From Candidatus Fraserbacteria bacterium (GTDB lineage Bacteria > Bipolaricaulota > Bipolaricaulia > RBG-16-55-9 > JAJCYT01), in contig JAJCYT010000026.1 of the NCBI GenBank assembly GCA_029262795.1, forward strand, positions 50,273-114,272: a stretch of 64,000 nt of DNA, written 5' to 3'. The position numbers and the translations under genes are program-made. The notes beneath the pieces are model-generated. The model had not been told where the DNA came from. It searched no databases and saw only the letters and a program-made list of their open reading frames with translations. Positions 1 to 64,000 of this stretch are shown piece after piece; positions within the stretch are counted from its first letter, which is position 1, and every line of letters begins with the position of its first letter.

Positions 1-976
1 ATAACAGTGGATCAAATCGCCTTCATCGCGGACCGCCCGTAAATCTTTTTTCTTGCGCAAATCATTATTGGAAATCAAACCGTTGGCGGCATTGAGAATG
101 TTGCCACTGCATCGATAATTTTGCCCCAAGGTCAATACTTTGGCACCAGGAAAATCACGCTCAAAGTTCAACAAATTGGTGGGGTCCGCCCCACGCCAGG
201 TGAAAATTGCTTGATCGTCATCGCCCACCACACACAGGTTTTGATGCTTTTCCGCCAGCAGACGGGTCAACTCATACTGCGCTACGTTGGTGTCCTGGTA
301 CTCATCCACCAGCATGAATTGGTATCGATTGTGGTAAGTTTCCAAAACTTCTGGAAATGATTCAAATAAATGAACCGTAAGTCGAATCAGGTCCGCAAAG
401 TCAAGGCTGTTACCGCGTTCCAGCTTTTGCTGATACCGCTTAAACACACTGCTGACCACATCGAGCAAGTAATCGTCCAGCGCATCTGCATAAGCGGCTC
501 CAAAACGGTTTGGACCAATCAGATGATCTTTGGCTCGATCGATGAGGGAGGCCAAAAATACGGGCTTAAATTCATCGGTGGACAGTCCCATTTCCTTGAT
601 GCACTCGCTGATCAAGCCTTTGGACTCTGTTTGATCCAGAATCGTAAAATTGCCGTTGTAGTGAGGAGAGAGGCGTTCAATGTGCTCACGCAGCCAACGC
701 GCACAGGTGGCGTGAAAGGTGCGAATCCATGGCGTCTGCCCAAATCCGATTAAGCCAGAAATGCGCTCGGCCATCTCGTCTGCCGCTTTGTTGGTGAAGG
801 TCACACCCAAAATTTGATGGGCCGGCACCGCGTGCTCTGCCATCAAATACGCAATGCGATGAGTGATCACACGCGTTTTCCCGCTGCCCGCCCCTGCGAA
901 AATCAGCAGCGGTCTCTCAACGTGCTGCACCGCCTCCTGCTGAACAGGATTCAATCCCTCTAACAACGCATTCACG
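1..976 (-). CDS. ATP-dependent DNA helicase, UvrD/PcrA/Rep family, N-terminal part; the gene continues beyond the window start
   Basis: Minus-strand translation from the GTG at 974-976 gives VNALLEGLNPVQQEAVQHVERPLLIFAGAGSGKTRVITHRIAYLMAEHAVPAHQILGVTFTNKAADEM. This contains the Walker A GAGSGKT motif and the conserved UvrD N-terminus. An RBS-like AGAGGA lies upstream. The ORF is open to position 1. Confidence 0.8.
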
Positions 977-1085
977 CTAAAAAGTCCTCTCTGGATCGCT
1001 TGATCAAGCTTTACTTTATTCAAAGTTTGTGTGGAACTCAAGATATAGACTTAAGAAAGTAATGATAAAATACAAATATGAGAAA

Positions 1086-1180
1086 GGCTTCAATCCCCCA
1101 ACCCCCTTTGTCTAAAGGGGGCTACGATGTATCTTTGAGTGCTGGTTCTGTTTTATGAATGTTGTTCTTTTCGGGGAAGA
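1086..1180. repeat. Dispersed REP/MITE-like repeat, forward copy (AATCCCCCAACCCCCTTT-N5-AAAGGGGGCTACGAT plus a roughly 55-bp tail ending TTTTCGGGGAAGAG)
   Basis: It matches copies at 18972, 39488, 55713 and 62262. The hairpin core is CCCCCTTT/AAAGGGGG. Confidence 0.75.
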
Positions 1181-1287
1181 GAAAAAAATTTAACCACTTA
1201 ATTCATGCCGTCAATCCTGGTCACATTCATTTATCCTTTGTAAAAGAAGCCTGTTTCTTGAAGCAAAATCCATGCTGAATGATCAAT

Positions 1288-1330
1288 CGTAGCCCCTTTA
1301 AGATCAAAGGGGTTGGGGATTTGAAGCCTT
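1288..1330. repeat. Inverted partial copy of the same repeat, forming an inverted pair with 1086-1127
   Basis: ATCGTAGCCCCTTTAAGATCAAAGGGGTTGGGGATTTGAAGCC is the reverse complement of the forward-copy consensus. Confidence 0.7.
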
Positions 1331-1390
1331 TACCATTTTATGGATAGATTCTTAAGCTTTTAATTTGATTTTATCTGACTGTTCATAAGC

Positions 1391-2404
1391 TCAATCCAAG
1401 CGACGACAGTGTTCTTCCATTTCCTGTGAGGAATCGAACGGAGCCACCTGGATGCGCATGGTTTCTTCGTCACTTTCAAAGCGATAGTGAGCGGGGATGC
1501 GGTGGGAACGATGTGCGTTGCTGTGTGTGGCAGCAATACGACCAGCCAATTCAACGATTTGTTTGATTTCGTTTGGTTTTTTCTCATCCCAGTTGGAACG
1601 AACCAAGGCCATTGGTGCATTGTGAACGGGGATGTAAAGACGAATATCAGTGGGCAGGAAGAAATTTTGCAGCTGTTTTTTCTCCTCCGGATCACAACCA
1701 AGTACAATTTTAACGTCCGGTGATTTTTTGTAGTAGTGTTGGAATTCCAACAGTTCGAGCGAGTTCATCGAAAAGGATTCTTCTTGCAGCAAATCTTCGA
1801 GTCGTACACCAAATCGTGAGGTGGTCAAACGACAACGGCGCTCGGCTGGATAACCTTCCACATTTACGTTCAGCTTTTTGGCCAACTTGACCAAAGCATC
1901 CGGCTGATCGGCGGTGAGTGCAAACAGTTGGCGCAGCCCCATCCAACCTTCGGTTTGTGGCTGGGTTTTCGGCAACAGGCGTGCGGAAAGTGGACGCACA
2001 ATGCGGCTGGCATCACCCACTTGCTCACCAATCCAACGCATATCTTCACTGCCTAAGCCACGCGTACCAACGATTTCGCCAGTGACAATGAAATCGGCAT
2101 TCACACGGCGCATATAACGTAAGCCTTTGGAAAGCATCAGGCTGCGACAGCCCATGCAGCAATCTCTAAGTTGGTAGGAATCATGAATATTGGTCAGTTC
2201 ACGGAAGTGATTTTTAACGCTTTGGCTATGCAAATCTGGCATCCATAACGAACGAGCCAGTTGTTTGGTTTCGCTGAAATATTTAAAAAACGGAGAGCGG
2301 AAGTGGAGAAGGCGAACATCGTCCACATTCGGGGCTTCCATGGCCAATTTTGCGGCAACCACGCTGGCCAAACTGCCTGAAAACAGGGCAACGGCTCGGA
2401 CCAT
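1391..2404 (-). CDS. PP-loop superfamily ATPase-like protein with a degenerate SGGxDS motif and a CCxGC cysteine cluster
   Basis: The 337-aa ORF has an N-terminal VALFSGSLAS stretch that resembles the SGGxDS PP-loop. The central CCMGCR motif is present. The exact family is not resolved. Confidence 0.4.
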   Translation of the reverse strand: MVRAVALFSGSLASVVAAKLAMEAPNVDDVRLLHFRSPFFKYFSETKQLARSLWMPDLHSQSVKNHFRELTNIHDSYQLRDCCMGCRSLMLSKGLRYMRRVNADFIVTGEIVGTRGLGSEDMRWIGEQVGDASRIVRPLSARLLPKTQPQTEGWMGLRQLFALTADQPDALVKLAKKLNVNVEGYPAERRCRLTTSRFGVRLEDLLQEESFSMNSLELLEFQHYYKKSPDVKIVLGCDPEEKKQLQNFFLPTDIRLYIPVHNAPMALVRSNWDEKKPNEIKQIVELAGRIAATHSNAHRSHRIPAHYRFESDEETMRIQVAPFDSSQEMEEHCRRLD

Positions 2405-2419
2405 AAAATAGCAAGGAGC

Positions 2420-2971
2420 TTAGTATTTGGGCGCTAGCAATTCGATCTGTCCATCGGCATGACGGTGCAAAATGTGAAGGCCCCCACCTTCGGCATCATC
2501 AAATAAAAACAAATCTCGATTGTGTGCATCGAGTTGCAACAGAGCTTCGGCCACCGTCATGGGTTTGCGTAGATGGACTTCAGTACGCATAACTTTTTCG
2601 GGATCAATCGCGTTGGAATCGGTTTCAAATGGGTCTTCTAAAGCTCCTGCTTCAACCTCCCCTTCCATTTCCGCGTGTGCGCGATGATCTTTAAGCTGTT
2701 CTTTGAAGCGTGTGAGTTGAACCTTCAGGTTCTCCGTGGCTTCATTGATCGCCATTTGCAAATCCTGGGACTGTGCTTCTGCCTTAACAATCTTTTTGCG
2801 AATCAAATGGGACACCAAACGCACGATAAAGTGATTTTTTTCGTGCTCGACCACAGCATCGATGCTAATGATTCGATCAAGATACCGTTCCAAGGCTTCA
2901 AGTTTGTCTTTGATGCCTTGACGGACTTCAGGTTTTAGTTTGATGTGTCGTTCTGAAACGCGTATTTTCAT
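2420..2971 (-). CDS. hpf: Ribosome hibernation promoting factor, long form
   Basis: The 183-aa protein MKIRVSERHIKL... shows HPF/YfiA-like N-domain features plus a C-terminal dimerisation domain (RKPMTVAEALLQLD...FLF). Confidence 0.75.
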   Translation of the reverse strand: MKIRVSERHIKLKPEVRQGIKDKLEALERYLDRIISIDAVVEHEKNHFIVRLVSHLIRKKIVKAEAQSQDLQMAINEATENLKVQLTRFKEQLKDHRAHAEMEGEVEAGALEDPFETDSNAIDPEKVMRTEVHLRKPMTVAEALLQLDAHNRDLFLFDDAEGGGLHILHRHADGQIELLAPKY

Positions 2972-3056
2972 TGCCGCTTGATCTTAGCACAAACTTGGCA
3001 TAGGGTCAATAGTTTTAAAATAGAAGCCATTTTCTTAATGTTCCCAATCCCTCAGC

Positions 3057-3722
3057 TCAACACCCGTTTGTGATTTTTTTGCCAGAAAAATCGGGACAAA
3101 AATCTTCTTCATCGGGGATGCCATCACCGTCTCGATCTGGCATTTTTAATATAACGATATTCATCACCACTGGCGTTAAGGGTCGATCTCGATCGTCCGT
3201 AGACACATCTGCAATGGCAAGCACAATATCCAAGCCACTAGCCACTTGTCCAAACACCGCAAAGTTGTCGTCTAAAAAGGGCAACGAATCTAGCGAAATA
3301 TAAAACTGGCTACTTCCACTGCTAGGGTCTTGGGCACGAGCCAGGGCCACCACACCAATTTTGTCGTGGCGAAGTTGTTTATTAATTTCAAGCGGTACTT
3401 TAGACTCAGCCCCACCCGTACCACACAAACCGCTTTCTGGATCTGGATCAGGCCGACAGTTTGGGTCACCCCCTTGAATCACAAAGCCTGGAATAATGCG
3501 ATGAAAAGTTAATCCGTTATAAAACCCATCGTTCACCAGATCCAAAAAGTTGTTTCCAGTGATGGGTACCAAATCAGCAAACACCTCGATCTCAATCGTG
3601 CCAAAGTTGGTTTCAAGCACCACAACCGGATTGCCTGTTGCTTCACTTTGGGATTGAGACACATCGCTAAAAATCATCAACCCTACTGTCAAAATAGCCA
3701 ACACCAATATGACGAATCGCAT
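3057..3722 (-). CDS. Secreted cyclophilin-type peptidyl-prolyl cis-trans isomerase with a C-terminal TSP3-like calcium-binding tail
   Basis: There is a signal peptide. The cyclophilin core is FHRIIPGFVIQGGDP. The C-terminal DRDGDGIPDEED repeat is Asp-rich. Confidence 0.8.
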   Translation of the reverse strand: MRFVILVLAILTVGLMIFSDVSQSQSEATGNPVVVLETNFGTIEIEVFADLVPITGNNFLDLVNDGFYNGLTFHRIIPGFVIQGGDPNCRPDPDPESGLCGTGGAESKVPLEINKQLRHDKIGVVALARAQDPSSGSSQFYISLDSLPFLDDNFAVFGQVASGLDIVLAIADVSTDDRDRPLTPVVMNIVILKMPDRDGDGIPDEEDFCPDFSGKKITNGC

Positions 3723-3758
3723 GTGTTTCCTCCTGATAAATCAGTTTGATATCAGGTA

Positions 3759-4400
3759 CTACGCCGCAACCGGCAAACCGATCACCCAAAATTGGATCAA
3801 TGTTTTCATATCGGCATCAGATAAGGGTTGATTCAGGCCAGGCGCAGGTTGACCACCAACCCACAGGCGAACAGCATTTAAGATTTCATCATCATCAATA
3901 AACCCACTGCTGTTGGTGTCTACTGCTTCAGCAACGGAAGTGCCTCCTGAGGAAGTTTCACCTGATGTGCGGAACGAAACTTCCATGCCTAAGTCGCGGT
4001 GGCCTGGGACTGGGCACCACAATTCATAGTCACCTGCGCTGAGTTGCACACGCAAAGTGCGGTTTTGACCGCCAGAAAACACTTCAGTTTCATCATTCAC
4101 ACCATTGCCGGTGATGGCCAAAGCATGAGGCACATTGCCATCGTTGCTGACCAAAAACTCGATGGTGCCTTCTTGAACTTCAATCACGTTTGTGCTGATA
4201 CCCCACTCAAACAAGCTGACATCGACAGTCTGGGCGACTTGTTCCAGCGATGTGTCCGCAGCCACCACTCGAAGTTGGACGTTCATCCATTGAGTGTTCG
4301 TAAAGGTGGTTGATGGATTCATTGTTCCATGAGACCAGGCGGTGGCAGTGACGATCAGCATTAGCGACAGCACGGTGAAAACGATTCGGAAATTACGCAT
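3759..4400 (-). CDS. Secreted cupredoxin-like (type-1 copper) protein with a dockerin-like C-terminal segment
   Basis: There is a signal peptide. H-x38-C-x3-H-x4-M (PHAL...WCPVPGHRDLGM) fits blue-copper ligand spacing. The C-terminal DTNSSGFIDDDEILNAV segment is dockerin or EF-hand-like. Confidence 0.55.
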   Translation of the reverse strand: MRNFRIVFTVLSLMLIVTATAWSHGTMNPSTTFTNTQWMNVQLRVVAADTSLEQVAQTVDVSLFEWGISTNVIEVQEGTIEFLVSNDGNVPHALAITGNGVNDETEVFSGGQNRTLRVQLSAGDYELWCPVPGHRDLGMEVSFRTSGETSSGGTSVAEAVDTNSSGFIDDDEILNAVRLWVGGQPAPGLNQPLSDADMKTLIQFWVIGLPVAA

Positions 4401-4609
4401 TATATGTCCCTCTCTTAAAAAATACCCAAAAGATACTTTATCTTAACTTTTCTTACAAAGCGATTCAAACCCACCGCCATCGTGGTTCAAGTTACTGTGA
4501 AAAACCGGTATGCTCTATAGGGTTGTTTTGCCAAGAGAAGCATCGTATTATCCTGATTCGGCAAACGCCGTTGATCTTTGAACAGGGATCAAGCGGCCAA
4601 AGGACATTT

Positions 4610-5932
4610 ATGCGTGTCATAGTGATTGGCGCAGGAGAAGTTGGTACCGCAATTGCCGAAGCCCTTTACCGCAACAACGATGTGGTGGTACTGGAGCGCG
4701 ATCACGCCCGTTATGAACTGCTGCAAAGCCTGGACATTCTGGTGATCGAAGGCAATGGCTCTTCACCCAAATCGCTGTTGGAAGCTGATGTGGACAAAGC
4801 CAATCTACTGATTGCCTGTACGAACGTCGATGAAATCAACATCGTGGCCTGCGCCACCTCCAAGCAACTCAATCCCAATTTAACCACCATTGTGCGTGTG
4901 CAAGACCCTGATTATCTGACCAATTGGCAGGAAGGTTATTTGGGCGTAGACGTGATGGTGTGTAGCGAACTGATTACCGCAAAATTTATTGCCATGAATT
5001 TGTCGATGCCCGAAGCCAAATATGTCAATGAATTTGCAGGCGGTAAAATTTTGATGACCGAAGTCAAGGTGCGGCGTGGTTCACAACTCGACAATGTGAC
5101 AATCACAGACAGTCGACCTCCTTCTGGTTGTAACGTAACCAGCATCATCCGCAATGGTCAAATCATCATTCCCAGTGGAGAAGATGTTTTGACATCGGGT
5201 GATTTGGTGGTCAGCATTGGCAAGCCTAAAGCGGTGGCAGAGTTCAACCGACGAATGACCGACAATACAAGCTTCCAGAGTGTGGCCATCATCGGCGGCG
5301 GTCGCATTGGCTTTCGTTTGGCCAGAATCCTGGAAAGCAAAGGCATGGCCCCTTACTTGATTGAAGCTGATGAAGAGCGCAGCCGCTGGTTGTCTGAGCG
5401 TCTCAAAAACACCTTGGTGCTGCATCACGATGGCACCGATGTCAACTTTTTAAAACAGGAAAAAATAGACAGTGTTGATGTGGTGGTCAACGTCACCGGC
5501 ACCGAAGAAAAAAACCTTCTGTCTGCCTTACTGCTCAAACGCATGGGAGTGAAACGCGTGTTCTGCCGCGTAAATCAGCCCTCTCACAGCCAGGCATTTG
5601 AAATGGTTGGGGTGGATGTGGCCATCAGCCCACGTAAACTGATTGCCGAAGAAATCATTCGCTTTACTCGAGATAGCGGCACAGAAGCCGTGTCCATGCT
5701 CGAAGAAGATCGCGCCGAAGTGCTGGAGTTGGAAATTCCTGAAAACAGCAAACTCAGTCATCGTTTGCTTGGCGACAAACTGTTCCCTCCTGGCACCATT
5801 GTGGGTGCCATCCTGCGTAATGACCAGGTCATCATGCCCCAGGGAGAAGATGTATTGCTTCCAGGCGATCACGCCATTGTGTTTGCAGAGGAGGACAAGG
5901 TCAAAACGGTGGAGGCGTTGCTAAATCCGTGA
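4610..5932 (+). CDS. trkA: Trk potassium uptake protein TrkA (two RCK_N domains)
   Basis: MRVIVIGAGEVGTAIAEAL is a Rossmann GxGxxG motif. A second such motif, IIGGGRIGFRLA, is present. The protein lies adjacent to trkH. Confidence 0.85.
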   Translation: MRVIVIGAGEVGTAIAEALYRNNDVVVLERDHARYELLQSLDILVIEGNGSSPKSLLEADVDKANLLIACTNVDEINIVACATSKQLNPNLTTIVRVQDPDYLTNWQEGYLGVDVMVCSELITAKFIAMNLSMPEAKYVNEFAGGKILMTEVKVRRGSQLDNVTITDSRPPSGCNVTSIIRNGQIIIPSGEDVLTSGDLVVSIGKPKAVAEFNRRMTDNTSFQSVAIIGGGRIGFRLARILESKGMAPYLIEADEERSRWLSERLKNTLVLHHDGTDVNFLKQEKIDSVDVVVNVTGTEEKNLLSALLLKRMGVKRVFCRVNQPSHSQAFEMVGVDVAISPRKLIAEEIIRFTRDSGTEAVSMLEEDRAEVLELEIPENSKLSHRLLGDKLFPPGTIVGAILRNDQVIMPQGEDVLLPGDHAIVFAEEDKVKTVEALLNP

Positions 5933-7386
5933 AACGCTCAACGGTTGTTGAGGTTCGCCCTGCCTTGCATCTGATTGCGGCCATCATTCGTTGGTTAAGC
6001 CTGACTTACCTCCCCCCTTTGATTGCTTCATTTTATTACCGTGAATCCTTTTGGCCATTTCTTATTCCGATGATTCTGGCTGTGATCATCGGCTTTGTCG
6101 GTGAACGCTTGACGCGATCTCCTAAGGAGCTTGGGATTCGTGAAGGCTTTTTGGTTGTCGCATTGGCTTGGTTGTCGATTGCAGCGTTTGGCGCGCTGCC
6201 CTATATCTTTTCCAATGTCAATCTCATCAACGCTTACTTTGAATCCATGAGTGGTTTCACCACCACAGGCGCAACCATTCTTAACGACATTGCCGAGCAG
6301 CCTCGCAGCCTGCTGTTGTGGCGGCAGTTTACCCAATGGTTAGGTGGCATGGGTATTATCGTACTGGCTGTGGCCATTTTACCAAAGCTGTCGGTGGGGG
6401 GGCGTCAATTGATGGAGGCCGAAGCCCCTGGCCCACAGGTAGACAAGTTGTATCCGCGCATTTACCAAACGGCACGCACGCTGTGGTTGTTGTATGTGGG
6501 ACTGACCGTGGTGGAATTTGCGATCTTTAAAATGCTGGGCATGTCCTTTTACGACAGCCTGGGGCATGCGCTGACCAATGTGGCCACAGGTGGGTTTTCT
6601 CCCGAACCGCGTAGCATCGAAGCATTTGGCCCTGCCATCCAATGGGTGGTCATTGTCTTTATGGTCATTGCCGGCACCAACTTCATTTTGCTTTATCGTG
6701 TGATTTCAGGCCGCTTTAATCGACTGTGGCAGGATCGAGAATTTCATTTTTACTTAGGTTTGATTTTCATCGCCGGCCTCACCATCACCTTATTGCTCCC
6801 TGGCGATTCCTGGGAAGAAAACATTCGCCACGGCTGGTTTCAGGCCATCACCATGATCACCGGCACCGGCTATGCCAGCACGGACTTTGATCAATGGTCA
6901 AGCACGCTCAAAATGATTTTGCTGACACTGATGTTTTTTGGTGGCTGTGCCGGAAGCACCACAGGCTCTATCAAAATTGTGCGTTTTGTTCTGGTGATTA
7001 AATTTCTGTTCCGTGAACTGCGAAAGGCCATCCACCCTCAGGCTGTCATTCCTATTCGACTGGGCAATCAAGTGGTTCCCGAAAACGCCCTCGGTGGCAT
7101 CATAGGCTTTACCGTTCTGTACTTTACGACTTTTGCATTTGGCAGCATTTTAATTTTGCTGGATGCTCAACGCGTTGGATTAGATTTAAGCGTGCTTGAA
7201 GGCATCAGTGTTGCTGCAGCAACGTTGGGCAACGTGGGTCCAGCTTTTGGCATTGCAGGCCCAATGGCTTCTTATGATGCCTTCCCCGAAACCTCAAAGT
7301 TGTTAATGATCTTCCTGATGTGGGCAGGCCGTTTAGAATTGTTCCCTGTGTTAGTGCTGCTCACACGTGGCTATTGGCGTCGCTGA
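5929..7386 (+). CDS. trkH: Trk potassium uptake membrane protein TrkH
   Basis: The 485-aa polytopic protein has repeated selectivity-filter-like GxG segments (TTTGATIL, TGTGYAS, GNVGP). Its start overlaps trkA by 4 nt. Confidence 0.85.
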   Translation: MKRSTVVEVRPALHLIAAIIRWLSLTYLPPLIASFYYRESFWPFLIPMILAVIIGFVGERLTRSPKELGIREGFLVVALAWLSIAAFGALPYIFSNVNLINAYFESMSGFTTTGATILNDIAEQPRSLLLWRQFTQWLGGMGIIVLAVAILPKLSVGGRQLMEAEAPGPQVDKLYPRIYQTARTLWLLYVGLTVVEFAIFKMLGMSFYDSLGHALTNVATGGFSPEPRSIEAFGPAIQWVVIVFMVIAGTNFILLYRVISGRFNRLWQDREFHFYLGLIFIAGLTITLLLPGDSWEENIRHGWFQAITMITGTGYASTDFDQWSSTLKMILLTLMFFGGCAGSTTGSIKIVRFVLVIKFLFRELRKAIHPQAVIPIRLGNQVVPENALGGIIGFTVLYFTTFAFGSILILLDAQRVGLDLSVLEGISVAAATLGNVGPAFGIAGPMASYDAFPETSKLLMIFLMWAGRLELFPVLVLLTRGYWRR

Positions 7387-7390
7387 AAAT

Positions 7391-8230
7391 TTACTCTTTC
7401 TTACCAGGCAGAATAATAATTTTACCATCTTCAAGTTTATATGTACCCGGAGATAAAATAATGGTGTCACCAGGTTTAGGAATAATGCCTGAACCAGAAC
7501 TGTTATCAGGTTTGATTTTGTTTGGTGGGATATAAAATTCTTCAATAGATCTGGGTGGCACCTTGATGCCTTTTGGTAATTGAATTTCTATCTTAGGAAA
7601 CTTTTCGCTAAATTCATCAATCCCACCTTTGGGCAACATTATCGCACCGCCATCACAACATTTTGGATTGGCTTCAATGTGGCGTACGAACCTGTATCCG
7701 TGCACAATCGCTAGCCGGAAAGAGGCCACCAAATCACCTTTAGGAAACGTTTCCCCGCCCAACTTAACCTCTTTGGCTGCTCTGGCTTGAATTTCAAAAG
7801 TCCATAAATAAAGCTGAACGGAGATGGTTTTCTGAAGACAAGGTTGTACGCTTTTCCAGTTTTTGGGAATGCTTTTTAGGTCAATCTTCTTAACTCGATC
7901 TTCCTTAAACATTGATTGAACGTCTTCTAGCACCTTGGCTAGAAGCTTATCGTCGGCAAGCCTTGCTTCATTTGATTTACGCACCCCTTCCAACATCTGG
8001 CTGCGCTCGCGACCTTGTAAAAATTTTGGATCAAACTGATCATCCAGTAAATCATCTTCTAATGGGAATTTTCTATTTGCGCCTCCTGGCTCAGGGTGAC
8101 AATCGTATAAAAAAATATCGTGTCGTCCTTTTTCATATTCAAATAAGATGAGCTTGGAGGTGAACACAAGCGAACCACGTTTAAGCATGATGTTGACTCC
8201 CTTGATCAGTTTTAGCTTATTGTAAAACAA
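7391..8230 (-). CDS. Hypothetical protein (orphan, AT-rich cargo ORF)
   Basis: The 279-aa ORF is about 37% GC in a roughly 50% GC context. I recognise no domain. It sits between the trkH 3' end and a degenerate duplicate of that end. Confidence 0.5.
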   Translation of the reverse strand: MFYNKLKLIKGVNIMLKRGSLVFTSKLILFEYEKGRHDIFLYDCHPEPGGANRKFPLEDDLLDDQFDPKFLQGRERSQMLEGVRKSNEARLADDKLLAKVLEDVQSMFKEDRVKKIDLKSIPKNWKSVQPCLQKTISVQLYLWTFEIQARAAKEVKLGGETFPKGDLVASFRLAIVHGYRFVRHIEANPKCCDGGAIMLPKGGIDEFSEKFPKIEIQLPKGIKVPPRSIEEFYIPPNKIKPDNSSGSGIIPKPGDTIILSPGTYKLEDGKIIILPGKKE

Positions 8231-8244
8231 ATGGTGTTTTTTTG

Positions 8245-8340
8245 TCGAATGTAGCGAATTGTATTGAATGTTTTTCTGATATGGGCAGGTCGTCTGGCAT
8301 TGTTCCCCGTGCTGCTGACTCGCGGTTATTGGCGTCGATA
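8245..8340 (+). pseudogene. Degenerate duplicate of the trkH 3' end (it encodes WAGRLALFPVLLTRGYWRR* compared with the authentic WAGRLELFPVLVLLTRGYWRR*)
   Basis: It shows about 80% nt identity to 7300-7386 with a 3-bp indel. It has no upstream ORF body. Confidence 0.75.
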
Positions 8341-8341
8341 G

Positions 8342-10303
8342 CTAATCGGCCAGCCCTAGTTTGCCAAGCAGCTCTTTGAAGCCTGGCTCTTCGCGCAAGG
8401 GGTCAAAAGAGGTATGAACTTTTGCATAACTTATTAAGCGGTCACGCTGCTCGTAACCTTTCCACAAGTATTTCATTGCTGCTTCAATTTTACCCAAAGC
8501 GATGTAAACAAAAGCAATGGCCACAGGTGAAACCAAACTATCGAGCTGCCTATCTAACATATTTGTCAATATGTCATAAGCCCGTAGCTGCTCCCCCTGA
8601 ACTGCATGGATAGAAGCACACAGTGAATCCGACATATCTGTTGTACCTTGGGTGCGAGTGAATTTGCCCAGCAAGCTCAATGCTTCATCAAACTGTGCGG
8701 TTTGGTAAAGCACTTGCACAAGGTAATATTTTACCAGACCGGAGTCAGGATAGTTCTTAAAGAGATGCCTCATATACCGCTCACTTTCTTCAAAACTTCC
8801 CCGAAATAAAAAATCCAGACCGATATTGGCTTGGATGATGATCGAGAGTGGGTCCAACTCCAATGCTCGATTGAGTTCCTTCGTCGCTTTATCATGTTGC
8901 TTCAATTGACTCAGATTATTTCCATACCAGTGGTGGGCAGTGGCATAATTGGGATTGAGTTCAATCGCTTTTAGAAAAGAAGCTTCAGAGCCCTCCCAAT
9001 CAAAGTCCTTGCTTTTAATTTGACCAAGCGATGCATAGGCTTCTCCTAAGTTTGGATCAAGTTCTAAAGCTTTTTCAATGGCCTGACTCGCATGTTCAAC
9101 AATCTTTTCGGTTCCCATATTCATCGAAAAGTTGTCGAGTATGAGATAAGCATCAGCAAGGCCAACATAAGCCAACGCATAGTTTAGGTCGACTTGAATT
9201 GCTGATTCAAAACATTTGATAGATTGTAAAACGGATTCATTACTTCGCTGATTCCAGAGATGTAAGCCTTGAAGATAGTGATGATATGCTTCAGTGCTTT
9301 CAGTTTGATTGGTAGTCAGTTGCGCTCGTTCTTCCGAGGTCATGTTGGCCTGGAGGGCTTCCACAATTTTCTCTGCCACTTCAGTTTGCACCTCAAAAAT
9401 GTTATCAAGGTTTCGATCATAGCTGTCGGCCCACAAATGTTCGTCTGTAACTGCATTGATCAACTGCGCCGTGATGCGAACCTGATTGCCTGCGCGTCTA
9501 ACCGAGCCTTCGACGACAGTGGCAACGCCAAGTTCTCTGCCAATTTCTCTCAGATTTCTTTTCACACCTTTGTATTGCATGACTGAGGTTCGGCTGATGA
9601 CTTTAAGTTCACGCACTTTGCAGAGTTTGGTCAGAATATCTTCGGTCAAGCCATCGCTGAAATACTCGTTGTCTGGATCTGTGCTGAGATTGTCGAATGG
9701 TAACACAGCAACAGATTTATCGGAAATATCAACAGCTTCAGAATTTTCCGCATTCTCTATTGATTGCGATGGATGGTTCTGCCAGTGAGGGACCACTTTG
9801 AATACTTCAATCGGGTTGTCAATATTTTTCAATTCGGGCGTACCGATGCTTTCAAACTCGGTATTTAGTTTGGCCTGCACATTGTCATACACATTGCGCG
9901 TGATGCAGATGCCAGCAGGATCAGCGAGAGGTTCAATACGGGAAGCAATGTTAACGCCGTCGCCAAAAATATCGTCGTTTTCGGAATGAACATCGCCCAC
10001 ATGAATCCCGATGCGTAAATTGATGGTGTGATCCTGTGGCTGACCTTTGTTAAATCCATGCAACATGCTCTGGATAGAAATAGCACAATCCACTGCGCTT
10101 AAAGCGCTGCCAAATTCCACCAAAAAACCATCACCCATCGTTTTAACCAGCGTCCCCTGATGCTGCTCTAAAAACGGGATGAGCAATTGCCGTTTGGTTG
10201 AGATCAACTTGAGGGCGAGTGATTCGTCTTTCTGCGTCAACGCACTAAAGCCAACCAAATCAGTGAACATAATGGCAGCAAGGCGGCGATGGTTTTGAGT
10301 CAT
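8342..10303 (-). CDS. Class III adenylate/guanylate cyclase with a COG5616 (TolB-N-like) middle domain and C-terminal TPR repeats
   Basis: The N-terminal cyclase signature is FTDLVGFSALT...TMGDGFLVEF...LRIGIHVGDV. The central VAVLPFDNLS...YFSDGLTEDI segment is present. The C-terminal half is a TPR-like helical-repeat region. Confidence 0.75.
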   Translation of the reverse strand: MTQNHRRLAAIMFTDLVGFSALTQKDESLALKLISTKRQLLIPFLEQHQGTLVKTMGDGFLVEFGSALSAVDCAISIQSMLHGFNKGQPQDHTINLRIGIHVGDVHSENDDIFGDGVNIASRIEPLADPAGICITRNVYDNVQAKLNTEFESIGTPELKNIDNPIEVFKVVPHWQNHPSQSIENAENSEAVDISDKSVAVLPFDNLSTDPDNEYFSDGLTEDILTKLCKVRELKVISRTSVMQYKGVKRNLREIGRELGVATVVEGSVRRAGNQVRITAQLINAVTDEHLWADSYDRNLDNIFEVQTEVAEKIVEALQANMTSEERAQLTTNQTESTEAYHHYLQGLHLWNQRSNESVLQSIKCFESAIQVDLNYALAYVGLADAYLILDNFSMNMGTEKIVEHASQAIEKALELDPNLGEAYASLGQIKSKDFDWEGSEASFLKAIELNPNYATAHHWYGNNLSQLKQHDKATKELNRALELDPLSIIIQANIGLDFLFRGSFEESERYMRHLFKNYPDSGLVKYYLVQVLYQTAQFDEALSLLGKFTRTQGTTDMSDSLCASIHAVQGEQLRAYDILTNMLDRQLDSLVSPVAIAFVYIALGKIEAAMKYLWKGYEQRDRLISYAKVHTSFDPLREEPGFKELLGKLGLAD

Positions 10304-10396
10304 GGGCGCATTGTAATGAAAAAACGGTATGTTTGTGAATCAAAACCAACATCACTGAAAAAATCATCACCAGGCAAAAATCATCTAAATTAGCCA

Positions 10397-10464
10397 AATG
10401 TAGCCCCCTTCAGATTTTGGAAGGGTCCCCCTTCTAGACAAAGGGATCTGGGGGATTCAAGCCT
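10397..10464. repeat. REP/MITE-like repeat copy (reverse orientation, with a nested extra hairpin)
   Basis: GTAGCCCCCTTCAGATTTTGGAAGGG...AAAGGGATCTGGGGGATTCAAGCC. Confidence 0.6.
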
Positions 10465-10499
10465 TTAAATTTTCAATAATTTTGGTTTATGATTGTTGA

Positions 10500-10548
10500 A
10501 ATAAAAAGAAGCAGGGCAAGCGGACTCGCCCTGCTTCGTGTCTTTTTC
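10500..10548. terminator. Bidirectional rho-independent terminator
   Basis: GAAGCAGGGC-N10-GCCCTGCTTC is a perfect 10-bp stem flanked by an A-run and a T-run. It lies downstream of the minus-strand gene ending at 10568. Confidence 0.7.
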
Positions 10549-10567
10549 GGTTGTGGCTACTTTTAAA

Positions 10568-11512
10568 TTAGAGGGTGCCTAAGCCGGAATTTGGAGCCAG
10601 GTCCACCAGATCATCACCACTGAAATCGGTGTATTGTGAAAAACACAGCCACTGAACATCGCCAGGAGAGCCAAGCAACTCCAGGTTGAGGCGCATGGTC
10701 AGAAAGTTGCCATCGACTTCACTGTTGATGCCCAAGATGGTGTCGTTGGGGCTGGCAGTATTAACCAGCGTGGCAAATGGATTGCCTGGAATCCAGTTGC
10801 TGAGTGCAAAGAATTCAAACCCACTAGGGTTGAATGGCGCAGCAAAGCTGGCATCTCCATCGGTATCCAGATAGCAGCCAATCTGACGTGGTTCATCCAA
10901 CACGATTTCTGGCAAAATGCCCAGCATGTTGAAAGTAAACACCAGGTCGGTTTCAGAACGCGTGGCGCGAAGGTCTACAATATCAATGCCATTGACGTCC
11001 TCCGACACTGCGTCGCCTGAGGCTCGATCAAACAAATCGTTGACACTGTCCTGAACATCGAAAGTGCTTTCAAAATCGACCACGGTCAGGTCAAAGCGAA
11101 CAGATTTGTTGGCCGTTCGTGGAGCGTCACATTCACTGGCCAGACCACTGGCCACAAAGGTCATTGGATATACGCCTGCTTCCGAAGCTTCGAGCACTTT
11201 GATCTGGAAATTAAAATCCAGTTTCTGCCCCTGATTGATGACCCAGGAGTTGCCTCCTTGACGGTCAAACACCAAATTTGCATTCAACACATTGGCCGAA
11301 ATACGCCAACTGCCCATTACAGCTTCAGCGCTAAAACCAATGTCAATCGTTTCACCTGGCAACAGCACGGCATCGACAGGGTCCAGATCTAGTCCGCCAC
11401 GTGCCAATACCAAGCCGCATCTGGCACCGGTTTGTGCCACAGAATCAGAAACCAGCCCGATCAGGGCCAGGGATAAAATCATCATGCCAAAAATAGTTTG
11501 CCATCTTTTCAT
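10568..11512 (-). CDS. Secreted hypothetical protein
   Basis: The start is placed at MKRWQTIFGMMILSLALIGL, a signal peptide. I recognise no domain. Confidence 0.55.
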   Translation of the reverse strand: MKRWQTIFGMMILSLALIGLVSDSVAQTGARCGLVLARGGLDLDPVDAVLLPGETIDIGFSAEAVMGSWRISANVLNANLVFDRQGGNSWVINQGQKLDFNFQIKVLEASEAGVYPMTFVASGLASECDAPRTANKSVRFDLTVVDFESTFDVQDSVNDLFDRASGDAVSEDVNGIDIVDLRATRSETDLVFTFNMLGILPEIVLDEPRQIGCYLDTDGDASFAAPFNPSGFEFFALSNWIPGNPFATLVNTASPNDTILGINSEVDGNFLTMRLNLELLGSPGDVQWLCFSQYTDFSGDDLVDLAPNSGLGTL

Positions 11513-11934
11513 GTCAGTCCTCCTTGTATCTTTCACCTTACTTTGATTGGATGCTATTCCCTTCATTAAAACCCAAGGAACGTACAAAATGGATGCACTG
11601 GAGGTGAAAAACACATGCAAGTTACCTTCAGATTACCTGAAGTCAAAAACCAACTTGATTGATGTTTGGAAAAATAAAATGCAGGTTCTGTCTTTGCGCT
11701 TGCGGTTTTTGGTCGCTTCCACTTCCATTTTGAATGTCAAAACCAAACGCATATAAATATTTTGCACTACAAAACATTAGAAAAACTCTGTAGTATTTAT
11801 CACACTCGCTGCACCTATGGCAGATGCACAAAAAATTCCGAGATCTGCCTAAAACTTGGTCATATTTTTATGATTTTTGCTACGCTTATCATAAGTGTGA
11901 GAAAATGATTCATTAGACAAAGGAGAGGCTGAGT

Positions 11935-13011
11935 ATGCTGTCGATTAAACTGCGGATAGGGTTATTGCTGATTGTAATTTTTTCAAGCCTGGTAGGGGTA
12001 GGGCAAGCCATTGAACCCAATATACTGACAGAGCCCTTTTATAAACCCACTGCTAAAACGGCCTTTTTACAAACAGATTCGTCCGATAGTCAAATGCTTG
12101 TGGACCGCCTGAGCTTTGATCAATTTAAAGCATCTATCCAAATGCTGGCCAGTTTTGGCGATCGAACGCAAGGATCATCAAGCAACACCACCGCGTTGGC
12201 ATGGTTGCAACAGGAACTGGAATCTTTGGGTTATGACGTCGAGTTTCACAATTACACATTTCGTGGCAACCAACGGCAAAACCTTTATGTCACCAAAGTA
12301 GGCAGCACCAATGCAGACCAGATGTATCTGGTCTCCGCCCACATGGATGGTCGTGGCGGTGGCGGCGCTGCCGATGACGATGGCTCCGGCACAGCGCTGG
12401 TGCTGGAAGTGGCTCGTGCTTTGGCGGCACCTGATGTGCAAACAGGTGTGTCCATTCGTATGGTTTTTTGGAACAACGAAGAAACCGGACTCAACGGCAG
12501 TGGTGCTTATGCCCGCGATCGATTTGGGTTACAAGGTGTTGAAAACCCTGTAGGATCAGGCCAATTTCCTGAACCTGTGTGGTTGGGCATCATTCAGCAC
12601 GACATGATTTTATATGATCATGGCATCCCCCCACAAGCGGAACAAATACCAACGGCTGATATTGATGTGGAATATCAAGCCAATTCACAACGCGCGTTTG
12701 ATTCCCTTCAATTGGCCAGAGCTTTGGAGCAGGGCAACCGCAACTTTTCAACGGACTACCCTGTCGAAATCAGCGACAATATGAATTTCACCGATTCTGT
12801 GCGTTTTCAGGATGTGATCGCTGCCGTCAGTGTGCGTGAAAATCGCCGCGTGGCCGAAATCGGCAATGGCTCCAACCCCCACTACCATCAGCCAACCGAT
12901 GTGTTTGCATCGTATTCAGATGCAGACTTCCGCCTCGGCTTCAACGCCCTGCAAATGACCCTGGGCACTGTGGCCGAGCTGTCCGGCGCTCAAATGGTAT
13001 CGAGGGATTGA
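11935..13011 (+). CDS. M28-family zinc aminopeptidase, secreted
   Basis: There is a signal peptide. The motifs are SAHMDGRGGGGAADDDGSGTA and FWNNEETGLNGS (the M28 metal-binding HxD...D...EE motifs). Confidence 0.75.
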   Translation: MLSIKLRIGLLLIVIFSSLVGVGQAIEPNILTEPFYKPTAKTAFLQTDSSDSQMLVDRLSFDQFKASIQMLASFGDRTQGSSSNTTALAWLQQELESLGYDVEFHNYTFRGNQRQNLYVTKVGSTNADQMYLVSAHMDGRGGGGAADDDGSGTALVLEVARALAAPDVQTGVSIRMVFWNNEETGLNGSGAYARDRFGLQGVENPVGSGQFPEPVWLGIIQHDMILYDHGIPPQAEQIPTADIDVEYQANSQRAFDSLQLARALEQGNRNFSTDYPVEISDNMNFTDSVRFQDVIAAVSVRENRRVAEIGNGSNPHYHQPTDVFASYSDADFRLGFNALQMTLGTVAELSGAQMVSRD

Positions 13012-13073
13012 AAAGTTGTTAACGTTTGCAAAAACTTTTTTAAATTTTTTAATCACTTTTACACCAAAAAACA

Positions 13074-13102
13074 TTGACTTTATACATTGTTGTCGTTATA
13101 AT
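13074..13102 (+). promoter_or_regulatory. Consensus sigma70 promoter (TTGACT, 17 bp, TATAAT)
   Basis: Both hexamers are perfect or near-perfect with the ideal spacer. It lies about 160 bp upstream of the ORF at 13265. Confidence 0.55.
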
Positions 13103-13264
13103 CTCAGTTGAAATTCTATCTCGGATCCACAGCAAAGTTATTGCAAGATAGCTTTGCACAACCACAGGTTTTTTCATTTGCAAAAAGTGCTTCTGTTTGA
13201 GAAAAGATGGCTGGAATACTGGGTCTGAGAAATACTTCTTTGATGCGTTTGGTAAGGTGACTTT

Positions 13265-13816
13265 GTGCTGCGATCCAGGCTGTTGATGCTCACCATCTTG
13301 ACACTGTTCATCCTGCCTTCCTTCTGGGCAAGCGATGTGTCACTGGCTGACACATCTGCCGATGCAGTGGTTCACTTAACCGTGAAAGACCTTTATTCTT
13401 TGGATGTCGAAAGCCAGTTGGATGATCCCATCATTCATTATTTGGACAAATGCAAAAGCGGCTCTCACCATGATCAAGCCACCCAACAGTCATGCTATCA
13501 TCGAATGGGCTCCATTGATGTCTCCGTGATGGCCATCAATAATTACCGGCTCAAAGCATGTTATGAGGCCTATAGCAGCGTGGGCAACACACGCTTTTCT
13601 GGCGACCCGCTCATGGTCACGTACAAAGGCCACAAAATCTCTTTGCCCAGTTGCGGTCGCGGACAATTCAAAAGGCTGAACAAGATTTTCAGCGAGCAAG
13701 GCACCCTGAAAGAGGAGCATCGGTCCATGGGTCTTGTCGTTGACCTTTCCGAGTTGGGCCGCCGCACTTATAAAGAAGCATTGACCTTCTCTGTGCGCTT
13801 CATGATTGGCAGTTAA
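13265..13816 (+). CDS. Secreted hypothetical protein
   Basis: It has an N-terminal signal peptide (MLTILTLFILPSFWAS). A GTG or ATG start is possible at 13265 or 13286. Confidence 0.5.
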   Translation: MLRSRLLMLTILTLFILPSFWASDVSLADTSADAVVHLTVKDLYSLDVESQLDDPIIHYLDKCKSGSHHDQATQQSCYHRMGSIDVSVMAINNYRLKACYEAYSSVGNTRFSGDPLMVTYKGHKISLPSCGRGQFKRLNKIFSEQGTLKEEHRSMGLVVDLSELGRRTYKEALTFSVRFMIGS

Positions 13817-13848
13817 ACAACCTTTCAATAATTTTCCACAAACTCCCT

Positions 13849-16089
13849 TTACGTCTGTGCTTCAACCACTGCAATGGTGGCAAGGTTGACGATATCCTTC
13901 ACGTCATCGCCACGTTGTAACACGTGGACCGGCTTTTGCAGGCCCACCAGAATGGGACCCACCACTTCAGCATCGCCCAGACGTTGTAGCAGTTTATAAG
14001 CAATGTTGCCCGCTTCCAGACTGGGAAAAATGAGAATATTGGCTGCTTCCTTGAGATCACTCATAGGATAGGTTTCTTCCAAGATTTCGGTAACCGTGGC
14101 TGAATCGGCCTGCATTTCACCATCCACATTGAGATCGGGGGCCTGTTTTTTGAGAATACCCACCGCTTTTCTGACTTTGTCCGAGCGGGGATGGCTCACG
14201 CTGCCAAAGTTAGAAAAACTGAGCATGGCAATGCGCGGATTCACATCAAAGCGCTTGGCCAAATTTGCAGTAAGTATAGCAATTTCTGCCAGTTGTTCTG
14301 CGCTAGGGTCGATGTTGACCGTGGCATCGGCAAAAAATAAAAATCCCTTTTTCAGCGTGACCAGATACACACCAGCCGCAATTTGGTTGCCTTCTGCTGT
14401 GCCAATTACCTGCAACGCAGGTCGTAACACATCGGGATAATGAAAAGATAAACCGGAAATCATGGCATCTGCACCGTTTTGTTCCAGCATCACCGAGGCA
14501 AAATAATCGGGATTTAAAATTAACTCGTGGGCTTCACTGGCGGTTACACCTTTTCGCTGCCTTAACTCATACAGACGTTTGGCATAGTTTTCCCGTTTGG
14601 AATCTTTGTGCGGATCAACAATCTCTATGCCATCCAGAGATAACCTCAACTCCTTGGCTTGTGTTTCGATGCGCTCTTGTTCTCCCAACAAGATGGGTGA
14701 AGCAATACCATCTTCCAGGAGTTGACAAGCGGCACGGATCATTTTTTCGTTTTCGCCTTCGGACAAAATCAGACGTTTAGGGGCCCTTCGAGCTTTGGCC
14801 GCAACAATCTGCATCAACTGACGCGAGCGCCCCAATCGCACTTCCAGCGAGCGACGGTAATCGTCTACATTCACATGCTGCGTGGCAATACCTGAGATCA
14901 TTGCCGCCTGAGCCACTGCGGGTGCCACCCATAACAACACACGAGGGTCTAATGGTTTGGGAATTAAATAATCAGAACCAAAACTGATCGATTCTAAACC
15001 ATAGGCTTTTTCCACCACATCCGGCACCGGCTGATGGGTGAGATCGGCCAACGCCTGTGCAGCGGCAATCTTCATGGCTTCATTGATTTCAGTAGCACGA
15101 ACATCGAGCGCGCCTCTAAAAATAAAGGGAAACCCAAGCACGTTGTTGACCTGATTGGGAAAATCCGAACGTCCCGTCGCCACCAACGCATCGGGGCGTG
15201 TATGTTTCGCCAAGTTATAGTCAATCTCAGGATCAGGGTTGGCCAAAGCAAACACCAGTGGGTCTTTGGTCATTGTGTTGAGCATTTCGGGCGTCACAAT
15301 ACCCGCTTTGGAAAGGCCCACAAACACATCAGCATCCACCATCGCTTCTTCCAACGTTCGGGCTGAAGTGGTAGAAGCAAAGGCAGCGCGATGCGGCTCC
15401 ATATCCTCATCCCGCCCTTCAAAAATGACACCTTTGCTGTCCAGCATGACGATATTCTTTCGCTTGATGCCCAACTCTACGTAAAAATTAGCTGTGGCAA
15501 TCGCTGCCGCACCTGCACCACTGAACACCACCTTGAGATCTTCAGGCTTTTTCCCATTGAGCTTGAGCGCATTCAAAAGCGCCGCACCTGAAATGATTGC
15601 AGTTCCATGCTGGTCATCATGCAACACCGGTATATTCATTTCTTTACGCAACATTTCTTCAATTTGGAAGCATTCCGGCGCACCGATATCTTCGAGATTA
15701 ATGCCGCCAAAGGTCGGCTCCATCAGCTTGACTGCATTGATAAATGTTTCTGGATCGGTGGTATCCAATTCGATATCAAACACGTCAATGTCTGCAAATC
15801 GTTTGAATAACACGGCCTTGCCTTCCATCACCGGTTTGCCCGCCAGTGCGCCAATATTGCCTAATCCCAACACCGCCGTGCCGTTGGTGATCACCGCCAC
15901 CAGGTTGCCGCGATTGGTGTATAAAAAAGCTTTTTCTGGATCATCGGCAATTTCGTTACACGGCACCGCCACCCCGGGCGAATACGCCAGCGACAGATCG
16001 CGCTGCGTCAGCGTCGGCTTGGTGGGATTGATCTCGGTTTTACCCGGAGGATTCATGTGATATTCTAGGGCATCTTGTTCCAGACTCAT
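13849..16089 (-). CDS. maeB: NADP-dependent malic enzyme (malic enzyme domain fused to a phosphotransacetylase-like domain)
   Basis: The N-terminus is [41 protein letters not shown]. Total length is about 746 aa. AAAGGA lies 12 nt upstream of the start. Confidence 0.85.
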
Positions 16090-16219
16090 TGAACACATCC
16101 TTTAAGGTTGGGCTGGGTGGGTTGAGTTGCAATTTTAGTGGTTTATGGTTGAAAATGTAGCCGAGACAGGGGCCATCTCGCAACCTATCATGCGGATGAA
16201 GCCAAGGGAGTTTAAACAT

Positions 16220-16870
16220 ATGAAGCGTACTTTTTTTGGGTTGTTGTCCATTGCCATCATTCTTCTCTGTTCTATTCAAGCTCAAGCGCAATTGCATGTT
16301 GGCGCCGGCGCCAAGTTTCAAAATGAAGTTCCTTATTTCACCGTGCTGTTGGCTGTCAACAACAATATTGCTGAGTTGGCATGGGGCACTCAGAGCCTGC
16401 GTGTAAATGAACCAGGATTGCAGCTGAATACCACCACCGATATTTTTTCGCCTCTGGTCAAGATCTTTTTGGCCCTGGACAGCCCCATCACCCCGTTTCT
16501 GGGGCTGGGCGGCATTAGCCTTTCCACAGAAGTGGAAGGCCATTTTAAAGGAAAATCTGTTCATGTCATGCTCAAAAAGGAAGGCGCACAGGCTGCATTG
16601 GGCCTTTCCTATCATGCAGAAGATTACCCTGTTATCTTTTCTGCTGGCGTGAATTATTCGACCATCGAAGCCGAAATACCTCTAGACTTTATCATCCAAG
16701 ACAATGTGGAAACCTTAATGCTTCCCTTCCCAGGGGTCAGTGGATGGGGTTGGAGCATCGATGCCCGTTTTACTTTTGAACTTGAACCCGCCATTGACAA
16801 ATTGTTCGAATGGATTCGAGGCGGCATCCGTTCAAACCAATCCTCTGACGAACCAGAAAGTGACGCCTAA
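16220..16870 (+). CDS. Putative outer-membrane beta-barrel protein
   Basis: The signal peptide is MKRTFFGLLSIAIILLCSIQAQA. The sequence has alternating amphipathic strands. An AGGGAG RBS is present. Confidence 0.5.
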   Translation: MKRTFFGLLSIAIILLCSIQAQAQLHVGAGAKFQNEVPYFTVLLAVNNNIAELAWGTQSLRVNEPGLQLNTTTDIFSPLVKIFLALDSPITPFLGLGGISLSTEVEGHFKGKSVHVMLKKEGAQAALGLSYHAEDYPVIFSAGVNYSTIEAEIPLDFIIQDNVETLMLPFPGVSGWGWSIDARFTFELEPAIDKLFEWIRGGIRSNQSSDEPESDA

Positions 16871-16998
16871 CCTCCAATTTTTATGAAGCTTTTACAGTGT
16901 CTTCTTCGTCATTGAAAAAATTGTTAATGATTCTAAGTTAACGATTTTGGACAGACATTGACCTCACGCTTTCCCGCGTTTTCTGAAGCAAATGTGGC

Positions 16999-17892
16999 TT
17001 ACACCAAATGTTTTCTAAACCATCCCAGTGTCCGCTCCCAGGCATCCTTTGATGCTTCTTCATGATAACTGGGTCGCGTGTCGTTGAAAAAAGCATGGTT
17101 GGCGCCATCATAAATTTTGATGTCATTTTCAACGCCTGCACCGGTCAATGCAGTTTGCATCGCTTCCACATTCGCAACTGGAATCCCACCGTCGAGGCTT
17201 CCATAACTGCCCATCACCGCTGCCTGAATTGTTCCCGCTTCTTCAGCCGTTAGAGGACGACCGTAAAAGGCCACGCTCGCACTGACATCCGCCTCATCCA
17301 CCGCCGTTTGCAAAGACAACCATCCACCCATGCAAAAACCCACCGTGCCTACTTTGTTTGGAGACACATAGGACTGTGCTTGCAAGTAATCAATCGCATT
17401 TTGAATCTCCTGAACCGCCGCATCCCGATCCAGAGATATTGCCAGTGAACGGGCTGCATCCGGCTCACTGACCACTTGACCGTGATACAAATCTGGCGCC
17501 AAAGCCACAAAGCCTTCGTTGGCAAAACGCCGAACGATGTCTTTGATGTGGTCGTTCAGCCCCCACCACTCCTGAATCACAATTACTGCTGGATGCGGTT
17601 GATCATCATCTGGTCGGGCCAGGTACCCCATCAGGCCATCTTCTCCGCCTGGATAATCGACCATAGACGAGACAATGCCAGCAGCCACCAGCGGTTCACT
17701 GGGCACCTGTTCGTCGCGCTCCCCTTGCACCACTTCAGGGTTGTCTCCATCATTGTGCTGGCAAGCCGTTAACAACATCTGCGCTGCCGCCACACTGCCC
17801 ACCGTTTTGGTCACTCGAGAAAGAAACTGACGGCGGTCAATCAGCCCGACTTTAAAAGAACGTACCAATTCTTGAATATAAATGCGGTCCAT
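16999..17892 (-). CDS. Dienelactone hydrolase family protein with a Tat signal
   Basis: The twin-arginine motif is RRQFLSRV. DLH-like motifs are GFCMGG and DLYHGQ. Confidence 0.7.
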   Translation of the reverse strand: MDRIYIQELVRSFKVGLIDRRQFLSRVTKTVGSVAAAQMLLTACQHNDGDNPEVVQGERDEQVPSEPLVAAGIVSSMVDYPGGEDGLMGYLARPDDDQPHPAVIVIQEWWGLNDHIKDIVRRFANEGFVALAPDLYHGQVVSEPDAARSLAISLDRDAAVQEIQNAIDYLQAQSYVSPNKVGTVGFCMGGWLSLQTAVDEADVSASVAFYGRPLTAEEAGTIQAAVMGSYGSLDGGIPVANVEAMQTALTGAGVENDIKIYDGANHAFFNDTRPSYHEEASKDAWERTLGWFRKHLV

Positions 17893-17911
17893 AAAACTCC
17901 TTAATAAAAAA

Positions 17912-17950
17912 TTGTAAAAGACTTCAAATCCCCAACCCCTTTAATCTTAA
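17912..17950. repeat. REP/MITE-like repeat copy (forward)
   Basis: CTTCAAATCCCCAACCCCTTTAATCTTAAAGGGGCTAAG. Confidence 0.6.
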
Positions 17951-18091
17951 AGGGGCTAAGCTTAGATTTCGATGGTTGATTCTGTATGACGAATCATTTT
18001 CTATTCGATTATAAAAAAATTTCTGTTCTCAGTGGAGATCGTACCCGCAATTGTTAGAATGGGGCAACTTCCTGTTAACCGGAGGCTGAGG

Positions 18092-18922
18092 ATGAATCTT
18101 GAATTAAAACCTGCACTGGACTTTCCCATAGATCGGCTGGCACAGATTATGAACGCCGGATTTGAGGATTATCTGGTGCCCGTTCAATTGACCACCGACC
18201 GCATGTCGCGCCTGGTTGCCCAGGATGGAGTGGACCTGCAACTCAGCCAAATCGCCATGCAGCAAGATGAGCCTGTTGGCCTGGGCCTGATTGCCCAACG
18301 TGGCTGGACCAGTCGGCTGGCTGCCATGGGCATCGCCAAAGAAGCACGAGGCATGGGCATTGGCAAGCAGCTAATGGAATATTTCATTGACGCTGCCAAG
18401 AAACGCGACAATCACACGATGGTGCTGGAAGTGATTGAACAAAATGAACCTGCCGTTAAGCTCTACCAAAAAATGGGATTTGAAACCAAAAGTCGCCTGG
18501 TCGGCTTCAGTGGCGTCGAACTCCAAGGCGTTGCCAACACTGCTTTAAGGCAAATTGACGTGCCTGAAATGACCCGTTATCTCTACCGTTACGGCCCATC
18601 GAATTTGCCTTGGCAAGTGGCCCCAGAAGCATTTTCCAACGCAGGTGGCGTCTATCAAGCCTTTCAATTAGATCAGGCTGTAGGGTTATTTGTATTGTTC
18701 CCTGAAGCCGAGTTTGCCATCATCCAATCCATCGTGGTGCCGCCCGAACATCAACGCCAAGGTCAAGCGTCAAACTTAATTCAAGCTCTTATAGCCGCCT
18801 TCCCAGGCCGAACCTGGCGTGCGCCCATCGTTTTTCCCGAAACCCTTGCTCCAGGACTGTTTGAAAAAAATGGGTTCGAAAAAGAATCTCTGTCTCAGTT
18901 TCAAATGGAATTAAAGCTTTAA
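18092..18922 (+). CDS. GNAT-family N-acetyltransferase (tandem GNAT domains)
   Basis: There is a GGAGG RBS. The acetyl-CoA motif is RGMGIGKQLMEYFIDAA...VLEVIEQNEPAVKLYQKMGF. Confidence 0.7.
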   Translation: MNLELKPALDFPIDRLAQIMNAGFEDYLVPVQLTTDRMSRLVAQDGVDLQLSQIAMQQDEPVGLGLIAQRGWTSRLAAMGIAKEARGMGIGKQLMEYFIDAAKKRDNHTMVLEVIEQNEPAVKLYQKMGFETKSRLVGFSGVELQGVANTALRQIDVPEMTRYLYRYGPSNLPWQVAPEAFSNAGGVYQAFQLDQAVGLFVLFPEAEFAIIQSIVVPPEHQRQGQASNLIQALIAAFPGRTWRAPIVFPETLAPGLFEKNGFEKESLSQFQMELKL

Positions 18923-18971
18923 TTTTAAAAGAGGTGCTTAAAGAGCAAAGGCATTAAATCATGGTTAAAGC

Positions 18972-19060
18972 GTCTAATCCCCCAACCCCCTTTACATAAA
19001 GGGGGCACGATAAGTCTGTGAGTGCTTATTCTTAATTACGAAACGTGATTTTTAATGAAC
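18972..19060. repeat. REP/MITE-like repeat, full-length forward copy
   Basis: TAATCCCCCAACCCCCTTTACATAAAGGGGGCACGATAAGTCTGTGAGTGCTTATTC... Confidence 0.75.
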
Positions 19061-19192
19061 GTGAAAAGGTTATTTTCTGACCTATGTTTTTGACACTTTT
19101 TCTTTTCAACTTTCCTTCTAAAATTATTAATTAAACCAGAACAACCACCCATGTAAAAACCCCATATCAAATTGATTTCACATTCGAAAGCC

Positions 19193-19240
19193 AATCGTAG
19201 CCTCCCTTAGCAAAGGGGGCTGGAGGGATTGAAAGCCTTT
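19193..19240. repeat. REP/MITE-like repeat, inverted copy pairing with 18972
   Basis: AATCGTAGCCTCCCTTAGCAAAGGGGGCTGGAGGGATTGAAAGCC. Confidence 0.65.
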
Positions 19241-19253
19241 ACAGTTTTTCAGA

Positions 19254-20426
19254 TTATCGTGCCAAAGCCCCTGCTGATTCTTTCAATGCCTCAACTTTAT
19301 CCAGAGCTTCCCAGGGCAAGTCGAGGTCATTACGACCGAAGTGGCCGTAAGCGGAGAGTTGCTGATAGATAGGGCGGCGCATGTTGAAATTGTGAATGAT
19401 GGCCGCAGGTCGGAAGTCAAAATGGTCGCGAATAATATCGACCAATTGATCATTAGAAAGCGGTGCATCTTTGTTGGTTTTGGTGGTGATTGATACCGGT
19501 TGTGGCACACCAATGGCGTAAGCAACCTGTAATTCACACCAGTCAGCCAAACCAGCCGCTGCGATATTTTTTGCAACGTAACGCGCCATGTAAGCACCTG
19601 TGCGATCCACTTTACTTGGATCTTTGCCAGAGAAGGCACCGCCTCCATGGGCGGCGTAACCACCATAGGTGTCCACAATAATTTTGCGTCCGGTCAGACC
19701 CGCGTCACCATGTGGACCACCAACAACAAAACGGCCCGATGGATTGATGAACAAATTGATTTGATCATTGAACCATTCTCCCAAAACGGGGCGAATCACA
19801 TGTTCAACCAAATCTTTTTCCATTTGTTCCAACGTCACTTCTTCTGCGTGCTGGGTTGAGATGACCACGTTTTCTACTCGAACAGGTCGATCACCATCGT
19901 ATTCCACACTGACCTGAGATTTGCCGTCAGGGCGGATATAAGCCAACACACCCTCTTTACGGACTTTTGCCAGTTGACGTGTTAATCCATGCGCAAGAGC
20001 AATTGGCAGGGGCATGTATTCTGGTGTTTGGTTGCAGGCAAAACCAAACATCATGCCCTGGTCGCCTGCGCCCACGGAATCGAAGTTGGCATCATCCTGA
20101 GCTTTGATCACGGCCTGGTTGATGTCTGGGGACTGTTCATGAATTTTGTTGATCACTTCACAATCATCATAATGAAAACTATCCTCGCCATTGATATAGC
20201 CAATGTCTTTGATCGCTTTGCGTACCACGCTTTCCACATCAACTTTTGCCGTGGTGGTGATTTCGCCACCCACCAACACCAAGTCGGTGGTCACAAATGT
20301 TTCACAGGCGACTGTAGAAAAAGGGGCTTGATCAAAGATGGCGTCCAACACGCTATCCGAAATGCGGTCGGAAACTTTATCTGGATGGCCTTCGGTCACA
20401 GATTCGGAAGTGAACAATCGTTTCAT
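19254..20426 (-). CDS. metK: S-adenosylmethionine synthetase
   Basis: [24 protein letters not shown]... is the canonical MetK N-terminus. The protein is 390 aa. Confidence 0.9.
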
Positions 20427-20496
20427 TACAACAGTCCTTTATCATCGGGATTTGTCTCACTATACGTAACACGCTGTCACGTTTTCAACCCAACTC

Positions 20497-20535
20497 AATA
20501 AAAAGAAGCGCACACGAACAATTCGCGTGCGCTTC
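20497..20535 (-). terminator. Rho-independent terminator downstream of metG
   Basis: GAAGCGCAC-N13-GTGCGCTTC is a 9-bp perfect stem followed on the minus strand by TTTTTATT. Confidence 0.7.
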
Positions 20536-20541
20536 TGATGC

Positions 20542-22199
20542 TTAAGCATTTTGAGTTGATTTTTCTTTGAGCGCCTCATAGCGCGCTTTCAGCTCATCAA
20601 TATCCAGTTTTTCAAACAACGGTTCTGTCGGATTAAGTGGATGTCCACCACGAATTGTGGTGATTTCATCGAAAGTGACGTCTTTCAGATTCAACACGCG
20701 AAACACCTTTTCAGCCACACGAGGCACAAACGGTTGAATCAATACCGACAGCGCTTTGCAGACATGGAAGGCACTGGTCAATATATTTTCGTTGCCTTCT
20801 TTCCAAGGTTCTCTGTTTTGCACAAACTCATTGCCAAACAAAGCCAGGTTGGATATCTCACGAATCGCAGCAGCGAGTCCACCTGCCTCGACAATTTCAT
20901 CAACTTTCTTGGCGGTGGCTTCGACTTGAGCAAGCACATCGGCTTCTATTTCGACATCCAAGACTTTGCCATCGGTCTTTTTGTGGATCAGCGACACCAC
21001 GCGATTGACCAAATTGAGAATATTGTTGTTCAGCGTCGCATTGACCGCCATGTCCAAATCTTCCCAACTGAAAGCCAAATCGCGACGCTCAGGCCGCACA
21101 CTGATGAGATACCAGCGCCAGTAGCTGGGGTCCATCAATTCCAACGCTTCGTCACAGAAGATGCCCACGTTGTTGGTTTTGGAAAACTTCGCGCCACCAA
21201 TCCATTGAAGGTACTCCACAGCAGAGACTTGATCTGGCAGGTGGTAACCTTGTTCCGATGCCAACAGTTGCCCTGGAAAGAAAATCGTGTGAAACGCGAT
21301 GTTATCTTTTCCTTGTGTATACACATGCTTGGCATCCGGGTTTTTCCAAAATTCGTCGAAGCGTTCCGGCGTTCCCAATTTGTCAAAATATTCTTTTGTT
21401 GCAGACACGTAGCCAATGGCGGCTTCGGCCCATACATAAATCACTTTGCCTTCGGAACCTTCAAACGGTGCGGGAATCCCCCACTTCAAATCGCGGGTGA
21501 CAGCACGAGGTTGCAGGCCGTCTTCCAGCATCTGTTTTGTAAAATGCTTAACGTTGCCTTCCCATTCAGGATGGCCTTCCACATATTCACGCAATTTGGG
21601 TTCCAGTTTTGCCAGATCCAACAACCAGGCTCGCGTTTCTTTAAACACAATCTGTGATTGACCACAAATTGTGCATTTTGGTTCTATCAATTGTTCAGGC
21701 TCCAGAAGAGAACTACAATTATCACACTGGTTGCCTTTGGCACGCTCGAACTGACATTTGGGGCACGTGCCTTCAATAAAGCTGTCGGCCAGAAAAATCT
21801 CGTCCACTTCGCAAAACGCACGTTTTTCATCCAAAGGAATGATGTAACCATTGGCCTCAGCTTGACGATACAAGTTCTGGGTGAATTCGTAGTGCGTTTC
21901 CGTTGCTGTGGTGGTGTAATTTTCCATGTCAATATGAAAACCTTTTAGCACCTCAACAATGGCTTCGTGCGTTTTGTAGGCAATTTCTTCCGGCGAAATA
22001 CCACGCCTTAAAGCTTCAAATTCGGTGCGCGTGCCATGCATGTCTGACCCAGACACATGAACGACATCACATCCCTTCAACCGGTAGTAGCGTTCGAACA
22101 CATCGCCCGAGAGCAAACATCCCACCAGGTTGCCGAGATGCATCATGTCGTAGGCGTACGGCCAGGCACTGCAAATTAGAATTTTTCGTTCAGACATGA
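20542..22199 (-). CDS. metG: Methionyl-tRNA synthetase (short form without the C-terminal tRNA-binding domain)
   Basis: The HLGN (HIGH-class) motif is present. KFSKT is the KMSKS motif. The CPKC...CDNC zinc knuckle is present. The start MSERKILI has a GGAGG RBS. Confidence 0.8.
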
Positions 22200-22517
22200 T
22201 GCGCCTCCTAATAAATCGTGAATTTAAGTGGGCATCAATATATCTGCGTGACGAATGGATCACAACCACATCACGACAGGTGTTGGTCCACAAAAAATTA
22301 TTGAATCATTTTTCCAAGTTAATCAATTCACTCTTTAATCATTCAAATTGATATCTTCCCTTTCATGGAATGATAACCGTATCCACACTGAACTATCGTT
22401 GAAAAGGAGAAAAACAGGAGTTACCTTCTTTCGTTTTGGCATCAGCCAAATAAATCAATTTTGAATGTCCATCATGTAAAACTGAAGTTATCAGGTTATG
22501 AAAAAAGGACGGTTGGT

Positions 22518-23192
22518 GTGAATAAAACTTATCGTTGGATTGGATTGATGGGTGTGATTGTCATCATGCTGGTAGCAATGGGTGTGCCTAGTTTAAGCGC
22601 GTTTCAATCGTACCAAGACAGCTTCGGCGATGATGACAGTGGCTGGAAAGAAGATTTCCGGTGGACTTACACCGAAGGCCAATATCGTGTGTTTGTTCGC
22701 AATCCTAACACCATAGACGGATCCGAAATGCCGGATGGCAGTGTTTTTGACCTCAATCAATATTGTGCCGAAGTGGACATCAAACTATTGACAGGATCCG
22801 GCTTGGCAGAAGATGGATTTATTGGCTTCTACATTGGCGGAACGGATATTCCCAGGCGTTTTTCTGTTCCGGGAAGAGCGGTGCTATTTGGTCTCGATAG
22901 TTTCGAACGTCTGATTGTTCTCAGAACAGATTTAGACACCTCCAATGGGCGGGTTTCCCTTGATGTGGTTACCATCATCGGTGAGGCTTTTGAAAACCCC
23001 AACGCCTTCCATACGCTTCAAGTGGATGCCAACGGCTCCAATGTACGCGTTTCCATTGATGATGTCTTTATCACTTCTGTATCTGTAAACACTGTTGGCA
23101 ATATGGGCTTTATGGCTTTTACTTTTGATGATCCAAACCTAAATGCCCGTTTTGACAATATTTCTGTAACCCCCGGTGGCTGCACACCTTAA
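22518..23192 (+). CDS. Secreted hypothetical protein, paralogue A of a tandem pair
   Basis: The start is GTG. There is a signal peptide. It shares motifs with 23354-24022 (QDSFGDD.SGWK, GFIGFY, FDDPNLNARFDNI). Confidence 0.55.
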   Translation: MNKTYRWIGLMGVIVIMLVAMGVPSLSAFQSYQDSFGDDDSGWKEDFRWTYTEGQYRVFVRNPNTIDGSEMPDGSVFDLNQYCAEVDIKLLTGSGLAEDGFIGFYIGGTDIPRRFSVPGRAVLFGLDSFERLIVLRTDLDTSNGRVSLDVVTIIGEAFENPNAFHTLQVDANGSNVRVSIDDVFITSVSVNTVGNMGFMAFTFDDPNLNARFDNISVTPGGCTP

Positions 23193-23221
23193 GACCCAAA
23201 TCCGAATTCAAGCAATTCGAT

Positions 23222-23257
23222 GCCAGAGCCTGTCATCACGACAAGCTCTGGCTTTTT
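23222..23257 (+). terminator. Rho-independent terminator between the tandem paralogues
   Basis: GCCAGAGC-N15-GCTCTGGC is followed by TTTTT. Confidence 0.55.
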
Positions 23258-23353
23258 CACTCCTCCCTCTTGAAACTAATTTTTCCGTTTCGCTAAACTG
23301 AAATAAATGCCTAGATGTTTTCACACAAGGGCTATTTCGGGAGGTGGTGGTGG

Positions 23354-24022
23354 ATGGTTTCATCCTCACAAAACCGTGTTGTTGTTTTGATGGTGGTAGG
23401 CTGTCTGCTCTGGCTGGTCTCCGGCTTTGCCAGCGACGTGCAAATACTGTATCAGGATGACTTTGTCAGCGAACAAAGCGGCTGGAAGGTCGATCACTTT
23501 TGGTCCTATGCCGGTGGTGAATATCGTGCATTTCTAAGTGAGTCTGAAAGCGCCTTGGCATCGGCCTTGCCCGCACCTCATTTGTTCGGTTTAGAACCTT
23601 TTTGCGCCCAAGTGAACGTCCGGCTGCTCAAAGGCTCAGGCTTGGCTCAGGATGGATTCGTTGGTTTTTATCTGGCAGGCCGTGCTGATGATTCCAATGA
23701 TTTTCCTAGCAATGCGGTGCTGATTGGCCTTGATAGTTTCAATCGTCTACTGGTGATGGAATCCTTTTTCAACCAAAGCCTCAATCGCGTGGACACCAGC
23801 ATTTTGTTGTCTGTGAACAACGCTTTCAACGACTTGAGTCAATTCCACACCTTATTGATTGCTGCCCAGGACAACCAAGTCAAGGTGGTGTTGAACGGCC
23901 AATTCTTCGGTACAGTCGACCTCTTTGGCATTACAGGCGAAATGGGCCTGACCGCATTTTCATTTGACGATCAAAATCTGAACGCCCGTTTCGACAATGT
24001 AAGAATCACAGATTCCTGTTAA
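23354..24022 (+). CDS. Secreted hypothetical protein, paralogue B of the tandem pair
   Basis: There is a GGGAGG RBS. There is a signal peptide. Its C-terminus, FDDQNLNARFDNVRITDSC, matches paralogue A. Confidence 0.55.
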   Translation: MVSSSQNRVVVLMVVGCLLWLVSGFASDVQILYQDDFVSEQSGWKVDHFWSYAGGEYRAFLSESESALASALPAPHLFGLEPFCAQVNVRLLKGSGLAQDGFVGFYLAGRADDSNDFPSNAVLIGLDSFNRLLVMESFFNQSLNRVDTSILLSVNNAFNDLSQFHTLLIAAQDNQVKVVLNGQFFGTVDLFGITGEMGLTAFSFDDQNLNARFDNVRITDSC

Positions 24023-24062
24023 TGGTAACAGCAATTTGCATTTATCAATTTATTTTCAAATG

Positions 24063-25400
24063 CTACGGTTCGATCAGTTTCTTTAGCGAGTTTGAAAAAT
24101 GATCTCGTCGTTTTGTCCAGATTGACTTTTGCTGTTGAAGCTGTTCATCCAATTGATCCAAGCCCAAATTCCCAAGCCCGCCCAAATGACTGCGTTTTTC
24201 AATTGCCTGGGCCATGTCTGGTGTTTGAACTTGATCAAGAGAAGCTTTGACTGCACGGTAGGCTTGACGCAATGGCACACCAGCTTTGACTTGCTCGATC
24301 ATTTCATCCACTGCGAACAACTCGGACGTCATGGCTTCACTGAGTTTTTTTTCATTCACCTTTAATTCAGAAATCAGCGGAATCAGAATTTCCAGACAAT
24401 CGGATGTCGTTTGCAATCCATCCATGAACGCAGGTTTAAGTTCCTGTTGATCGCGGTGATAGCCGGAAATGCGGCCCTGAGCAATCATAAATGCTTGTGA
24501 CGCATCCGCTTGCACCCGCGCTGCTTTGCCTCGAATGAGCTCCAGCACATCAGGGTTTTGCTTGTTTGGCATAATGCTGCTGCCAGTGCAGAAGGCATCG
24601 GGCAGATCAAAAAATGGCATCGTTTCACTAGAACCCCAAATGAGATCCGTAGCCAATCGACTTAAATCAAGCATCACGCCGGAAAGCGCACTGAGCAACA
24701 CATGATCCATCTTGCCCCGCCCACTGGTGGCGCTGACAGGGTTGATCTGTGCTTCGGCAAATCCAAGCCATTCAGCCGTTGCCTCACGCGGCAAAGGCAG
24801 GGGCACGCCATAACCCGCCGCAGCCCCAAGCGGACTTCGATCCGTCAACTTAAACGCCGCTTCTAATATCATCAAATCTTCGAGCAATGCTTCGGTAAAT
24901 GAACTGGCCCACATGCCAATGGAGGAGGGCATCCCCCAGCGCGTGTGGGTGGTGCCCGGCATCGGCACATCCTGGTTGGCTTTGGCAAAGTTTAGGAACA
25001 CCTTGCCCAGATCAATCAAATGGTCCACCAGGCTCAGCAATTCAGCTTTTCCATACAGGCGCAGGTCGAGCAAGATTTGGTCATTGCGGGAACGTCCAGT
25101 GTGAATCTTCTGGCCGAGTTCGCCCAAATCTTTACTCAGCGCGTTTTCGACGGCGGTGTGAACGTCCTCATCTTCGGGTCGGATTTCCAGACGATTGTTC
25201 CAGACAGTCTGCAATCCCTGACAAATCTGAGCCACTTCTTCCTCGGAGAGAATGTCAATTTTTTGCAACCCCATCACATGGGCCATCGTGCCACACACGT
25301 CGTAGTAGAGCAGCGCGGCATCGAGTTTGACATCCTCACCAGCAGTAAAACGTTCGACCAGTTGATCTGCCGAGTGTGTGTCTGTTTGCCAGAGCTTCAT
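24063..25400 (-). CDS. argH: Argininosuccinate lyase
   Basis: MKLWQTDT... is the N-terminus. GRSRNDQ is the fumarate-lyase signature. The protein is about 445 aa. Confidence 0.88.
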   Translation of the reverse strand: MKLWQTDTHSADQLVERFTAGEDVKLDAALLYYDVCGTMAHVMGLQKIDILSEEEVAQICQGLQTVWNNRLEIRPEDEDVHTAVENALSKDLGELGQKIHTGRSRNDQILLDLRLYGKAELLSLVDHLIDLGKVFLNFAKANQDVPMPGTTHTRWGMPSSIGMWASSFTEALLEDLMILEAAFKLTDRSPLGAAAGYGVPLPLPREATAEWLGFAEAQINPVSATSGRGKMDHVLLSALSGVMLDLSRLATDLIWGSSETMPFFDLPDAFCTGSSIMPNKQNPDVLELIRGKAARVQADASQAFMIAQGRISGYHRDQQELKPAFMDGLQTTSDCLEILIPLISELKVNEKKLSEAMTSELFAVDEMIEQVKAGVPLRQAYRAVKASLDQVQTPDMAQAIEKRSHLGGLGNLGLDQLDEQLQQQKSIWTKRRDHFSNSLKKLIEP

Positions 25401-26608
25401 ACCTTCTCTTTGCTCTTTTGAGCGATCACGGTGGACAGCCCCCAAAGCTGGATAAAGCCCACTGCATCTTCCTGATTGAAGGTATGGCCGCTTTGATAGG
25501 TAATCAGGTTTTCATCATAAATACCAAATTCAGATTCACGCCCAACCACTTGAGCATGACCTTTGTACAACTTCACTTTGACCGTACCAGTGACGCGCTC
25601 GTTGGCAGTTTCAACAAATGCCTGAAGGCTTTCGCGCAAAGGATCAAACCACAAACCTTTGTAAATTAATTCACCCCAGCGCTGGTCAATCATCGGCTTA
25701 AATTCGTTTTGATGGATCGTGCTGGTAAAACGCTCCAAATCACGATGAGCCGTGATCAAAGTGACGGCTGCTGGCGCTTCGTAAATTTCGCGTGACTTCA
25801 GCCCCACCACCCGATCCTCCACCATATCGATAATGCCCACACCTGCTTTACCCGCACGTTCGTTTAGTGTCTCCACAATCTGAATCATGCTCATCGGCTG
25901 CTGATCCACTGCTGTGGGCACGCCCTTTTCAAATGTGATGGTGACATAATCGGCTTGGTCGGGGGCCTGCTCTGGCGGTTGTGCCATCGTATAAATGTCT
26001 GAAGGCGGTTCGTGATTGGGATCTTCCAACACACCACTTTCAATGCTTCGACCCCACAGATTTGCATCCACTGAATAATCCTTGTTGAGCTGGTCAGGGA
26101 GGGGAATGTCATTTTCTTTGGCATAGATAATGGCATCATCCCGCATCAAGTCCCACTCACGAATCGGCGCAATGATGTTCATATCGGGATCAAGCGAACG
26201 GATGCCTACTTCAAAACGTACCTGATCGTTGCCCTTACCCGTACAACCATGAGCAATGGTGTCAGAGCCAGTTCGATGGGCTAAATCCACAGCCACTTCG
26301 GCAATCAGATAGCGGGCTAATGCAGTGGCCAGTGGATATTGCTGTTGATAAAGCGCATTGGCCTGAACGGCAGGAATGAGAAAGCGATTGGCAAACTCTT
26401 CTCGAACATCGATGACATGGGCTTCAATCGCACCCAAATCCAACGCTTTTTGCTTGGCAAACTCTAAATCCTCACCCTGCCCCATGTCGAGGGTAAGGGT
26501 AACCATCTCACAGCCATCGTACTTTTGCGGAATCCATTTCAACATGCAGGAAGTATCCAAACCTCCCGAATACAACAGCACCACTCTTTTTGGCTGAACC
26601 ATAACCAT
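25397..26608 (-). CDS. argG: Argininosuccinate synthase
   Basis: VVLLYSGGLDTSCMLKW is the PP-loop SGGLDTS motif. The protein is 403 aa, though the true start may be 2 codons downstream. It overlaps argH by 4 nt. Confidence 0.88.
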   Translation of the reverse strand: MVMVQPKRVVLLYSGGLDTSCMLKWIPQKYDGCEMVTLTLDMGQGEDLEFAKQKALDLGAIEAHVIDVREEFANRFLIPAVQANALYQQQYPLATALARYLIAEVAVDLAHRTGSDTIAHGCTGKGNDQVRFEVGIRSLDPDMNIIAPIREWDLMRDDAIIYAKENDIPLPDQLNKDYSVDANLWGRSIESGVLEDPNHEPPSDIYTMAQPPEQAPDQADYVTITFEKGVPTAVDQQPMSMIQIVETLNERAGKAGVGIIDMVEDRVVGLKSREIYEAPAAVTLITAHRDLERFTSTIHQNEFKPMIDQRWGELIYKGLWFDPLRESLQAFVETANERVTGTVKVKLYKGHAQVVGRESEFGIYDENLITYQSGHTFNQEDAVGFIQLWGLSTVIAQKSKEKV

Positions 26609-26904
26609 GCTCCTTCAAATCTTTTTTATCTTTGTGATCATCAATCATTTAATGGAAACAACATCGTGAAACATCCAGAAGATGTTTGTCAAAGGCCCTT
26701 AGCAGGCAAGAATTATAGGGTGAATTTACTACAGAAAGTTGCACCCACGCGTCGCCCACCAAGGGCATCAACGCAGGCGTCTAGAAAACATTGGGGCGCG
26801 GCGTTTGATCGATTTATAAATCGCCATAACGCGCACACTATATCAATGATTTCCCTTTATGTCAAAAGGATTTTGCGCACTCTCTTTGATGATAAAGAGT
26901 AAAA

Positions 26905-26940
26905 CAAAAGCGGGACAAAAAGATTGTCCCGCTTTTTTCA
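26905..26940. terminator. Bidirectional rho-independent terminator
   Basis: GCGGGACAA-N5-TTGTCCCGC is flanked by AAAACAAAA and TTTTTT. Confidence 0.7.
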
Positions 26941-26961
26941 TATGTCGATGACTAAAACTGA

Positions 26962-27582
26962 TTAACTGCAAGGCAAAGTGGCTTCACGGCCTCGTTTGCC
27001 CAAGTGATCGTCAATAAATTTTCTGACTGCAACTTGATCAAACTCTTCAAAAGTCTGAATCCAACCCCAGGCGGTGAGCGCAATAGCTTGTGGCAAATCG
27101 GGATAAGGGGCCAAGATCACTTTGCAATAACGGTTGTCTGAGCGCAGTTCTTCAATGAACAGCTTCAAATCTTCAATGTAATCATTGGATAATCCAGGAA
27201 TGAGTTCCTGACGATATTGAACCAGCACGCCACCATGTTCCAGGTTATGCACCTGGGTTTCAGGCGCAATAGGGCCTTCGTGAATGCCCCAACGGCGTTC
27301 CCAGCTGTCCTGGTGGCAACCTGAAGTGGGTGGTGTGGTTTCGTATCTTGGCACACAACCGGAGGACATGTGATTTGGTGGCAACTCTGCCACGTGGTCG
27401 CCGGCAAGCGCGGCTTCCTCTTGCTGCAACAACATCACAATCCCATAGAGGGCGGCGGCAACGAATGCGATAGACAAAATAATTGTCAATGGTCTTCGTT
27501 GCTGTTTTTTCTTGTGTTGGGACGCTTTCTGCCGTTGCTGCTTTTTTCTTTGAGCTTTGATGTTTGGTTTTTTGCTGCCCAT
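26962..27582 (-). CDS. Membrane-anchored hypothetical protein (DUF3105-like)
   Basis: It has a Lys/Arg/Gln-rich N-terminus followed by one TM helix and then a conserved NLEHGGV segment. Confidence 0.45.
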   Translation of the reverse strand: MGSKKPNIKAQRKKQQRQKASQHKKKQQRRPLTIILSIAFVAAALYGIVMLLQQEEAALAGDHVAELPPNHMSSGCVPRYETTPPTSGCHQDSWERRWGIHEGPIAPETQVHNLEHGGVLVQYRQELIPGLSNDYIEDLKLFIEELRSDNRYCKVILAPYPDLPQAIALTAWGWIQTFEEFDQVAVRKFIDDHLGKRGREATLPCS

Positions 27583-27694
27583 AAACTCCTCTTATGATCA
27601 CGAGATAATGATAATGATTCTATCGTAATTTCCCATAAATCCAATCGCAAGTGCCAGATTTACGAATATTTTTATCTTTCAATCGTTTACTTGA

Positions 27695-28840
27695 TTGAAA
27701 GATAAAATATCAACTATACTTCCAGCAATGATACTTTCTTCATCAACACAAGCGTGGATCGGTCTCAATATGACACTGACACCCCGTTTGATCATGCAGT
27801 TGCTCGATCATTTTTCCAGCGTTAACGAAGCTTGGACGGCTTCCGCCACCCAACTGCAAATTGTACCTGGGTTTGAACGCCATATTAACGATTTCTTACA
27901 GCGTCGTGACAGCACCAATCTGCAACAGGAACTTGAAGACATTAAACGCTTTCAACTCAACGTATTGACATTGGAAGACGAAGCCTATCCCAGTGTATTA
28001 AGATCGGTCAAATATCCTCCGCCTGTGCTTTATGCGCAAGGCAACTACCTGGAACAGGATCAGTGGTCTCTGGCTGTGGTGGGCACAAGGCGAATGTCTA
28101 ATTATGGGCGTCAGATCACCGAACAACTCGCGCTCGGCTTGGCCGAGCGCGGCATCACCATCGTGAGTGGGCTGGCCCTGGGTGTGGATACGGCTAGTCA
28201 CCAAAGTGCACTCAAGGCTCAGGGGCGCACGATCGCTGTTCTTGGTTCAGGCTTTGGAAAATTTTATCCCACAGAAAACCGTCAACTGGCTCAAACCATC
28301 GCCGAATCCGGTGTGGTGTTTAGCGAGTTTCCCATTCATACCGACCCTGCCCGCTGGACGTTCCCCAGGCGAAACCGTGTGATCAGTGGCCTGAGCAGAG
28401 GCGTGTTGGTCATTGAAGGGCCAATCAAAAGCGGCGCGCTGATTACCGCGAAATATGCCCTGGAGCAAAATCGCGAAGTGTTTGCCGTGCCTGGACAGGT
28501 GATTCATCCCAACAGCAAGGGGTGTCATCATCTGATCAAAAATGGGGCAAAGCTGGTGGAGAATGTTGAGGATATTTTGGAAGAATGGCCAGAGTTTAAT
28601 CGTCTTGCAACTTCTAAGATTCAACCTGACAAACCATTGCCTGAGTCTTTGACACAATTACAGCGCAATATTTTAGGATCTCTATCCTTTGACCCTTGCC
28701 ATGTCAATACAGTGATTGAATCAACCAATGCAACCGTAGGCGAAGTATCATCTGCTTTGATCGAGTTACAGATGCTTGGTCTCATCAACGAAGTTGAAAG
28801 TAAACATTATGTGAAAACATTAGGCGTTTCAGCAAAATAA
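27695..28840 (+). CDS. dprA: DNA processing protein DprA (Smf)
   Basis: VVGTRRMSNYGRQITEQLALGLAERGITIVSGLALGVDTASH is the DprA Rossmann-like domain. A C-terminal winged-helix-like tail is present. Confidence 0.85.
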   Translation: MKDKISTILPAMILSSSTQAWIGLNMTLTPRLIMQLLDHFSSVNEAWTASATQLQIVPGFERHINDFLQRRDSTNLQQELEDIKRFQLNVLTLEDEAYPSVLRSVKYPPPVLYAQGNYLEQDQWSLAVVGTRRMSNYGRQITEQLALGLAERGITIVSGLALGVDTASHQSALKAQGRTIAVLGSGFGKFYPTENRQLAQTIAESGVVFSEFPIHTDPARWTFPRRNRVISGLSRGVLVIEGPIKSGALITAKYALEQNREVFAVPGQVIHPNSKGCHHLIKNGAKLVENVEDILEEWPEFNRLATSKIQPDKPLPESLTQLQRNILGSLSFDPCHVNTVIESTNATVGEVSSALIELQMLGLINEVESKHYVKTLGVSAK

Positions 28841-28843
28841 CCC

Positions 28844-29509
28844 TTACGTATTCTGAGTATTTTTAGAAGGATCCGGTTTGTTTTGAGATTGAATCGCATC
28901 CAACAAAGATTGAGAGCCCACCCCACAGCCGATAACTGTTCTCATGGCATTTTCAACAGTGACATCAACCACGTGAATATCTTCAGGTTTCACATGAAAA
29001 ATCCAGCCCGAGGTTGGATTTGGTGCAGTGGGCATAAACACGGTTAAACTGCCATCAGGGTGTTCGTCGGTCACAAAAGTGGTCACCAGCGTGTCGCCGA
29101 ATAATCTGACCAAGGCCACGCGAGAGAACGGTGTTTTTTTGCTTCCAAATAGTTGCATCACAATTTCTTTAACCGTTTTATAGCCAGGCGCCACACGCAA
29201 CACAGAGCTTTCAACCGTGTGGAATAACCATCCGCCCAAGCGTGTCTTTACTGCAACGCCTACCGCAAAACAGAAGGTGAGAATAATAATAATCGCCAGT
29301 ACTTCACTGATGATGCCCTGGAGTTGACCAAACGGGATGTTGTCTAAAATGGATTCAAACCATTGTGCCAGCAAATTTGAAAGTGGGTGAACCATATTGG
29401 CCACCAAACGGAACAACCATTGAAACACCAGATACAAAATGGCCGCGGGCAAAATCACGATGACACCGCCCAGCACGGCTGTCTTGATGAATGACCACAA
29501 TTTCTTCAC
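28844..29509 (-). CDS. DUF502 family membrane protein
   Basis: The protein is 221 aa. It has two N-terminal TM helices followed by the conserved DUF502 core. Confidence 0.55.
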   Translation of the reverse strand: MKKLWSFIKTAVLGGVIVILPAAILYLVFQWLFRLVANMVHPLSNLLAQWFESILDNIPFGQLQGIISEVLAIIIILTFCFAVGVAVKTRLGGWLFHTVESSVLRVAPGYKTVKEIVMQLFGSKKTPFSRVALVRLFGDTLVTTFVTDEHPDGSLTVFMPTAPNPTSGWIFHVKPEDIHVVDVTVENAMRTVIGCGVGSQSLLDAIQSQNKPDPSKNTQNT

Positions 29510-29681
29510 GAAAACTCCTTGTAAAGTTTTACATCAGGTGACCAAATTATACATAAATGTGTGTTCAATAACGCTCACTTCCGCAACCGTGGTTTGATCC
29601 AGCCTTACAATCATCTACAATAAGCGCGGTTTGAAACACAGAGGCAATACACTGTATCGCCCCGTACATGAGGGAGACAAC

Positions 29682-30509
29682 ATGCTCAACAAAAAAATTG
29701 CCATGATCGGCATGGGTAAAATGGGTGGGATGCTGGCCAGTTCCCTACTCAAAAAAGGTGTGGTGAATTCTGATCAACTGTGCGGCACCACCCGTCAGGA
29801 AGCATCCGCTATAAAATCGCAGAACGAATACGGCATCCGCGTGATGACCGACAATGTGAAAGCGGCTGAAGAAAGTGACGTCATTATCCTGGCCGTCAAG
29901 CCACAATCAATGGCATTGGTGCTGGAATATCTAAAGCCAGTGATCCGAAAAGACCATCTGGTCATTAGCCTTGCTGCTGCCACAGAAACCAAATTTATTG
30001 AAGATCATTTGCCTGAAGGCATTCCGGTGATTCGTTCCATGCCCAATCTCCCTTGTCTCATTGGCCAGGGCATGACCGTGCTCTGTCCTGGCAAGCACGT
30101 TGAAAAAGAACACATCGATCTGGCCACCAGCATTTTCACCGCTGTGGGTCGAGTCGATGTGATTGACCGCGACGATTTGATGGACGCTGTAACCGCCGTT
30201 TCCGGCAGTGGTCCTGCCTATGGCTACATCATTATCGAATCTCTGGCCGAGGGCGGTGTGAAGGTGGGCCTGCCTCGTTCATTGGCCACCACACTCGCAG
30301 CACAAACCATTCTCGGTGCTGCCGCGATGGTGTTGGAAACGGGTCAACATCCTGCTCAACTCAAAGACATGGTCACCACACCAGCAGGCACAACAGTCGA
30401 TGGCATCATGGCGCTGGAAGAAGGTGGCGTGCGCGTGGCCCTCATCAAAGCTGTCGAATCTGCCACACTCAAAGGCAAAGAATTGTCGGGCGAATCACAA
30501 TCCAAATGA
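29682..30509 (+). CDS. proC: Pyrroline-5-carboxylate reductase
   Basis: MLNKKIAMIGMGKMGGMLASSL is the Rossmann motif. The C-terminal dimerisation domain is ProC-like. Confidence 0.85.
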   Translation: MLNKKIAMIGMGKMGGMLASSLLKKGVVNSDQLCGTTRQEASAIKSQNEYGIRVMTDNVKAAEESDVIILAVKPQSMALVLEYLKPVIRKDHLVISLAAATETKFIEDHLPEGIPVIRSMPNLPCLIGQGMTVLCPGKHVEKEHIDLATSIFTAVGRVDVIDRDDLMDAVTAVSGSGPAYGYIIIESLAEGGVKVGLPRSLATTLAAQTILGAAAMVLETGQHPAQLKDMVTTPAGTTVDGIMALEEGGVRVALIKAVESATLKGKELSGESQSK

Positions 30510-30877
30510 CAACCTACAACACCCTTGCCCTCGTTTCTCATGATGGCAAAAAGGATGATTTGGTCGGCTTGATTAAAGGCTATGTCGATAAACTTCAGAA
30601 CGTGAATCTGGTGGCCACCGGCACCACAGGCGGATTAATCGAAGATATGACAGGCCTGGAAGTAACACGTATGAAGTCCGGCCCTCTCGGTGGGGATGCT
30701 CAAATTGCTGCCTTGGTGGTTGAAGGAAAGGTAGATGCAATGGTCTTTTTGGTAGACCCCCTCTATGCCCATCCACACGAACCAGATATCCGCACCCTGT
30801 TGCGCGTTTGCGAACTCACAAACATTCCATTTGCCACCAACGTGGCCACTGCAAAACTGCTGCTTGATTCTCTTTAA
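30506..30877 (+). CDS. mgsA: Methylglyoxal synthase
   Basis: The 123-aa protein matches the MGS fold (ALVSHDGKKDDLV...LVATGTTGGLI...VDAMVFLVDPL). Confidence 0.85.
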   Translation: MTTYNTLALVSHDGKKDDLVGLIKGYVDKLQNVNLVATGTTGGLIEDMTGLEVTRMKSGPLGGDAQIAALVVEGKVDAMVFLVDPLYAHPHEPDIRTLLRVCELTNIPFATNVATAKLLLDSL

Positions 30878-30924
30878 TTTTTGAATTCGCGCCAAAGTTA
30901 AATGATTAATTGTTTATTTAATTA

Positions 30925-30962
30925 ATTTATTCAAGAAAAAATGGAGCACCACGCAAAGGTGA
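30925..30962 (-). terminator. Putative rho-independent terminator downstream of the flotillin gene
   Basis: GGAGCACC...GGTGACGCTCC is an imperfect stem. On the minus strand it is followed by TTTTTTCTT. Confidence 0.4.
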
Positions 30963-31000
30963 CGCTCCATTCCATAAAGCTGTTCAGCTTTTGTGTGTGA

Positions 31001-33001
31001 CTATTTGTCCTCTACCACTTCTGCTTCACTATTGGAAGAAGTGGCTGCTTCAGTTTTTTGGTTGACCTCTTGAAGCAGCTTGAGTAAATCATCGGGTGTT
31101 TCGATACCGAATTCTTTCATCTTGGCTTCGATGGTACTTTCTGGCACTTTTACGCCGAACATTTTCTCGGCCAGTCCAGATAAGAAACCACCCACGCCTG
31201 TGACGGTGCCTGAGACGAGCTCTTCAATTTCAGTCGGTGTGCTTTGCACCAAGCCTTGCAGGAAGTGACCGTTTTCCTGACCGCGCGTGAAACCATTCAT
31301 CATGGCAGTTAATGTGGTTGGATCGCCCCAAATCCGCATGTCAGCCTGACCCAATGCCTGACCGAACGCTTCGGCCTGAGCCACGCGCACGGCTTGATCG
31401 GCCTCGATGTTCTTGAGCGCAATCTGCAATTCTTTGGAAATTTCCTGGTATTCTGCCTGGTTTTTCAAACTTTCACGTTCAACTTCAACGCGTTCACGTT
31501 CCACATTGACGGGCACCATTTCGACGGCTTGGTTTCCTTCCGCTTCCATCGTTTTGGCAGTTTGTTCAGCTTGAGCCAAATCAATTCTGGCTTTGGCTTG
31601 TTTTTCTGCCGCAGTTTGATCCGCTTCAGATTCTTTGATCGTGGCATAAGCTTCGATGTCAGCGCGCATGTTTTCTTCAATGCGCTGCTGTTCAGCCTGC
31701 GAATAGCGTTGAATCACAGCCACTTCTTTTTGGCGCTCAGCCTCTGCAGTCTTTTCAACGGTCAGCACAGCCTGATGCTCACGTTCCTGATCCTGCTCAG
31801 CCACAAAACGTTGAGCGTCCGCCTCAGCGCGTTGTTGTTCAGCACGGGTCACGGCAATCTGCTGCTGACGCTTGGCCACTTCCACTGCCTGAACACGGGC
31901 CACTTCTGCTGTTTCCATTGCCTGTTGCTTTTGCTGATCGGCCACATCCAACGCCTGTTGTTTGGTCACGCGAGCCACTTCGACCTCGCGCTCCTTAAGC
32001 ACCTCGGCAATGCCAGCCATCTGCTGTTGCTGCGCTTCCGTGGTGGCTGCTTCCTGATCGGCAATGGCTTTGGCGTTTCTGATTTGCTTTTCTCTGTCAG
32101 CCGCAGCTTGGGCACGTTCAATCTCGCGTTCATACACATATTGATCTCGCTGCACTTCTTGCTGCGACACTTCTTTGTCGGCTGATGCCTGGATACGTGT
32201 TTTTTCCACGCGCGCAGCCTGCGTGATTTCGGCCACGGCTTTCAACCCTTGCGCATCAAATACATTGTTTTCATCCAATTCGCTCGTCGGCGTTTGGTCA
32301 AGCTCGGAGATGGTCACACTTTCCAGCGTCAAACCATTGTGCTTGAGATCGCTTTGAACAATGTGTTGTACCCCGCTGCCGAAGTCATCACGTTCAGCAT
32401 TGAGTGTTTGCAGGTTGCGTGTGGCGGCCACGTTACGCAACGCGTTGACCGCCTTGGCGAACATGAACGTTTTTAGTTCTTCAGTTTGTTGAAGCTTGTC
32501 GCCAATCGAGGTGGCTGCATTCAGCACATCTTCACGCTTTTTGGCGACCTTGATGTAAAACTCCGCTGTGATGTCCGCACGAAGTTTATCCCCAGTAATT
32601 AAAGCATCGCGTCCTTTTCGGTCAATGTCAATACGCACCGTGCCCAATGGCACATGGATAATGCTGTGCAGAAAAGGAATCACCACCGCGCCACCATCAA
32701 TCACAATTTTGGCTTTGCTGGAGTCATCCCGGCTGGAACCCATCCCACCCGTTCGTACAAATGCCATGTTCGCTGGCGCTTTGATATACAGATTGGTTAC
32801 CACAGCCACAATCACACCCAGGAGCAGCAAGGCGGCACCAAACACCATGACTAAAATTTGAGCCGGTGTACTTAGAATATTAGGATTTATAATTGAAACA
32901 GTGATAGTTCCAATAACCATGATCAGCCCGATGAAGATGAATAAAATACCAACACCAGCCCCGCTTCCACTTTTCTTTTGTTTAGGGATTTGTCTATTCA
33001 A
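31001..33001 (-). CDS. Flotillin-like SPFH/band-7 protein with a long coiled coil (YqiK type)
   Basis: It has an N-terminal TM region. The SPFH domain is followed by an extended E/A/Q-rich coiled coil. The protein is 666 aa. Confidence 0.8.
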   Translation of the reverse strand: MNRQIPKQKKSGSGAGVGILFIFIGLIMVIGTITVSIINPNILSTPAQILVMVFGAALLLLGVIVAVVTNLYIKAPANMAFVRTGGMGSSRDDSSKAKIVIDGGAVVIPFLHSIIHVPLGTVRIDIDRKGRDALITGDKLRADITAEFYIKVAKKREDVLNAATSIGDKLQQTEELKTFMFAKAVNALRNVAATRNLQTLNAERDDFGSGVQHIVQSDLKHNGLTLESVTISELDQTPTSELDENNVFDAQGLKAVAEITQAARVEKTRIQASADKEVSQQEVQRDQYVYEREIERAQAAADREKQIRNAKAIADQEAATTEAQQQQMAGIAEVLKEREVEVARVTKQQALDVADQQKQQAMETAEVARVQAVEVAKRQQQIAVTRAEQQRAEADAQRFVAEQDQEREHQAVLTVEKTAEAERQKEVAVIQRYSQAEQQRIEENMRADIEAYATIKESEADQTAAEKQAKARIDLAQAEQTAKTMEAEGNQAVEMVPVNVERERVEVERESLKNQAEYQEISKELQIALKNIEADQAVRVAQAEAFGQALGQADMRIWGDPTTLTAMMNGFTRGQENGHFLQGLVQSTPTEIEELVSGTVTGVGGFLSGLAEKMFGVKVPESTIEAKMKEFGIETPDDLLKLLQEVNQKTEAATSSNSEAEVVEDK

Positions 33002-33027
33002 TCCTTCCTCCTTCTAGCAATTTGTAA

Positions 33028-33762
33028 TTAGTGTTTTAGACGTTCTTTTTGTTCTTGGGCGAGCGTGTCTCGACGTACCCAAAACAGTTCGGTTTGTCGG
33101 TCAAATTTCACCAGCACCACCTGAGTGCCAGCTTCAATGTCTGTTTCCGAACGACAGGGGACTTCTTGAAAATTTCCGTACTGGTCGTAGAGCATGACAG
33201 AGCCTGATTTGTCCGTGATGGAATATCGTGCTTCGCCAATTCTGCCGACCAGATCGCTGTCTTTGGTGGCCAGGGTTTGCATGGTGGGCATGATTTTTGC
33301 GATCTGTTTAGACAAAAAACCAGTGCCAAAAAACATCACGAAACCAGCACCCGCCATCGAAAGTAAGGCCATCAAATCAGGTGCGCTATCGAAACCTGGG
33401 ATCAGCCCGTTCAGGAACCAGCCTGTCAGTCCCCACAGCAAGCCGGAAGTGATCATGACAATGGAAATCGGAATCCGCCCCACGCCCAAAAAGCCCAGCG
33501 TTCGTATGAAAAGCCCTGGTTCATAGTCGAGGTCATGACCCACGGTTTCTGTGTCCGTGTCCACATCGACATCAAACTCTATGTCGTTGGGCAGTACTTC
33601 CATATCGACATCCACATCAGCATCTAGGTCGATGTCCTGATCCACATCCATATCCTGATCGGATTGAAACAAGCCCGTCGCTTGCAGCAACGACAGCATG
33701 GCTGCAAACAGCAACGGCAATTCGAAGATGAGGTAATACCACTTCAAAAATTCCATCTTCAC
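33028..33762 (-). CDS. NfeD-like membrane protein (YqiJ type), partner of the flotillin
   Basis: It has TM helices, an Asp-rich acidic loop and a C-terminal OB-fold-like segment. It lies immediately upstream of the flotillin gene. Confidence 0.6.
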   Translation of the reverse strand: MKMEFLKWYYLIFELPLLFAAMLSLLQATGLFQSDQDMDVDQDIDLDADVDVDMEVLPNDIEFDVDVDTDTETVGHDLDYEPGLFIRTLGFLGVGRIPISIVMITSGLLWGLTGWFLNGLIPGFDSAPDLMALLSMAGAGFVMFFGTGFLSKQIAKIMPTMQTLATKDSDLVGRIGEARYSITDKSGSVMLYDQYGNFQEVPCRSETDIEAGTQVVLVKFDRQTELFWVRRDTLAQEQKERLKH

Positions 33763-33771
33763 TCACTTTCC

Positions 33772-34288
33772 CTAGCGTTCGCTCTCGTTGGCTTCATCGG
33801 ATTCAAGCTGAGCTTCCAATGCCGCCAATGTGTATTCTATTTCGTCGAGTTCTAATAATTGTTGAATTTTTGCTGCCATCGCCTCGTAAGCATCATCTGT
33901 GGCTGAATTGGTTTCAGTCTGAGTCGCTTCAGCCTTTTGATCTAAAAAGGCTTGATATGCTGTATCCGCTTCTTTTTTCAACGCTCGATAACGATCTTTG
34001 AGTTCAGGAATTTTGTTGGATGCCTGCACTTGAAGCCGCACACACTGCTCGGCTTGAGTGCGATCCCCTTCTTTTAAAAACTTTTCTGCAAGTTGTTTGT
34101 TGGCCTCAATTTCTTCAATTGTGTTTGTAATTTCATCCCGAACATCCTCAGCCAGCGCAATTTGATACGAAGCCTCTTTTCGCTTTTCCTCAACTTTTTG
34201 ATTGATTTCAAAGCTCATATCATGGACTTCAACATCTTCAATAGCATCGCCATCTAAAAAAGTCTTAATATTTTTCCATAGACGGGAA
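33772..34288 (-). CDS. pspA: PspA/IM30 family protein
   Basis: The start is MMFSRLWKNIKTFLDG, with AGGAG 8 nt upstream. The protein is all alpha-helical and charged, as in PspA. Confidence 0.65.
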
Positions 34289-34715
34289 AACATCATATGT
34301 TCGCTCCTTCGCTGCTGATCATAGCCCAGAGCATTTTTCCCGACAAATCGAAAATTTACTCTATCTTCGAGCTGCCATAGCTGGCTTTTGTTATAGAAAT
34401 TCTGTTGTCCATCATGCCTGCGAAAACAAGAATTAAAACCAATTCCCACCTTTGCAGGGACGATGAAGTGTTGATTCACACAACTGCTTGTGTGTGATAA
34501 TTGAAAGCTTTTCCACCCTTTCCTCTATTTACGCCGATGCGGCCAAAGTGTTGCATCAAGTTACTTCCATTCATACTTTTCCATCCTTTCAAATGAACGA
34601 CAAAACTCTTGCGTGATTCAAAACAAAGAGGTACACTTCTCATTTCTGCGGGTTAGGCTGTTTCGACACAGGGCGTGTTGGGGTTTCTTTTTTTCCAAAT
34701 TTAAAAAGTGAGTAT

Positions 34716-35516
34716 TTGATGCTGTATCTTGCGCTATTTCGCAAGGGCTTTCAGCGGATGATGGCCTACCGTTCAGCCACGCTGGCGGGGATTGCGACCA
34801 ATTTCTTTTTTGGGTTGCTGCGTACTTATCTGTTCATCGCGGTGTTTGATGCCAGTGGACAGGTAAGCATTGGTGGTTTTTCACTTCGGGACGCCATTAC
34901 ATTTACTGCACTCACCCAGGCATTTGGCTCCTCTCTTGGTATCATCAACTGGTGGTGGGAAGTGGGCAAAACCATCGAGTCTGGCGAAATTATTACAGAC
35001 TTAACCAAACCGTTTCATTATTTCAGTTTTTGGTTATCTCGTGACTTGGGCCGCATGGTGTTTCAAGTGATCTTTCGTGGATTGCCCATCATGATTGTGT
35101 ATCCATTTTTCTTTGAACTCACCTGGCCAACGTCGATGGCTCAATGGCTTTTGTTTTCGCTAAGTCTGTCGATGGCCATGATCATCAGTTTTTGCTGGCA
35201 TTTCTGGATGAATTGCTTGTCCTTTTGGTTTGTGAATGCCAAAGGCTTTGGACGCTTTGCCTGGTTGGCCGCCGCGTTCTTTTCAGGGTTTCTGATCCCA
35301 CTTTCATTTTTTCCAGACTGGTTAAAAGCTATAGCTATGTGGACGCCTTTGCCTGCCATTATCAACACACCCATTGAAATTTACCTCGGTGTCGCTCAAG
35401 GCGCCGCATTGTGGGAGGCGCTGGGCCTTCAGCTGTTTTGGGTGATCGCCTTTACAATCATTTGTGAACTCACATTCCGCGCAGGCCGTAAGCGCCTGGT
35501 GATTCAAGGAGGCTGA
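34716..35516 (+). CDS. ABC-2 type transporter permease (uncharacterised COG4587/COG3694-type system)
   Basis: The 266-aa polytopic protein is the first of two permeases preceding an ABC ATPase. Confidence 0.65.
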   Translation: MMLYLALFRKGFQRMMAYRSATLAGIATNFFFGLLRTYLFIAVFDASGQVSIGGFSLRDAITFTALTQAFGSSLGIINWWWEVGKTIESGEIITDLTKPFHYFSFWLSRDLGRMVFQVIFRGLPIMIVYPFFFELTWPTSMAQWLLFSLSLSMAMIISFCWHFWMNCLSFWFVNAKGFGRFAWLAAAFFSGFLIPLSFFPDWLKAIAMWTPLPAIINTPIEIYLGVAQGAALWEALGLQLFWVIAFTIICELTFRAGRKRLVIQGG

Positions 35517-35518
35517 TC

Positions 35519-36322
35519 ATGATTGAAGGATTTCGCTTATACGCCCGTTTGATGAGCGCACAAATTCGCTCCCAGATGCAGTACAAAATGTCATTCATCA
35601 TGGAGTTTGCCTCCACCTTCATGGGCATGATTTTGGAATTCGCCAGTGTCGTGGTGCTTTTTATCCACATGCCTGCCCTGGATGGATGGACCCTGGCCGA
35701 AGTTGCTTTCCTCTACGGCTCCGCAGAATTTGCGATGGCCTTGTCTCAGGTGATTACATCTGGCTTTGATGTCTTCCCTGAAACAGTTCGGTTGGGAAAA
35801 TTCGACAGCATTTTGATTCGACCTCGAAATGCAATGTTTCAGGTGTTTGCCTCTGAACTTGCAATTCGGCGCTTTGGCCGTGCAGCACAAGGTTTGTTTG
35901 TTCTGGGCATTGCTATCTGGTGGATGGATGTGGACTGGGGCGTGGCTGAATGGTCCATGCTTGCGGTCATGATTCTCGGTGGTGTGGTGTTTTTTGCAGG
36001 TTTGTTCATCATCGGCGCGACTTTTTCATTTTGGACTGTGGAAGGATTGGAGGCCATGAACATCCTCACCTATGGCGGCTCAACCATGGTGGCCTATCCA
36101 ATGAGTATTTATGCCGAGTGGATGCGAAATGTGTTTATCTTCATCATCCCCTTGGCATTTGTCAATTATTATCCATCTTTATTTTTGCTCAACAAAGTGG
36201 ACCCGTTTGGGCTGCCTGGGTTCATGCCATTTTTATCGCTTCCGTTGTGCAGTCTGGTTTTATTGGCTTCATTGGTGTTTTGGCATTTTGGCATAAAACG
36301 GTATCAAAGTACAGGGCACTGA
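35519..36322 (+). CDS. ABC-2 type transporter permease, second subunit
   Basis: The protein is 267 aa and polytopic. Its start is 3 nt after the previous stop. Confidence 0.65.
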   Translation: MIEGFRLYARLMSAQIRSQMQYKMSFIMEFASTFMGMILEFASVVVLFIHMPALDGWTLAEVAFLYGSAEFAMALSQVITSGFDVFPETVRLGKFDSILIRPRNAMFQVFASELAIRRFGRAAQGLFVLGIAIWWMDVDWGVAEWSMLAVMILGGVVFFAGLFIIGATFSFWTVEGLEAMNILTYGGSTMVAYPMSIYAEWMRNVFIFIIPLAFVNYYPSLFLLNKVDPFGLPGFMPFLSLPLCSLVLLASLVFWHFGIKRYQSTGH

Positions 36323-36336
36323 GTGAGGGAGGTTGA

Positions 36337-37335
36337 ATGAGTTTTATCAAAGTAGATCAGCTTTGTAAGACGTTTAAGGTAGCCACCCACAAACGGGGAT
36401 TTGTGGGGGCCATTCGTAATTTGGCTTCCAGGCAGCATAGCCTAGTGAAAGCCGTCCAAGACATTTCCTTCCAAATTAAACGAGGCGAGTTGGTGGGCTA
36501 TCTCGGTCCAAACGGTGCAGGGAAGTCCACAACCATCAAGATGCTGACTGGCATTCTTGTCCCCAGCAGTGGTCAAATTACGGTCGGAAATATTATCCCC
36601 TGGGAACAGCGAAACCAACACACGCGCCGCATTGGCGTCGTATTCGGACAGCGCACAAACTTATGGTGGGATTTACCTGTGATTGAAAGTTTCGATCTGC
36701 TCAAATACATCTACAATGTTCCCGAGGATCGCTTTAAGCAGAATCTAAAAAAGTTCGAGGATTTGCTGGAACTCGGTGAATTTTCCAACACCCCCGTCCG
36801 CAGCCTGAGCCTCGGTCAACGGATGCGTGCCGACCTTGCTGCCGCCCTCCTGCACGATCCCGAAGTTGTGTTTCTCGATGAACCCACCATCGGCCTGGAT
36901 GTCGTCGCCAAAGATCGAATCCGAACCTTTATTAAAGAAATTAACCAAAATGCGGGCGTCACATTCATCCTCACCACCCACGATTTAGGCGATGTGCAAA
37001 AGCTCTGCCGCCGCGTGATGATGATCGACCACGGTAAACTATTATTCGACGGCCCCTTGCAAGAACTCCAAGACCGCTTCGGCCAGGAGCGCGAACTCGA
37101 AGTCGATTTCGCCGACGATTACGAAGATGTCTCCATCCCAGGGGCAAAGATCATTCAACAACAAGGTCGACAAACCACCTACCGCTTTTCAAGAGAACAA
37201 ATGAGTGCGTCTAAACTCATCCAATCTCTCGCAGAAAAATTCCAAATCATCGACCTCACCGTCCGCGAACCGGATGTAGAAAACACCATTCGCCATATTT
37301 ACGAAAAGAAATTGTTGAGTCACCAAAATGACTAA
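36337..37335 (+). CDS. ABC transporter ATP-binding protein
   Basis: The Walker A motif is GPNGAGKST. The ABC signature is LSLGQRMR. The Walker B motif is VVFLDEPT. The H-loop is TTHD. Confidence 0.85.
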   Translation: MSFIKVDQLCKTFKVATHKRGFVGAIRNLASRQHSLVKAVQDISFQIKRGELVGYLGPNGAGKSTTIKMLTGILVPSSGQITVGNIIPWEQRNQHTRRIGVVFGQRTNLWWDLPVIESFDLLKYIYNVPEDRFKQNLKKFEDLLELGEFSNTPVRSLSLGQRMRADLAAALLHDPEVVFLDEPTIGLDVVAKDRIRTFIKEINQNAGVTFILTTHDLGDVQKLCRRVMMIDHGKLLFDGPLQELQDRFGQERELEVDFADDYEDVSIPGAKIIQQQGRQTTYRFSREQMSASKLIQSLAEKFQIIDLTVREPDVENTIRHIYEKKLLSHQND

Positions 37336-37338
37336 TCA

Positions 37339-37680
37339 TTGCGATTCGAACAAATTGTGATTTCCAACGTATATTATGATGTGATGATTTATAAAGATTA
37401 TGTTGTAAACGAATGGAAACGGCGAATCAGAATAAGACTCATCCTTCTTGGCTTCATATTAGCTTGCTTAGCTTTATTTGTTACATTAGGTATTTATCGA
37501 GGATCATGTTTAGAAAATTGTTTTGACCCTACTGTGCCAATGATCATATTAGGCGTACTTTTTCTAACATTATTCTTTGTTGCTCTTAGATATGTCCGGT
37601 GTCCTGCCTGTGAAAAATTTACAGGGAGAGACACTAACAAATTTTGTACCAATTGCGGTGTGAAGCTAAAGGAAATATGA
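37339..37680 (+). CDS. Small membrane protein with a C-terminal zinc ribbon (paralogue 1)
   Basis: It has two TM helices and then CPACEKF-x9-CTNCG. The local GC is about 35%. Confidence 0.5.
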   Translation: MRFEQIVISNVYYDVMIYKDYVVNEWKRRIRIRLILLGFILACLALFVTLGIYRGSCLENCFDPTVPMIILGVLFLTLFFVALRYVRCPACEKFTGRDTNKFCTNCGVKLKEI

Positions 37681-37976
37681 AAGATCAAGAATTATTTATG
37701 AGTCGCTGGCAAAAGCGTAAGAAATGGAAAAGATTTCTCTCAGCTTCTTCAATTGTTAGTTCTATTGTTTTTGTTATTCTATTCTTTAATTGGAATTGGT
37801 TTTTATCTGGAAATATTTATGCCGACATAGTGTTTTACTTCGCATTACCTGCCCTACCAATTCAGATAGGGCTAATCTATGGATTATCAAACTGCCCAAA
37901 ATGCGGTGAAATCCCTGGAGGAAAAAGTTTTATGTTTTGCAAAAACTGTGGAGTAAGACTTGAAGAGACCGATTAA
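37677..37976 (+). CDS. Small membrane protein with a C-terminal zinc ribbon (paralogue 2)
   Basis: It has an ATGA overlap with the previous ORF. It has TM helices and then CPKCGEI-x9-CKNCG. Confidence 0.5.
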   Translation: MKDQELFMSRWQKRKKWKRFLSASSIVSSIVFVILFFNWNWFLSGNIYADIVFYFALPALPIQIGLIYGLSNCPKCGEIPGGKSFMFCKNCGVRLEETD

Positions 37977-37982
37977 CCACAA

Positions 37983-38064
37983 CCACAGCCGCCGGATTCT
38001 GCTTGGGCTTCGCTGGGGTTTTCGATGTAAAAACCTTTGCCGTGTTCGCCGGATGTGAAATCTA
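37983..38064 (-). pseudogene. Truncated remnant of an iscA-like gene 3' end (it encodes ...SGEHGKGFYIENPSEAQAESGGCGCG)
   Basis: It is a diverged duplicate of 39027-39135. It abuts the stop of the hydrolase gene and has no N-terminal part. Confidence 0.7.
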
Positions 38065-39021
38065 GTTTTTATTCAAGAAATCATTCACCAACTGCGCAAT
38101 TTCATCTGGCGCATCTTCTGGGCTGTAATGACCAACATTCGGTAGCCGTTGAATTGGAGCATCTGGAAAAAGCTGGCTGAAAAGTGGCAGGAAATGTTCG
38201 GCGTGAAGGGTGCGATCCTGCTCTCCCCAGATGGCAAGCGCGGGTTTGTTTTTGATTTTAGCTTTCACTGAATCATCTGGATCTTCAAATTGGTGCATCC
38301 CTGTAGCAAAACCTTTGGCCCATCCAATTGCACCTGCTGCATGGGCAGGTGTAGGAAACGGCGCACGATAAGCATTGATCCAAGTGTCATTAATGATTTC
38401 ATTTCGAACAAAACCGTTCAATTTGAGCGTGGAAAGCATGTTGTAGTCAAGATGTCCCAACACTTCTTCAAGGATACCTTTTTCCTCCGACTGACCAATC
38501 CATTGAAACCAAGGCGAAACAGCAACATTGGCCATGACACGATCAAGTAAGTCAGATTGCCCTAATGGCGTTGGGCCGTTGACGGAGGCGATTCGCTTGA
38601 TTCTATCTGGCTGGCGAGCTGCCAATCCCATGCCAGCCGGTCCGCCGAAATCATGCATCACCAGAGTGATGTCATTCAGGTCGAGCTTTTTTACAAATGA
38701 TTCCAAATTGTCGATATGATCTTGAAGCCAATAGGTACGATCCTGTGGTGCAGCACTTTTACCAAACCCCATATGGTCTACAGCAATTACTCGCGCGCTT
38801 TTTGACCAAACAGGAATTTGTTGACGGAACAAATATCCCCACGTTGGCTCGCCATGAAGCAGCAAAAGTGTTTCTTCGCCTTTTCCTTCATCGACGTAAT
38901 GCATCTTGAATCCTGGGGCATCTGTAAATCGAGCTTGGAATGGCCAGGAGCCATCAAATGTTTCATTGGCAGAAACCGCCGGAGTTTGAGCAGATGGTTT
39001 CAGATCAGCATTTGCTGACAT
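38062..39021 (-). CDS. Alpha/beta-fold hydrolase (haloalkane dehalogenase or epoxide hydrolase-like)
   Basis: The oxyanion hole is HGEPTWGYLF. The nucleophile elbow is DHMGFGKS. The start is chosen at MSANADL, directly after the iscA-like stop. Confidence 0.7.
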   Translation of the reverse strand: MSANADLKPSAQTPAVSANETFDGSWPFQARFTDAPGFKMHYVDEGKGEETLLLLHGEPTWGYLFRQQIPVWSKSARVIAVDHMGFGKSAAPQDRTYWLQDHIDNLESFVKKLDLNDITLVMHDFGGPAGMGLAARQPDRIKRIASVNGPTPLGQSDLLDRVMANVAVSPWFQWIGQSEEKGILEEVLGHLDYNMLSTLKLNGFVRNEIINDTWINAYRAPFPTPAHAAGAIGWAKGFATGMHQFEDPDDSVKAKIKNKPALAIWGEQDRTLHAEHFLPLFSQLFPDAPIQRLPNVGHYSPEDAPDEIAQLVNDFLNKN

Positions 39022-39023
39022 GG

Positions 39024-39373
39024 TCAGCCACAACCACAGCCGCCAGAACCACAACCGCAACTGCCGGACTGTTCCTGATCTTTGGCTTCGTTGGGGTTTT
39101 CGATGTAAAAACCTTCGCCGTGTTCGCCGGACATAAAGTCCACTTTGGCACCGGCCAAAAGCGTTCCACTGTTGGCATCCACATAGAAGTTTACACCGTC
39201 GTATTCGAGGATGGTGTCGTCGTCACTGCCGTCCTGGGCCAGGAAAAAGCCGTATTTCATGCCACTGCAACAACCGTCTTGAGCCACGATGCGAAGACCG
39301 AAATCTTCTTTTTGTTCGCTTTTCAAATAGTCTTTTACAGCGTCAACCGCTTTTTCTGTAATAGTGATCATAA
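39024..39373 (-). CDS. IscA/HesB/ErpA-family A-type iron-sulfur carrier with an unusual Cys/Gly-rich C-terminal tail
   Basis: The start is MITITEKAVDAV... with an AAGGAG RBS. The IscA-like core is GCCSGMKYGF. The C-terminal tail is SGSCGCGSGGCGCG. Confidence 0.65.
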
Positions 39374-39487
39374 CGACACTCCTTAGTGATTTTCTAACAC
39401 TTATCATATCCCGAAAACATGACCAATGCAATGGAATTGACCGATGGAAAAGACTTTGGTAAAATGAAGAAAAAGAGACAGAGATTT

Positions 39488-39600
39488 TTTAAAAACTTCT
39501 AATCCTCCAACCTCCTTTTCCATAAAGGAGGCTACATTTGGGCCAAGCATGTTGTTTCTGCGCGTGATCATTGGTTCTTTGTGTAAGTTTGGTAGGAATT
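39488..39600. repeat. REP/MITE-like repeat, full-length forward copy
   Basis: TAATCCTCCAACCTCCTTTTCCATAAAGGAGGCTACATTTGGGCCAAGCATGTTG... The stem carries compensatory changes (CCTCC/GGAGG). Confidence 0.7.
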
Positions 39601-39872
39601 GAAAACCTTAAAAATTCTGCCTCGGAAAAATCCTGAACTCGTATTTCCCCCCAAACGAGTCGTTGTGTGATCCAATTTCGTGTTGGATTTTTACAGCGCG
39701 TTGATCGTCGTCATTTTTTACAAAATGGCAGCAACTTGGGACTCAAAATTTGGACGCCAGCGATTCCTATATCGTGGCTGTTTTTGTGTTGCAACTCCAC
39801 TGACTTGTTAATGGGTTGTCCTTAATTTTTATTCAAATCAATTTGAAAACGATTTTCATTTTCAAATTCAGC

Positions 39873-40095
39873 CTGTTGAAAACCCTGTTGAAAACTCGGC
39901 AAAATCTGTTGAAAACCTGTTCAAAACTTGGGGGCCAACTGTTGAAAACTCCTGTTGAAAACTCGGCTCCAGAGTTTTGCACAGGGGTTTTCAACAGGAA
40001 AGACAAAGTTTTGAACAGGTTTTGCACAGGGTTTTCAACAGGGTATACCTACTACAAACGCAGTTAGGTTGGAAAGTTCGGAAAGTTTTCAACAG
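39873..40095. promoter_or_regulatory. Cluster of 12 DnaA-box-like 9-mers (6 direct CTGTTGAAAAC-type, then 6 inverted GTTTTCAACAG or GTTTTGCACAG), a candidate oriC
   Basis: Direct copies start at 39873, 39885, 39906, 39917, 39939 and 39952. Inverted copies start at 39974, 39987, 40008, 40019, 40031 and 40085. The cores TTTTCAACA and TTTTGCACA are 1 mismatch from the TTTTCCACA box variant. Both flanks are AT-rich. The cluster is upstream of recF. Confidence 0.45.
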
Positions 40096-40225
40096 GCAGG
40101 GCCGCCCCTACTAAGACTACTACTTTATAAATAAAAAAACTTAGAGGCTTTTGTAGGAAGTCGTAAAATCGTAAGAAATTTTGATTCTCCATTTGAACCT
40201 GAGTAGACTCACTCAAGGAACACAC

Positions 40226-41329
40226 ATGAAATTATCCAAACTCTCTTTAAAGCAATTTCGTAACTTGGAACCTCTTTCTTTAGAACCTCATGAGAACCTC
40301 AACCTGATTGTGGGATTGAACGCCTCTGGGAAGACCAATCTTTGTGAGGCACTCTTTTATGCATCTAGGGGACAGTTGTTGAAAGGCGAACGTCAAAGAG
40401 AAATCATCAATTGGGATTGTCAGTGGAGTACTTTAAACCTCGAAGTTGGTTCTGAACACATTCGTATTGTCATGGACAACCATGAACAGACAAAAACTTT
40501 AGAACTCAGTGGAGAACTTGTTAAACAACAGGATCTGTTTGATGTCTTCAAAGTCCTTATCTTTACGCCAGACGATTTACAGATTGTCAAAGGCAGCCCT
40601 TCCAAAAGACGTCGAATGTTAGATCGAAGTATCGCCGATTTGGATGTGGCCTATCGTAAAGCGTTGCTGAATTATGAACAGGTTTTGAAACGAAAGAATA
40701 TTCTCTTGCGTCGAGATCGACCTGATCCTGAACTCCTTTCTGTCTATCAACAGCAGCTAGTGGAGCATGGGACACAATTGGTTCGCCAACGTCTTTTATA
40801 TCTGAATGAATTGAACAAGTATTTGAGCGTATTTCATCAGGAATTGAATCAGGCCAAGAAACCATTGTTTCTCAAATATGAAAGTGACGTGCCTTATGAC
40901 GGCAATGTGCCACAGCAGCTAGAAGAGGCACTGAAGAATGCTCACCAAAAAGAAATTGATCGGCGTATGAGCTTGATTGGTCCGCATCGGGATGATGTGT
41001 GTTTTGACATCGAAGGCATGGATGTTCGCCGGTACGGTTCCCAGGGTCAGCAGAAGACTGCGTTGATTGCGCTCAAGCTCGCGCAACTGGAGTTGTTTAA
41101 AGAACGCTTGGGTGAATACCCTGTGCTTATTCTCGATGACGTTCTGAGCGAATTAGACCCTGAACGTACTCAGATGCTGCTCAATCATCTGCCACAGGAT
41201 TTACAACTTTTTTTGACGGAGACAGATTTGAGTGATCCATTGGTCGAACGAGCTGGAAAGGTGTTTCGTATCAGCCACGGCCAGATTGAAGAATTGTCGA
41301 AAGAAGAATTATGCCCATCCCAGAACTAG
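40226..41329 (+). CDS. recF: DNA replication and repair protein RecF
   Basis: MKLSKLSLKQFRNLEPLSLEPHENLNLIVGLNASGKTNLCEALF contains the Walker A motif and the canonical RecF N-terminus. A C-terminal signature region is present. Confidence 0.85.
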   Translation: MKLSKLSLKQFRNLEPLSLEPHENLNLIVGLNASGKTNLCEALFYASRGQLLKGERQREIINWDCQWSTLNLEVGSEHIRIVMDNHEQTKTLELSGELVKQQDLFDVFKVLIFTPDDLQIVKGSPSKRRRMLDRSIADLDVAYRKALLNYEQVLKRKNILLRRDRPDPELLSVYQQQLVEHGTQLVRQRLLYLNELNKYLSVFHQELNQAKKPLFLKYESDVPYDGNVPQQLEEALKNAHQKEIDRRMSLIGPHRDDVCFDIEGMDVRRYGSQGQQKTALIALKLAQLELFKERLGEYPVLILDDVLSELDPERTQMLLNHLPQDLQLFLTETDLSDPLVERAGKVFRISHGQIEELSKEELCPSQN

Positions 41330-41859
41330 AAAATATTTTTGCAGCGTATGGTTTAAAAGATGCTTTTTATGAGCAGGAAGCCTTGTTTCACTGGGAAGAA
41401 GTTGTGGGACCAAATACCGCGCGATTGACGGAACCACTCAGTGTCAGTCAGGGTGTACTTTATGTTCAGGTAGGGAATCACGTGTTTGCACAGGAATTTA
41501 CATTGTTGCGCGAAACCTGGCTGGACATTTTGAATCAAAGATTGAAGCAGCCGCTCAAAGACATTCGCTTCAAAGTTGCAAAAGTGGACAAACCGAAACC
41601 GCCGCCGAAGTTACCCAGTGTTGATGAGATTGATCTGGATGAAAGCGAGCAAGCAGACGTTGAGTCTCTGTTTGAAGGGCTTGAGGATGACTCGTTGAAA
41701 CAAGCGTTCATGAAGATTTATGAAACGCAGCAAAAAGCTGAGAAAATCCGAGCGGATTTGGAGAATCAGAAGCAGTGCCCCAGTTGCCAGATGTATCACG
41801 ATGGAGATGGATTAATGTGTCCCTTTTGTGTGTTGGAAGGTAAGACATATCCGTCCTAA
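41311..41859 (+). CDS. DUF721-domain protein with a C-terminal zinc ribbon
   Basis: It lies immediately downstream of and overlapping recF, as in the typical recF to DUF721 synteny. The motifs are GVLYVQVGNHVFAQEF and a C-terminal CPSC...CPFC. Confidence 0.65.
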   Translation: MPIPELENIFAAYGLKDAFYEQEALFHWEEVVGPNTARLTEPLSVSQGVLYVQVGNHVFAQEFTLLRETWLDILNQRLKQPLKDIRFKVAKVDKPKPPPKLPSVDEIDLDESEQADVESLFEGLEDDSLKQAFMKIYETQQKAEKIRADLENQKQCPSCQMYHDGDGLMCPFCVLEGKTYPS

Positions 41860-41936
41860 GCCATAGAACTTTATCTGAAGGATAACGCCCGATTAGAAAA
41901 CCCTTCTTGAGGCAGAACATGCCAACGAAGCCCAAT

Positions 41937-41985
41937 TGTAGCCCCCTTTAGTAAAGGGGCTGGGGGATTTGAAGTCTTTTATATT
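41937..41985. repeat. REP/MITE-like repeat copy (reverse)
   Basis: TGTAGCCCCCTTTAGTAAAGGGGCTGGGGGATTTGAAGTC. Confidence 0.65.
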
Positions 41986-42086
41986 TTAGCTGTTCATCTG
42001 TTCAAAAAGCCACTAGAAAAAACGTTTTATAGAGTATCAAAAATATTTGATTTATATAGAGCATGATGTATAGTGATTATGGTATG

Positions 42087-43241
42087 AGAATTGGTTTGTT
42101 TACGGACACATACGCGCCTCAGATCAATGGGGTGACGACAGTCGTCCAGATGATGCAAAAAGAATTTAAGGCGCTCGGCCATGAACCGATTGTGTTTGCG
42201 CCATCGTATCCTGACCAGCCTGAAACGGAAGGGCCAGAGGTTTGGCGTTTTCCCAGTCGGCAGGTGAACTTTCATCCTGAAAGCCGGATGACCTGGCCAT
42301 ATCGCCGTAAGGTGCCATCAATTCTATCTGAGCTTGATATTATCCACAGCCACACGCCATTTTCAGTTGGGTTGTTGGGCCTTTGGGCATCCCGTCATTA
42401 CAACATTCCTCATGTGCATACCTATCACACATTTTTTACGGAATATCGCCATTACATCCCTCGCCCTATTAGACCTACAAAGAAGATGACTGAACGCATC
42501 AGTCGGGCGTTTTGTAATCGTTGTGAGCTAATTCTTGCGCCATCTGAAGAAATGAAACAGGAGTTGGACAATTACGAATTTTCCACCCCTGTACTGGCCA
42601 TGCCGTTTGGGATTGATTTGGATACGTTTAGTCAACCGATTCGTCGTGATTTGAAGAAAAATTTAAATCTGAGCAGCGAGACCAAAGTGCTGTTGACCGC
42701 AGGTCGTTTAGGGCCGGAGAAGAATTTTTCTTTTGTACTGGATTCGTTTGCCCAACTGAAGCAAAAACTCGACGATGTGGTGTTGGTGATCGCTGGCGAT
42801 GGAGCTGCACGGCAGGATTTAGAGCAACAGGCTGCGAAACTTGGTATTCAGAAATCTGTCATCTTTTTGGGCTATGTGGATCGTTCCGAATTGGTGGATT
42901 ATTATCCTCAAGCTGATTTGTTTGTGTTTGCCTCAAAGACGGAAACACAAGGCATCGTACTATTAGAATCCCAAGCTTCAGGCACTCCTGTGGTGGCCAT
43001 CGGAGAGATGGGTGTGTTGGATGTGGTCAATGACGCCCAGAGTGGTTATTTGGTCAATGAAGATTTGGATGCGTTTACAGCTTCCGTGTTTGAGCTGTTG
43101 ACAGATGATGAAAAATACAAAGTGTTCAGCAAAAGCGCATTTGAGTTGGCTCAAAAACACAGTGCACAAAAAACATGTGAAGAGTTAATGAAAAAATACG
43201 AACAATTGCTCAATCACTCCGCAGCAGTGCCGATATCTTAA
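42087..43241 (+). CDS. GT4-family glycosyltransferase
   Basis: The N-terminal motif is MRIGLFTDTYAPQINGV. The GT4 C-terminal signature is E(S/T)QGIVLLE...G.PVVA. An upstream ATG at 42063 is possible. Confidence 0.75.
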   Translation, partial: RIGLFTDTYAPQINGVTTVVQMMQKEFKALGHEPIVFAPSYPDQPETEGPEVWRFPSRQVNFHPESRMTWPYRRKVPSILSELDIIHSHTPFSVGLLGLWASRHYNIPHVHTYHTFFTEYRHYIPRPIRPTKKMTERISRAFCNRCELILAPSEEMKQELDNYEFSTPVLAMPFGIDLDTFSQPIRRDLKKNLNLSSETKVLLTAGRLGPEKNFSFVLDSFAQLKQKLDDVVLVIAGDGAARQDLEQQAAKLGIQKSVIFLGYVDRSELVDYYPQADLFVFASKTETQGIVLLESQASGTPVVAIGEMGVLDVVNDAQSGYLVNEDLDAFTASVFELLTDDEKYKVFSKSAFELAQKHSAQKTCEELMKKYEQLLNHSAAVPIS

Positions 43242-43412
43242 TCGAAATGTTTGGACTGTTTTTCGAGCAGTTCAATCAAGTGATCCATCTGGCCAATCAG
43301 TTTGTCTCGCGTTTCAGCAATGGTTTCTGTGGCTTTCATGGTACGGTAGAGCATGTAGCACAAAATTAAAAAACCAATCAATACGGGCGCACCTAACAAT
43401 AAAGGGTCCATA
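43238..43412 (-). CDS. Small hypothetical membrane protein (58 aa)
   Basis: The sequence is MDPLLLGAPVLIGFLILCYMLYRTMKATETIAETRDKLIGQMDHLIELLEKQSKHFD. It has one TM helix plus an amphipathic helix. It is below the ORF-track length cutoff. Confidence 0.3.
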
Positions 43413-43591
43413 AAAAAATCCTTTCATCCCCTGACAAATGAGATTAGTATCACACATTCCGTAACGTCTTTTCTGTAACGCGATTCACGATTATTTGGAA
43501 GATAAAGTAAGAGAGCTTGAGGTTTACAATTCATCCAGACATGATGTTTATATAAAAGATGCTGTGTTCAAAAGAGAGGGTGTCTTAATCC

Positions 43592-44374
43592 ATGTGGACG
43601 TTTTTATTGCTCGGACTCATCCAAGGGTTGACTGAGTTTTTGCCAATCTCCAGTTCCGGCCACCTTGCGTTGACAGAAGCCTGGTTGAATGTGGAAAAGC
43701 CTGGGTTGTTGTTCGATGCGCTGGTTCATGTGGGCACAGTTGGCTCAGTCATTTTCTTTTATCGCAAGCGATTTTTTGAATTGTTGAAAAGCCCATTTTC
43801 TGAGTCTTCAATGCTGTGGTGGCGAACGTTGTTTCTGGCCATGCTGCCAACCGTGGTGATTGGGTTTACGATGAAAGAGTTGGTTGAAACTGCGTTTGAA
43901 ACACCTGCCATGGTGGCCACTGGGTTGTTGTTTACAGGGATCATTCTTTTTAGTAGTCCGCGCTGGATTAAGGAAAATCGTGAATTGAAAAATCTTTCGA
44001 TTTGGCAGCTTTTTACAATTGGTCTGGCTCAGGGATTGGCTATTTTTCCAGGCGTGTCACGAAGTGGCATGACCATTGCGGCCGCCCTGCTGGTGGGCTT
44101 AAAGCGAGAACAAGCGGCAGAATTTTCTTTTTTGCTGGCGATCCCCGCGATTCTGGGAGCGACCACTTTGCAAATAATTGAGGCATTGGACAATTGGGAT
44201 GCTCACACTGCATTGCTGAGCAATTACGCAGGGGGTGCTGCGGTTGCCCTCATCTCTGGTGTGATTGCGATTGGGCTGATGATTCGTGTGTTACAGCAGG
44301 GGCGGCTTCGATTGTTTGCCTACTACTGCTGGTTGTTGGGCATCGGTGTGCTGGCTTGGGTGTTGTGGGCTTAA
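43592..44374 (+). CDS. uppP: Undecaprenyl-diphosphatase
   Basis: LIQGLTEFLPISSSGHLAL is a BacA/UppP signature. The second motif, PGVSRSGMTI, is present. Confidence 0.88.
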   Translation: MWTFLLLGLIQGLTEFLPISSSGHLALTEAWLNVEKPGLLFDALVHVGTVGSVIFFYRKRFFELLKSPFSESSMLWWRTLFLAMLPTVVIGFTMKELVETAFETPAMVATGLLFTGIILFSSPRWIKENRELKNLSIWQLFTIGLAQGLAIFPGVSRSGMTIAAALLVGLKREQAAEFSFLLAIPAILGATTLQIIEALDNWDAHTALLSNYAGGAAVALISGVIAIGLMIRVLQQGRLRLFAYYCWLLGIGVLAWVLWA

Positions 44375-45147
44375 AGGTCGACAGCTTCTTCTCGTGGGCC
44401 ACCGTACATAAAACCAAGTACCATCCCAAAAATGAGATGGCCAATTAAAGAGACAGTCAAAATAGTGCTTTGATCATCTCCCATGTTTGAGGCAAAGAAT
44501 CCAGCATCCATCATCGTCATTACCATAGATTGCATGATTAACCAAACGATAAAACCAAAGGCCGCTCCACGCAAAATGGGTGGTCGGGTTTTGAAATATT
44601 TTGAAAAAGAAAGTGCAAATACAATCCCTAAAGTCGCACCAACAACCAGATGGATGAGCCAGCCCACAGGCAGCTCAATTTGTGAGCCAGTTTGGCTGGT
44701 TAAGAAAGCGGCTAAATCTTTAGGTGGGTCTATTTTGGCGGAATCAGGAGCTGTATTAATGCCAATAGTCACATAGAAAATGCTCATGGCCAGTGTGCCA
44801 ACAAAACCTACAAAGATTGCCCAGAGCCAGCGGACGCCCTTAAATATGGATGGTTTTGTATCATGAGTTGGTGTGCTAAATCCTTCTGTTGTTGTGGAAG
44901 CTGAAACAGGTGCAGACACTTGGGATGTTGATTCAAATTGATCGGCATCCGTCGGTGATATCACAGGTGGAATAAGTTCTTGTGCACGTCGATCCGGTCG
45001 ACGGCTGCGGCGAGGTTTGGGTTTGTGAATGGCTTCCACAATCAGCAAACCGCCTAAAATAATGACGGTAAAGACAAGAGCATAAATGGCGTCTTTCATA
45101 TTGAATTCTGTGGCTTGGAATAAAAACAAAAATCTATCGAGTATCAT
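44371..45147 (-). CDS. Hypothetical membrane protein
   Basis: It is polytopic with a Ser/Thr/Pro-rich linker. The start is chosen at MILDRF, which has a GGAGG RBS. Confidence 0.45.
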   Translation of the reverse strand: MILDRFLFLFQATEFNMKDAIYALVFTVIILGGLLIVEAIHKPKPRRSRRPDRRAQELIPPVISPTDADQFESTSQVSAPVSASTTTEGFSTPTHDTKPSIFKGVRWLWAIFVGFVGTLAMSIFYVTIGINTAPDSAKIDPPKDLAAFLTSQTGSQIELPVGWLIHLVVGATLGIVFALSFSKYFKTRPPILRGAAFGFIVWLIMQSMVMTMMDAGFFASNMGDDQSTILTVSLIGHLIFGMVLGFMYGGPREEAVDL

Positions 45148-45376
45148 CAAAGCATCCTCCTGCGGTTCAGTCAGCACAATTTCAATAATTATAAGTTCAA
45201 GTTTAGGCCAGCGACCTAAAGTGATTGTGTAACCATGAACACGATTTTCCGTGCAACCATTATAACAGTAGATGATTGCAAACTCTCACCAAACCCTCAC
45301 CAATCGTGCAGATGATCTTCATGTTGGCCCCATAAGCTATGGGCATAAGAACGCTTGTGAGAAAGGAAACAACAAC

Positions 45377-46072
45377 ATGAAACGTACAACAATCACTTTA
45401 GGAATCATTGCTTTGATGACAGTTATGCTGCTGCCTTTAACGGGTGTGGCTCAGGAGGAAGAAATGTCCGAACGCCAAGCTGCAAGAATGATGCAAATGG
45501 AAAACAGATTGCTGATTGCCATTAACAGTTCCGGCCTGAGTTTGGAACAGCTTCAGACATTACAGGCTGCTATTCCTCCCGTTCAGGCTGCCAGAACAGA
45601 GGCGCAAGCTGCACAACAAGTGGTTCACGATTTCTTGGTTGGATATACAGGCACCGCTGAAGAATTTGAAGCTGCGTTTGAAGCTGTCCGCACCGAAGCA
45701 CAAACCGCTTTTGAAAACGTTCGCACTCAGATGCAGGCTTATGAACAGACCTTTGGTGACACGTTAACCGCCAATCAAGCCCAAGCCTTTAGAGAAGCTT
45801 TGGCTCCACAGCGCGGTGACCGGGCAGGACAGGGTCGCTTTGGTAATCGAGATGGCGGCCCTCAGCAGCAACAGCAAGGCGAACGCGGTCCACGCTTCGG
45901 TGGTCCGGCCAATGACAGTGAACAAGGCCAACGCCCTGACTTTCAGCAGCGTGGTCGTGGCGGGTTTGGTCAGCGCGGTGGTCCAGGTGGCCGAGGGCCA
46001 CAGGGCATGTTTGGCAACCTCGATGTGCTTGAATCCGTATTGAACGCAAAGATTGAAGCGTTACAAAGTTAA
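45377..46072 (+). CDS. Periplasmic LTXXQ-motif protein (Spy/CpxP-like) with a Gly/Gln/Arg-rich C-terminal tail
   Basis: It has a signal peptide. The LTXXQ-like motifs are LSLEQLQTLQ and LTANQAQAFREAL. A low-complexity GQGRFG...RGGPGGRG tail follows. Confidence 0.45.
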   Translation: MKRTTITLGIIALMTVMLLPLTGVAQEEEMSERQAARMMQMENRLLIAINSSGLSLEQLQTLQAAIPPVQAARTEAQAAQQVVHDFLVGYTGTAEEFEAAFEAVRTEAQTAFENVRTQMQAYEQTFGDTLTANQAQAFREALAPQRGDRAGQGRFGNRDGGPQQQQQGERGPRFGGPANDSEQGQRPDFQQRGRGGFGQRGGPGGRGPQGMFGNLDVLESVLNAKIEALQS

Positions 46073-46109
46073 TAAAACCGAGACGCTTTTTAGACCTCTT
46101 TATATGAAA

Positions 46110-46145
46110 GGGATGGAACTTCGGTTCCGTCCCTTTTCTATTTTG
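46110..46145 (+). terminator. Rho-independent terminator
   Basis: GGGATGGAAC-ttcg-GTTCCGTCCC is followed by TTTTCTATTTT. Confidence 0.75.
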
Positions 46146-46257
46146 TAAGTCTATTGGGCGAATGTGGTCGAAGCCTGCTCTACGCGGTAATGATCGGTGG
46201 TGAGACTTCCAGTAAGAATTATAGTTTGAATGAAGCAGGATCAGGTTCTCGCAGTCT

Positions 46258-46322
46258 TAACCGTAGCCCCCTTTCGATGAGGAAGGGGCTCCCTTCTTGG
46301 AAGGGGGTTGGGGGTTAGGTTG
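46258..46322. repeat. REP/MITE-like repeat copy (reverse, with a nested hairpin)
   Basis: CCGTAGCCCCCTTTCGATGAGGAAGGGGCTCCCTTCTTGGAAGGGGGTTGGGGGTTAGG. Confidence 0.6.
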
Positions 46323-46349
46323 CACAGTGAATGAAAACCTTTCTATAAT
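46320..46349 (+). promoter_or_regulatory. Sigma70-type promoter (TTGCAC, 18 bp, TATAAT) upstream of frr
   Basis: The hexamers are separated by 18 bp. It lies 18 bp upstream of the frr start. Confidence 0.45.
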
Positions 46350-46366
46350 CCAGGCGAGGTGATGCT

Positions 46367-46927
46367 ATGAGCGTTGATCCATTGTTGACCGATGCAGAAG
46401 AACACATGCAAAAAAGCTTACACGTGTTGGAAGAAGATCTTTCAAAAATCAGTACGGGGCGCGCAAACCCTGCGATTATCGAAGATGTGAGCGTGGATTA
46501 TTATGGGGCGGCCACCCCGTTGAAGCACATGGCCAACATCTCTGCGCCTGAAGCGGATACGTTGTTGATTCGCCCATTTGATGCACAGCAAAAACAGGTG
46601 ATTGAAAAGGCGATTCTGGAATCCAATCTTGGGTTTAATCCATCCGTTGAAGATGATGTGGTGCGTATCAAAGTGCCCATGTTAACGGCTGAGCGACGTG
46701 AGCAGTTGATCAAGGTGGTGCATGAACGCGGTGAGGAATCGAAAGTGGCCATTCGCAACATCCGTCGTCATACCAAAGATGATTTGGAAAAGATGAAAAA
46801 CGATGGAGAATTGCCCGAAGATGATTTGCATCGAGAGCTGAGCGCCTTGGATGATTTGACCCACAATTACTGTGACAAGGTGGATGAACACGTTGCCAAT
46901 AAAGACAAGCAGCTAAAAACGGTTTGA
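46367..46927 (+). CDS. frr: Ribosome recycling factor
   Basis: The 186-aa protein MSVDPLLTDAEEHMQKSLHVLEEDLSKISTGRANPAIIEDV matches Frr throughout. Confidence 0.9.
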   Translation: MSVDPLLTDAEEHMQKSLHVLEEDLSKISTGRANPAIIEDVSVDYYGAATPLKHMANISAPEADTLLIRPFDAQQKQVIEKAILESNLGFNPSVEDDVVRIKVPMLTAERREQLIKVVHERGEESKVAIRNIRRHTKDDLEKMKNDGELPEDDLHRELSALDDLTHNYCDKVDEHVANKDKQLKTV

Positions 46928-47121
46928 AACTGAATTTATCGCTTGGTACAATGCCGATGGCAGGCAGGGGCCGATGCTTGAGGGTTGCAAAAGTTCGCTT
47001 CTGCTAACAAAAAGTTTAAATTGAAAAACAGGGTCTGCAATGCTGTGAGTAGGGTTTCAGGGATGCAGGGTCACTTTTTGATTGCCAATCTAAATTTTGG
47101 AGAGGGAAAGCTACAGCTTTC

Positions 47122-47529
47122 GTGCAAACAATGAGTGAGCGTACACATGATGGCTTTGCTGAGCTGGTGGCCTTGAAGCTCAGTGTTCCCACATTGTTGT
47201 TCATTTCCCTGGTGTTGTTGAATTGGGAAATCTCTTGGTCTTTGGGATTCATTCTTGGGGGCGCGGGAGGTTTGTTGGGTTCGTACTTTACCTGGATGCA
47301 CTGGCAGAAACTCTCTGAAAAGTCCGAAAACAAATCTGAAGGTCAATTTCATCAATCCGCTTGGGGCGGCGCCCTGGCCAGCGTGGTCTTGATGGCAGTG
47401 GTATTGTTTGTCAGTGCCTCAACCCCATGGCTGGATCTGTTTGCTGCTGCGGCAGGGTTATTTGTGACAAAAATATTTATTGGGTTGACACCTTTCCTAC
47501 GGAGGACGCATGGATCACATCGGTCTTGA
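47122..47529 (+). CDS. ATP synthase protein I-like small membrane protein
   Basis: It is hydrophobic with 3 to 4 TM helices. Its position is immediately upstream of atpB. Confidence 0.45.
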   Translation: MQTMSERTHDGFAELVALKLSVPTLLFISLVLLNWEISWSLGFILGGAGGLLGSYFTWMHWQKLSEKSENKSEGQFHQSAWGGALASVVLMAVVLFVSASTPWLDLFAAAAGLFVTKIFIGLTPFLRRTHGSHRS

Positions 47530-48244
47530 GATGGTATGGGGTTACTTTACAGACCCCAATGACCCTAGCACTTTTATTCCACTATTGGACGCTCGAATGC
47601 TGGTGATGTCGTGGATTTCGATGCTGATTATTATTTTCGGCTCACTGGTGCTGCGACGCGGGATGAAGTTCAATCGCGATTTTGAAGACGTGCCTTCCAA
47701 ATCTCAGGCATTTTTGGAAATCCTCTTGAAGGGGTTGCATACGCAACTGGCCGGTGGGTTTCAGTCCAACAAGGTGGGCGAACAATTGTTCCCTATGTTG
47801 GCCACTTTGGGGGTTTACATTCTGTTCCTCAACTGGCTGGCACTGATTCCGGGCATGGCCTCTCCAACGGAAACGGTGAACATTCCCATCAGTTTGGGCT
47901 TGTTTATTTTTGTGCTGTCGCACTATTACCGAATTAAGCTCAATGGCCCAATTGGTTATTTAAAGAGCTATATGGAAGCGCCTGGCGTGATGGGCGTCAT
48001 CATGATTCCACTCAGCATTGTGGGTGAAATTGCCCGACCGATTTCCCACTCGTTCCGTCTTTACGGAAACTTGATGGGTGGGGCCATTCTTTTATTGGTG
48101 ATTGCCAATCTGGTGCCGCTTTGGGTGGTGCCGTTGCACACGTTCTTGAACTTCTTCTACATCTTATTCGTGGGTGGCATTCAGGCAATGGTGTTCACGT
48201 TGCTGTCCGTGGCCTATATCGGCATGGCGGAGGGGGATCACTAA
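47510..48244 (+). CDS. atpB: F0 ATP synthase subunit a
   Basis: FRLYGNLMGG is the essential-Arg motif region. The protein is 244 aa with 5 to 6 TM helices. Confidence 0.85.
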   Translation: MDHIGLEMVWGYFTDPNDPSTFIPLLDARMLVMSWISMLIIIFGSLVLRRGMKFNRDFEDVPSKSQAFLEILLKGLHTQLAGGFQSNKVGEQLFPMLATLGVYILFLNWLALIPGMASPTETVNIPISLGLFIFVLSHYYRIKLNGPIGYLKSYMEAPGVMGVIMIPLSIVGEIARPISHSFRLYGNLMGGAILLLVIANLVPLWVVPLHTFLNFFYILFVGGIQAMVFTLLSVAYIGMAEGDH

Positions 48245-48245
48245 A

Positions 48246-49808
48246 ATGGAATGGAATATTTCTGGACAAGATTTCGTCACGTTCTCGCGCTTTGTGGGCG
48301 CAGCGTTGGCGATGGGGTTGGCGGCCATCGGCTCCGCAATGGGGATTGGTTTGGCTGCCACAGGCGCACTCAAAAGCATGGTGCGTCAGCCCGAACGGCA
48401 GGGTGAATTTGTCCGCACCATGTTCATCAGTCAGGCCGTGGCGGAATCGACCGCCATTTACGGTTTGGTTGTTGCCATGTTACTTCTGTTTACCACCGGT
48501 GGTGGACATACAGACGGCATTCACGGCTCAGACTGGGTGAACGGTCTTCGCTTTCTGGCAGCAGGGTTGACCATGGGACTGGGCGCTATCGGTGCCGGTT
48601 ACGGCATTGGGATTGCCGGTACACACGCCATCGAAGCGATTACACAACGTCCTGAAATGAGCGGTGTGTTTATGCGCACCATGTTCTTAGGCATGGCAAT
48701 CACAGAATCGCCAGCGATTTATGCGCTTGTGATTTCAATGATTCTCATTTTCGTGATGGGCGCACCAGATGCTGTTGGTGTCTTTAGCGGCAATATTATG
48801 GACATTGCCCGTTATGTGGGTGCTGGTTTGGCCATGGGCGCAGGTGCCATTGGGGCTGCCATCGGGATTGGGACTGCGGCTGCAAAGGCCTTGGTTGCCA
48901 TTGCCCGACAGCCAGCCAAGCAAGGGCCTTTGGTCCGCACGATGTTTTTGAGTATGGCGATTACGGAATCCCCAGCGATTTACGCATTGGTGGTTTCTTC
49001 AATTTTGATTTTTGTATTCACGCCAACCGATGCTGAAGCCGCAAGAATTTTTGGCGGCATGGATTTGGTGGCCATTGGGAAATATATGGGTGGGGCCATT
49101 GCCATTGGGTTTGGCACCATCGGGGCAGGGATTGGTTTGGGGATTGCCGGTGGCGGCGCCTTGGATGGCATTTCGCGCAATCCGCGGAAAGAATCTTCCC
49201 TGGTCCGCACGATGTTTCTGAGCATGGCCATCACGGAATCGCCTGCCATTTATGCGCTGGTGATTTCGCTGATTCTACTGTTTGTGTTCGCCGTGCCAGA
49301 CACCATGAGCTGGGCGCAGGGATGGGCTGAACTGGCCAAGTTGCTCGGTGGCGGCATTGCGATTGGCTTGGGCACCATTGGTGCTGGAGCCGGTGTGGGC
49401 ATTGCCGGATTGGGTGGTTTGATAGGGATTTCACGTCGGCCGCAAAAAGAAGGCGCGATGCTGCGCACCATGTTTATTGGCATGGGCGTGACAGAATCGC
49501 CCACCATTTATGCGTTGGTGGTTTCATTGATTTTGCTGTTTGTGGCCAGTTCGGATGTCAGCACCATGAGTCAGGGACTGCATGACTTTGCCCGCTTCTT
49601 GGGCGCAGGGTTTGCCATGGGAGCTGGGGCCATCGGCCCTGGTTTGGGGATTGGGTTGGCCACCAGAGATGCACTCACCAGTATGGCCAAACAGCCTGCA
49701 CATGAAGGTGCGCTGGTTCGCACGATGTTCCTGGGCATGGCCGTGACCGAATCCACAGCGATCTACGCGTTGGTGGTTTCTTTGATTTTGTTGTTCGCAG
49801 TTGGTTAA
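48246..49808 (+). CDS. atpE: F0 ATP synthase c subunit, a natural fusion of six tandem c-subunit hairpins in one polypeptide (about 520 aa)
   Basis: It is a single uninterrupted ORF with a GGAGG RBS. There are six repeats of about 87 aa. Each has a Gly-rich helix 1, an RQPE/RNPR loop, and RTMF...(A/T)ES(T/P)AIYALV...LILLF in helix 2 with the carboxylate Glu conserved. The repeats are diverged at synonymous sites. Confidence 0.8.
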   Translation: MEWNISGQDFVTFSRFVGAALAMGLAAIGSAMGIGLAATGALKSMVRQPERQGEFVRTMFISQAVAESTAIYGLVVAMLLLFTTGGGHTDGIHGSDWVNGLRFLAAGLTMGLGAIGAGYGIGIAGTHAIEAITQRPEMSGVFMRTMFLGMAITESPAIYALVISMILIFVMGAPDAVGVFSGNIMDIARYVGAGLAMGAGAIGAAIGIGTAAAKALVAIARQPAKQGPLVRTMFLSMAITESPAIYALVVSSILIFVFTPTDAEAARIFGGMDLVAIGKYMGGAIAIGFGTIGAGIGLGIAGGGALDGISRNPRKESSLVRTMFLSMAITESPAIYALVISLILLFVFAVPDTMSWAQGWAELAKLLGGGIAIGLGTIGAGAGVGIAGLGGLIGISRRPQKEGAMLRTMFIGMGVTESPTIYALVVSLILLFVASSDVSTMSQGLHDFARFLGAGFAMGAGAIGPGLGIGLATRDALTSMAKQPAHEGALVRTMFLGMAVTESTAIYALVVSLILLFAVG

Positions 49809-49866
49809 GGATTTTTAAACTTAAAATTTTTGAAATTACGTGTTGCTCAATTGAAGGAGGACACAC

Positions 49867-50154
49867 ATGGAAGTGTTGAACTTATTCTTGCAAGCAGGAC
49901 AAGGCATTACGGGCGAAGATTTGGTTACGGCTGCCCGTTACTTAGGTGCAGGCATGGCTATGGGTTTTGGCGCTATCGGCCCTGGCATCGGTGAAGGTAT
50001 GGCTGCAGGTGCTGCGTTGCAGGGGATTGCCGCCAACCCAAAAGAACAGGGTGCTTTGGTTCGTACCATGTTCATCGGCCAGGCTGTGGCAGAATCCACC
50101 GGCATTTACGCATTGGTGATCGCCATTATCTTGTTGTTCGTGATGGGCAACTAA
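49867..50154 (+). CDS. atpE: F0 ATP synthase c subunit (conventional monomer, Na+-type-like ESTGIY motif)
   Basis: The 95-aa protein has a GGAGG RBS. Its sequence is GFGAIGPGIGEGMAAG...ANPKEQGALVRTMFIGQAVAESTGIYALVIAIILLF. Confidence 0.85.
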   Translation: MEVLNLFLQAGQGITGEDLVTAARYLGAGMAMGFGAIGPGIGEGMAAGAALQGIAANPKEQGALVRTMFIGQAVAESTGIYALVIAIILLFVMGN

Positions 50155-50185
50155 AAACCGTCGCATCTAGGGCGGGAGGCGTTTA

Positions 50186-50653
50186 ATGTTTGGAATTGAA
50201 TTAAGTAATTTTGGCTTCGTATGGGAAACGATTGTTACAAACATCAACTTTGCGTTTTTTGTCAATTTGCTTCAGTTTTTCTTGCTGGTGTTTATCATGA
50301 ATCGTTTGATCTACAGACCGCTACTAAAGTTCATGGATGCCCGCGATCAACGCTTGAATGATCAAATGGCAGCTGCTGAACAACAGCGCAGCAGTGCTGA
50401 AGCACTACGCAGCCAGCGTGAAGGTGAACTTCAGGAAGCCAGCCTTCAGGCGCGTAAAACACTGGAAGTTGCCCGTAATGAAGCTGCCGATACGCGTCGC
50501 CAAATGCAAGCCGAAGCTGAAGCCGAGGGTCGTCGCTTGATTGAAGCTGCACGCTCGCAAGCTGAAAGTGAGTTGGTGTCGGTGCGTACAGAACTCGAAG
50601 GTCAAGTGGACCGCTTGGCAGGCGTTGCCGCGGCCCACGTGCTGGGAAAATAA
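50186..50653 (+). CDS. atpF: F0 ATP synthase subunit b'
   Basis: It has an N-terminal TM helix and then a long charged alpha-helix. It is the first of two b-type genes. Confidence 0.7.
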   Translation: MFGIELSNFGFVWETIVTNINFAFFVNLLQFFLLVFIMNRLIYRPLLKFMDARDQRLNDQMAAAEQQRSSAEALRSQREGELQEASLQARKTLEVARNEAADTRRQMQAEAEAEGRRLIEAARSQAESELVSVRTELEGQVDRLAGVAAAHVLGK

Positions 50654-50662
50654 GGAGGCATC

Positions 50663-51178
50663 GTGGATTTCCTAAATCAAGACGTATTGTGGGATTTCTT
50701 TTGGCGAGTGGTCAATGCGGTGATCCTCTTTGGTTTGGTTGTTTATTTTGTGCGTAAGTATGATGTCATCAACAAGGTGTTTGGTGGCTATCAGGAAAAA
50801 ATTCAGCGTGAAATTGACAATGCCAAAAATGTGGAAGAAGATGCTGCTCGCATCAAGCGTGAGATCGATCAGATGTCCGAACAGGCTGAAGTGCGCTCCC
50901 AAGAAATTGTAGAAAAAGCCAAAGAGCAGGCCCAACGCGAAAAAGAAGCTTTGATTGAAGACGCTAAATCCAGCGCTGAACGTATTTTGACTCAAGCTCG
51001 CCAGACGGCTGACTATGAACAGGAGCGACAATCGAAATTGTTACAAAATGAAATTGTCGAACGCACACTTGAAAAAGCACGTGAAGAAGTGGCTGCAAAA
51101 ATCACCAAAAAGGAAAACGACCGCTTGGTGAATGAATTTTTGGATAGTCTCAATGAAGAGAGCGTGAAGTTATCATGA
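50663..51178 (+). CDS. atpF: F0 ATP synthase subunit b
   Basis: It has an N-terminal TM helix (VVNAVILFGLVVYFV) and then a charged helix. Confidence 0.75.
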   Translation: MDFLNQDVLWDFFWRVVNAVILFGLVVYFVRKYDVINKVFGGYQEKIQREIDNAKNVEEDAARIKREIDQMSEQAEVRSQEIVEKAKEQAQREKEALIEDAKSSAERILTQARQTADYEQERQSKLLQNEIVERTLEKAREEVAAKITKKENDRLVNEFLDSLNEESVKLS

Positions 51179-51717
51179 AACAAAAACACGTGGCTCAAAA
51201 TTATGCAGCAGGGTTGTTCCATGCCAGTCAGGCCAACAACAGCACTGATGCTGTGGAAGCCGATTTGGGAAAACTGGCCAGTGCAGCTGCTGAAACCAAC
51301 TTGAGTGTGTTGTTGTCCAATCCTCAGGTGGATAAAAAAGACAAACACGCCCTTGTTGATAAGATGCTTAAAAATGGACATCCATACGTGGGCAACCTTG
51401 TCCATATCCTGGTTGAACGCAATCGCGGCAGATACTTGCCCGACATTTATCAACACTTCATGAAAATTCGCGATCAAGAGTCTGACAGTCTCCATGTGAC
51501 GGTGGAAACCGCCTTTGAGCTGACCAAGACGATTCAGGACAAAATTTCCAAACGCCTCAACGAATTGACGGGCAGAGACATCCGCCTGTCCATTGTGGAA
51601 GATGTCACCATCGTTGGTGGGATTCGTTTGAAATTACAAGACAATTTAATTGATGGGTCCGTGCTGGCCCAAATGGATGGGTTGCGCCAACAGTTGTTGG
51701 GCAGCAGTGCCAATTAA
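51175..51717 (+). CDS. atpH: F1 ATP synthase subunit delta (OSCP)
   Basis: The protein is 180 aa. Its position and OSCP-like helical N-domain support the call. It overlaps atpF by 4 nt. Confidence 0.75.
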   Translation: MKQKHVAQNYAAGLFHASQANNSTDAVEADLGKLASAAAETNLSVLLSNPQVDKKDKHALVDKMLKNGHPYVGNLVHILVERNRGRYLPDIYQHFMKIRDQESDSLHVTVETAFELTKTIQDKISKRLNELTGRDIRLSIVEDVTIVGGIRLKLQDNLIDGSVLAQMDGLRQQLLGSSAN

Positions 51718-51758
51718 ACGAAACTAAAAACTTATTGATGATTTAGACGAGGAGGACC

Positions 51759-53282
51759 ATGGCTAAGGCAGGGATTAGCGCTGGCGAAATTAGCAATTTA
51801 ATTGAACAGCGCATCAAAGATTATGGCAAAGAATTACAGATGGAAGAACAGGGTGTTGTCGTCGAAGTTGGGGACGGCATCGCTCAGGTTTATGGTTTGC
51901 AAAACGCCATGTCTCTGGAATTGATTGAGTTTCCAAACGACGTGCAAGGCCTGGTGCTCAACCTGGAAGAAGACAGTGTGGGCGTCGCCTTGTTCGGTAA
52001 CACCGAACTGGTAAAAGAAGGCGACACCGTCAAGCGCACCGGTCGTGTGTTGGAAACCCCAGTTGGCCCTGAATTGCTGGGTCGCGTGGTGGATCCCCTA
52101 GGGAATCCAAAAGACGGCCAAGGGCCGATTAACGCCAAAGAAACCCGTTTGGTGGAAACCAAGGCTGAAGGCATCATTCAGCGTCAGCCTGTGGACACCC
52201 CACTGCAAACGGGGATCAAAGCCATTGACGCCCTCACACCCATTGGTCGTGGTCAGCGCCAGCTCATCATTGGCGACCGTCAAACGGGGAAAACCACGAT
52301 TGCGGTGGACGCCATTTTGAACCAAAAAGATACCGGCGTAAAATGTATTTATGTTGCGATAGGCCAGAAGGCTTCCACCGTTGCCAAGACCATCGAACTG
52401 TTTCGTCAGAGTGGCGCGATGGATTACACTGTTGTCGTCTCCGCCGAAGCTTCCGACCCTGCACCATTGCAGTGGTTGGCCCCTTACTCGGGTTGTGCAA
52501 TCGGTGAATATTTTATGTTCAAAGGGGAAGACGCCCTGGTGGTCTACGATGACCTTTCCAAACAGGCTGTGGCCTACCGCCAATTGGCTTTGTTGCTGCG
52601 TCGCCCTCCGGGCCGCGAAGCGTATCCTGGTGATGTGTTTTATTCTCACTCACGCTTGCTGGAACGCGCCGCCCGCCTGAATGACAATCTGGGTGGTGGC
52701 AGCTTGACCGCCCTGCCGATTATTGAAACCAAGGCCGGAGATGTATCCGCTTACATTCCAACCAACGTGATTTCGATCACCGATGGTCAGATCTTCCTGG
52801 AATCGGATCTTTTTAACTCCGGTTTTCGTCCTGCCATGAACGTGGGTGTGTCTGTATCCCGCGTGGGTGGGGCCGCGCAACAAAAGGCGATCCGTACCAT
52901 GGCTGGTCCGTTGCGTCTGGAATTGTCCCAGTACCGTGCATTGGAAGCATTTGTGGAATTTGCATCCGAATTGGACGATGCCTCTCGTGCCCAGTTGGAT
53001 CGCGGTCAGCGCATGATGGAATTGCTAAAGCAGGACCAGCACGAACTGCGCTCTGTGGCTGAACAGACCATTGCCATTTACGCAGGTGTGAACGGCTATC
53101 TGGATGGCATCGAAGCGAGCCAGGTGCGTGAGTTCGAACGTGGCTTGCTGGACACCATCCACGCACAATATGCCGACAGCATCCTTAAACCCATCATGGA
53201 CACAGGCAAGCTGGAAGATGCGGTTGTGGAGAAAATTAAAGAAGCCATCGAATCCTTTGCACAAGGATTTGGGTCGAACTAA
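51759..53282 (+). CDS. atpA: F1 ATP synthase subunit alpha
   Basis: GDRQTGKT is the Walker A motif. The protein is 507 aa. Confidence 0.92.
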
Positions 53283-53294
53283 GCGGGGCAACTT

Positions 53295-54152
53295 ATGGCA
53301 AAGGTAAAAGAAATTAAGCGCCACATTACCAGTGTGAGCAAGATCCAGAAGATCACCAAGGCCATGTACGCCATTTCGATGACGCGTGCCTTTAAGTCCA
53401 GGCAACAATTGCTCCAGGCACGTGAATACAGCGATGCTCTGGTGGGCATGATGCAAGGCGTGATCAACGATGTGGATGAAGAACACCCACTTCGAAAAGG
53501 GTCTGAAGACGGCCATTATATCTTTGCCGTCAACTCCGACCGTGGCTTGTGTGGACGATTTAAAGGCGACATCAACCGCGCTGCCGAGCAACTGCTGAAA
53601 GAAAAGAACAACCCCAGCCTGATTATCGGTGGGGACAAGGCAAACCTCCACTTTCGCAGTCGCTCTTACAAAATTGAGAGCAAATATATCAACGTATACG
53701 ACAAGCCCGAATTTGAACATGCACGCCAGATCGGTGAGGACCTGATCGCTTTGTACGAAGAAACACAGATGCCCATTCACGTGGTGTACATGAAATACAT
53801 CACAGATTTCAAACAAGAAATTGATGTGCAAACACTCCTGCCACTCACCGTACCGGAGCCTGAAAATGTTCAAAATTCTGAGCAGGCGGCCGAAACAATT
53901 TATGAACCTTCCAAAGAAGAAGTGTTTGAATCCATTGTGCCGTTGTACGTGAAGGGCCAGATTTACCGATTGTTGCTGGAAAGCAAAACCAGCGAACATG
54001 CCATTCGTCGTCAGTCCATGCGCAATGCCACGGACAACGCCGAACAATTGATTGACGACCTTACATTGGAATACAACAAGGCCCGCCAGCAGGAAATCAC
54101 CAGCCAGTTGCTTGACATCATGGGTGGTGCTGAAGCGCTTAATAATATGTAA
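53295..54152 (+). CDS. atpG: F1 ATP synthase subunit gamma
   Basis: The protein is 285 aa. MAKVKEIKRHITSVSKIQKITKAM is the gamma N-terminus. Confidence 0.88.
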   Translation: MAKVKEIKRHITSVSKIQKITKAMYAISMTRAFKSRQQLLQAREYSDALVGMMQGVINDVDEEHPLRKGSEDGHYIFAVNSDRGLCGRFKGDINRAAEQLLKEKNNPSLIIGGDKANLHFRSRSYKIESKYINVYDKPEFEHARQIGEDLIALYEETQMPIHVVYMKYITDFKQEIDVQTLLPLTVPEPENVQNSEQAAETIYEPSKEEVFESIVPLYVKGQIYRLLLESKTSEHAIRRQSMRNATDNAEQLIDDLTLEYNKARQQEITSQLLDIMGGAEALNNM

Positions 54153-54166
54153 ACGAAAGGTTTTAA

Positions 54167-55615
<1,449 letters not shown>

Positions 55616-55646
55616 TACCAGCTTCACTTCAATTAAACACGAAGAA

Positions 55647-55677
55647 GGGCGTACCTTTTACGGTGCGCCCTTTTTTT
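55647..55677 (+). terminator. Rho-independent terminator of the ATP synthase operon
   Basis: GGGCGTACC-ttttac-GGTGCGCCC is followed by TTTTTTT. Confidence 0.8.
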
Positions 55678-55712
55678 ATAAGAAGAATTTAAAAGTAAAG
55701 AAAAAATGGTTA

Positions 55713-55812
55713 AGGGCTCTAATCTCCCAACCCTCTTTACATAAAGAGGGCTACGATTTGGACTGCGGATGTTGATCCTAAATGACGGTGTGGTTTTCTT
55801 TTCGGGGAGAGG
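55713..55812. repeat. REP/MITE-like repeat, full-length forward copy
   Basis: TAATCTCCCAACCCTCTTTACATAAAGAGGGCTACGATTTGGACTGCGGATGTTG...TTTTCGGGGAGAGG. Confidence 0.75.
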
Positions 55813-55817
55813 ATGGA

Positions 55818-56429
55818 ATGAAAATGGCTTATAAAAAGGAATTGAAATATCTTACGGATGCTGATCCCAAGCTAGGCGAGCTTATCAAAATTAAAGGGCG
55901 CTGTACTTTAGAGCCAGATAACTCAAATCCCTTTGAATCATTATGTCGCTCAATTATTTATCAGCAATTAAGTGGCAAGGCGGCAGGCACCATTAATGGT
56001 CGATTCAAAGCACTCTATCGAGGCAAAAATCCATCTCCAAAACAGCTTTTAAAAACAGAAGATGACACCATCCGCAGCGTTGGTCTTTCTAGAAACAAGA
56101 TGTTGGCATTGCAAGATTTGTCACAAAAAAGTGTCGACAAATCACTTAATTTCAAAGCATTGCCTGACATGGATAATGAAGAAGTGATCCAACACCTCAT
56201 CCAGGTTCGGGGCATCGGACGCTGGACTGCTGAAATGTTTTTGATGTTCACACTAGGAAGAATGGATGTGTTTTCAACGGGCGACCTTGGCTTACAAAAA
56301 GCGATCCAACAACTCTATGGCTACAAAAAACTTCCCGCCGAACGAACGTTACACAAACACGCAAACAAATGGAAACCCTATCGAACCATCGCTTGCTGGT
56401 ATCTATGGCGTTTGGTCGACGATGAATAA
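55818..56429 (+). CDS. DNA-3-methyladenine glycosylase II (HhH-GPD superfamily)
   Basis: The helix-hairpin-helix is VRGIGRWTAEMFLMF. The catalytic Asp region is GDLGLQKA. Confidence 0.75.
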   Translation: MKMAYKKELKYLTDADPKLGELIKIKGRCTLEPDNSNPFESLCRSIIYQQLSGKAAGTINGRFKALYRGKNPSPKQLLKTEDDTIRSVGLSRNKMLALQDLSQKSVDKSLNFKALPDMDNEEVIQHLIQVRGIGRWTAEMFLMFTLGRMDVFSTGDLGLQKAIQQLYGYKKLPAERTLHKHANKWKPYRTIACWYLWRLVDDE

Positions 56430-56607
56430 AATTTCAATTAAAAATTTGATAAGAAAAACGATACGAAATTCAGAACCAATTTACACAGACAAGTCATGCC
56501 CCTTAATGTTAAGGGGGGTGGGGGATGAGTGCTTTAATTATGTCCCTATTTAGTTCTATAATAAAAATAAAATCTCAAGTAAATAGAAATTCCCTCAAGG
56601 AGGCGTT

Positions 56608-57756
56608 GTGGATTTTGAATTGACCTCGGAACAAAAGCTGATTAAAAAAACCGCCCGTTCGTTTGCTGAGGAGGTCATCCGTCCCAAAGCAAAAGAGTAC
56701 GATGAAAACTGCACTTATCCATATGATGTGATTGAAGAAGCGAAAAATCTGGATCTGATTGCTCCAGGCATTCCTACCGAATACGGTGGCGGCGGTCTTG
56801 ATTTTCTCACTGCCATGCTGGTTATCGAAGAAATGTTTTGGGGTGATCCGGGCATCGGTCAATCCTTGACTGCCAGAGGCTTTGGCTTGGATATCATTCT
56901 ACGTTATGGGACTGAGGAACAGAAGCAAAAATATATCCCGCCCGTTGCCAAAGGTGATTGGTGTTGTGGTAGTGCCATCACCGAGCCTGAAGCTGGCTCC
57001 GATGTTGCCAGTATGAAAACACGCGCTGAACGAGATGGTGACGATTTTGTGATCAATGGTTCCAAAATGTTTATCACCAATGGTACAGTGGCTGATTTCA
57101 TCATCGTGTTTACACGCACGGACACCAACCCACCAGAGCGCCACGGAGGCATTACTGCCTTCATCGTAGAAACAGATCGAGAAGGATTTACCGCAGAAGC
57201 CATGCACAACAAGATGGGCATTCGCGCTTCTGATCTTGCAGCACTCACGTTTGAAAATATGCGTGTGCCTGCTGAGAACATCGTGGGACAGGAAGGCATG
57301 GCGTTTTACCACTTGATGACGTTCTTCGCCAGTGGCCGAACCGCAGTGGCTGCTCAGGCTTTAGGATTGGCTCAAGGAGCTTTTGATGAAGCCTTTAAAT
57401 ATGCTCAGGAGCGTCAGCAGTTTGGGCGACCTATTGTGGATTTTCAGGCTGTTCAGTTCAAATTGGCTGACATGGCTACGGAAATTGAAGCTGCACGTGG
57501 TCTGGTTTATCGTGCTGCCTCAGAAATCACAAAAGGCGGCAATCCAGCCCGTGAAGCTTCAATGGCCAAACTCTTCGCCAGCCGTGTAGGGCGAGAGGTT
57601 GCCAATGAAGCACTGCAGATTCACGGCGGGTATGGCTTCATCAAAGAATATCATGTGGAGCGTTTTTATCGTGATGCAAAAATTATGGAGCTGTACGAAG
57701 GTACGTCGGAAATTCAACGCATCATCATTGCCCGTTCGTTGCTGGGCAAAATCTGA
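56608..57756 (+). CDS. Acyl-CoA dehydrogenase
   Basis: The protein is 382 aa. ACAD N-terminal, middle and C-terminal domain motifs are present (TEPEAGSD, FITNG, IHGGYG...YRDAKI). The start is GTG with an AAGGAGG RBS. Confidence 0.85.
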   Translation: MDFELTSEQKLIKKTARSFAEEVIRPKAKEYDENCTYPYDVIEEAKNLDLIAPGIPTEYGGGGLDFLTAMLVIEEMFWGDPGIGQSLTARGFGLDIILRYGTEEQKQKYIPPVAKGDWCCGSAITEPEAGSDVASMKTRAERDGDDFVINGSKMFITNGTVADFIIVFTRTDTNPPERHGGITAFIVETDREGFTAEAMHNKMGIRASDLAALTFENMRVPAENIVGQEGMAFYHLMTFFASGRTAVAAQALGLAQGAFDEAFKYAQERQQFGRPIVDFQAVQFKLADMATEIEAARGLVYRAASEITKGGNPAREASMAKLFASRVGREVANEALQIHGGYGFIKEYHVERFYRDAKIMELYEGTSEIQRIIIARSLLGKI

Positions 57757-57817
57757 GATTTAACATTTACTCAGGGAGATTGCTTTGTTTGGCAATCTCC
57801 CTGATTTCTTTCCATTT

Positions 57818-58897
57818 ATGAAACCCCTCAAAGGCAAGCGAATTATAGATTTTACCCACTGGCTGCCAGGGCCGTATGCGACAATGTTGTTACAAGAACT
57901 TGGTGCAGAGGTCATCAAAATCGAGCCACCTCAAGGCGATCCGATGCGAGTGATGCCGCCTCTATTGGAAGATGGCACCAGTGCCAGATTTATATTGCTC
58001 AATCAGGGCAAGAAAAGCGTTTGCCTCAATTTAAAAGATGCGAAACAACAACAAGTCTGTTTGCGGTTAATGGCCTCTGCTGACGCTGTGATTGATGGCT
58101 TCCGCCCTGGCGTGGTTCAGAGGCTTGGCGTCGATTACGAAGCCGTTAAAACGCTAAAACCAGACATTGTTTATGCCTCGCTCACAGGATATGGTCAGGA
58201 TGGTCCGTATCGGGATCATGTGGGCCACGATCTTAACTATGCTGGCGTGGCTGGCATCTTGAGCATGACGGGCTTGAAGCAACCCACGATTCCAGGGGTA
58301 CAGATTGCAGATTTGGCCGGAGCTATGTGCACAGCATTTGGTGTGCTGGCAGCGTTGTGGGAGGCTGAAAAAACAGGCCAAGGCCGATATTTGGACGTGT
58401 CGATGACAGACAGTGCTTTTCACATGATGGCCCTTCACTTGGCTGAGTTTTCTGCAACAGGAGAGGCACCAAACCCCAATGCCATGTCACTCACGGGGGC
58501 GTATCCCTGCTACAATCTTTATGAAACCCAGGATGGAAAATGGCTGACGATCACCTGTATCGAATCAAAATTCTGGGTGGCGTTGTGTGAGCGATTGGAA
58601 CATCCAGAATTTATTCCACACCAATTTGACGAAGGCGAACAACGCGAACAGATGTTCAAAACATTTCGTGAAACCTTTCTATCGAAACCACGACTTCACT
58701 GGCTCGAAACACTTGATCCAACAGTGGTTCCTATTGCTCCTGCAAACGATGTTGCAACAGCCATCAATGATCCACAAATGAAGCAGCGTGGTCTGTTTCA
58801 AAATGCAAAACTCACTTCGCCGATTGCTGATAAAAATGATAAAACATCAGGTAAGGCACCCCAACTTGGGGAGCACAATGAAGCATTTATTTCATGA
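57818..58897 (+). CDS. Family III CoA-transferase (CaiB/BaiF family)
   Basis: PLKGKRIIDFTHWLPGPYATMLLQELGAEVIKIE is the CaiB N-terminus. The catalytic Asp region is present. Confidence 0.8.
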   Translation: MKPLKGKRIIDFTHWLPGPYATMLLQELGAEVIKIEPPQGDPMRVMPPLLEDGTSARFILLNQGKKSVCLNLKDAKQQQVCLRLMASADAVIDGFRPGVVQRLGVDYEAVKTLKPDIVYASLTGYGQDGPYRDHVGHDLNYAGVAGILSMTGLKQPTIPGVQIADLAGAMCTAFGVLAALWEAEKTGQGRYLDVSMTDSAFHMMALHLAEFSATGEAPNPNAMSLTGAYPCYNLYETQDGKWLTITCIESKFWVALCERLEHPEFIPHQFDEGEQREQMFKTFRETFLSKPRLHWLETLDPTVVPIAPANDVATAINDPQMKQRGLFQNAKLTSPIADKNDKTSGKAPQLGEHNEAFIS

Positions 58898-58919
58898 CAT
58901 CATTCGGAGATGAGGGGAC

Positions 58920-59294
58920 ATGACAAAAGAATTTATAGGTGTTTGGAAATTGCTCTCTTGGGAGTCTCGAAGAGGAGAACAAGTGACGCATCGCTGGGGC
59001 AAAGATGTAATGGGATATTTAATTTATCACGAAGATGGTTATATGGCTGTTTCAATCATGAAGGCAGATCGATTGCCGTTTGATGCAAAGAGCCCTTTAG
59101 ATGGCAGCGATGAAGAAAAGCAGAGTATTGCCGAAACATTTATCGCTTACAGCGGAACATTCTCAGTTAAAGAAAACCAGGTTTTTCATCATGTGCTCAC
59201 CAGCTCATTTCCAAATTGGATTGGCAGTGACCAAAAAAGATGGTTTGAGTTTAAAGACAAACATTTGATCTCAGCACAGACCCTGGTTTGGTGA
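58920..59294 (+). CDS. Lipocalin-like domain protein
   Basis: GVWKLLSWESRR...GYLIYHEDGYMAVSI resembles the bacterial lipocalin-like domain. Confidence 0.55.
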   Translation: MTKEFIGVWKLLSWESRRGEQVTHRWGKDVMGYLIYHEDGYMAVSIMKADRLPFDAKSPLDGSDEEKQSIAETFIAYSGTFSVKENQVFHHVLTSSFPNWIGSDQKRWFEFKDKHLISAQTLVW

Positions 59295-59350
59295 GTGATC
59301 ATCAGCAAACAGAACATCTTGTTTGGGAGCGTGTGGTTGCAGACTAAGTT

Positions 59351-60229
59351 CTAAAGCACCTTAGTCCAGGTGCCACACTCGCTGCTGATGAAACCTTCAT
59401 CAGCTTTTTCGATAGTGACAACCACAGGTGTTTCACGGGAGAAGGCTTCGTCAATCACTTCATCCTCTACCCAGGTAAAGCCATTCAGGCGTTGCCAGTT
59501 GCAACGGCCAGTGTCCTCGGATTGCCAAATACCATGCGATATTTCTTCACCGACGCGATAAACACCCTCACCAAATGGGTCATCCAGTTCAGCTTCGCTT
59601 CGCAGAGGAGAAATATCTTTGGTCCAGCGGGCGCAGCCCTGGGAGTTGAAGCCTCTATCGCTACCTTTGATTTCGACCAGAATGGGGCCGTCATTAAAAC
59701 CTTGTGCAACAATTTCACCAATGGTGCCGTTCAGGCCACTGAGGCGTTCCCAGAAACAATCGCGGCCATTGGATTGAGTGCGATACATGCCAGGTTCAAT
59801 ATCTTTACCCACAACAAGCAGACCTGCTCCAAATGTGAATGGAAACTCGGGTTCAGGCACGACCACACGAATCAGATCTGAAACTTCGGAAGTGATGCCC
59901 TCAGCGTTGGTCGTGGTGAGGGTCACAGTGTAACTGCCTTTCACATTATAAGTATGAGAAACGGAACGGCCCTCAGCCTGATTGCCATCGCCAAAATCCC
60001 ACTCGTAACGTTCGGGTTGGCTGAGCGATTGCGTGGAAATGCCGCTAGATGCATTAAAATCAACCGCTTCATCCACGGTAGGCTGGGTGGGGTTGAAGCT
60101 GAATTCTGCCACAGGCGGCACCAACTCTTCCTGATTTTGGTCGGGCAAGGTGGCCTCAGTACAGCCAGTCAGCAACAGCATAAAACCAATCAAACTCACG
60201 GCAACAATCATTCGAGCATCCATGCTCAT
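59351..60229 (-). CDS. Lipoprotein with a PKD domain
   Basis: The lipobox is LLTGC. WDFGDGNQAEGRSVSHTYNVKGSYTVTLTTTN is a PKD signature. Confidence 0.7.
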   Translation of the reverse strand: MSMDARMIVAVSLIGFMLLLTGCTEATLPDQNQEELVPPVAEFSFNPTQPTVDEAVDFNASSGISTQSLSQPERYEWDFGDGNQAEGRSVSHTYNVKGSYTVTLTTTNAEGITSEVSDLIRVVVPEPEFPFTFGAGLLVVGKDIEPGMYRTQSNGRDCFWERLSGLNGTIGEIVAQGFNDGPILVEIKGSDRGFNSQGCARWTKDISPLRSEAELDDPFGEGVYRVGEEISHGIWQSEDTGRCNWQRLNGFTWVEDEVIDEAFSRETPVVVTIEKADEGFISSECGTWTKVL

Positions 60230-60478
60230 AGAATAATTTCTATGCAAGACAAAGATGGATGGCTGTGGTTCGTTAGGTTAGGGAAGTTGATCACATTAAC
60301 TAAGGTCTTGAATCCAATAATGTCGAGTAACTTTTCTAAACAGAGGTTTCGCGATTTATCAAAATAAACGAATCTATTCATTGGAAGATTAACCTGGTTC
60401 AATTTGGCTAGGGTATTGACTTTGGTCGCTAAATAAGGTTAAACTTACCGCAAATAATCTCGATCTTGGTTAAGGGGT

Positions 60479-61144
60479 TTGGCTTTGAAAAGCTTGTGGA
60501 AGGCAGTCCGTTATAGTGGCGTTGGGGTATTTTTTGCAGGCATCATTATGGTCCTGCAAGGATGTACCGAACGCGAAGGTGCGCTTGCCTTTATTCTCCT
60601 TTTATTGATGCAGTTCTGCACAGGTCCGGCTCTTGAGGAAAATACCTCACCAGGCGTGGCTATATTTAGTGTTGGCAGCACTGATTTCACGGCTGTCGAT
60701 GGAAACGCTCTTTGTCAAACTAATAATGCTCGCATTAATCTTTCGGCTCAAGCTGCAACGACAGGCATTATCACAAAAGTAGTGCTTGGGGTAGATGCCG
60801 CCAACACAACAAACGGTACATTTACCGTGCGCTTTATGTCTTTAGAAAATACATCAGGCACAAATTTCCAGATGAACGATCATGTAGATGTGTCTACAGA
60901 TTGGGATGCTTGTGCGCCCAGTTGCACAATTACGTTGCCTACAGCACTCACGATGCAGGCTGGAGAATACTTGGCCTGCGCAACCAATCAAACATTGTCA
61001 TTGACCTTGGATAATGAGGCAGGTTTTTCTGAGCGACTCCAGACCGGGACAACAGATTTTCCGAATGGGTCAGATGGAATCTCAATAGATCTTTTTAATA
61101 GTCTAGGTAGTAATTTACGACTTCATCTGGCTGGAACAAACTGA
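60479..61144 (+). CDS. Hypothetical lipoprotein
   Basis: There is a signal peptide with the lipobox VLQGC. The protein is Thr/Asn-rich, consistent with a beta-rich fold. Confidence 0.45.
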   Translation: MALKSLWKAVRYSGVGVFFAGIIMVLQGCTEREGALAFILLLLMQFCTGPALEENTSPGVAIFSVGSTDFTAVDGNALCQTNNARINLSAQAATTGIITKVVLGVDAANTTNGTFTVRFMSLENTSGTNFQMNDHVDVSTDWDACAPSCTITLPTALTMQAGEYLACATNQTLSLTLDNEAGFSERLQTGTTDFPNGSDGISIDLFNSLGSNLRLHLAGTN

Positions 61145-61187
61145 TCTCTGTAGATATAAACAAAACAAATGACTCAACACAATTTTT

Positions 61188-61219
61188 AAATCCCCCTTTT
61201 GAAATCAAAAGGGGGATTT
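61188..61219. terminator. Perfect palindromic hairpin (bidirectional terminator candidate) related to the REP core
   Basis: AAATCCCCCTTTTGA-aat-CAAAAGGGGGATTT is a 15-bp stem. It lies between convergent genes. Confidence 0.6.
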
Positions 61220-61226
61220 GTAGTTT

Positions 61227-62174
61227 TTAACCTAAGTATGGAATGATGTACTTGGATACAATCTTGAGCGACTCCAGTTCTTTTTCGTAAGGGAACATCA
61301 ACATAAACTGGCTGACACCCAGATCCGTGTAAGCTTTGATTTGCTCCAGACATTGCTCAGGTGAACCAAGGAAACCCACCTTCAATGCTTCTCGAAGTTC
61401 TTCAACTTCACGGCCCCGAAGTTCAGCAATTTCCTTTAACAAATCTTCGGCTTGTGCTTCGGTTTCTCCAATGAACATTTGGGTGAAATGGGATTTTTTG
61501 ATCGAATCAGGATCACGACCATGTTTTTGACAGGCTGCATTTAACTCATTAATTTTTTCTTTGTATTGTTCAGGTGATGGAAATGGGATGAAATTCATAC
61601 CATCCGCATGACGCGCAGCAATGTCCATGACTCGCGGTTTGCCACCACCAACCCAAACGGGTGGATGTGGTTTTTGTGTCGGCTTGGGCGCACAAAAGGC
61701 ATCTTTAATCTGGTAATACTCACCTGAATAACTCGCTTTGTCTTCCGTCCACATGGCTTTGACCACATGAATGGCTTCGTCTAATCTTGACACACGTTCA
61801 CCTGCGGATGGGAAAGGAATGCCATACGCATCATATTCAATTTCTTTCCAACCTGCGCCAATACCAAACTCCAAGCGGCCATTGGAAAGATGATCAATCG
61901 AAGACGAAATCTTTGCTAGCAATGCAGGGTAACGATACGAATTACAACTCACCAATGGTCCAAGATGTAATGTTTTCGTATCACGTGCTAATGCCGATAA
62001 GGTGGTCCAGCACTCCAAACAATTGATTTCTTCGGATTTGTCATGCAAGAAAAAATGGTCCGAACACCATAACGAATGAAAGCCACCCGCCTCAGCTTCC
62101 TGCGCAATCATACGAATGTCCTCATACGTAAAGCCAAACTGAGGTTCAATCTGAATTCCAAGTCGAACGCTCAT
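61227..62174 (-). CDS. LLM-class (luciferase-like) flavin-dependent oxidoreductase
   Basis: The protein is 315 aa. It has TIM-barrel LLM motifs (GFHSLWCSDHF, EFGIGAGW). Confidence 0.7.
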   Translation of the reverse strand: MSVRLGIQIEPQFGFTYEDIRMIAQEAEAGGFHSLWCSDHFFLHDKSEEINCLECWTTLSALARDTKTLHLGPLVSCNSYRYPALLAKISSSIDHLSNGRLEFGIGAGWKEIEYDAYGIPFPSAGERVSRLDEAIHVVKAMWTEDKASYSGEYYQIKDAFCAPKPTQKPHPPVWVGGGKPRVMDIAARHADGMNFIPFPSPEQYKEKINELNAACQKHGRDPDSIKKSHFTQMFIGETEAQAEDLLKEIAELRGREVEELREALKVGFLGSPEQCLEQIKAYTDLGVSQFMLMFPYEKELESLKIVSKYIIPYLG

Positions 62175-62261
62175 AAAACTCCTTTTGTAGACGATGGATG
62201 AACTAAAAATTTTCTAAAAAGAGGGTAGGTGAAAGGCCATAAATAATCAAATACTTTCTAA

Positions 62262-62345
62262 CCCCCAACCCCCTTTCAAAAGGGGGCACGATTAGACTAT
62301 CGATATGGGACATAGTGCGGTTGGTGTTCTTTCATTACCTTGTTG
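62262..62345. repeat. REP/MITE-like repeat, full-length forward copy
   Basis: CTAACCCCCAACCCCCTTTCAAAAGGGGGCACGATTAGACTATCGATATGGGACATAGTGCGGTTGGTGTTCTTTC. Confidence 0.75.
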
Positions 62346-62475
62346 GCTTTTGCTCAAAAAACTTAAAATTTTTATATATAAAACAACAAGCAATTCGATA
62401 AGAAAAACAAAACGAAGAATAGAACACACTTTCGCAGGTCTATCGTAACCCCCTTTAGAAAACAGAATTATCCCC

Positions 62476-62504
62476 TTGACAAAGCAAGATTGGTAGTTTA
62501 TAAT
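62476..62504 (+). promoter_or_regulatory. Consensus sigma70 promoter (TTGACA, 17 bp, TATAAT) upstream of the IS1595 transposase
   Basis: Both hexamers are perfect. It lies 29 bp upstream of the transposase start. Confidence 0.55.
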
Positions 62505-62532
62505 AAATACATCACATAAATGAGGAATAATT

Positions 62533-63459
62533 ATGACCTTCTTAGAGCTTGCCAAGATGACAGAGAATCAAGCGAGAAAATACCTTGAAAAGATTAGGTG
62601 GTCAGATGGTAAGCCAGTTTGTCCTCATTGTGATTCAGATAATTGCACAAGACTCAAAGGTAAAAAACATCGTCGTGGTGCCATACAATGCAATGAATGT
62701 CGCCAACAGTTCTCAGTTACTGTAAACACAGTGATGGAGAAATCCCACATTCCATTGACAAAATGGTTGATGGCAATTCATTTAATGTGTTCATCTAAGA
62801 AAGGCATTTCTGCAAGGCAACTGCAACGCGATCTTGACCTTGGCTCATACAAAAGCGCACACTTTTTGTCGCACAGAGTTCGTTACGCAATGGAACATGG
62901 CATTTTAGGTGAAAAGCTCAAGGGTGTGGTTGAGGCTGACGAAACTTTTGTTGGTGGCAAGAGTCGAAAAGGCAAAAGAGGATACAGCTCAGAGCGAAAG
63001 ACGCCTGTGTTGGTCATGGTAGAGCGTGATGGTAAAGCAATCGCAAAGGTCGTCAAACGCACAGATGGCAACACTTTAAAGCCAGAACTGATGAAGCATA
63101 TTGACAAATCTGCAACCTTAATGACCGACGAAGCAGGTCAATATTATGGTTTGAGTCAACACTTTGACGGTGGACATCACGCAGTTGTGCATAGCCGCAA
63201 AGAGTATTCACGCGGTAATGTTCACTCTAACACAGCCGAGTCATTTTTTAGCCTTATCAAGCGTGGTTACTATGGAGTATTTCACTGGATGAGTAAGCAG
63301 CATCTACACAGATACGTGACTGAATTTCAATTTAGATGGAATCATAGGAAACAAACAGACAGCGAATGTCGGGACGCAGTTTTGAAGCAACTGGCTGACA
63401 AGCGTTTGATGTATTACGCTCCGAAGTCAGGCGAAATGGTAGACTGCTTGGTGAATTAA
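62533..63459 (+). CDS. IS1595-family transposase (ISXO2-like, with an N-terminal zinc ribbon)
   Basis: CPHCDSDNCTRL...CNECRQQF is a zinc ribbon. The DDE-type core ETFVGG...DE...MTDEAGQYYG is typical of IS1595/ISXO2. Confidence 0.8.
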   Translation: MTFLELAKMTENQARKYLEKIRWSDGKPVCPHCDSDNCTRLKGKKHRRGAIQCNECRQQFSVTVNTVMEKSHIPLTKWLMAIHLMCSSKKGISARQLQRDLDLGSYKSAHFLSHRVRYAMEHGILGEKLKGVVEADETFVGGKSRKGKRGYSSERKTPVLVMVERDGKAIAKVVKRTDGNTLKPELMKHIDKSATLMTDEAGQYYGLSQHFDGGHHAVVHSRKEYSRGNVHSNTAESFFSLIKRGYYGVFHWMSKQHLHRYVTEFQFRWNHRKQTDSECRDAVLKQLADKRLMYYAPKSGEMVDCLVN

Positions 63460-63626
63460 GGCGTTTGGATTTGAAATTAATTAAAATTCATTATATTCTG
63501 AAGTTCAGGGTTTTATGTGTTCGTTATTTTTCTTAATTAATAAAAAGTTCTGGCAGCGCCACACTGCTGCAAGTAGTGGCGCTGCCATAGTATGTTAGTC
63601 CCTAGGCGGATAAGGTGTAATAGACC

Positions 63627-63872
63627 TTATCTGCCATCTGGGGTTTCATCATTAAACTCCTCTAACGTCGCGCTAAATGGCAAAATGATTGTTGGCTTTT
63701 GGTCTTCTTCATTTGAATCTGGTTTGCTTATCCACTCAATCAATACCTCACGGACGATCTTACGAACTGCTTCTGCTAAGTTAATGGGGCGCATAAATGC
63801 ACTCCCTTTCGAATCTTTGATTCCACCCCAACTATGTGAGGCAACAACACAAAAGAGGTCTGGCAGCGACAT
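63627..63872 (-). CDS. Hypothetical small protein
   Basis: The 81-aa ORF has no recognisable domain. It is flanked by two hairpins that share the 10-mer TCTGGCAGCG. Confidence 0.3.
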   Translation of the reverse strand: MSLPDLFCVVASHSWGGIKDSKGSAFMRPINLAEAVRKIVREVLIEWISKPDSNEEDQKPTIILPFSATLEEFNDETPDGR

Positions 63873-64000
63873 TTTTCAATGCAGACCTTGACTCCTTGGG
63901 CATTTCTGCTATACTAAGAAAAGCAGAAATGCGAGGAGGGCTTGGAAAGAGATTTCCAAGTTTTCGTATATATATTTGTGAACGAGCCAGGGCCGCCAAG

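Follow-up and report, generated by a model that had tools for sequence, protein, structure and literature searches.

The question raised by this locus is how an intact trkH gene came to be followed by an AT-rich gene on the opposite strand and then by a second, diverged copy of its own 3' end. The window, i.e. the whole stretch of 64 kb that was analysed, carries trkH at 5929-7386 on the forward strand. The encoded protein of 485 amino acids matches PF02386 (E 1.7e-70), has the length of its orthologues and ends in ...WAGRLELFPVLVLLTRGYWRR directly before the stop, with 7386 as the last base of the gene. Four nucleotides (AAAT, 7387-7390) separate this stop from the stop of the convergent cargo gene (7391-8188, reverse strand), whose upstream region (8189-8261) is followed by the second trkH terminus (8262-8341, forward strand). 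The original prediction had described a trkH end at 7386, a diverged in-frame copy downstream and an AT-rich gene between them, and had read this layout as an insertion that supplied a replacement terminus and left the original end as a stub. The layout was confirmed by alignment and by a self-BLAST of the window, in which the repeat was found beyond chance (E = 3e-7). The insertion hypothesis was largely supported by an empty site in the nearest relatives, by the TAG stop and signature codons shared between the stub and the sister genome, and by changes typical of decay.

The downstream copy is a degenerate version of the last ~80 nt of trkH. Its functional counterpart, comprising the last ~28 codons and the TGA stop of the intact gene, lies at 7301-7386. 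Together they form a direct imperfect repeat with identities of 82% between 7312-7350 and 8273-8311 and of 86% between 7354-7382 and 8309-8337, and in a tblastn search of the window the TrkH C-terminal peptide matched the downstream copy with an E value of about 1e-10, compared with 0.57 for the next best match. The comparison with a relative genome extended the downstream copy to 8262-8341 and placed its start near 8262 instead of 8245. The copy has remained in frame and reads ..VFLIWAGRLALFPVLLTRGYWRR up to a TAG stop. Its decay is of the pseudogene type and consists of M>I, of E>A within the conserved motif GRLELFP and of a deletion of two codons (VL), thus of 6 bp where 3 bp had been proposed. 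The mismatches between the repeats involve all four bases. The two copies are identical over at most 11 consecutive nt, and with 82-86% identity the pair is looser than the sole attachment-site pair checked, icd/icdC of e14.

Searches for features that could account for such a well-kept remnant gave no indication of RNA structure in the trkH end, where no strand exceeded its shuffled versions (z +0.7 to +1.35). No terminator-like site was found, and there were no tRNA or Rfam matches within the window. An integron gene cassette was rejected because there is no inverted repeat around or next to the cargo and no recombinase was present among the ORFs tested. A diversity-generating retroelement was likewise dismissed, as the mismatches are not confined to adenines and no reverse-transcriptase domain is present in the cargo.

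Three related genomes were available for comparison. In the nearest relative (L002/L003; approximately 82% nucleotide identity, 91% amino acid identity in TrkH) the site is empty: trkH is directly followed by a convergent cyclase gene, the two stops abut and no cargo is present. In the window, the same adenylate/guanylate cyclase-TPR gene (8342-10303, reverse strand, 653 amino acids; PF00211 and TPR families) forms the native right flank, which is syntenic with L002 at 82% nucleotide identity. Synteny breaks exactly at 7382/8262, and the remnant adjoins the cyclase stop exactly as trkH does at the empty site, the presumed native terminus being now located 955-961 bp further downstream. The cyclase gene was absent downstream of trkH in two other genomes (L175 and L086), and the GTDB representative genomes contained no close relatives, the best TrkH match being 50%. 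These comparisons support the view that the trkH locus is an insertion relative to the empty site; its polarity, a gain here and not a loss in the sister genome, rests on parsimony, as only three related genomes were compared. An independent Logan assembly was 100% identical across 13.4 kb, and this agreement together with the pseudogene-type changes in the remnant makes an assembly error an unlikely source of the duplicate.

The two trkH termini differ by 11 synonymous and 2 non-synonymous codon changes, which shows that they diverged in different genomes. The functional copy ends in TGA, whereas the remnant and the sister genome share TAG. From TGGGCAGG onward, the remnant is identical to the L002 terminus in 57 of 60 positions, with signature codons common to both. 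These codons, the shared stop, the position next to the cyclase stop and the decay changes support the downstream copy as the displaced original end of trkH; an argument against this is that a native orthologue would be expected to show less than such 95% identity, which only 2-4% of 60-nt windows reach. With the L002 terminus, the functional copy shares 79% identity (77-79% at the nucleotide level in comparison with the relatives, with the same amino acids), and the C-terminal sequence of TrkH equals that of L002 amino acid for amino acid. From the TGA stop and the almost solely synonymous differences we infer that the functional copy originated in another, related genome, so that 7301-7386 would be an imported replacement terminus and an attL-like repeat, with the remnant as the attR-like one. 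The 79% are ordinary for this pair of genomes (mean 82%), and divergence alone cannot prove which of the two copies is foreign. Three-taxon site patterns revealed neither a foreign signal in the functional terminus nor the boundary of a donor tract upstream of it, and no clear microhomology was present at the junction near 8262.

The cargo gene differs from its surroundings in composition. Its GC content is 40.9% (GC3 36.5%) compared with 50.1% (GC3 55.6%) for trkH, and the insert is within the lowest 2.5% of same-sized windows for GC; the AT-richness noted originally was thus real, while the figure of about 37% was too low. The reading frame is open to a TTG at 8230, which would yield the 279 amino acids first assigned to it (7391-8230). 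The most likely start is the ATG at 8188, giving 265 amino acids, as favoured by the sequence AAGGGAG ahead of it, by the alignment with the N-termini of homologues and by the start of the protein-collection record. This Shine-Dalgarno sequence is part of the upstream region (8189-8261, reverse strand, 34% GC) that forms the right end of the inserted DNA and also contains a promoter-like site, TCGACA-18-TACAAT at 8248-8219, which is a consensus match only.

The described lack of a recognisable domain was upheld, with no match of the cargo in Pfam, NCBIfam, PHROG or PADLOC and only stray single-member matches in profile searches with 28 family members. The status of an orphan was not. A word-indexed protein search with the cargo returned only the query itself and a search with the family profile one sequence more, but an exhaustive HMMER scan revealed 44 family representatives, the best of them with 52% identity to the cargo. 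The invariant residues of the family, C30, G36, C117 and C177-C178 and thus including four cysteines, are all present in the cargo. An AlphaFold2 model based on the 28-sequence alignment had a pLDDT of 84.3 and a pTM of 0.71. Foldseek comparisons of this model with PDB and BFVD gave no match (best E 0.2, TM below 0.2), and the PDB profile search reached a best E of 0.19. Given the Shine-Dalgarno sequence, the 44 homologous representatives, the complete set of invariant residues and the confident model, the cargo looks like a real gene. Its family is rare and uncharacterised, with a confidently predicted fold that lacks a structural match, and the cargo is most likely a non-enzymatic accessory protein with a long beta-sheet and a four-cysteine cluster. 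A defence function, as proposed initially, was not substantiated: PADLOC and PHROG were without a match, the same was true for plasmid records, phage records and viral contigs, and the homologues elsewhere are located among housekeeping genes. The neighbouring genes suggest no functional link of the cargo to K+ transport. The idea that gene-end repeats belong to the cargo family was rejected, since the homologues in four genomes (L164, L166, L169 and L171) are not flanked by them.

The layout recurs at 37974-39371 on the reverse strand, 30 kb from the trkH insertion. Here, an iscA/HesB-like gene (39024-39371, 115 amino acids, PF01521), the last ~105 nt of which (39024-39131) form one repeat arm, is followed by a single inserted gene for an alpha/beta hydrolase (38062-39021; PF00561, E 6.7e-24) that starts 2 nt past the iscA stop. 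Beyond the hydrolase gene lies the displaced iscA terminus (37974-38062), which reads DFTSGEHGKGFYIENPSEAQAESGGCGCG up to its stop. Self-BLAST aligned 37975-38053 with 39047-39131 at 85% identity (E 1e-18), and in comparison with the functional copy of the sister genome the remnant has one synonymous and three non-synonymous codon changes. The sister genome contains a different single gene at this site, together with its own older remnant. Despite their different ages and cargoes, the two iscA remnants have the same first nucleotide, an argument against arbitrary joining. In both events of the window, the remnant keeps the stop codon of the sister genome and the functional copy has TGA. The remnants of the three events (trkH, iscA in the window and iscA in the sister genome) are all about 80-105 nt long and run exactly to the stop codon, and each event holds exactly one intact gene. 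A screen of about 1.5 Mb of unrelated loci for terminus remnants yielded at most one plausible case. The recurrence at iscA argues against a one-off decayed island.

The insert encodes no integrase, as had been noted originally, and neither an integrase nor another recombinase was detected within ±10 kb of it; ten integrase-sized ORFs elsewhere in the window were all housekeeping genes. We consider a terminus-displacing insertion of a single gene, in which foreign DNA entered the end of trkH, to be the best explanation and a reasonably probable one. The incoming DNA of about 0.96 kb would have comprised the last ~28 codons and the TGA stop of trkH from a related lineage, specifying the same amino acids by different codons, as well as one convergent cargo gene equipped with a ribosome-binding site and a promoter-like site of its own. 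Through recombination inside the trkH terminus, this DNA would have been spliced in, such that the imported copy completes trkH and the native terminus, pushed downstream, abuts the cyclase gene and decays. As the insert encodes no recombinase, the joining was presumably performed in trans. A site-specific recombinase encoded elsewhere is favoured because of the recurrence at iscA and the different cargoes of sister genomes behind remnants with a common first nucleotide. Its substrate would be a unit of cargo alone that uses the gene-end copy for attachment, by analogy with e14 at icd or with a CIME, except that it contains one gene. A more general proposition, which we regard as rather doubtful, is that the lineage uses integrase-less single-gene cassettes, each with an ~80-100-nt 3' end of a housekeeping gene as attachment site. 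These cassettes might be inserted by a recombinase supplied in trans or, as circular intermediates, by recombination of the host, replacing the gene end, leaving the old end as a stub and turning the site into an exchange point for cargo genes.

Neither a mobile element nor a recombinase would be needed if the locus arose by one-sided homologous recombination (homology-facilitated illegitimate recombination, 'C-terminal displacement'). The incoming molecule, linear DNA of a related lineage with the cargo as natural neighbour of trkH, would have been anchored by its trkH part and joined illegitimately at its far end, about 80 nt ahead of the stop codon in the resident gene; the donor terminus would then complete the gene and the resident terminus would be left behind. 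This course of events is possible, although we do not hold it to be the probable one. The imported terminus encodes the exact amino acid sequence of the host, which indicates a relative as donor, no recombinase was found nearby, and the hydrolase begins as close to the iscA stop as a native operon neighbour would; the window also contains dprA, though this is a widespread gene. Such a mechanism was put forward to explain displaced 3' fragments of T6SS and Rhs loci, but its frequency is reported to lie orders of magnitude below that of ordinary recombination (PMC5361080). Illegitimate joins are moreover expected at arbitrary positions, in contrast to the similar lengths of the three remnants, their extension exactly to the stop and the common start of the two iscA remnants. 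The GC3 of the cargo is far below that of the host, which would make this gene foreign to a related donor, too.

In the original prediction, the cargo was the only gene remaining of a larger element. An integrase-bearing island or prophage at the trkH 3' end that lost everything except one gene and two att repeats would now be an immobile relic of the CIME type, an interpretation that appears unlikely to us. The flanking gene-end repeats, the empty site in the relative, the AT-rich cargo and the precedent of e14 at icd are consistent with it, and CIMEs by definition keep attL and attR without integration and transfer genes (PMC5704250). The insert, however, is maximally compact, with its 4-nt spacer and 73-nt upstream region, and contains neither pseudogene debris nor any trace of a larger element. 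Exactly one intact gene in each of three events is an improbable outcome of independent decay, the two further single-gene insertions thus arguing against three decays, and no fuller, integrase-bearing element was found at the trkH or iscA ends in the few (three) relatives. It is very improbable that the trkH end was duplicated in tandem in situ and diverged later, or that the assembly is a chimera in which two strains were joined. Slippage can produce direct repeats and metagenome assemblies can join strain variants, but the synonymous nature of 11 of the 13 codon differences calls for selection on both copies in separate genomes, and the remnant is much closer to the terminus of the sister genome than the functional copy is. 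In addition, homologues of the intervening cargo occur elsewhere, the two assemblies are 100% identical, and the disabling changes of the remnant are not expected of a functional strain variant.

Prophages and islands with an integrase of their own are well known to replace gene termini on integration. The present case is marked by a single-gene unit without a recombinase, the occurrence of the layout at two sites within 64 kb and the presence of two cargoes at one site in sister genomes. An uncultivated marine bacterium may gain single genes repeatedly by such insertions, and if the recurrence holds up, they would provide its lineage with a cheap route of gene-by-gene gain. A decayed copy of the last ~30 codons of a gene about 1 kb downstream of it would then be a simple signature by which such gains could be found in metagenomes. 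The trkH cargo is of separate interest, as a member of a rare family with four invariant cysteines and a predicted fold without structural match.

Among the features by which integrative elements are recognised, attL/attR-like repeats of the target 3' end and an unoccupied site in relatives are present at trkH, and an integrase is absent. A full-text literature search turned up no case of trkH as a target of 3'-end integration. In E. coli K-12, e14 supplies the last 165 nt of icd and leaves the pseudogene icdC, with 152 of 165 positions identical between the two as checked here. The trkH locus resembles this site, used also by phage 21, in that the element brings a substitute 3' end, the target stays intact and the original end becomes a pseudogene on the far side. 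Unlike e14, which has 15 kb and encodes intE and xisE, the trkH insert consists of 0.96 kb with one gene and no recombinase, and its repeats (~80 nt, ~82% identity) are both shorter and more diverged than the 165-nt icd/icdC copies.

CIMEs are decayed ICEs or IMEs that retain attL and attR and have lost the genes for integration and transfer (PMC5704250). Like them and like genomic islands that target 3' ends, such as SGI1 at trmE, the trkH unit is flanked by attL/attR-like repeats derived from the target end, without genes for integration or transfer. CIMEs are, however, recognised by their kinship to ICEs or IMEs, whereas no parent element is known for the trkH unit and three one-gene events are observed. 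In Rhs, CDI and T6SS effector loci, incoming DNA is anchored on a conserved upstream segment and the old 3' fragment is shifted downstream, for which HFIR has been proposed (PMC5361080). The arrival of a new downstream gene and the displacement of an old 3' fragment are common to these loci and trkH; the former exchange variable toxin tips and immunity genes, while at trkH the same housekeeping terminus is exchanged and the cargo bears no relation to the target. In marine picocyanobacteria, tycheposons and tRNA-flanked islands carry cargo at conserved sites, with partial target copies as attachment remnants and successive integrations at one site (bioRxiv 10.1101/2020.12.28.424599). They share with the present system marine, streamlined hosts and conserved-site cargo with target remnants, and differ by their tyrosine recombinases and by the attachment sites described for them, which are tRNA genes, compared with protein-coding ends and no recombinase seen here. 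The proposed cassette system would follow a logic like that of integron cassettes, with the ends of core genes as its targets.

The trkH gene (5929-7386, plus strand; PF02386, E 1.7e-70) encodes a C-terminus reading WAGRLELFPVLVLLTRGYWRR, and its last ~80 nt recur downstream as a direct, imperfect repeat at 8262-8341. Two blocks were aligned, 7312-7350 with 8273-8311 (82% identity) and 7354-7382 with 8309-8337 (86% identity). Between them the downstream copy carries an in-frame deletion of 6 bp, and not of 3 bp as the original prediction had it; its translation ends in VFLIWAGRLALFPVLLTRGYWRR. The repeat scored E 3e-7 in a BLAST comparison of the window with itself, and the TrkH C-terminal peptide found this remnant by tblastn at E ~1e-10, the runner-up reaching 0.57; the similarity is beyond chance. 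An independent Logan assembly was identical to the window over 13.4 kb. The duplicated trkH terminus and the gene enclosed by the two copies were confirmed with minor corrections.

The closest known relative is represented by two records, a 3.2-Mb JGI contig and a 1.0-Mb ENA contig (TrkH 91% amino acid identity, DNA ~82%). In both, no cargo gene is present and the trkH stop directly meets the stop of a convergent adenylate-cyclase/TPR gene. One continuous stretch of this genome aligns with positions 1-7382 plus 8262-10410 of the window, and its final ~82 nt of trkH match both copies. Read against this empty site, the trkH locus of the window is evidently an insertion. The cyclase gene (8342-10303), of lower GC content (44.6%), follows trkH in the window and in the closest relative. 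Two further relatives, L175 (TrkH 86%) and L086 (72%), have neither cargo nor cyclase downstream of trkH, so this stretch is a variable spot in the clade; in L175 and L086, trkH is followed by a homologue of window 10568-11620. REP-like, partly palindromic intergenic repeats of ~50-100 nt occur in the window at 1069-1340, 10427-10466, 17902-18022, 18923-19032, 19194-19240, 41890-41989, 55674-55758 and 62257-62298, and the family is common to the relatives (closest relative L002, 9509-9568; in L175, the spacer of 404 bp that follows trkH).

The remnant at 8262-8341 adjoins the cyclase stop in the same arrangement as the functional terminus in the empty site. It shares a TAG stop and signature codons with the closest relative (57/60 identity from TGGGCAGG on) and shows changes typical of a pseudogene, namely an M>I exchange, an E>A exchange within the conserved motif GRLELFP, and two missing codons. 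The functional copy ends in TGA and differs from the remnant by 11 synonymous and 2 non-synonymous codons, a pattern that requires each to have been a functioning trkH end while evolving in a genome of its own; the predominance of synonymous differences excludes a duplication in situ. Since the functional copy encodes the native peptide unchanged, its donor was a relative. At 79% identity to the sister genome, the functional copy is nevertheless within the ordinary range for these two genomes, which average 82%, and three-taxon site patterns gave no sign that it is foreign. It is therefore chiefly position, stop codons and decay that make the remnant the probable native copy and the functional one the probable import. 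The remnant itself (window 8281-8341 against L002 7392-7458) reaches 95% identity, an unusually high value that just 1.9-3.9% of 60-nt windows attain. A search for RNA structure that would account for this conservation found none; a short inter-lineage recombination tract and chance are both possible.

When the window was compared with itself, an iscA/HesB-like gene (PF01521; minus strand, 39024-39371) proved to be arranged in the same way. A second copy of its final ~105 nt occupies 37974-38062 (E 1e-18, 85% identity); this remnant translates in frame to DFTSGEHGKGFYIENPSEAQAESGGCGCG, and the sole gene between the copies, an alpha/beta-hydrolase (38062-39021), begins 2 nt past the iscA stop. 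The sister genome carries a different single gene at this site (L177, JGI Ga0315338_1000001, 8001-9510), which encodes a YncE-like beta-propeller of 327 aa and runs in the opposite direction, together with a far more decayed remnant of its own, DFEFDERNEDFYTENPNEESGSCDSSGCG. Both remnants start at the same iscA nucleotide, and the same downstream flank follows that of the sister. Relative to the functional copy, the window remnant has 1 synonymous and 3 non-synonymous codon changes and the sister remnant 3 and 8, so they differ in age. As at trkH, the window remnant has the stop codon of the sister, here TAA, along with an AES signature, and the functional copy has TGA and a DQEQS variant. Comparable remnants numbered at most one in ~1.5 Mb of unrelated loci, a comparison subject to ascertainment bias. 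Directly beside the iscA remnant lie two tandem paralogues (37339-37976, ~37% GC) coding for small membrane proteins that carry a zinc ribbon at the C-terminus, and a 163-nt imperfect palindrome (70%) is located between the iscA-like gene and recF (39882-40044).

Elsewhere in the window, a 544-aa ORF (48174-49808) is built from an ATP-synthase c-subunit domain repeated six times in tandem (PF00137, matched in six stretches), with internal repeats of ~261 nt, and is followed by a further c-subunit-like terminus (50047-50148). A 32-nt near-perfect palindrome was located at 61188-61219, and two adjacent paralogous genes at 22461-24022 (243 and 235 aa) have the conserved C-terminal motif ..F.FDD.NLNARFDN.. 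in common.

The only ORF between the trkH ends lies on the minus strand (7391-8230), as predicted; translation likely starts at an ATG at position 8188, so that the protein has 265 aa instead of 279, because an AAGGGAG Shine-Dalgarno sequence precedes it, the N-termini of homologues align and a protein-collection record uses the same start. A putative promoter, TCGACA-18-TACAAT (8248-8219), was recognized by consensus match only. The cargo has 40.9% GC (GC3 36.5%) compared to 50.1% (GC3 55.6%) in trkH, and the insert falls within the lowest 2.5% among windows of equal size. Searches of Pfam, NCBIfam, PHROGs, PADLOC and PDB profiles yielded no match, in line with the expected lack of a recognizable domain, and the gene was absent from the plasmid records, phage records and viral contigs searched. 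It is no orphan: HMMER, run exhaustively against 1.84 billion representatives, retrieved 44 relatives, whose identity peaked at 52% and was mostly near 30%. The family (230-260 aa) has invariant residues C30, G36, C117 and C177-C178 and the conserved motifs FLQ..E, GD.VA.FR and NP.CC, followed by a variable, charged tail at the C-terminus. Several members end in aromatic-x-aromatic (RYRF, EYKF, RYWF, FEFKF), resembling an outer-membrane beta-signal, and are without signal peptide. An AlphaFold2 model built with the family alignment (pLDDT 84.3, pTM 0.71) predicted long beta-hairpins (7-29, 118-137, 153-173) and two helices; Foldseek found no counterpart in PDB or BFVD (best E 0.2, TM below 0.2). 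Homologues are placed singly or in tandem pairs among housekeeping genes, adjacent paralogues occurring in two unrelated genomes (L164 7209-8906; L172 1-1226), and no flanking gene-end repeats were found in other genomes. The proposed architecture of insertion, replacement terminus and displaced original end was upheld; the proposed integrating element is putative, and the suggested defence role is unsupported.

As predicted, no integrase was found in the insert, and a recombinase was detected neither there nor in the 10 kb on either side, nor among ten ORFs of integrase size in other parts of the window. We favour cargo-only units whose insertion would depend on a recombinase supplied in trans, on the grounds of three single-gene, debris-free events, a fixed iscA boundary and a uniform repeat length ending at the stop; the three events also speak against large islands having decayed independently. 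A serious rival is one-sided homologous recombination with the DNA of relatives (HFIR, 'C-terminal displacement'), a route that PMC5361080 puts forward for T6SS and Rhs loci. It would fit the derivation of the imported gene ends from related genomes and the lack of visible recombination machinery, but the fixed iscA boundary and the uniform repeats running to the stop codon speak against arbitrary illegitimate joins.

Terminus-replacing insertion is an already known kind of event, and the trkH case is set apart by its single-gene, recombinase-less, recurrent form and by an uncharacterized cargo family. The proposed cargo-only units would resemble CIMEs as defined in PMC5704250. By analogy, the layout matches the integration of prophage e14 at E. 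coli icd, which likewise supplies a replacement gene end and leaves the old one as a pseudogene: the prophage begins 165 nt short of the icd stop codon, and icdC lies past its far side with 152/165 positions identical. Unlike e14, the trkH insert is without a recombinase.

Follow-up and report, generated by a model that had tools for sequence, protein, structure and literature searches.

A 64,000-nt stretch of DNA from a Candidatus Fraserbacteria bacterium, referred to here as the window, contains 13 copies of a family of intergenic repeats, which on balance are probably non-coding, non-autonomous extragenic DNA elements of the REP/BIME/BoxC class; these would act and be selected at the level of DNA, and would be mobilised as folded single-stranded DNA by an HUH-type enzyme. 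Elements of this type are ordinary; the lineage that carries them is uncharacterised. Their core is a GC hairpin with two features that the first-pass annotation of this DNA missed, a C-tract that mirrors one arm of the hairpin and has triplex potential, and the motif CTAC, which corresponds to the GTAG tag of REPs. The family amounts to about 2–3% of a genome that is small and belongs to a lineage on which almost no work exists; short-read assemblies break at its copies, which also mark synteny breakpoints, so that both assembly and comparison of such genomes must reckon with it. It also connects two bodies of work that have been kept apart, that on GTAG-tagged REPs, which are thought to be moved by RAYTs, and that on BoxC-type triplex repeats.

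Copies, repeat unit and hairpin

The first-pass annotation had described an abundant REP-like intergenic family of at least 12 copies. A profile search with nhmmer, using an alignment of the copies that it listed, recovered 13 in the 64-kb window with E-values from 4e-12 to 2e-26 (table 1); every coordinate named in the annotation corresponds to a real copy, and more copies occur in relatives. Two of these relatives recur below, species 2 (a 3.2-Mb JGI metagenome contig) and species 3 (an 84-kb ENA scaffold). All 13 window copies are intergenic. The family was also recovered on both strands by a repeat scan of the window (families D3, D5 and D7; inverted pairs I1, I2, I4–I6 and I8), the arms of pair I1 being 85 nt long and 73% complementary. 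A strict core pattern gave five overlapping matches at three sites (1101, 18985 and 39511), versus 0.04 expected from shuffled sequence, and HIP1 sites (GCGATCGC) are absent from the window, on which ground a cyanobacterial origin was rejected.

Table 1. Family copies in the window, cited in the text by one end and strand; L numbers denote listed loci of relatives.
Position	Strand	Description	Evidence
1083-1201	+	Full unit; left half of a tail-to-tail doublet	nhmmer, E 2e-26
1219-1339	-	Full unit; 4-C subfamily (TCCCC-AA-CCCCTTT/AAAGGGG); completes the 1083/1339 doublet on the right; 52 nt past the stop of ORF 1391-2404	nhmmer
10357-10466	-	Two hairpins in tandem; probably a fusion of tandem heads	nhmmer; ortholog at L040 7904- (species 2)
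17917-18009	+	Single unit; 4-C subfamily; tagged CTAA; flanked by divergent DLH hydrolase and GNAT genes	nhmmer
18967-19072	+	Unit with degenerate tag GCAC; left half of the 18967/19240 doublet, 45 nt past the GNAT stop	nhmmer
19117-19239	-	Unit; right half of the 18967/19240 doublet, 15 nt past the metK stop	nhmmer
39493-39611	+	Single unit, CCTCC-AA-CCTCC/GGAGG, beside the putative oriC	nhmmer; same variant in species 2 ortholog
41864-41979	-	Single unit; flanked by dciA and a GT4 gene and antisense to each	nhmmer
46203-46321	-	Unit upstream of frr; internal deletion of a tandem two-head arrangement (cf. L067 7640-7990)	nhmmer
55713-55829	+	Single unit behind atpD, triple-compensated CTCCC-AA-CCCTC/GAGGG	nhmmer
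56433-56535	-	Degenerate unit, tag GCAT; left edge of the relocated block at 56.6-62.25 kb	nhmmer; counterpart at L128 11486- (species 3)
62251-62366	+	Unit with CTAACCCCC head; begins exactly at the end of species 3 homology	nhmmer
62377-62498	-	Truncated unit without the Py1-AA-Py2 half; abuts the IS1595 transposase promoter region	nhmmer

Each unit is about 100–120 nt long and is composed of a head followed by a weakly conserved tail. In 157 copies from the window and the relatives listed, the consensus head is (G)TAAAGGCTTCAATCCCCC-AA-CCCCCTTT-(~4-nt loop)-AAAGGGGG-CTACGATT, in which the stem is followed by CTACGAT, and the consensus tail is GACTGCG.A.GT..GTTCTG...TCGA..G.TTTTCTT. Information content is high in the head of about 45 nt and low across the tail of 60–70 nt, while conservation upstream ends about 20 nt before the AA linker, except in a subfamily that carries a degenerate extra head and a spacer upstream of the unit. 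Of the 111 copies parsed from the matches listed, 88 have CTAC directly on the 3' side of the stem (six have CTAA, and 17 other sequences); on the opposite strand CTAC reads GTAG, the REP tag, and precedes the hairpin.

The head hairpin has a stem of 8–9 bp and a loop of about 4 nt, and it is the sole consensus structure returned by RNAalifold for an alignment of 62 copies. In this alignment 95.5% of hairpin cells are paired and four pairs show two-sided changes, in 25 cells, which none of 500 shuffles reached; the loop-closing pair is T-A in 35 copies, G-C in nine and C-G in four. The earlier suggestion that compensatory changes reflect selection on the structure is borne out by these counts, and the stem variants cited for it, CCTCC/GGAGG at 39493 and CCCTC/GAGGG at 55713, were correctly read. 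Apart from the hairpin, the folds of single units are not better than those of shuffled sequence (z from +0.2 to -3.0). A closing stem between the 5' end of the unit and the GGGGA(A)GAG tail (CTTC..GAAG versus CTCT..AGAG in two copies) was rejected, because RNAalifold returned only the head hairpin for the 62 copies and the z-scores of single-unit folds lie near 0. Two hairpins each are found in copies 10466- and 46321-, which probably arose from tandem heads through internal deletion.

Mirror tract, triplex potential and related repeats

Py1, the C-tract that precedes the AA linker, mirrors Py2, the hairpin's 5' arm, so that the complementarity of Py1 to the purine arm (Pu) is in a parallel, not an antiparallel, register. 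In the parallel register 98.4% of Py1/Pu cells are compatible and ten two-sided changes are seen, a three-way covariation that is reached in none of 500 shuffles, leans largely on two subfamilies and a few independent events, and is inflated in its counts by subfamily structure. In the antiparallel register there are no double changes and ten cells are broken; Watson–Crick pairing of the upstream C-tract with the G-run was rejected, as no covariation was found. Among the 111 copies parsed from the matches listed, the three tracts have runs of (5,5,5) in 75, of (4,4,4) in 25 and of other lengths in 11. The variant at 55713 is a mirror and not a direct repeat; that at 39493, common to the copy and its ortholog, fits the mirror register; and in copy 19239- the Py1 sequence CCCTCC fits the Pu sequence GGGAGG in the parallel register, with Py2 uncompensated. 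Many decaying copies carry uncompensated changes.

The consensus T-C5 / AA / C5-T ... A-G5 provides six potential triads, and six is the lower limit for a triplex stem (PMC4666352). Intrastrand triplex motif repeats (BoxC/TMECO and the ITxF classes) are defined by three successive blocks that could form Y-R-R (or Y-Y-R) triads, with a stem of at least 6 and loops of 1–6 nt, a layout that the sequence of the window family shares. Judged from its sequence, the arrangement of C-tract and hairpin is a potential intrastrand triplex, as in BoxC/TMECO of E. coli. Repeats of the BoxC/TMECO type were reportedly described in E. coli by Hoyne et al. in 2000 as potential intrastrand triplex (PIT) repeats.

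Other metagenome families keep the mirror symmetry, within a search pattern that forced CCCC-AR-CCCC...GGGGCTACRAT (CCCCAACCCC/CTACRAT), so that independent observations are limited to the T positions that mirror each other and to any hairpin complementarity past four bases. Among the matches listed, CCCTCCCC-AA-CCCCTCCC/GGGAGGGG agrees with the mirror at eight of eight positions versus six of eight for a direct repeat, and unrelated families on contigs of 25–68% GC have T residues at mirrored arm positions. A contig of 25% GC from an unrelated organism (Ga0256914_1022972; L122 1783-2135) carries seven tandem heads (AAAATCCCCCAACCCCCTTTTTAAAGGGGGCTACAATGAAAAACAAAAATAT) with a period of 53 nt.

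BoxC/TMECO repeats are intergenic, show no strand bias, sometimes occur as inverted pairs, lack a transposon link and are tied to local rearrangement (PMC4666352). The window family resembles them in its pyrimidine arm, purine arm, second purine run and short loops (the class II purine motif), and in being G/C-rich and strictly intergenic, with singles and inverted pairs, no strand bias, no transposon and a link to rearrangement. It differs in its tracts, which are C5/T3 (C5T3/A3G5) and not CCCTCNCCC, and in having six triads versus nine, a second loop of 2 nt, GTAG directly on the stem and a semi-conserved tail of 60–70 nt; it is also present at about one copy per 4 kb, versus 23 copies in E. 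coli K-12, and in a different host lineage. The TMECO pattern CCCTCNCCC-N3-6-GGGNGAGGG-N3-GGGNGAGGG is not matched by the window family. Among the matches listed, a different metagenomic family found with the same search pattern has the exact TMECO arm, CCCTCTCCC-N6-GGGAGAGGG-CTG-GGGTGAGGG; in E. coli the TMECO pattern is present, and the deoB-deoD BoxC keeps a CTAC-containing spacer.

In GTAG-tagged REPs the tag is kept in more than 90% of members, and these repeats form inverted dimers and clusters and have complementary stem variants (PMC3733652), and TnpAREP acts on folded single-stranded REPs with a conserved motif ahead (PMC8266576). Like GTAG REPs, REPINs and BIMEs (PMC3733652; PMC3116915), the window family has a short GC-rich stem-loop with unpaired GTAG at one end and hundreds of extragenic copies; these form clusters and inverted dimers whose GTAG lies inside ('TT dimers'), persist vertically over long periods, and fall into subfamilies by complementary stem changes. 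Unlike them, it has a unit of 100–120 nt versus 20–40 nt, a mirror tract on the side opposite GTAG and the exact tag in 79% of copies versus more than 90%, and no RAYT was found with it in the window or in a weak screen of the listed loci.

In the mechanism that we favour, the functional core would be the head of about 45 nt. Its G-rich strand reads 5'-GTAG-[CCCCCTTT]-loop-[AAAGGGGG]-TT-[GGGGGA]-3', and the second purine run mirrors the first. When the strand becomes single, during replication, in transcription bubbles or through supercoiling, it could fold back twice to form an intrastrand triplex, with the class II purine motif on the G-rich strand and the matching pyrimidine motif on the C-rich strand. 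A structure-specific enzyme acting in trans would copy or move the units in the form of folded single-stranded DNA; by analogy with REPs we infer HUH-type mobilisation from the GTAG tag, which points to an HUH/Y1 nuclease (RAYT/TnpAREP-like). Dispersed copies may then act as substrates for recombination and so give rise to rearrangements. Single-strand transposition of the IS200/IS605 type often leaves a replication strand bias; this expected trace is absent from the family, single copies showing no replichore orientation bias on the 3.2-Mb contig of species 2.

A wider proposal, and a doubtful one, is that the family belongs to a cross-phylum superfamily of GTAG-tagged, triplex-forming mobile repeats that includes BoxC of E. 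coli, the three-stranded fold being the element recognised by the HUH-type enzyme. If so, the transposition signal would be coded by structure and not by sequence. The layout of mirror tract, hairpin and CTAC recurs at 25–68% GC, and if an enzyme is shared it would offer a handle on the spread of BoxC-type repeats, the mode of which has, to our knowledge, never been explained.

Distribution, persistence and alternative explanations

A GTDB scan of one genome per species with the strict pattern gave a single match, a tail-to-tail pair in an Abditibacteriaceae MAG. Three Logan contigs carry proteins identical to the window's MetK, and each ends within the repeat pair behind metK. Short-read contigs of the three species break off inside the repeat. 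MetK identity is about 88–89% in all three pairwise comparisons of the window, species 2 and species 3. Unselected 21-kb pieces contain eight copies in species 2 (L005) and five in species 3 (L128), and density is similar in the three species, at about one copy per 4 kb. At least 120 stretches, mostly from species 2, were returned by the metagenome pattern scan, and the profile found at least 187 copies in about 950 kb of listed loci. Searches of plasmids and viral contigs gave no match to the family. One of about 150 copies in the window and the listed loci lies inside an ORF.

The copies persist vertically over long periods, are occasionally gained and are linked with breaks in synteny. Where the window and species 2 can be aligned in synteny, over about 28 kb, they have five of six sites in common (10466-, 19239-, 39493+, 41979- and 46321-), at a coding DNA identity of about 80%. 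Orthologs of copy 19239- are found behind metK in both species 2 and species 3; copy 41979- has run lengths of (5,4,5) and its species 2 ortholog (4,4,4). The sixth site is occupied in species 2 and not in the window, and next to species 3 this copy shows up as a gained single unit of about 115–140 nt, with no clear target duplication; the occupied and empty sites have a loose GGTTT(TT)AA at both edges and diverged flanks. Gene order beyond the metK doublet differs among the three species, with the breakpoint at 18922-19254 in the window, L005 11173-11606 and L128 11173-11591. The window block at 56.6–62.25 kb, which extends from an acyl-CoA dehydrogenase gene to a luciferase-like gene, is located between metK and GNAT in species 3, and copies 56535- and 62251+ lie at its two borders in the window (edges 56429-56608 and 62174-62533). 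Comparison of these sequences suggests that the block underwent repeat-mediated excision and reinsertion.

Adjacent copies less than 400 nt apart in the window and listed loci are oriented '+-', with heads out and tails and CTAC in, in 33 cases, and '-+' in none; eight are '++', mostly in the seven-head array of 53-nt period on the 25% GC contig. The doublets so formed are 190–350 nt long with the heads as inverted termini. The first-pass annotation had taken such facing pairs for MITEs with terminal inverted repeats (TIRs). Its two pairs, 1083/1339 and 18967/19240, are confirmed by the repeat scan and are joined by a third, 62251/62498, and inverted heads do bound the doublets; the proposed TIRs, however, are two complete units of 100–120 nt abutting tail to tail. 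It is unlikely that the family is a classical MITE, in which the mobile unit would be the doublet of about 200–350 bp with heads as TIRs, served by a DDE transposase elsewhere, and single units would be decayed halves. Such an origin would account for the frequency of doublets and their one invariable configuration, for the folding of the 1075-1345 doublet into a long DNA hairpin (z -6.3; another doublet gave z -1.9), and for a doublet subfamily that can be aligned end to end over about 300–340 nt with distinguishable ends. It has a parallel in P. fluorescens, where most REP singletons are remnants of dimers (PMC3733652). Yet the one clear gain was of a single unit and not a doublet, spacers and tails are poorly conserved, and tandem head arrays (L122; L067 7640-7990) are not predicted by a TIR model. 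No consistent direct repeat was found at doublet ends; the flanks in the gain comparison are diverged, as is, strongly, the intergenic DNA of the sister species. Single units are as common as pairs. The family thus shares with the MITEs Correia of Neisseria, RUP and Nezha a size of 100–350 bp, inverted heads at the termini, an intergenic location and folding into a long hairpin, and differs from them in single-unit insertion, in tandem head arrays and in that neither a parent IS nor, between diverged flanks, a target-site duplication was found.

No transposase that could serve as a partner was found. Pfam and NCBIfam scans of the 51 window ORFs revealed no Y1/HUH protein and one transposase, of IS1595, and a weak screen of 4,430 ORFs in about 950 kb of listed loci (phmmer with an approximate E. 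coli YafM query, and an HUH...Y regular expression) gave no RAYT match. The check for a cognate transposase proposed in the annotation has thus turned up neither a RAYT nor a matching IS beside the copies of the window or, within that weak screen, of the listed loci, where no other transposases were seen beside copies either. The genes bracketed by inverted copies in these loci have housekeeping functions (SIR2, thioredoxin-like, GNAT, GGDEF, acyl-CoA dehydrogenase, HU, PadR and similar). The annotation was right to separate IS1595 from the family: IS1595 was rejected as the parent element and counts against a MITE, having no second copy and no shared ends in about 950 kb of listed loci.

It is quite unlikely that the heads have instead been domesticated as binding or structural sites of a host protein (gyrase, a repair enzyme or a nucleoid-associated protein) and are selected for chromosome organisation, with the mirror tract as part of a protein recognition sequence and not of a triplex. 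E. coli BIMEs are a precedent for binding sites of host proteins, and the conservation of five in six positions at about 80% coding DNA identity, the even distribution without orientation bias and, among the matches listed, the very strong conservation of CCCCCAACCCCC...GGGGGCTAC even across contigs of 25–68% GC would all suit such sites. A protein that reads duplex DNA, however, gives no obvious reason for a symmetry that is mirror and not dyad, or for covariation in a parallel register, and many copies are visibly decaying and variable in their presence.

Least probable of all, and very unlikely, is that the copies are RNA elements co-transcribed with the upstream gene, as terminators, 3'-end mRNA stabilisers or processing sites. 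Roles of this kind at mRNA ends have been proposed for many REPs, and the annotation had raised an RNA or terminator function. In its favour, many copies begin 15–50 nt past a stop codon (19239-, 18967+ and 1339-; L005 11189+, 14942- and 17353+), convergent gaps are enriched in doublets (11 of 27, versus 21% of all gaps) and the stem contains G-T pairs. Against it, the hairpin lacks a following T-run on both strands, and the terminator-like sites scored at 1–20 kb include none of the copies; copy 10466- lies downstream of a canonical terminator (10508-10537) that already separates it from gene 10568-11620; and single units in unidirectional gaps are sense in 18 cases and antisense in 21. The heads of 70 single copies from the window and relatives face gene 3' ends in 36 cases and 5' ends in 34, so that of the earlier statement that nearly all copies lie between genes at 3' ends, the intergenic location stands and the preference for 3' ends does not. 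No structure is conserved beyond the hairpin, single-unit folds being close to shuffles, and Rfam 15 gave no match at the gathering score in the whole window; at 18900-19300 one chance-level match was obtained (15.7 bits versus 100, E 0.36). Since the copies show no bias in gene or replication direction, carry no T-tract and match no Rfam family, support is lacking for a role as terminator or RNA. An outward promoter formed by TTGAAG/TTGAAA at the head end was also rejected, as the one 9-of-12 match, at 19229-19257, is at background level.

Additional observations in the window

A perfect palindrome of 32 nt with 15-bp arms, AAATCCCCCTTTTGA-AA-TCAAAAGGGGGATTT, is located at 61188-61219 between convergent genes and is followed by GTAGTTTTT, a T-run. 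The annotation had listed it as related to the family; the palindrome is real and has AATCCCCC and GTAG in common with the repeats, but the profile does not detect it. Since it lacks both the C-tract-AA and CTAC and is followed by GTAGTTTTT, it is probably an ordinary intrinsic terminator.

At 55713-56535 a gene for a 215-aa HhH-GPD protein is bracketed by inverted units, 70 and 4-106 nt from its ends. A REPtron, in which the repeats flank a cognate RAYT gene, would have this geometry, but the product is 3-methyladenine glycosylase-like, not a transposase. The segment at 62464-63459 comprises the IS1595-family transposase gene (62533-63459) and, upstream, a consensus TTGACA-N17-TATAAT promoter; the missing half of unit 62377-62498 was not seen downstream before the window end.

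A probable oriC lies at 39816-40180, in a 750-nt gap in which direct and inverted CTGTTGAAAAC/GTTTTCAACAG boxes are clustered at 39872-40042. The cumulative GC skew has its minimum at about 40 kb, and the gap is followed by a recF-like gene (40181-41329) and dciA (41311-41859). The start of the gap, upstream of the boxes (39432-39700), has more than 90% identity to species 2, versus about 80% for coding DNA. Nearby, a direct repeat of 67 nt and 87% identity is found at 38002-38068 and 39080-39146, 1,078 nt apart; the first copy lies mostly just downstream of an alpha/beta-hydrolase ORF (38062-39060), with a 3'-end overlap of 7 nt, and the second within an Fe-S biogenesis ORF (39024-39431).

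Species 2 (L040) lacks a segment of about 880 bp at 7383-8261. In the window a direct repeat of about 80 nt stands on the two sides of this segment (7301-7382 and 8262-8343), and each repeat copy aligns to L040 5720-5801. The ORF within the segment (7391-8230, 279 aa) has no Pfam or NCBIfam match.

The atp operon includes, on the plus strand at 48174-50154, an ORF of 544 aa composed of six tandem ATP synthase c-subunit domains (PF00137), with a period of 258–270 nt and 61–72% nucleotide identity, followed by a separate c-subunit ORF of 95 aa (49867-50154). The arrangement is kept in species 2 (L067, aligned with window 46297-49566), and a covalently fused segment of the c-ring is unusual.

Follow-up and report, generated by a model that had tools for sequence, protein, structure and literature searches.

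A mirrored array of twelve predicted DnaA boxes upstream of recF-dciA as a probable chromosomal origin in an uncultured relative of Bipolaricaulota

Does the repeat array upstream of recF in the window (the whole 64-kb stretch of DNA analyzed here) mark a chromosomal replication origin, and how can an origin be recognized at a locus from which dnaA is missing? The original prediction had described 12 DnaA-box-like copies (six direct and six inverted, in 223 bp) in an intergenic region of about 850 bp located 5' of recF-DUF721, with an AT-rich palindrome on the left, and had read them as a candidate oriC. Every element of this cluster was recovered where it had been placed, the intergenic region measured 854 bp (39372-40225), the imperfect palindrome TTTGAAAACGATTTTCATTTTCAAA was found at 39842-39866, and Pfam bore out both downstream genes (Table 1). 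We conclude that the array is very probably the chromosomal oriC of an uncultured bacterium related to Candidatus Bipolaricaulota MAGs, with DnaA as its predicted ligand, because the locus combines a skew change point, orthology to canonical DnaA boxes, an unwinding module, adjacency to recF-dciA and an above-chance cluster of boxes. The decisive part of this case is the comparison of sequences among related lineages.

Table 1. Features of the intergenic region and its flanking genes, in window coordinates.
Feature	Position	Strand	Remarks
Fe-S cluster biosynthesis (IscA-like) gene	39024..39371	-	Pfam PF01521; 115 aa (called in identical contig L001)
Left AT-rich flank with imperfect palindrome	39826..39870		Arms 39840-39852 / 39856-39868, 92% complementary
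Left arm, 6 predicted DnaA boxes	39873..39962	-	5'-GTTTT[C/G]AACAG-3' on - strand, pointing left
Left-arm box coordinates	39873-83, 39885-95, 39906-16, 39917-27, 39939-49, 39952-62	-	On + strand, CTGTTGAAAAC-type copies starting at 39873, 39885, 39906, 39917, 39939, 39952; the copy at 39917 is CTGTTCAAAAC
Right arm, 5 predicted DnaA boxes	39974..40041	+	Pointing right
Right-arm box coordinates	39974-84, 39987-97, 40008-18, 40019-29, 40031-41	+	Cores TTTTGCACA (39974-84 and 40019-29) and TTTTGAACA (40008-18); inverted copies starting at 39974 and 40019 are GTTTTGCACAG, at 39987, 40031 and 40085 (box 12) GTTTTCAACAG, at 40008 GTTTTGAACAG
Gap, box 11 to box 12	40042..40084		43 bp; holds GGTTGGAAA, conserved in the close clade (alignment)
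Box 12	40085..40095, core 40086-40094	+	GTTTTCAACAG; unwinding-proximal, faces trios
GC-rich spacer GGCAGGGCCGCCC	40095..40107		13 nt, box 12 core to first trio
DnaA-trio-like repeats	40108..40125	-	+ strand CTA CTA AGA CTA CTA CTT
AT-only core TTTATAAATAAAAAAAC	40124..40140		Proposed duplex unwinding element
Conserved T..TAGG	40151..40157	+	Beyond AT core, carries TAG; invariant alignment columns T326, T329, A330, G331
Putative recF promoter TTGATT-17 nt-TAGACT	40181..40209	+	Read by eye; inference
recF	40226..41329	+	Pfam SMC_N/AAA_23; homologues named RecF by their sources
dciA (DUF721)	41311..41859	+	Pfam PF05258 DciA, E = 6e-16

The array consists of 12 copies of an 11-mer within 39873-40095, six pointing leftward and six rightward, giving the orientation pattern LLLLLLRRRRRR of two opposed arrays. 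Start-to-start spacings are 12, 21, 11, 22 and 13 bp in the left arm, 22 bp across the center, and 13, 21, 11, 12 and 54 bp on the right, so that neighboring boxes are separated by roughly one or two turns of the helix (11-13 or 21-22 bp) in an order mirrored about the array center. Searching the window with CTGTTGAAAAC at up to one mismatch returned 15 matches, 10 of them in the array, against a shuffle expectation of 2.57 +/- 1.69; none of 100 dinucleotide shuffles reached 15. Both GTTTTGCACAG copies carry two mismatches to CTGTTGAAAAC and were recovered by a repeat-family search instead. The relaxed pattern TT[AT]TN[CA]ACA has 36 sites in the window, 12 of them within the 223-bp array, and no second box cluster was found across the window (-40/+24 kb of the array). 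A published criterion for oriC box clusters is at least three DnaA boxes at an average distance below 100 bp (PMC7561715), and 12 boxes in 223 bp lie well within it.

How closely do these repeats resemble DnaA boxes? Two of the 12, those with TTTTGCACA cores, fit TTWTNCACA exactly, and the other 10 read TTTT[C/G]AACA, with A rather than C at position 6 and thus one mismatch to that consensus; in E. coli terms this deviation would predict a lower affinity. Against the E. coli box TTATCCACA, TTTTCAACA has two mismatches, the TTTT[C/G]AACA boxes have two or three, and the TTTTGCACA boxes likewise have two, so that searches for TTATCCACA at up to one mismatch miss all 12. The 9-bp core TTTTCAACA is identical to the mollicute box, for which TT(T/A)TCAACA is the proposed consensus (PMC3322544); the mollicutes, however, belong to another phylum, and the window's boxes differ in being extended by conserved flanking G residues (GTTTT..ACAG) and in having either C or G at position 5. 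To survey wider use of this core, we scanned 185,579 species genomes (GTDB) for TTTTCAACA-type pairs (two boxes within 14 bp), which gave at least 120 loci. Among the 120 pair loci listed, 11 had dnaA within the fetched locus (<=8 kb), compared with about 0.3 estimated for random placement. One of these arrays, in an Oscillospiraceae genome (L057), has 14 boxes directly after the dnaA stop codon and ends as TTTTCAACAGTTTCAACA-CCCCC-CTATTACTACTACTG-AT-rich. TTTTCAACA is therefore used at canonical origins elsewhere.

Strand asymmetry changes sign at the array. The raw cumulative skew reaches its minimum at 34,646 and hardly changes up to 40 kb, which means that skew alone locates an origin only to within a few kb; we therefore replaced the raw curve by a two-mean change-point fit of G-C in 100-bp bins, which placed the change at 40,300 (approximate 95% range 39,400-40,900). 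A G-C skew of -0.042 on the left of the array gives way to +0.078 on its right, and 1-kb bins on the two sides of 40 kb differ strongly (Mann-Whitney p = 2e-8). Negative-then-positive skew is the polarity of an origin, not of a terminus, and the inflection on which the original prediction had staked its reading is thus present, as judged by a local test over 64 kb. With replication taken to start at 40 kb, 61% of coding bases on the left and 86% of those on the right are co-oriented with it; + strand genes at 34.7-38 kb lie on the left replichore. The sign change recurs in two relatives of the window described below, L003 (-0.01 to +0.12) and L132 (-0.007 to +0.07), and skew is weak in L006, L008 and L133 (L006 and L008 with short flanks only).

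To the right of the arms, the region takes the form of an unwinding module. On the - strand the trio-like repeats read 3'-GAT GAT TCT GAT GAT GAA-5', and CTACTA occurs on the + strand only five times in the whole window. Of all 30-mers in the intergenic region, the one at 40109-40138 is the least stable, and it ranks within the top 0.1% of the window. No DNA in the region is less stable than the AT-rich stretch at 40110-40150, originally put forward as a right-hand unwinding candidate, and it follows a box, a 13-nt spacer and CTA repeats in the order known from characterized origins. The module was conserved across an alignment of eight lineages (the window and seven relatives): CTACTA (40108-13), C40117 and CTA (40120-22) are invariant in 8/8, the first two trios are GAT in 8/8, the spacer after box 12 is GC-rich throughout, and the core stretch is AT-rich throughout. 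At the position equivalent to T..TAGG, beyond the core, L132 carries its trios a second time, inverted and perfect over 18 bp.

This layout recalls the basal unwinding system (BUS) of B. subtilis-type origins (Richardson 2016/2019; Pelliciari 2021). That system comprises one or more DnaA-boxes, a short GC-rich spacer, DnaA-trios (3'-GAT-5') and an AT-rich region (PMC8287927), and the trio consensus 3'-GAT-5' is preceded by a GC cluster, the C. difficile trio being 5'-CACCTACTACTATTACTACTATGA-3' (PMC7561715). The rule derived for it allows at most two mismatches in the box and a spacer of up to 16 bp (peak 10-13, with 13 the commonest), and it calls for three or more contiguous 3'-NAN-5' trios, 3'-GAT-5' being the commonest at proximal positions (PMC8287927). 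Box 12 agrees with the box and spacer terms, as TTTTCAACA has two mismatches to TTATCCACA, faces the trios and stands 13 nt away; box orientation is essential in B. subtilis (PMC6669920). For the trios, the window's conforming units run two and then three, since AGA breaks the NAN run, and the window itself does not have three contiguous trios within 16 bp, as the strict rule asks; L006 (six contiguous trios) and L088 (three) do. A tandem second box is present in 57% of predicted BUS, and the single-box form is accepted (PMC8287927). No second box was recognizable in the 13-nt spacer GGCAGGGCCGCCC, which shares 1/9 positions with the box. The window therefore shares with BUS the box facing the repeats, the 13-nt GC-rich spacer, the proximal CTA CTA, the AT-rich core and lineage-wide conservation; unlike B. 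subtilis, it has one recognizable box by the trios rather than a tandem #6/#7 pair, and its third trio is AGA. The origin also differs from that of B. subtilis in not flanking dnaA, in not being bipartite, and in carrying 11 further boxes in a mirror array.

We next turn to the relatives. The window's RecF has no close named relative, a scan of genome contigs with RecF peptides found no relative, and homologues at 43-50% identity are labelled Bipolaricaulota; L088 (63% RecF identity), which has the same locus, is labelled Candidatus Bipolaricaulota bacterium. The array lies directly upstream of recF-dciA in L003 (93% RecF identity), L006 (90%), L010 (66%), L008 (63%) and L088. All of these but L010, whose sequence starts inside the array, also keep the divergent Fe-S gene, which bounds the intergenic region on the left and whose transcription runs away from the origin. 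Two more distant lineages, L132 (45%) and L133 (47%), have the gene order dnaA, about 310 bp, recF-dciA, and this spacer is filled by the same array in canonical boxes (left CTGTGGAAAAC and CTGTGGATAAC; right GTTTTCCACAG and GTTATCCACAG). They share the left/right layout, the isolated last box, the trios and the downstream recF-dciA, and differ in having C-type boxes and dnaA immediately upstream, whereas the window clade has A-type boxes and the Fe-S gene in dnaA's place. The eight sequences (window, L003, L006, L010, L008, L088, L132 and L133) align box by box. Among the recF-only lineages, identity is 92% in box columns and 64% in inter-box columns, and box 12 is kept in 8/8 lineages, as an A-type box in the six recF-only lineages and as GTTTTCCACAG/GTTTTCCCCAG in L132/L133. 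Because the arrays align in this way with those of L132 and L133, the window's repeats are orthologues of bona fide DnaA boxes. L008 has both A and C at position 6 in a single array: the left arm is mostly TTTTCAACA, boxes 7-11 are TTTTCCACA, and box 12 is TTTTCAACA again. A further lineage, L011, has dnaA abutting recF and no relaxed box in 21 kb. Three arrangements are thus seen in the phylum, namely dnaA-oriC-recF, oriC-recF lacking dnaA, and dnaA directly beside a recF that has no boxes, and origin placement clearly varies within it. Our literature search found no description of Bipolaricaulota origins.

Linkage to dnaA, dnaN, recF and gyrB is typical of oriC and not obligatory. The original prediction had looked to dnaA and dnaN as a check on the locus: recF-dciA does adjoin the array, while dnaA and dnaN, along with gyrB, are absent from the 64-kb window. 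A tblastn search of the window with Bipolaricaulota DnaA gave no match, and when L011 and L132 DnaA were searched against the whole database, none of the 120 matches listed for each came from the contigs carrying the clade's recF (3,217,265 bp and 209,212 bp). The array might accordingly be a DnaA-box cluster with another role, such as titration or reactivation in the manner of datA, DARS or the B. subtilis clusters, or a DnaA-controlled recF promoter, with oriC lying beside dnaA elsewhere. Non-origin clusters of this kind are known (PMC3245932), and about 40-70 bp past the AT core comes the putative recF promoter. We nevertheless consider this improbable: the G-C change point falls on the array, the complete box-spacer-trio-AT module is invariant across deep divergence, no second cluster lies within -40/+24 kb, and the homologous L132/L133 array occupies the dnaA-recF spacer, with no boxes seen upstream of dnaA in L132. 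A non-origin cluster (datA, DARS, DBC) would show neither an unwinding module nor a skew switch, and the window's array has both.

The original prediction had itself named an iteron array for a regulator as an alternative, and a wider form of that idea would make the repeats operators of a recF-dciA and Fe-S gene regulator or sites for a plasmid-type Rep. The repeats, at 11-12 bp with conserved flanking G residues, are longer than a 9-bp DnaA box, and a metagenome scan for CTGTTGAAAAC pairs returned mostly unrelated contigs among the matches listed (at least 120), many with a recurrent 3-box element and without dnaA or recF; dnaA was on only three contigs among the matches listed, and the target contig was not among them. 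This explanation did not hold up and we regard it as very unlikely, as L132 has perfect TTATCCACA and TTTTCCACA boxes beside dnaA at the orthologous positions, L008 mixes both box types in one array, and Pfam found no regulator or Rep gene adjacent to the array. The window is also chromosomal, because it carries housekeeping genes (the atp operon, metG, metK and argG/argH). Least credible of all, to the point of being negligible, is a structural palindrome (hairpin or cruciform, RNA hairpin, or mobile-element remnant) whose function lies in its fold: the arms 39872-39927 / 39987-40042 are 71% complementary and Rfam gave weak scores to hairpin-shaped miRNA models over the palindrome, but these are far below gathering thresholds (at which the Rfam search had no match), conservation is box-wise rather than pair-wise, mirror partners do not co-vary, because the L008 left arm is A-type and its right arm C-type, and no transposase genes or terminal repeats lie nearby.

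With oriC as the favored reading, E. coli offers a second comparison. The left end of its oriC occurs with 100% identity in 5,423 E. coli genomes, where it lies between mnmG and mioC. In reverse complement, R1 and the DUE read TTATCCACA-GGGCAGTGCGATC-CTAATAAGAGATC, which agrees with the window in polarity and in the 13-nt spacer and resembles it in the CTA.TAAGA start. R1 is set apart from R5M as box 12 is from its arm, and oriC of E. coli is, like the window's array, unlinked from dnaA. About a dozen boxes in two opposed arrays are also common to both, as described for E. coli (PMC9198467, PMC10325909). Unlike E. coli oriC, the region has no GATC in 39826-40225, no 13-mer repeats and no match to the IHF consensus WATCAANNNNTTR; its boxes are nearly uniform, where E. 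coli has three strong and many weak ones, and its neighbors are recF-dciA, with DciA replacing E. coli DnaC. The dciA gene encodes the ancestral replicative-helicase loader.

In the mechanism we propose, DnaA would bind the 12 extended boxes GTTTT[C/G][A/C]ACAG and, with boxes about one to two helical turns apart, form two oppositely oriented oligomers, one on the six left-arm boxes and the other on the five right-arm boxes together with box 12. Box 12, 13 nt from the repeats, would direct a DnaA-ATP filament onto the bottom-strand trios, and a filament on 40108-40125 would open the adjoining AT core at 40124-40140. DciA, encoded about 1.2 kb downstream, would then help to load the replicative helicase. 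More speculatively, the left arm may have a helicase-recruiting role like the E. coli Right-DOR or act as a second opening site. As for its history, the ancestral order would have been dnaA-oriC-recF-dciA; dnaA would have left the locus in the window clade, and most boxes there would have gone from TTTTCCACA to TTTTCAACA.

The element is ordinary in kind. Its special points are the unlinked dnaA, the extended boxes conserved in a 6+6 mirror array, a C-to-A drift at position 6 that is nearly complete and has a living intermediate, and a single-box BUS with 13-nt spacing like that of E. coli. A bolder idea, which we offer tentatively and think rather doubtful, is that the clade forms a natural series of initiator-origin co-evolution, with the geometry kept, position 6 changing from C to A, L008 as an intermediate and dnaA moving away over the same interval; the outward arms with their AT-rich flanks might also open both sides. 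If DnaA domain IV of the clade has a relaxed or shifted specificity for position 6, the locus would show origin and initiator changing together without loss of function. The conserved 6+6 array and its mixed-type intermediate provide a system for testing how DnaA-box specificity evolves, and the array could show whether one A-type box is enough for a box-13 nt-trio module to work. More practically, an assigned origin for an uncultured lineage helps in rotating and checking assemblies and in coverage-based estimates of growth rate.

Finally, we characterized the rest of the intergenic region. The 30-mer at 39821-39850 in the left flank is the second least stable of the region (top 0.33% of the window), and TTGAAAAT..TCA.TTTCAA in this flank is conserved in L003, L006, L008 and L088; inspection by eye found no CTA-type trios there in any frame. 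The left AT-rich flank may be an auxiliary unwinding or protein-binding site. The open reading frames at 39550-39603 (17 aa) and over the array (52, 83 and 64 aa) were rejected as genes, as their coding sequence is not conserved, and the window has no tRNA genes. The putative recF promoter falls below the 9/12 threshold of the promoter scanner; its GTAGACT and TTGATT/TTGACG elements are conserved in L003, L006, L010 and L008.

The part of the origin spacer lying downstream of a conserved sigma-70-like promoter (see the table) contains sequence islands common to the window and its relatives L003 and L006 (region 39437-39800). Within these islands we found hairpins at approximately 39509-39530, 39637-39660, and 39758-39780, in which pairing is maintained despite sequence changes. 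Region 39437-39800 had no match in Rfam, and the shorter spacers of two other relatives, L008 and L088, have no equivalent of it. The region could encode a small RNA, or transcripts from it could run on into oriC.

At the other end of the origin, the distant Bipolaricaulota relative L132 carries a block of DnaA-trio-like repeats, CCCCTACTACAACTACTA, with a perfect inverted copy, TAGTAGTTGTAGTAGGGG, across a 15-bp AT core (L132 7900-7952); the unwinding site of L132 is thus flanked by trios on both strands. The sole conserved remnant of the inverted copy in the window is T..TAGG at 40151-40157.

Boxes with A at position 6 (A-type) were also seen in other genomes. In L071, a locus of the unclassified MAG "bacterium AM_0876" whose RecF is 30% identical to that of the window, GTTTTCAACA boxes lie upstream of recF-dciA (7020-7330, - strand); two of them stand in tandem, and after this pair come TTCTTACTACCCTAGTACC and AT-rich DNA. 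The locus could be an independent example of an origin close to recF that uses A-type boxes. Among the matches listed in a metagenome scan for paired A-type boxes, a three-box element of CTGTTGAAAAC-like sites, oriented LRR or LLR within ~40 bp, recurs in many contigs (L159-L253), several of them from human-gut metagenomes. No dnaA or recF was found near these elements in the scan contigs, and the element appears unrelated to the origin array of the window.

In L011, a Bipolaricaulota MAG locus, dnaA (360 aa) and recF are separated by a 12-bp gap (8906-11092). As no site matching TT[AT]TN[CA]ACA occurs across the entire 21-kb locus, the origin of this genome would have to lie elsewhere or use a different box sequence. 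Among the matches listed in searches with the L011 and L132 DnaA, the DnaA of Bipolaricaulota is in many cases a short protein of 345-360 aa that seems to be missing domain I, because it has no DnaA_N (PF11638) match; other DnaA proteins, of 441-452 aa, have this match.

Features of the window
Feature	Position	Strand	Remarks
350-aa ORF	10568-11620	-	no Pfam match
666-aa ORF	31001-33001	-	no Pfam match
Sigma-70-like promoter	39437-39465		TTGACC-17-TAAAAT; directed toward the origin
544-aa ORF	48174-49808	+
Normal c-subunit ORF, 95 aa	49867-50154		after the 544-aa ORF
IS1595-family transposase gene	62533-63459	+	near the right end

Multi-hairpin c subunits are unusual in F-type ATP synthases. 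Based on its six ATP-synt_C (PF00137) matches, the 544-aa ORF looks like an F-type c subunit of about six fused hairpins; together with the 95-aa ORF, it lies in an atp operon that is otherwise standard. The same arrangement is found in L003, where the long ORF is 522 aa.

Follow-up and report, generated by a model that had tools for sequence, protein, structure and literature searches.

An F-type operon with two c-subunit genes

The locus is an F-type ATP synthase operon in a housekeeping chromosomal context, with its genes on the forward strand of the window (the whole 64-kb stretch of DNA that was analysed). The first gene of the operon is atpI-like (ATP-synt_I, 47122..47529; PF03899, E 4.7e-6), and its position is conserved in the related loci L001-L003, L008 and L088. 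A promoter-like site on the same strand (46924..46952; TTGAAA, 17 nt, TG-TACAAT) matches the consensus only and is taken as a mere candidate, because such sites are no more numerous in the region than in shuffled sequence. The next gene, atpB (47510..48244; PF00119, E 1.2e-43), encodes the F-type subunit a, which is the stator component with the ion half-channels, and holds the motif HSFRLYGN with the conserved Arg. Its stop codon (48242-48244) is separated by 1 nt from the start of a long c-subunit fusion gene, here called c6 (48246..49808), the corresponding distance being 0-9 nt in the relatives. The Shine-Dalgarno sequence of c6 (GGAGG, 48229..48233) is part of the last stretch of atpB, and 12 nt separate it from the ATG. 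After c6 and a single-hairpin c gene, c1 (49867..50154), the operon continues with b′ (50186..50653; PF00430, E 1.9e-23), b (50663..51178; PF00430, E 1.1e-16), delta (OSCP, 51175..51717; PF00213, E 1.1e-39), alpha (51759..53282, from the ORF translation, with Pfam domains found on the L003 and L088 orthologues), gamma (53295..54152; TIGR01146, 241.9 bits against a cut-off of 194) and, as the final gene, beta (54182..55615). The order expected of an F-type operon, with c between a and b and then delta, alpha, gamma, beta and epsilon, is thus found except for epsilon. With an HMM made from the epsilon genes of 12 family loci, no hit was obtained after beta or elsewhere in the 64-kb window at E<=10, and this subunit may be encoded elsewhere in the genome. 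Twenty other ORFs of the window have only housekeeping functions by Pfam annotation, with no Na+ pumps among them that would hint at the coupling ion. Also, the Rfam and tRNA scans of the window found no markers. Judged by the neighbours of the beta subunit, the host is a bacterium related to Bipolaricaulota (Acetothermia).

The c6 ORF runs from the ATG at 48246 to the stop at 49806-49808 and gives a protein of 520 aa with six fused F-type c-subunit hairpins and 12 predicted transmembrane helices. In the Pfam search PF00137 matched it in six non-overlapping stretches (E 3e-91), and the NCBIfam models for F-type c likewise gave six. The RTMF anchors are spaced along the chain by 87, 87, 90, 86 and 85 aa. 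It may be noted that c6 has the two transmembrane helices and polar R/K-x-P loop of an F-type subunit c in each hairpin, but departs from the usual single hairpin of about 70-90 aa that forms a homo-oligomer. The core of hairpin 1 (48285..48500) has Ile32, loop RQPE and helix 2 AVAESTAIY, with the Glu codon at 48444-48446. It is joined to hairpin 2 by a linker (48498..48542, GGGHTDGIHGSDWVN) that is conserved in the clade, predicted to face the periplasm and modelled at a pLDDT of about 73. This linker motif is also present in P0001, P0126, P0002, P0003 and P0004, and within c6 it occurs in only one of the five linkers. Hairpin 2 (48546..48761) has Ile32, loop QRPE and helix 2 AITESPAIY, with the Glu codon at 48705-48707. 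The same helix 2 is present in hairpin 3 (48807..49022; Ile32, loop RQPA), whose helix 1 reads AIGAAIGIG and matches E. coli c, and in hairpin 4 (49077..49292; Leu32, loop RNPR). In hairpin 5 (49335..49550; Val32, loop RRPQ) helix 2 reads GVTESPTIY, and in hairpin 6 (49590..49805; Ile32, loop KQPA) it reads AVTESTAIY. By sequence comparison hairpin 5 is the youngest unit and a duplicate of hairpin 4: its nearest partner within c6 is hairpin 4 (67% aa), and an equivalent unit is missing from P0002 and P0004, which are relatives with five hairpins. The AlphaFold2 model of c6 has 12 long helices (mean pLDDT 89, pTM 0.89), with the linkers modelled below helix confidence (pLDDT 51-85).

Between c6 and c1 there is an AT-rich spacer of 58 nt (49809..49866) in which we found no terminator or promoter consensus. 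The spacer carries AAGGAGG (49854-49860), 6 nt before the c1 ATG. The c1 protein (95 aa; one PF00137 match, E 2.6e-17) has the size of a single-hairpin F-type subunit c. An earlier examination of this DNA from the letters alone (the sequence-only reading) had described an F-type operon, an ORF of about 520 aa with six c units, and a separate 95-aa c gene with a strong ribosome-binding site. The gene order a, b′, b, delta, alpha, gamma, beta, the six PF00137 stretches (the profile search being the check it had proposed) and the AAGGAGG sequence agree with this description, and all of the six loop motifs that it listed (RQPE, RPEM, RQPA, RNPR, RRPQ and KQPA) are found in c6.

Gene integrity and ion sites

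The c6 gene is genuine, with old repeats that are under strong purifying selection. The repeats have 56-69% nucleotide identity to one another, the longest exact word common to them is at most 17 nt, and 40-70% of the codons for identical residues differ between them. This upholds the earlier argument that the repeats are too diverged, also at synonymous positions, for an assembly collapse or expansion. An identical c6 protein is present in two other assemblies and versions with 94-96% identity in three more, so that no fewer than five independent assemblies contain the gene, in the same operon. In relation to its relatives, at dS 0.6-1.2, c6 has a dN/dS of 0.033-0.043, which equals that of beta, and for c1 the value is 0.02-0.06. 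Tandem repeats are a general assembly hazard. We considered an artefact of assembly or annotation, in which c6 would be six small genes or a collapsed or expanded tandem repeat. No specific support for this was found, and we regard it as having practically no chance of being true: no exact word longer than 17 nt is common to the repeats, the same uninterrupted frame is seen in NCBI, JGI, ENA and Logan assemblies of different samples, and the frame is kept across dS 0.6-1.2 at a dN/dS of 0.03-0.04. The artefact and the six-separate-genes reading are accordingly ruled out by repeat divergence, independent recurrence and dN/dS. Also, the hairpins within c6 have 42-67% identity to one another, while hairpins at the same position in relatives have 64-87%. 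Same-position hairpins are thus closer across relatives than hairpins within c6, which implies that the hairpins are not interchangeable.

All six hairpins of c6 have Glu at the position of I. tartaricus Glu65 (c6 residues 67, 154, 241, 331, 417 and 502), as the sequence-only reading had stated. The helix-2 carboxylate expected of subunit c is therefore found in the six hairpins, and also in c1. Ser66 and Tyr70 are likewise present in all six. Position 32 is occupied by I, I, I, L, V and I in hairpins 1-6, which leaves no helix-1 ligand for Na+, and position 67 is Pro in hairpins 2-5. The sequence-only reading had overlooked this missing ligand, and likewise the absence of epsilon from the operon. 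The Na+ ligands were assigned from the F. nucleatum and I. tartaricus structures (PMC3692424; PMC2359735). The F. nucleatum-type set (Glu/Gln32, Glu65, Ser/Thr66, Thr67, Tyr70) is complete in c1, where Glu32, Glu65, Ser66, Thr67 and Tyr70 make up the full two-carboxylate Na+ motif that had been read from the sequence before, and incomplete in the six fused hairpins. As per the published rule, a site without one of the Na+ ligands is scored H+-type (PMC2359735; PMC11738941 supplement). The six c6 sites are therefore predicted to be H+-type, because the polar helix-1 ligand for Na+ is absent (Ile/Leu/Val32). The c1 sites, and also the site at the interface between hairpin 6 and the next monomer, would have a complete Na+ ligand set, and it is from these residues that we infer their ion specificity. 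Motif-based assignment of ion specificity can fail, and Ser66, Tyr70 and Thr64 together with water ligands could still support Na+ or Li+ binding in c6.

The fusion family and the proposed rotor ring

A protein search with c6 gave 573 homologues, and the best 120 of the 573 all carry 4-6 hairpins. On scanning species-representative genomes 485 relatives were confirmed, of which 80 loci with 3-6 fused hairpins in F-type operons were kept. A monomer gene directly follows the 3-6-hairpin fusion in 86 of 87 loci, and the subunit-a gene is directly upstream in 86 of 86. Loci with fusion and monomer span Thermodesulfobacteriota, Omnitrophota, Phycisphaerae, Cloacimonadales, Nitrospirales, Hydrogenedentota and Bipolaricaulota, and cultured members are found in Desulfobacterota (Desulfatibacillum alkenivorans, Desulfosarcina variabilis, Desulfocarbo indianensis and Dethiosulfatarculus sandiegensis). 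In public genomes the arrangement a, cN (3-6 hairpins), c1, b thus occurs in hundreds of F-type operons, and the fusions in them go by the plain database name 'ATP synthase F0 subunit C'. In the full-text literature, with ProAD, the papers on F. nucleatum, C. aceticum and E. callanderi and Mulkidjanian 2008 among the texts covered, we found no description of F-type c subunits with at least three hairpins, though papers on hybrid rotors might mention them. The sequence-only reading had been aware of no natural hexameric fusion in an otherwise canonical F-type operon; with 573 homologues, the fusion is not a one-off. The co-linear homologues that it had suggested looking for in related genomes do exist, in the same operon and in at least five independent assemblies.

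In most lineages of the family Gln replaces Glu in the interior hairpins (EQQE, EQQQ, EQQQQQ and similar), a design known from the A. woodii hybrid rotor and here carried to a larger number of hairpins. Where a hairpin of these Gln-type fusions retains Glu65, it mostly has Glu32 as well, and the preceding hairpin supplies the Na+ ligands according to the neighbour-hairpin site rule (PMC11738941 supplement). The fusions of some relatives have no carboxylate at all (SQQQ in L077 and GQQQ in L078) and could consequently be functional only in a ring shared with the monomer. The clade of the window is a rare variant with 4-6 hairpins, every Glu kept and Ile/Leu/Val at the helix-1 Na+-ligand position. 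The last hairpin of every family member has Ser66, Thr67 and Tyr70. A single origin of the window clade and the Gln-type fusions could be argued either way: interior Pro67 and the last-hairpin Ser-Thr-Tyr are common to both, but their hairpins have 30-50% identity to each other at all positions, with no positional signal. The all-Glu state may be an ancestral stage that preceded the loss of Glu, since it is hard to see what is gained by joining hairpins that all function fully.

We favour, with a probability of about 0.6, the reading that c6 is a genuine rotor-ring subunit that co-assembles with copies of c1 into one heteromeric ring of fixed composition and order. c6 would fold as six neighbouring c-ring hairpins. 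Its short linkers should point to the periplasm, the side on which both termini of bacterial F-type c subunits lie. The ring would then contain one or two c6 and m copies of c1. Its building plan would be that of the A. woodii FoVo rotor, with the difference that every fused hairpin keeps the ion-carrying Glu and all coupling sites are retained. Instead of lowering the ion/ATP ratio, the covalent links would determine how many hairpins, six and all different, enter the ring and in which order. The mixed ring is favoured by the conservation of the fusion-monomer pair (86/87 loci), by site residues that co-vary along the chain as expected for ring neighbours, and by the best PDB match, A. woodii c1, which has the same gene order and belongs to a heteromeric ring (PMC7911925, PMC9171764). 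A low copy number of c6 and a high one of c1 would fit the translation signals (a 12-nt Shine-Dalgarno spacer as opposed to AAGGAGG at 6 nt), though such signals are weak predictors of stoichiometry. The co-assembly and the copy numbers are what we infer from the gene sequences and their neighbourhood. The composition of a mixed rotor ring is probably set by the fusion, and the earlier inference that it constrains ring stoichiometry is a reasonable one.

A bolder form of the mixed ring, which we put forward tentatively and consider unlikely, is that the ring is patterned covalently for two ions, with six linked H+-type c6 sites and several Na+-type c1 sites giving a fixed ratio of H+ to Na+ per turn. 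We know of no characterised precedent for a ring mixing H+-only and Na+ sites. If true, the enzyme would draw on the proton and sodium gradients at once, with the fusion hard-wiring their ratio and the site order, and the a-cN-c1 family would tune F-type coupling ratios widely by hairpin fusion and site switching.

Other arrangements of the two gene products were weighed against the heteromeric ring. A ring of the fusion alone, with two c6 (12 hairpins) or three (18) and c1 as a minor component or leftover, would agree with the full site set (Glu65, Ser66 and Tyr70 in all six hairpins) and with the confident packing of the six hairpins by AlphaFold2 (pTM 0.89). Twelve hairpins are within the known range of F-type ring sizes, and a two-c6 ring with 12 sites would be functional in principle, given all six Glu. 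It is still an unlikely arrangement: the purifying selection on c1 is at least as strong as on c6 (dN/dS 0.02-0.06), its hairpin core is almost invariant within the clade, it has the better ribosome-binding site of the two genes, and the monomer is kept beside the fusion in 86 of 87 loci. The difference at position 32 (Ile/Leu/Val in c6, Glu in c1) and the resemblance of c1 to the subunits of the homomeric c11 Na+ rings of F. nucleatum and I. tartaricus could also point to two alternative rotors, an H+ ring of c6 alone and a Na+ ring of c1 alone, that share the same stator and F1 so that either gradient can be used. This is quite improbable: the genes are 58 nt apart in one operon with no promoter or terminator consensus between them, which argues against a switch; both ions would anyway depend on one and the same subunit a; and the carboxylate-free fusions of the family cannot form a working ring alone.

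Cleavage of c6 as a polyprotein into six single c subunits after translation is very improbable. The linkers are modelled with less confidence than the helices (pLDDT 51-85), and the one conserved linker motif could in principle be a recognition site, but it is found in only one of five linkers, and the position-specific divergence of the hairpins would be pointless if they were released into a random pool. Also, A. woodii c1 is uncleaved in the crystal (4BEM_J, 182 residues), and we know of no protease site or cleavage precedent for c subunits.

How many ions are spent per ATP depends on how many ion sites the c-ring has and of what kind they are, and this ratio is a basic quantity of cell energetics. 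To our knowledge, heteromeric F-type rings with a multi-hairpin subunit have so far rested on A. woodii and a few acetogens, and longer c fusions have been seen as a trait of archaeal A-type enzymes. Anaerobes, including cultured sulfate reducers that can be studied directly, commonly have F-type operons in which 3-6 fused hairpins are accompanied by a monomer. The family contains two extremes, with nearly all of the fused sites switched off in most lineages and all sites kept with a changed ligand set in the clade of the window. If the rings are mixed, these operons would be natural experiments on the runs of inactive or different sites that are tolerated, on what determines ring size and order, and on the use of two coupling ions by one rotor. 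c6 is the cleanest test case for the effect of fusion itself, because here fusion is not confounded by site loss.

Comparison with known systems

The FoVo hybrid rotor of A. woodii, which has a two-hairpin c1 and single-hairpin c2/c3 (PDB 4BEM) and is found also in Clostridium aceticum, is the closest known system to the c6/c1 locus. The operon of these two organisms has the order atpI, a, multi-hairpin c, single-hairpin c, b, delta, alpha, gamma, beta (PMC7911925), so that a multi-hairpin c followed by a single-hairpin c lies between a and b as in the window. The A. woodii ring is heteromeric, with nine monomers and one two-hairpin c1 (PMC9171764). Chain 4BEM_J (A. woodii c1, one chain of 182 residues in the crystal structure) is the top PDB sequence match for c6 and also for the window c1. 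It is the top fold match for c6 as well, with an rmsd of 2.2 A across two hairpins; about two hairpins was also the longest stretch over which any solved chain aligned with the c6 model. The monomers of both systems have the Na+ motif. There are differences too: c6 has six hairpins as opposed to two, its hairpins have no helix-1 Gln/Glu ligand, unlike those of A. woodii, and epsilon, present in A. woodii, is absent from the window operon. The loss of Glu to Gln in hairpin 2 of A. woodii c1 is matched by most relatives of c6, but not by c6 itself (EEEEEE). As no Glu is lost in c6, its fusion is not explained by a reduced ion/ATP ratio. The earlier contrast with A. woodii c1 is therefore correct as to the retained Glu, yet A. 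woodii is the nearest system. Orthology of c6 with A. woodii c1 was ruled out on hairpin identities: the A. woodii c1 hairpins have 72% identity to A. woodii c2 and 46-55% to the hairpins and monomers of the fusion family. Being nearest to its own c2, A. woodii c1 derives from an independent, lineage-specific duplication, and the resemblance lies in the design and not in orthology.

The window c1 aligns across its whole hairpin with the subunits of the homomeric Na+ c11 rings of I. tartaricus (1YCE) and F. nucleatum (3ZK1), which along with A. woodii 4BEM were its alignment partners. Its helix 2 (GQAVAESTGIY) is identical to theirs, and Glu32 and the other ligands are as in F. nucleatum (PMC3692424). 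The operons of these two organisms have one c gene and a homomeric ring, whereas in the window a six-hairpin gene precedes the monomer, and the c6 hairpins differ from their c subunits in Ile/Leu/Val32 and, in hairpins 2-5, in Pro67.

Archaeal A-type K subunits, with 3 hairpins in Methanocaldococcus jannaschii and 13 in Methanopyrus kandleri, resemble c6 in having several hairpins in one polypeptide. In the M. kandleri subunit every hairpin keeps its ion site (PMC2359735). The K genes adjoin V_ATPase_I and other A/V-type genes (as in P0141, a 15-hairpin A-type example next to PF01496), whereas c6 lies between PF00119 and the F-type b, OSCP and gamma genes and, unlike the A-type multi-hairpin K, has a separate monomer gene directly 3′. 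The neighbours PF00119, PF00430, PF00213 and F1 gamma rule out an A/V-type reading of c6. N-ATPase c subunits share the helix-1 Glu with the window c1, but the window does not show the gene order of an N-ATPase operon (beta, epsilon, X, X, a, c, b, alpha, gamma). The alternate gamma model gave 63 bits for the window gamma against a cut-off of 282; the alternate c model gave 66 bits for c1 against a cut-off of 131, and 304 bits for c6 only as the sum of six stretches of about 50 bits each. With both models (TIGR03322 and TIGR03323) below their cut-offs, the F1 gamma model passing and the gene order being canonical F-type, the N-ATPase reading was ruled out.

Genetic fusions of c subunits have been engineered in E. 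coli (c2-c4). A fused c10 of Bacillus PS3 was built to study cooperation among c subunits (PMC8809890). These constructs demonstrate that hairpins joined C-to-N assemble working F-type rings and that the position of defective sites in them matters. They are laboratory products of identical units, whereas the units of c6 are natural, old and non-identical.

The fused gene, its operon and its integrity

An open reading frame of 520 aa was found at 48246-49808, in agreement with the sequence-only reading, its ATG lying 1 nt past the TAA of atpB. The six non-overlapping ATP-synt_C stretches expected for its product (c6) were obtained in the Pfam search (E 3e-91), six were also found with the NCBIfam F-type c models, and the RTMF anchors are spaced 85-90 aa apart. 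On aligning the hairpins to the profile, retention of the helix-2 Glu by all six units was confirmed. An AT-rich spacer of 58 nt leads to the separate single-hairpin c gene (c1, 95 aa, 49867-50154), which has the ribosome-binding site of its own that had been claimed for it (AAGGAGG, 6 nt ahead of the ATG). The operon (47122-55615) has the order atpI-like, a, c6, c1, b', b, delta, alpha, gamma, beta, so that all the F-type genes listed earlier are present. Epsilon (atpC) is absent 3' of beta (55616-55781), and an HMM from 12 related operons gave zero matches to it across the 64-kb window. Four relatives (L003, L088, L089 and L090) likewise have no epsilon and carry an HhH-GPD glycosylase gene 3' of beta; epsilon follows beta in 12 loci of the wider fusion family. 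The AlphaFold2 model of c6 has 12 long helices (mean pLDDT 89, pTM 0.89), with short breaks at the Pro after Glu-Ser in hairpins 2-5 and lower confidence in the linkers.

The possibility that the fusion is an artefact was excluded. The six units share 56-69% DNA identity, exact words common to them are at most 17 nt long, and they use differing codons at 40-70% of the codons for identical residues; being so diverged, the repeats are beyond creation or collapse by any assembler, as had been argued from their synonymous divergence. A protein identical to c6 is encoded in two further assemblies (SRR15505519 and SRR15505517), 94-96% identical versions come from two ENA contigs (177 kb and 1.0 Mb) and one JGI contig (Ga0315338_1000001, 3.2 Mb), and the operon around them is the same in every one of these assemblies. 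Comparison of c6 with two relatives of the 94-96% set gave dS of 0.6-1.2 per site and dN/dS of 0.033-0.043, equal to that of the beta subunit. Therefore, the open frame has long been maintained by selection.

The nearest named relatives of the beta subunit (69-73% identical) all belong to Candidatus Acetothermia or Bipolaricaulota, and among the species-representative genomes the closest fusion (L008, 60%) has five hairpins and comes from a Bipolaricaulota MAG. Since the other window genes are housekeeping ones (frr, TrkAH, a malic enzyme-PTA fusion, MetK, MetRS, ArgG, ArgH, DprA, ProC), the operon looks like the main ATP synthase of the cell and not an accessory island. It may be noted that three consecutive ORFs on the minus strand at 31001-34479 (666, 244 and 235 aa) gave no Pfam match at E<=1e-5; these adjoin an ABC-2 transporter cluster at 34716-37335.

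Fused c subunits and their ion-site residues across phyla

A protein search with c6 gave 573 homologues (E<=1e-10), of which the best 120 all have 4, 5 or 6 hairpins. When a single genome of each species was scanned, 485 relatives were confirmed, from which 80 loci were retained; the fusion is thus not unique. Co-linear homologues, which the sequence-only reading proposed to look for, were found: of the 87 loci analysed, 86 have a 3-6 hairpin fusion with a single-hairpin c gene immediately after it and a subunit-a gene detected immediately before it, and a b-type gene comes next wherever the contig is long enough. Cultured carriers are Desulfatibacillum alkenivorans, Desulfosarcina variabilis, Desulfocarbo indianensis and Dethiosulfatarculus sandiegensis, and MAG carriers belong to Thermodesulfobacteriota, Omnitrophota, Phycisphaerae, Cloacimonadales, Nitrospirales and Hydrogenedentota. 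On searching all 50%-identity cluster representatives, 56 clusters were obtained at E<=1e-30, of which a single one represents the window's clade. The fusions are labelled 'ATP synthase F0 subunit C' by annotation pipelines, a name that conceals their architecture.

All hairpins were aligned to a single profile, and the Na+-binding positions of I. tartaricus and F. nucleatum were then read. These are 32 in helix 1 and 65, 66, 67 and 70 in helix 2, and each site combines 32 and 65 of a given hairpin with 66, 67 and 70 of its neighbour (PMC3692424; PMC2359735; PMC11738941 supplement). Every complete family monomer has Glu or Gln32, Glu65, Ser66 and Tyr70, and also Thr67 except for one with Pro (L034). 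In most fusions Glu65 is limited to hairpin 1 or to the first and last hairpins, the others having Gln (EQQE in 19 loci, EQQQ in 17, EQQQQQ in 10, EQQQE in 9 and EQQQQ in 8). Examples of this Gln-type family within L004-L087 are L006 10001-11455, L019 ~7763-8957 and L032 ~7997-8972. Two four-hairpin fusions have no ion-site carboxylate at all, SQQQ in a Nitrospirales MAG (L077 7946-8966) and GQQQ in a Hydrogenedentota MAG (L078 2856-3855), and in L060 (777-1764) the sole carboxylate is the Asp of hairpin 3 (GQDQ). In all three cases the monomer that follows bears the complete Na+ motif. Ser66, Thr67 and Tyr70 are always supplied by the last fusion hairpin, and most Glu65 hairpins of Gln-type fusions also carry Glu32 and are preceded by a hairpin supplying the complementary ligands. 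As read from the sequences, the ligand pattern along the fusions matches the requirement for ring neighbours.

Fusions keeping Glu65 in every hairpin are the exception to this pattern: in the genome scan they were confined to the window's clade (the window, L001-L003 and L008) and one Omnitrophota locus, L034. In c6, in proteins closely related to it and in P0002-P0007, which have 4 or 5 hairpins, every hairpin has Glu65, Ser66 and Tyr70; in this clade position 32 is Ile, Leu or Val, and interior hairpins have Pro67. Hairpins at the same position are 64-87% identical between relatives, as against 42-67% among the hairpins of one protein, and therefore there are constraints specific to each hairpin position. 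Hairpin 5 of c6 arose recently by duplication of hairpin 4 and has no counterpart in the 5-hairpin relatives. The hairpin 1-2 linker of c6 (GGGHTDGIHGSDWVN, window 48498-48542) is conserved in the clade, as its other linkers are not; it is predicted to lie on the periplasmic side, and its His and Asp might make ligand contacts. In one five-hairpin relative (P0006, 437 aa) Glu32 replaces Ile in hairpin 1, so hairpin 1 can alternate between H+-type and two-carboxylate Na+-type ligand sets within the clade. A four-hairpin relative (P0003, 348 aa, from a 3-kb contig) is composed of counterparts of window hairpins 1, 2, 3 and 5, with no Ser-Thr-Tyr last hairpin and with KVQV at its C-terminus. Truncation or a chimeric gene call may account for it, in place of a genuine four-hairpin fusion.

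Proposed composition of the rotor ring

As part of the rotor, c6 would link six adjacent ring positions covalently. We infer that the ring is a heteromer of c6 and c1, because the two genes stay paired in many phyla, strong purifying selection acts on each of them, carboxylate-free fusions are workable only alongside a monomer, and the ligands of a site change together both within the chain and across its ends. Also, translational coupling ties c6 to subunit a, which is present in one copy, whereas c1 has its own optimal ribosome-binding site. A ring of c6 alone with 12 or 18 hairpins is possible, every site being intact, but it leaves the conserved and strongly constrained monomer unexplained. 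If instead two alternative rings were built, one per ion, something would have to switch between them, yet the genes are co-transcribed and nothing to do so was found; cleavage of c6 into monomers has no support. The published motif rule predicts H+-type sites in the six fused hairpins and Na+-type sites in the monomer, the latter in line with the two-carboxylate likeness pointed out from its motif, and a heteromeric ring might mix the two ions; copy numbers, ring size and ion use of this rotor are inferred. As no site is lost in c6, the lower ion/ATP ratio proposed for A. woodii cannot be the purpose of the fusion. The remaining rationale would be to fix the number and order of non-identical hairpins. 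Gln-type fusions, if part of the ring, could bring the ion/ATP ratio far under that of any characterised F-type enzyme.

Comparison with known rotors

In the PDB the two-hairpin A. woodii c1 (4BEM_J) is the best sequence match to both window proteins and the best fold match to c6, followed by the c subunits of F. nucleatum, A. woodii (c2) and I. tartaricus; in the PDB fold comparison no solved chain aligned to c6 over more than about two hairpins. In A. woodii c1 the first hairpin keeps Glu, the second has Gln, and Na+-type monomers follow, which is the design of the Gln-type fusions. The c1 hairpins of A. woodii resemble its own c2 most (72%) and the fusion family less, which rules out common descent and makes the likeness a convergent design. 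In a Desulfobacteraceae MAG (L040) two monomer c genes (~9002-9281 and ~9370-9637) stand behind a four-hairpin fusion, parallel to the c2/c3 pair of A. woodii. N-ATPase identity was ruled out for the window operon by gene order and model scores. Archaeal K subunits have 3 hairpins in M. jannaschii and 13 in M. kandleri (PMC2359735), but they are encoded among A/V-type genes, unlike c6. The analysis also turned up a 1139-aa protein (L091 8001-11420; GCA_048938385.1, JBHLMG010000009.1) with 15 c/K hairpins, as against the 13 of M. kandleri, and Glu in all; its gene is directly 3' of a V_ATPase_I gene, and it appears to be an A/V-type rotor made largely or wholly of one polypeptide. Other long c/K proteins from the search that gave it had 8 (P0176), 10 (P0203), 12 (P0178) and 13 (P0160) hairpins. 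In line with the sequence-only reading, which could name no other natural hexameric F-type fusion, we found no description of F-type c subunits with at least 3 hairpins in the full-text literature searched, in which hybrid-rotor papers are incompletely covered, and the text of ProAD has 'two or more hairpin domains' with only one- and two-hairpin c subunits illustrated. Heteromeric F-type rotors containing a multi-hairpin subunit are already known; new at the window locus are the hairpin number, the keeping of all carboxylates, and a fusion and monomer with distinct ligand sets.
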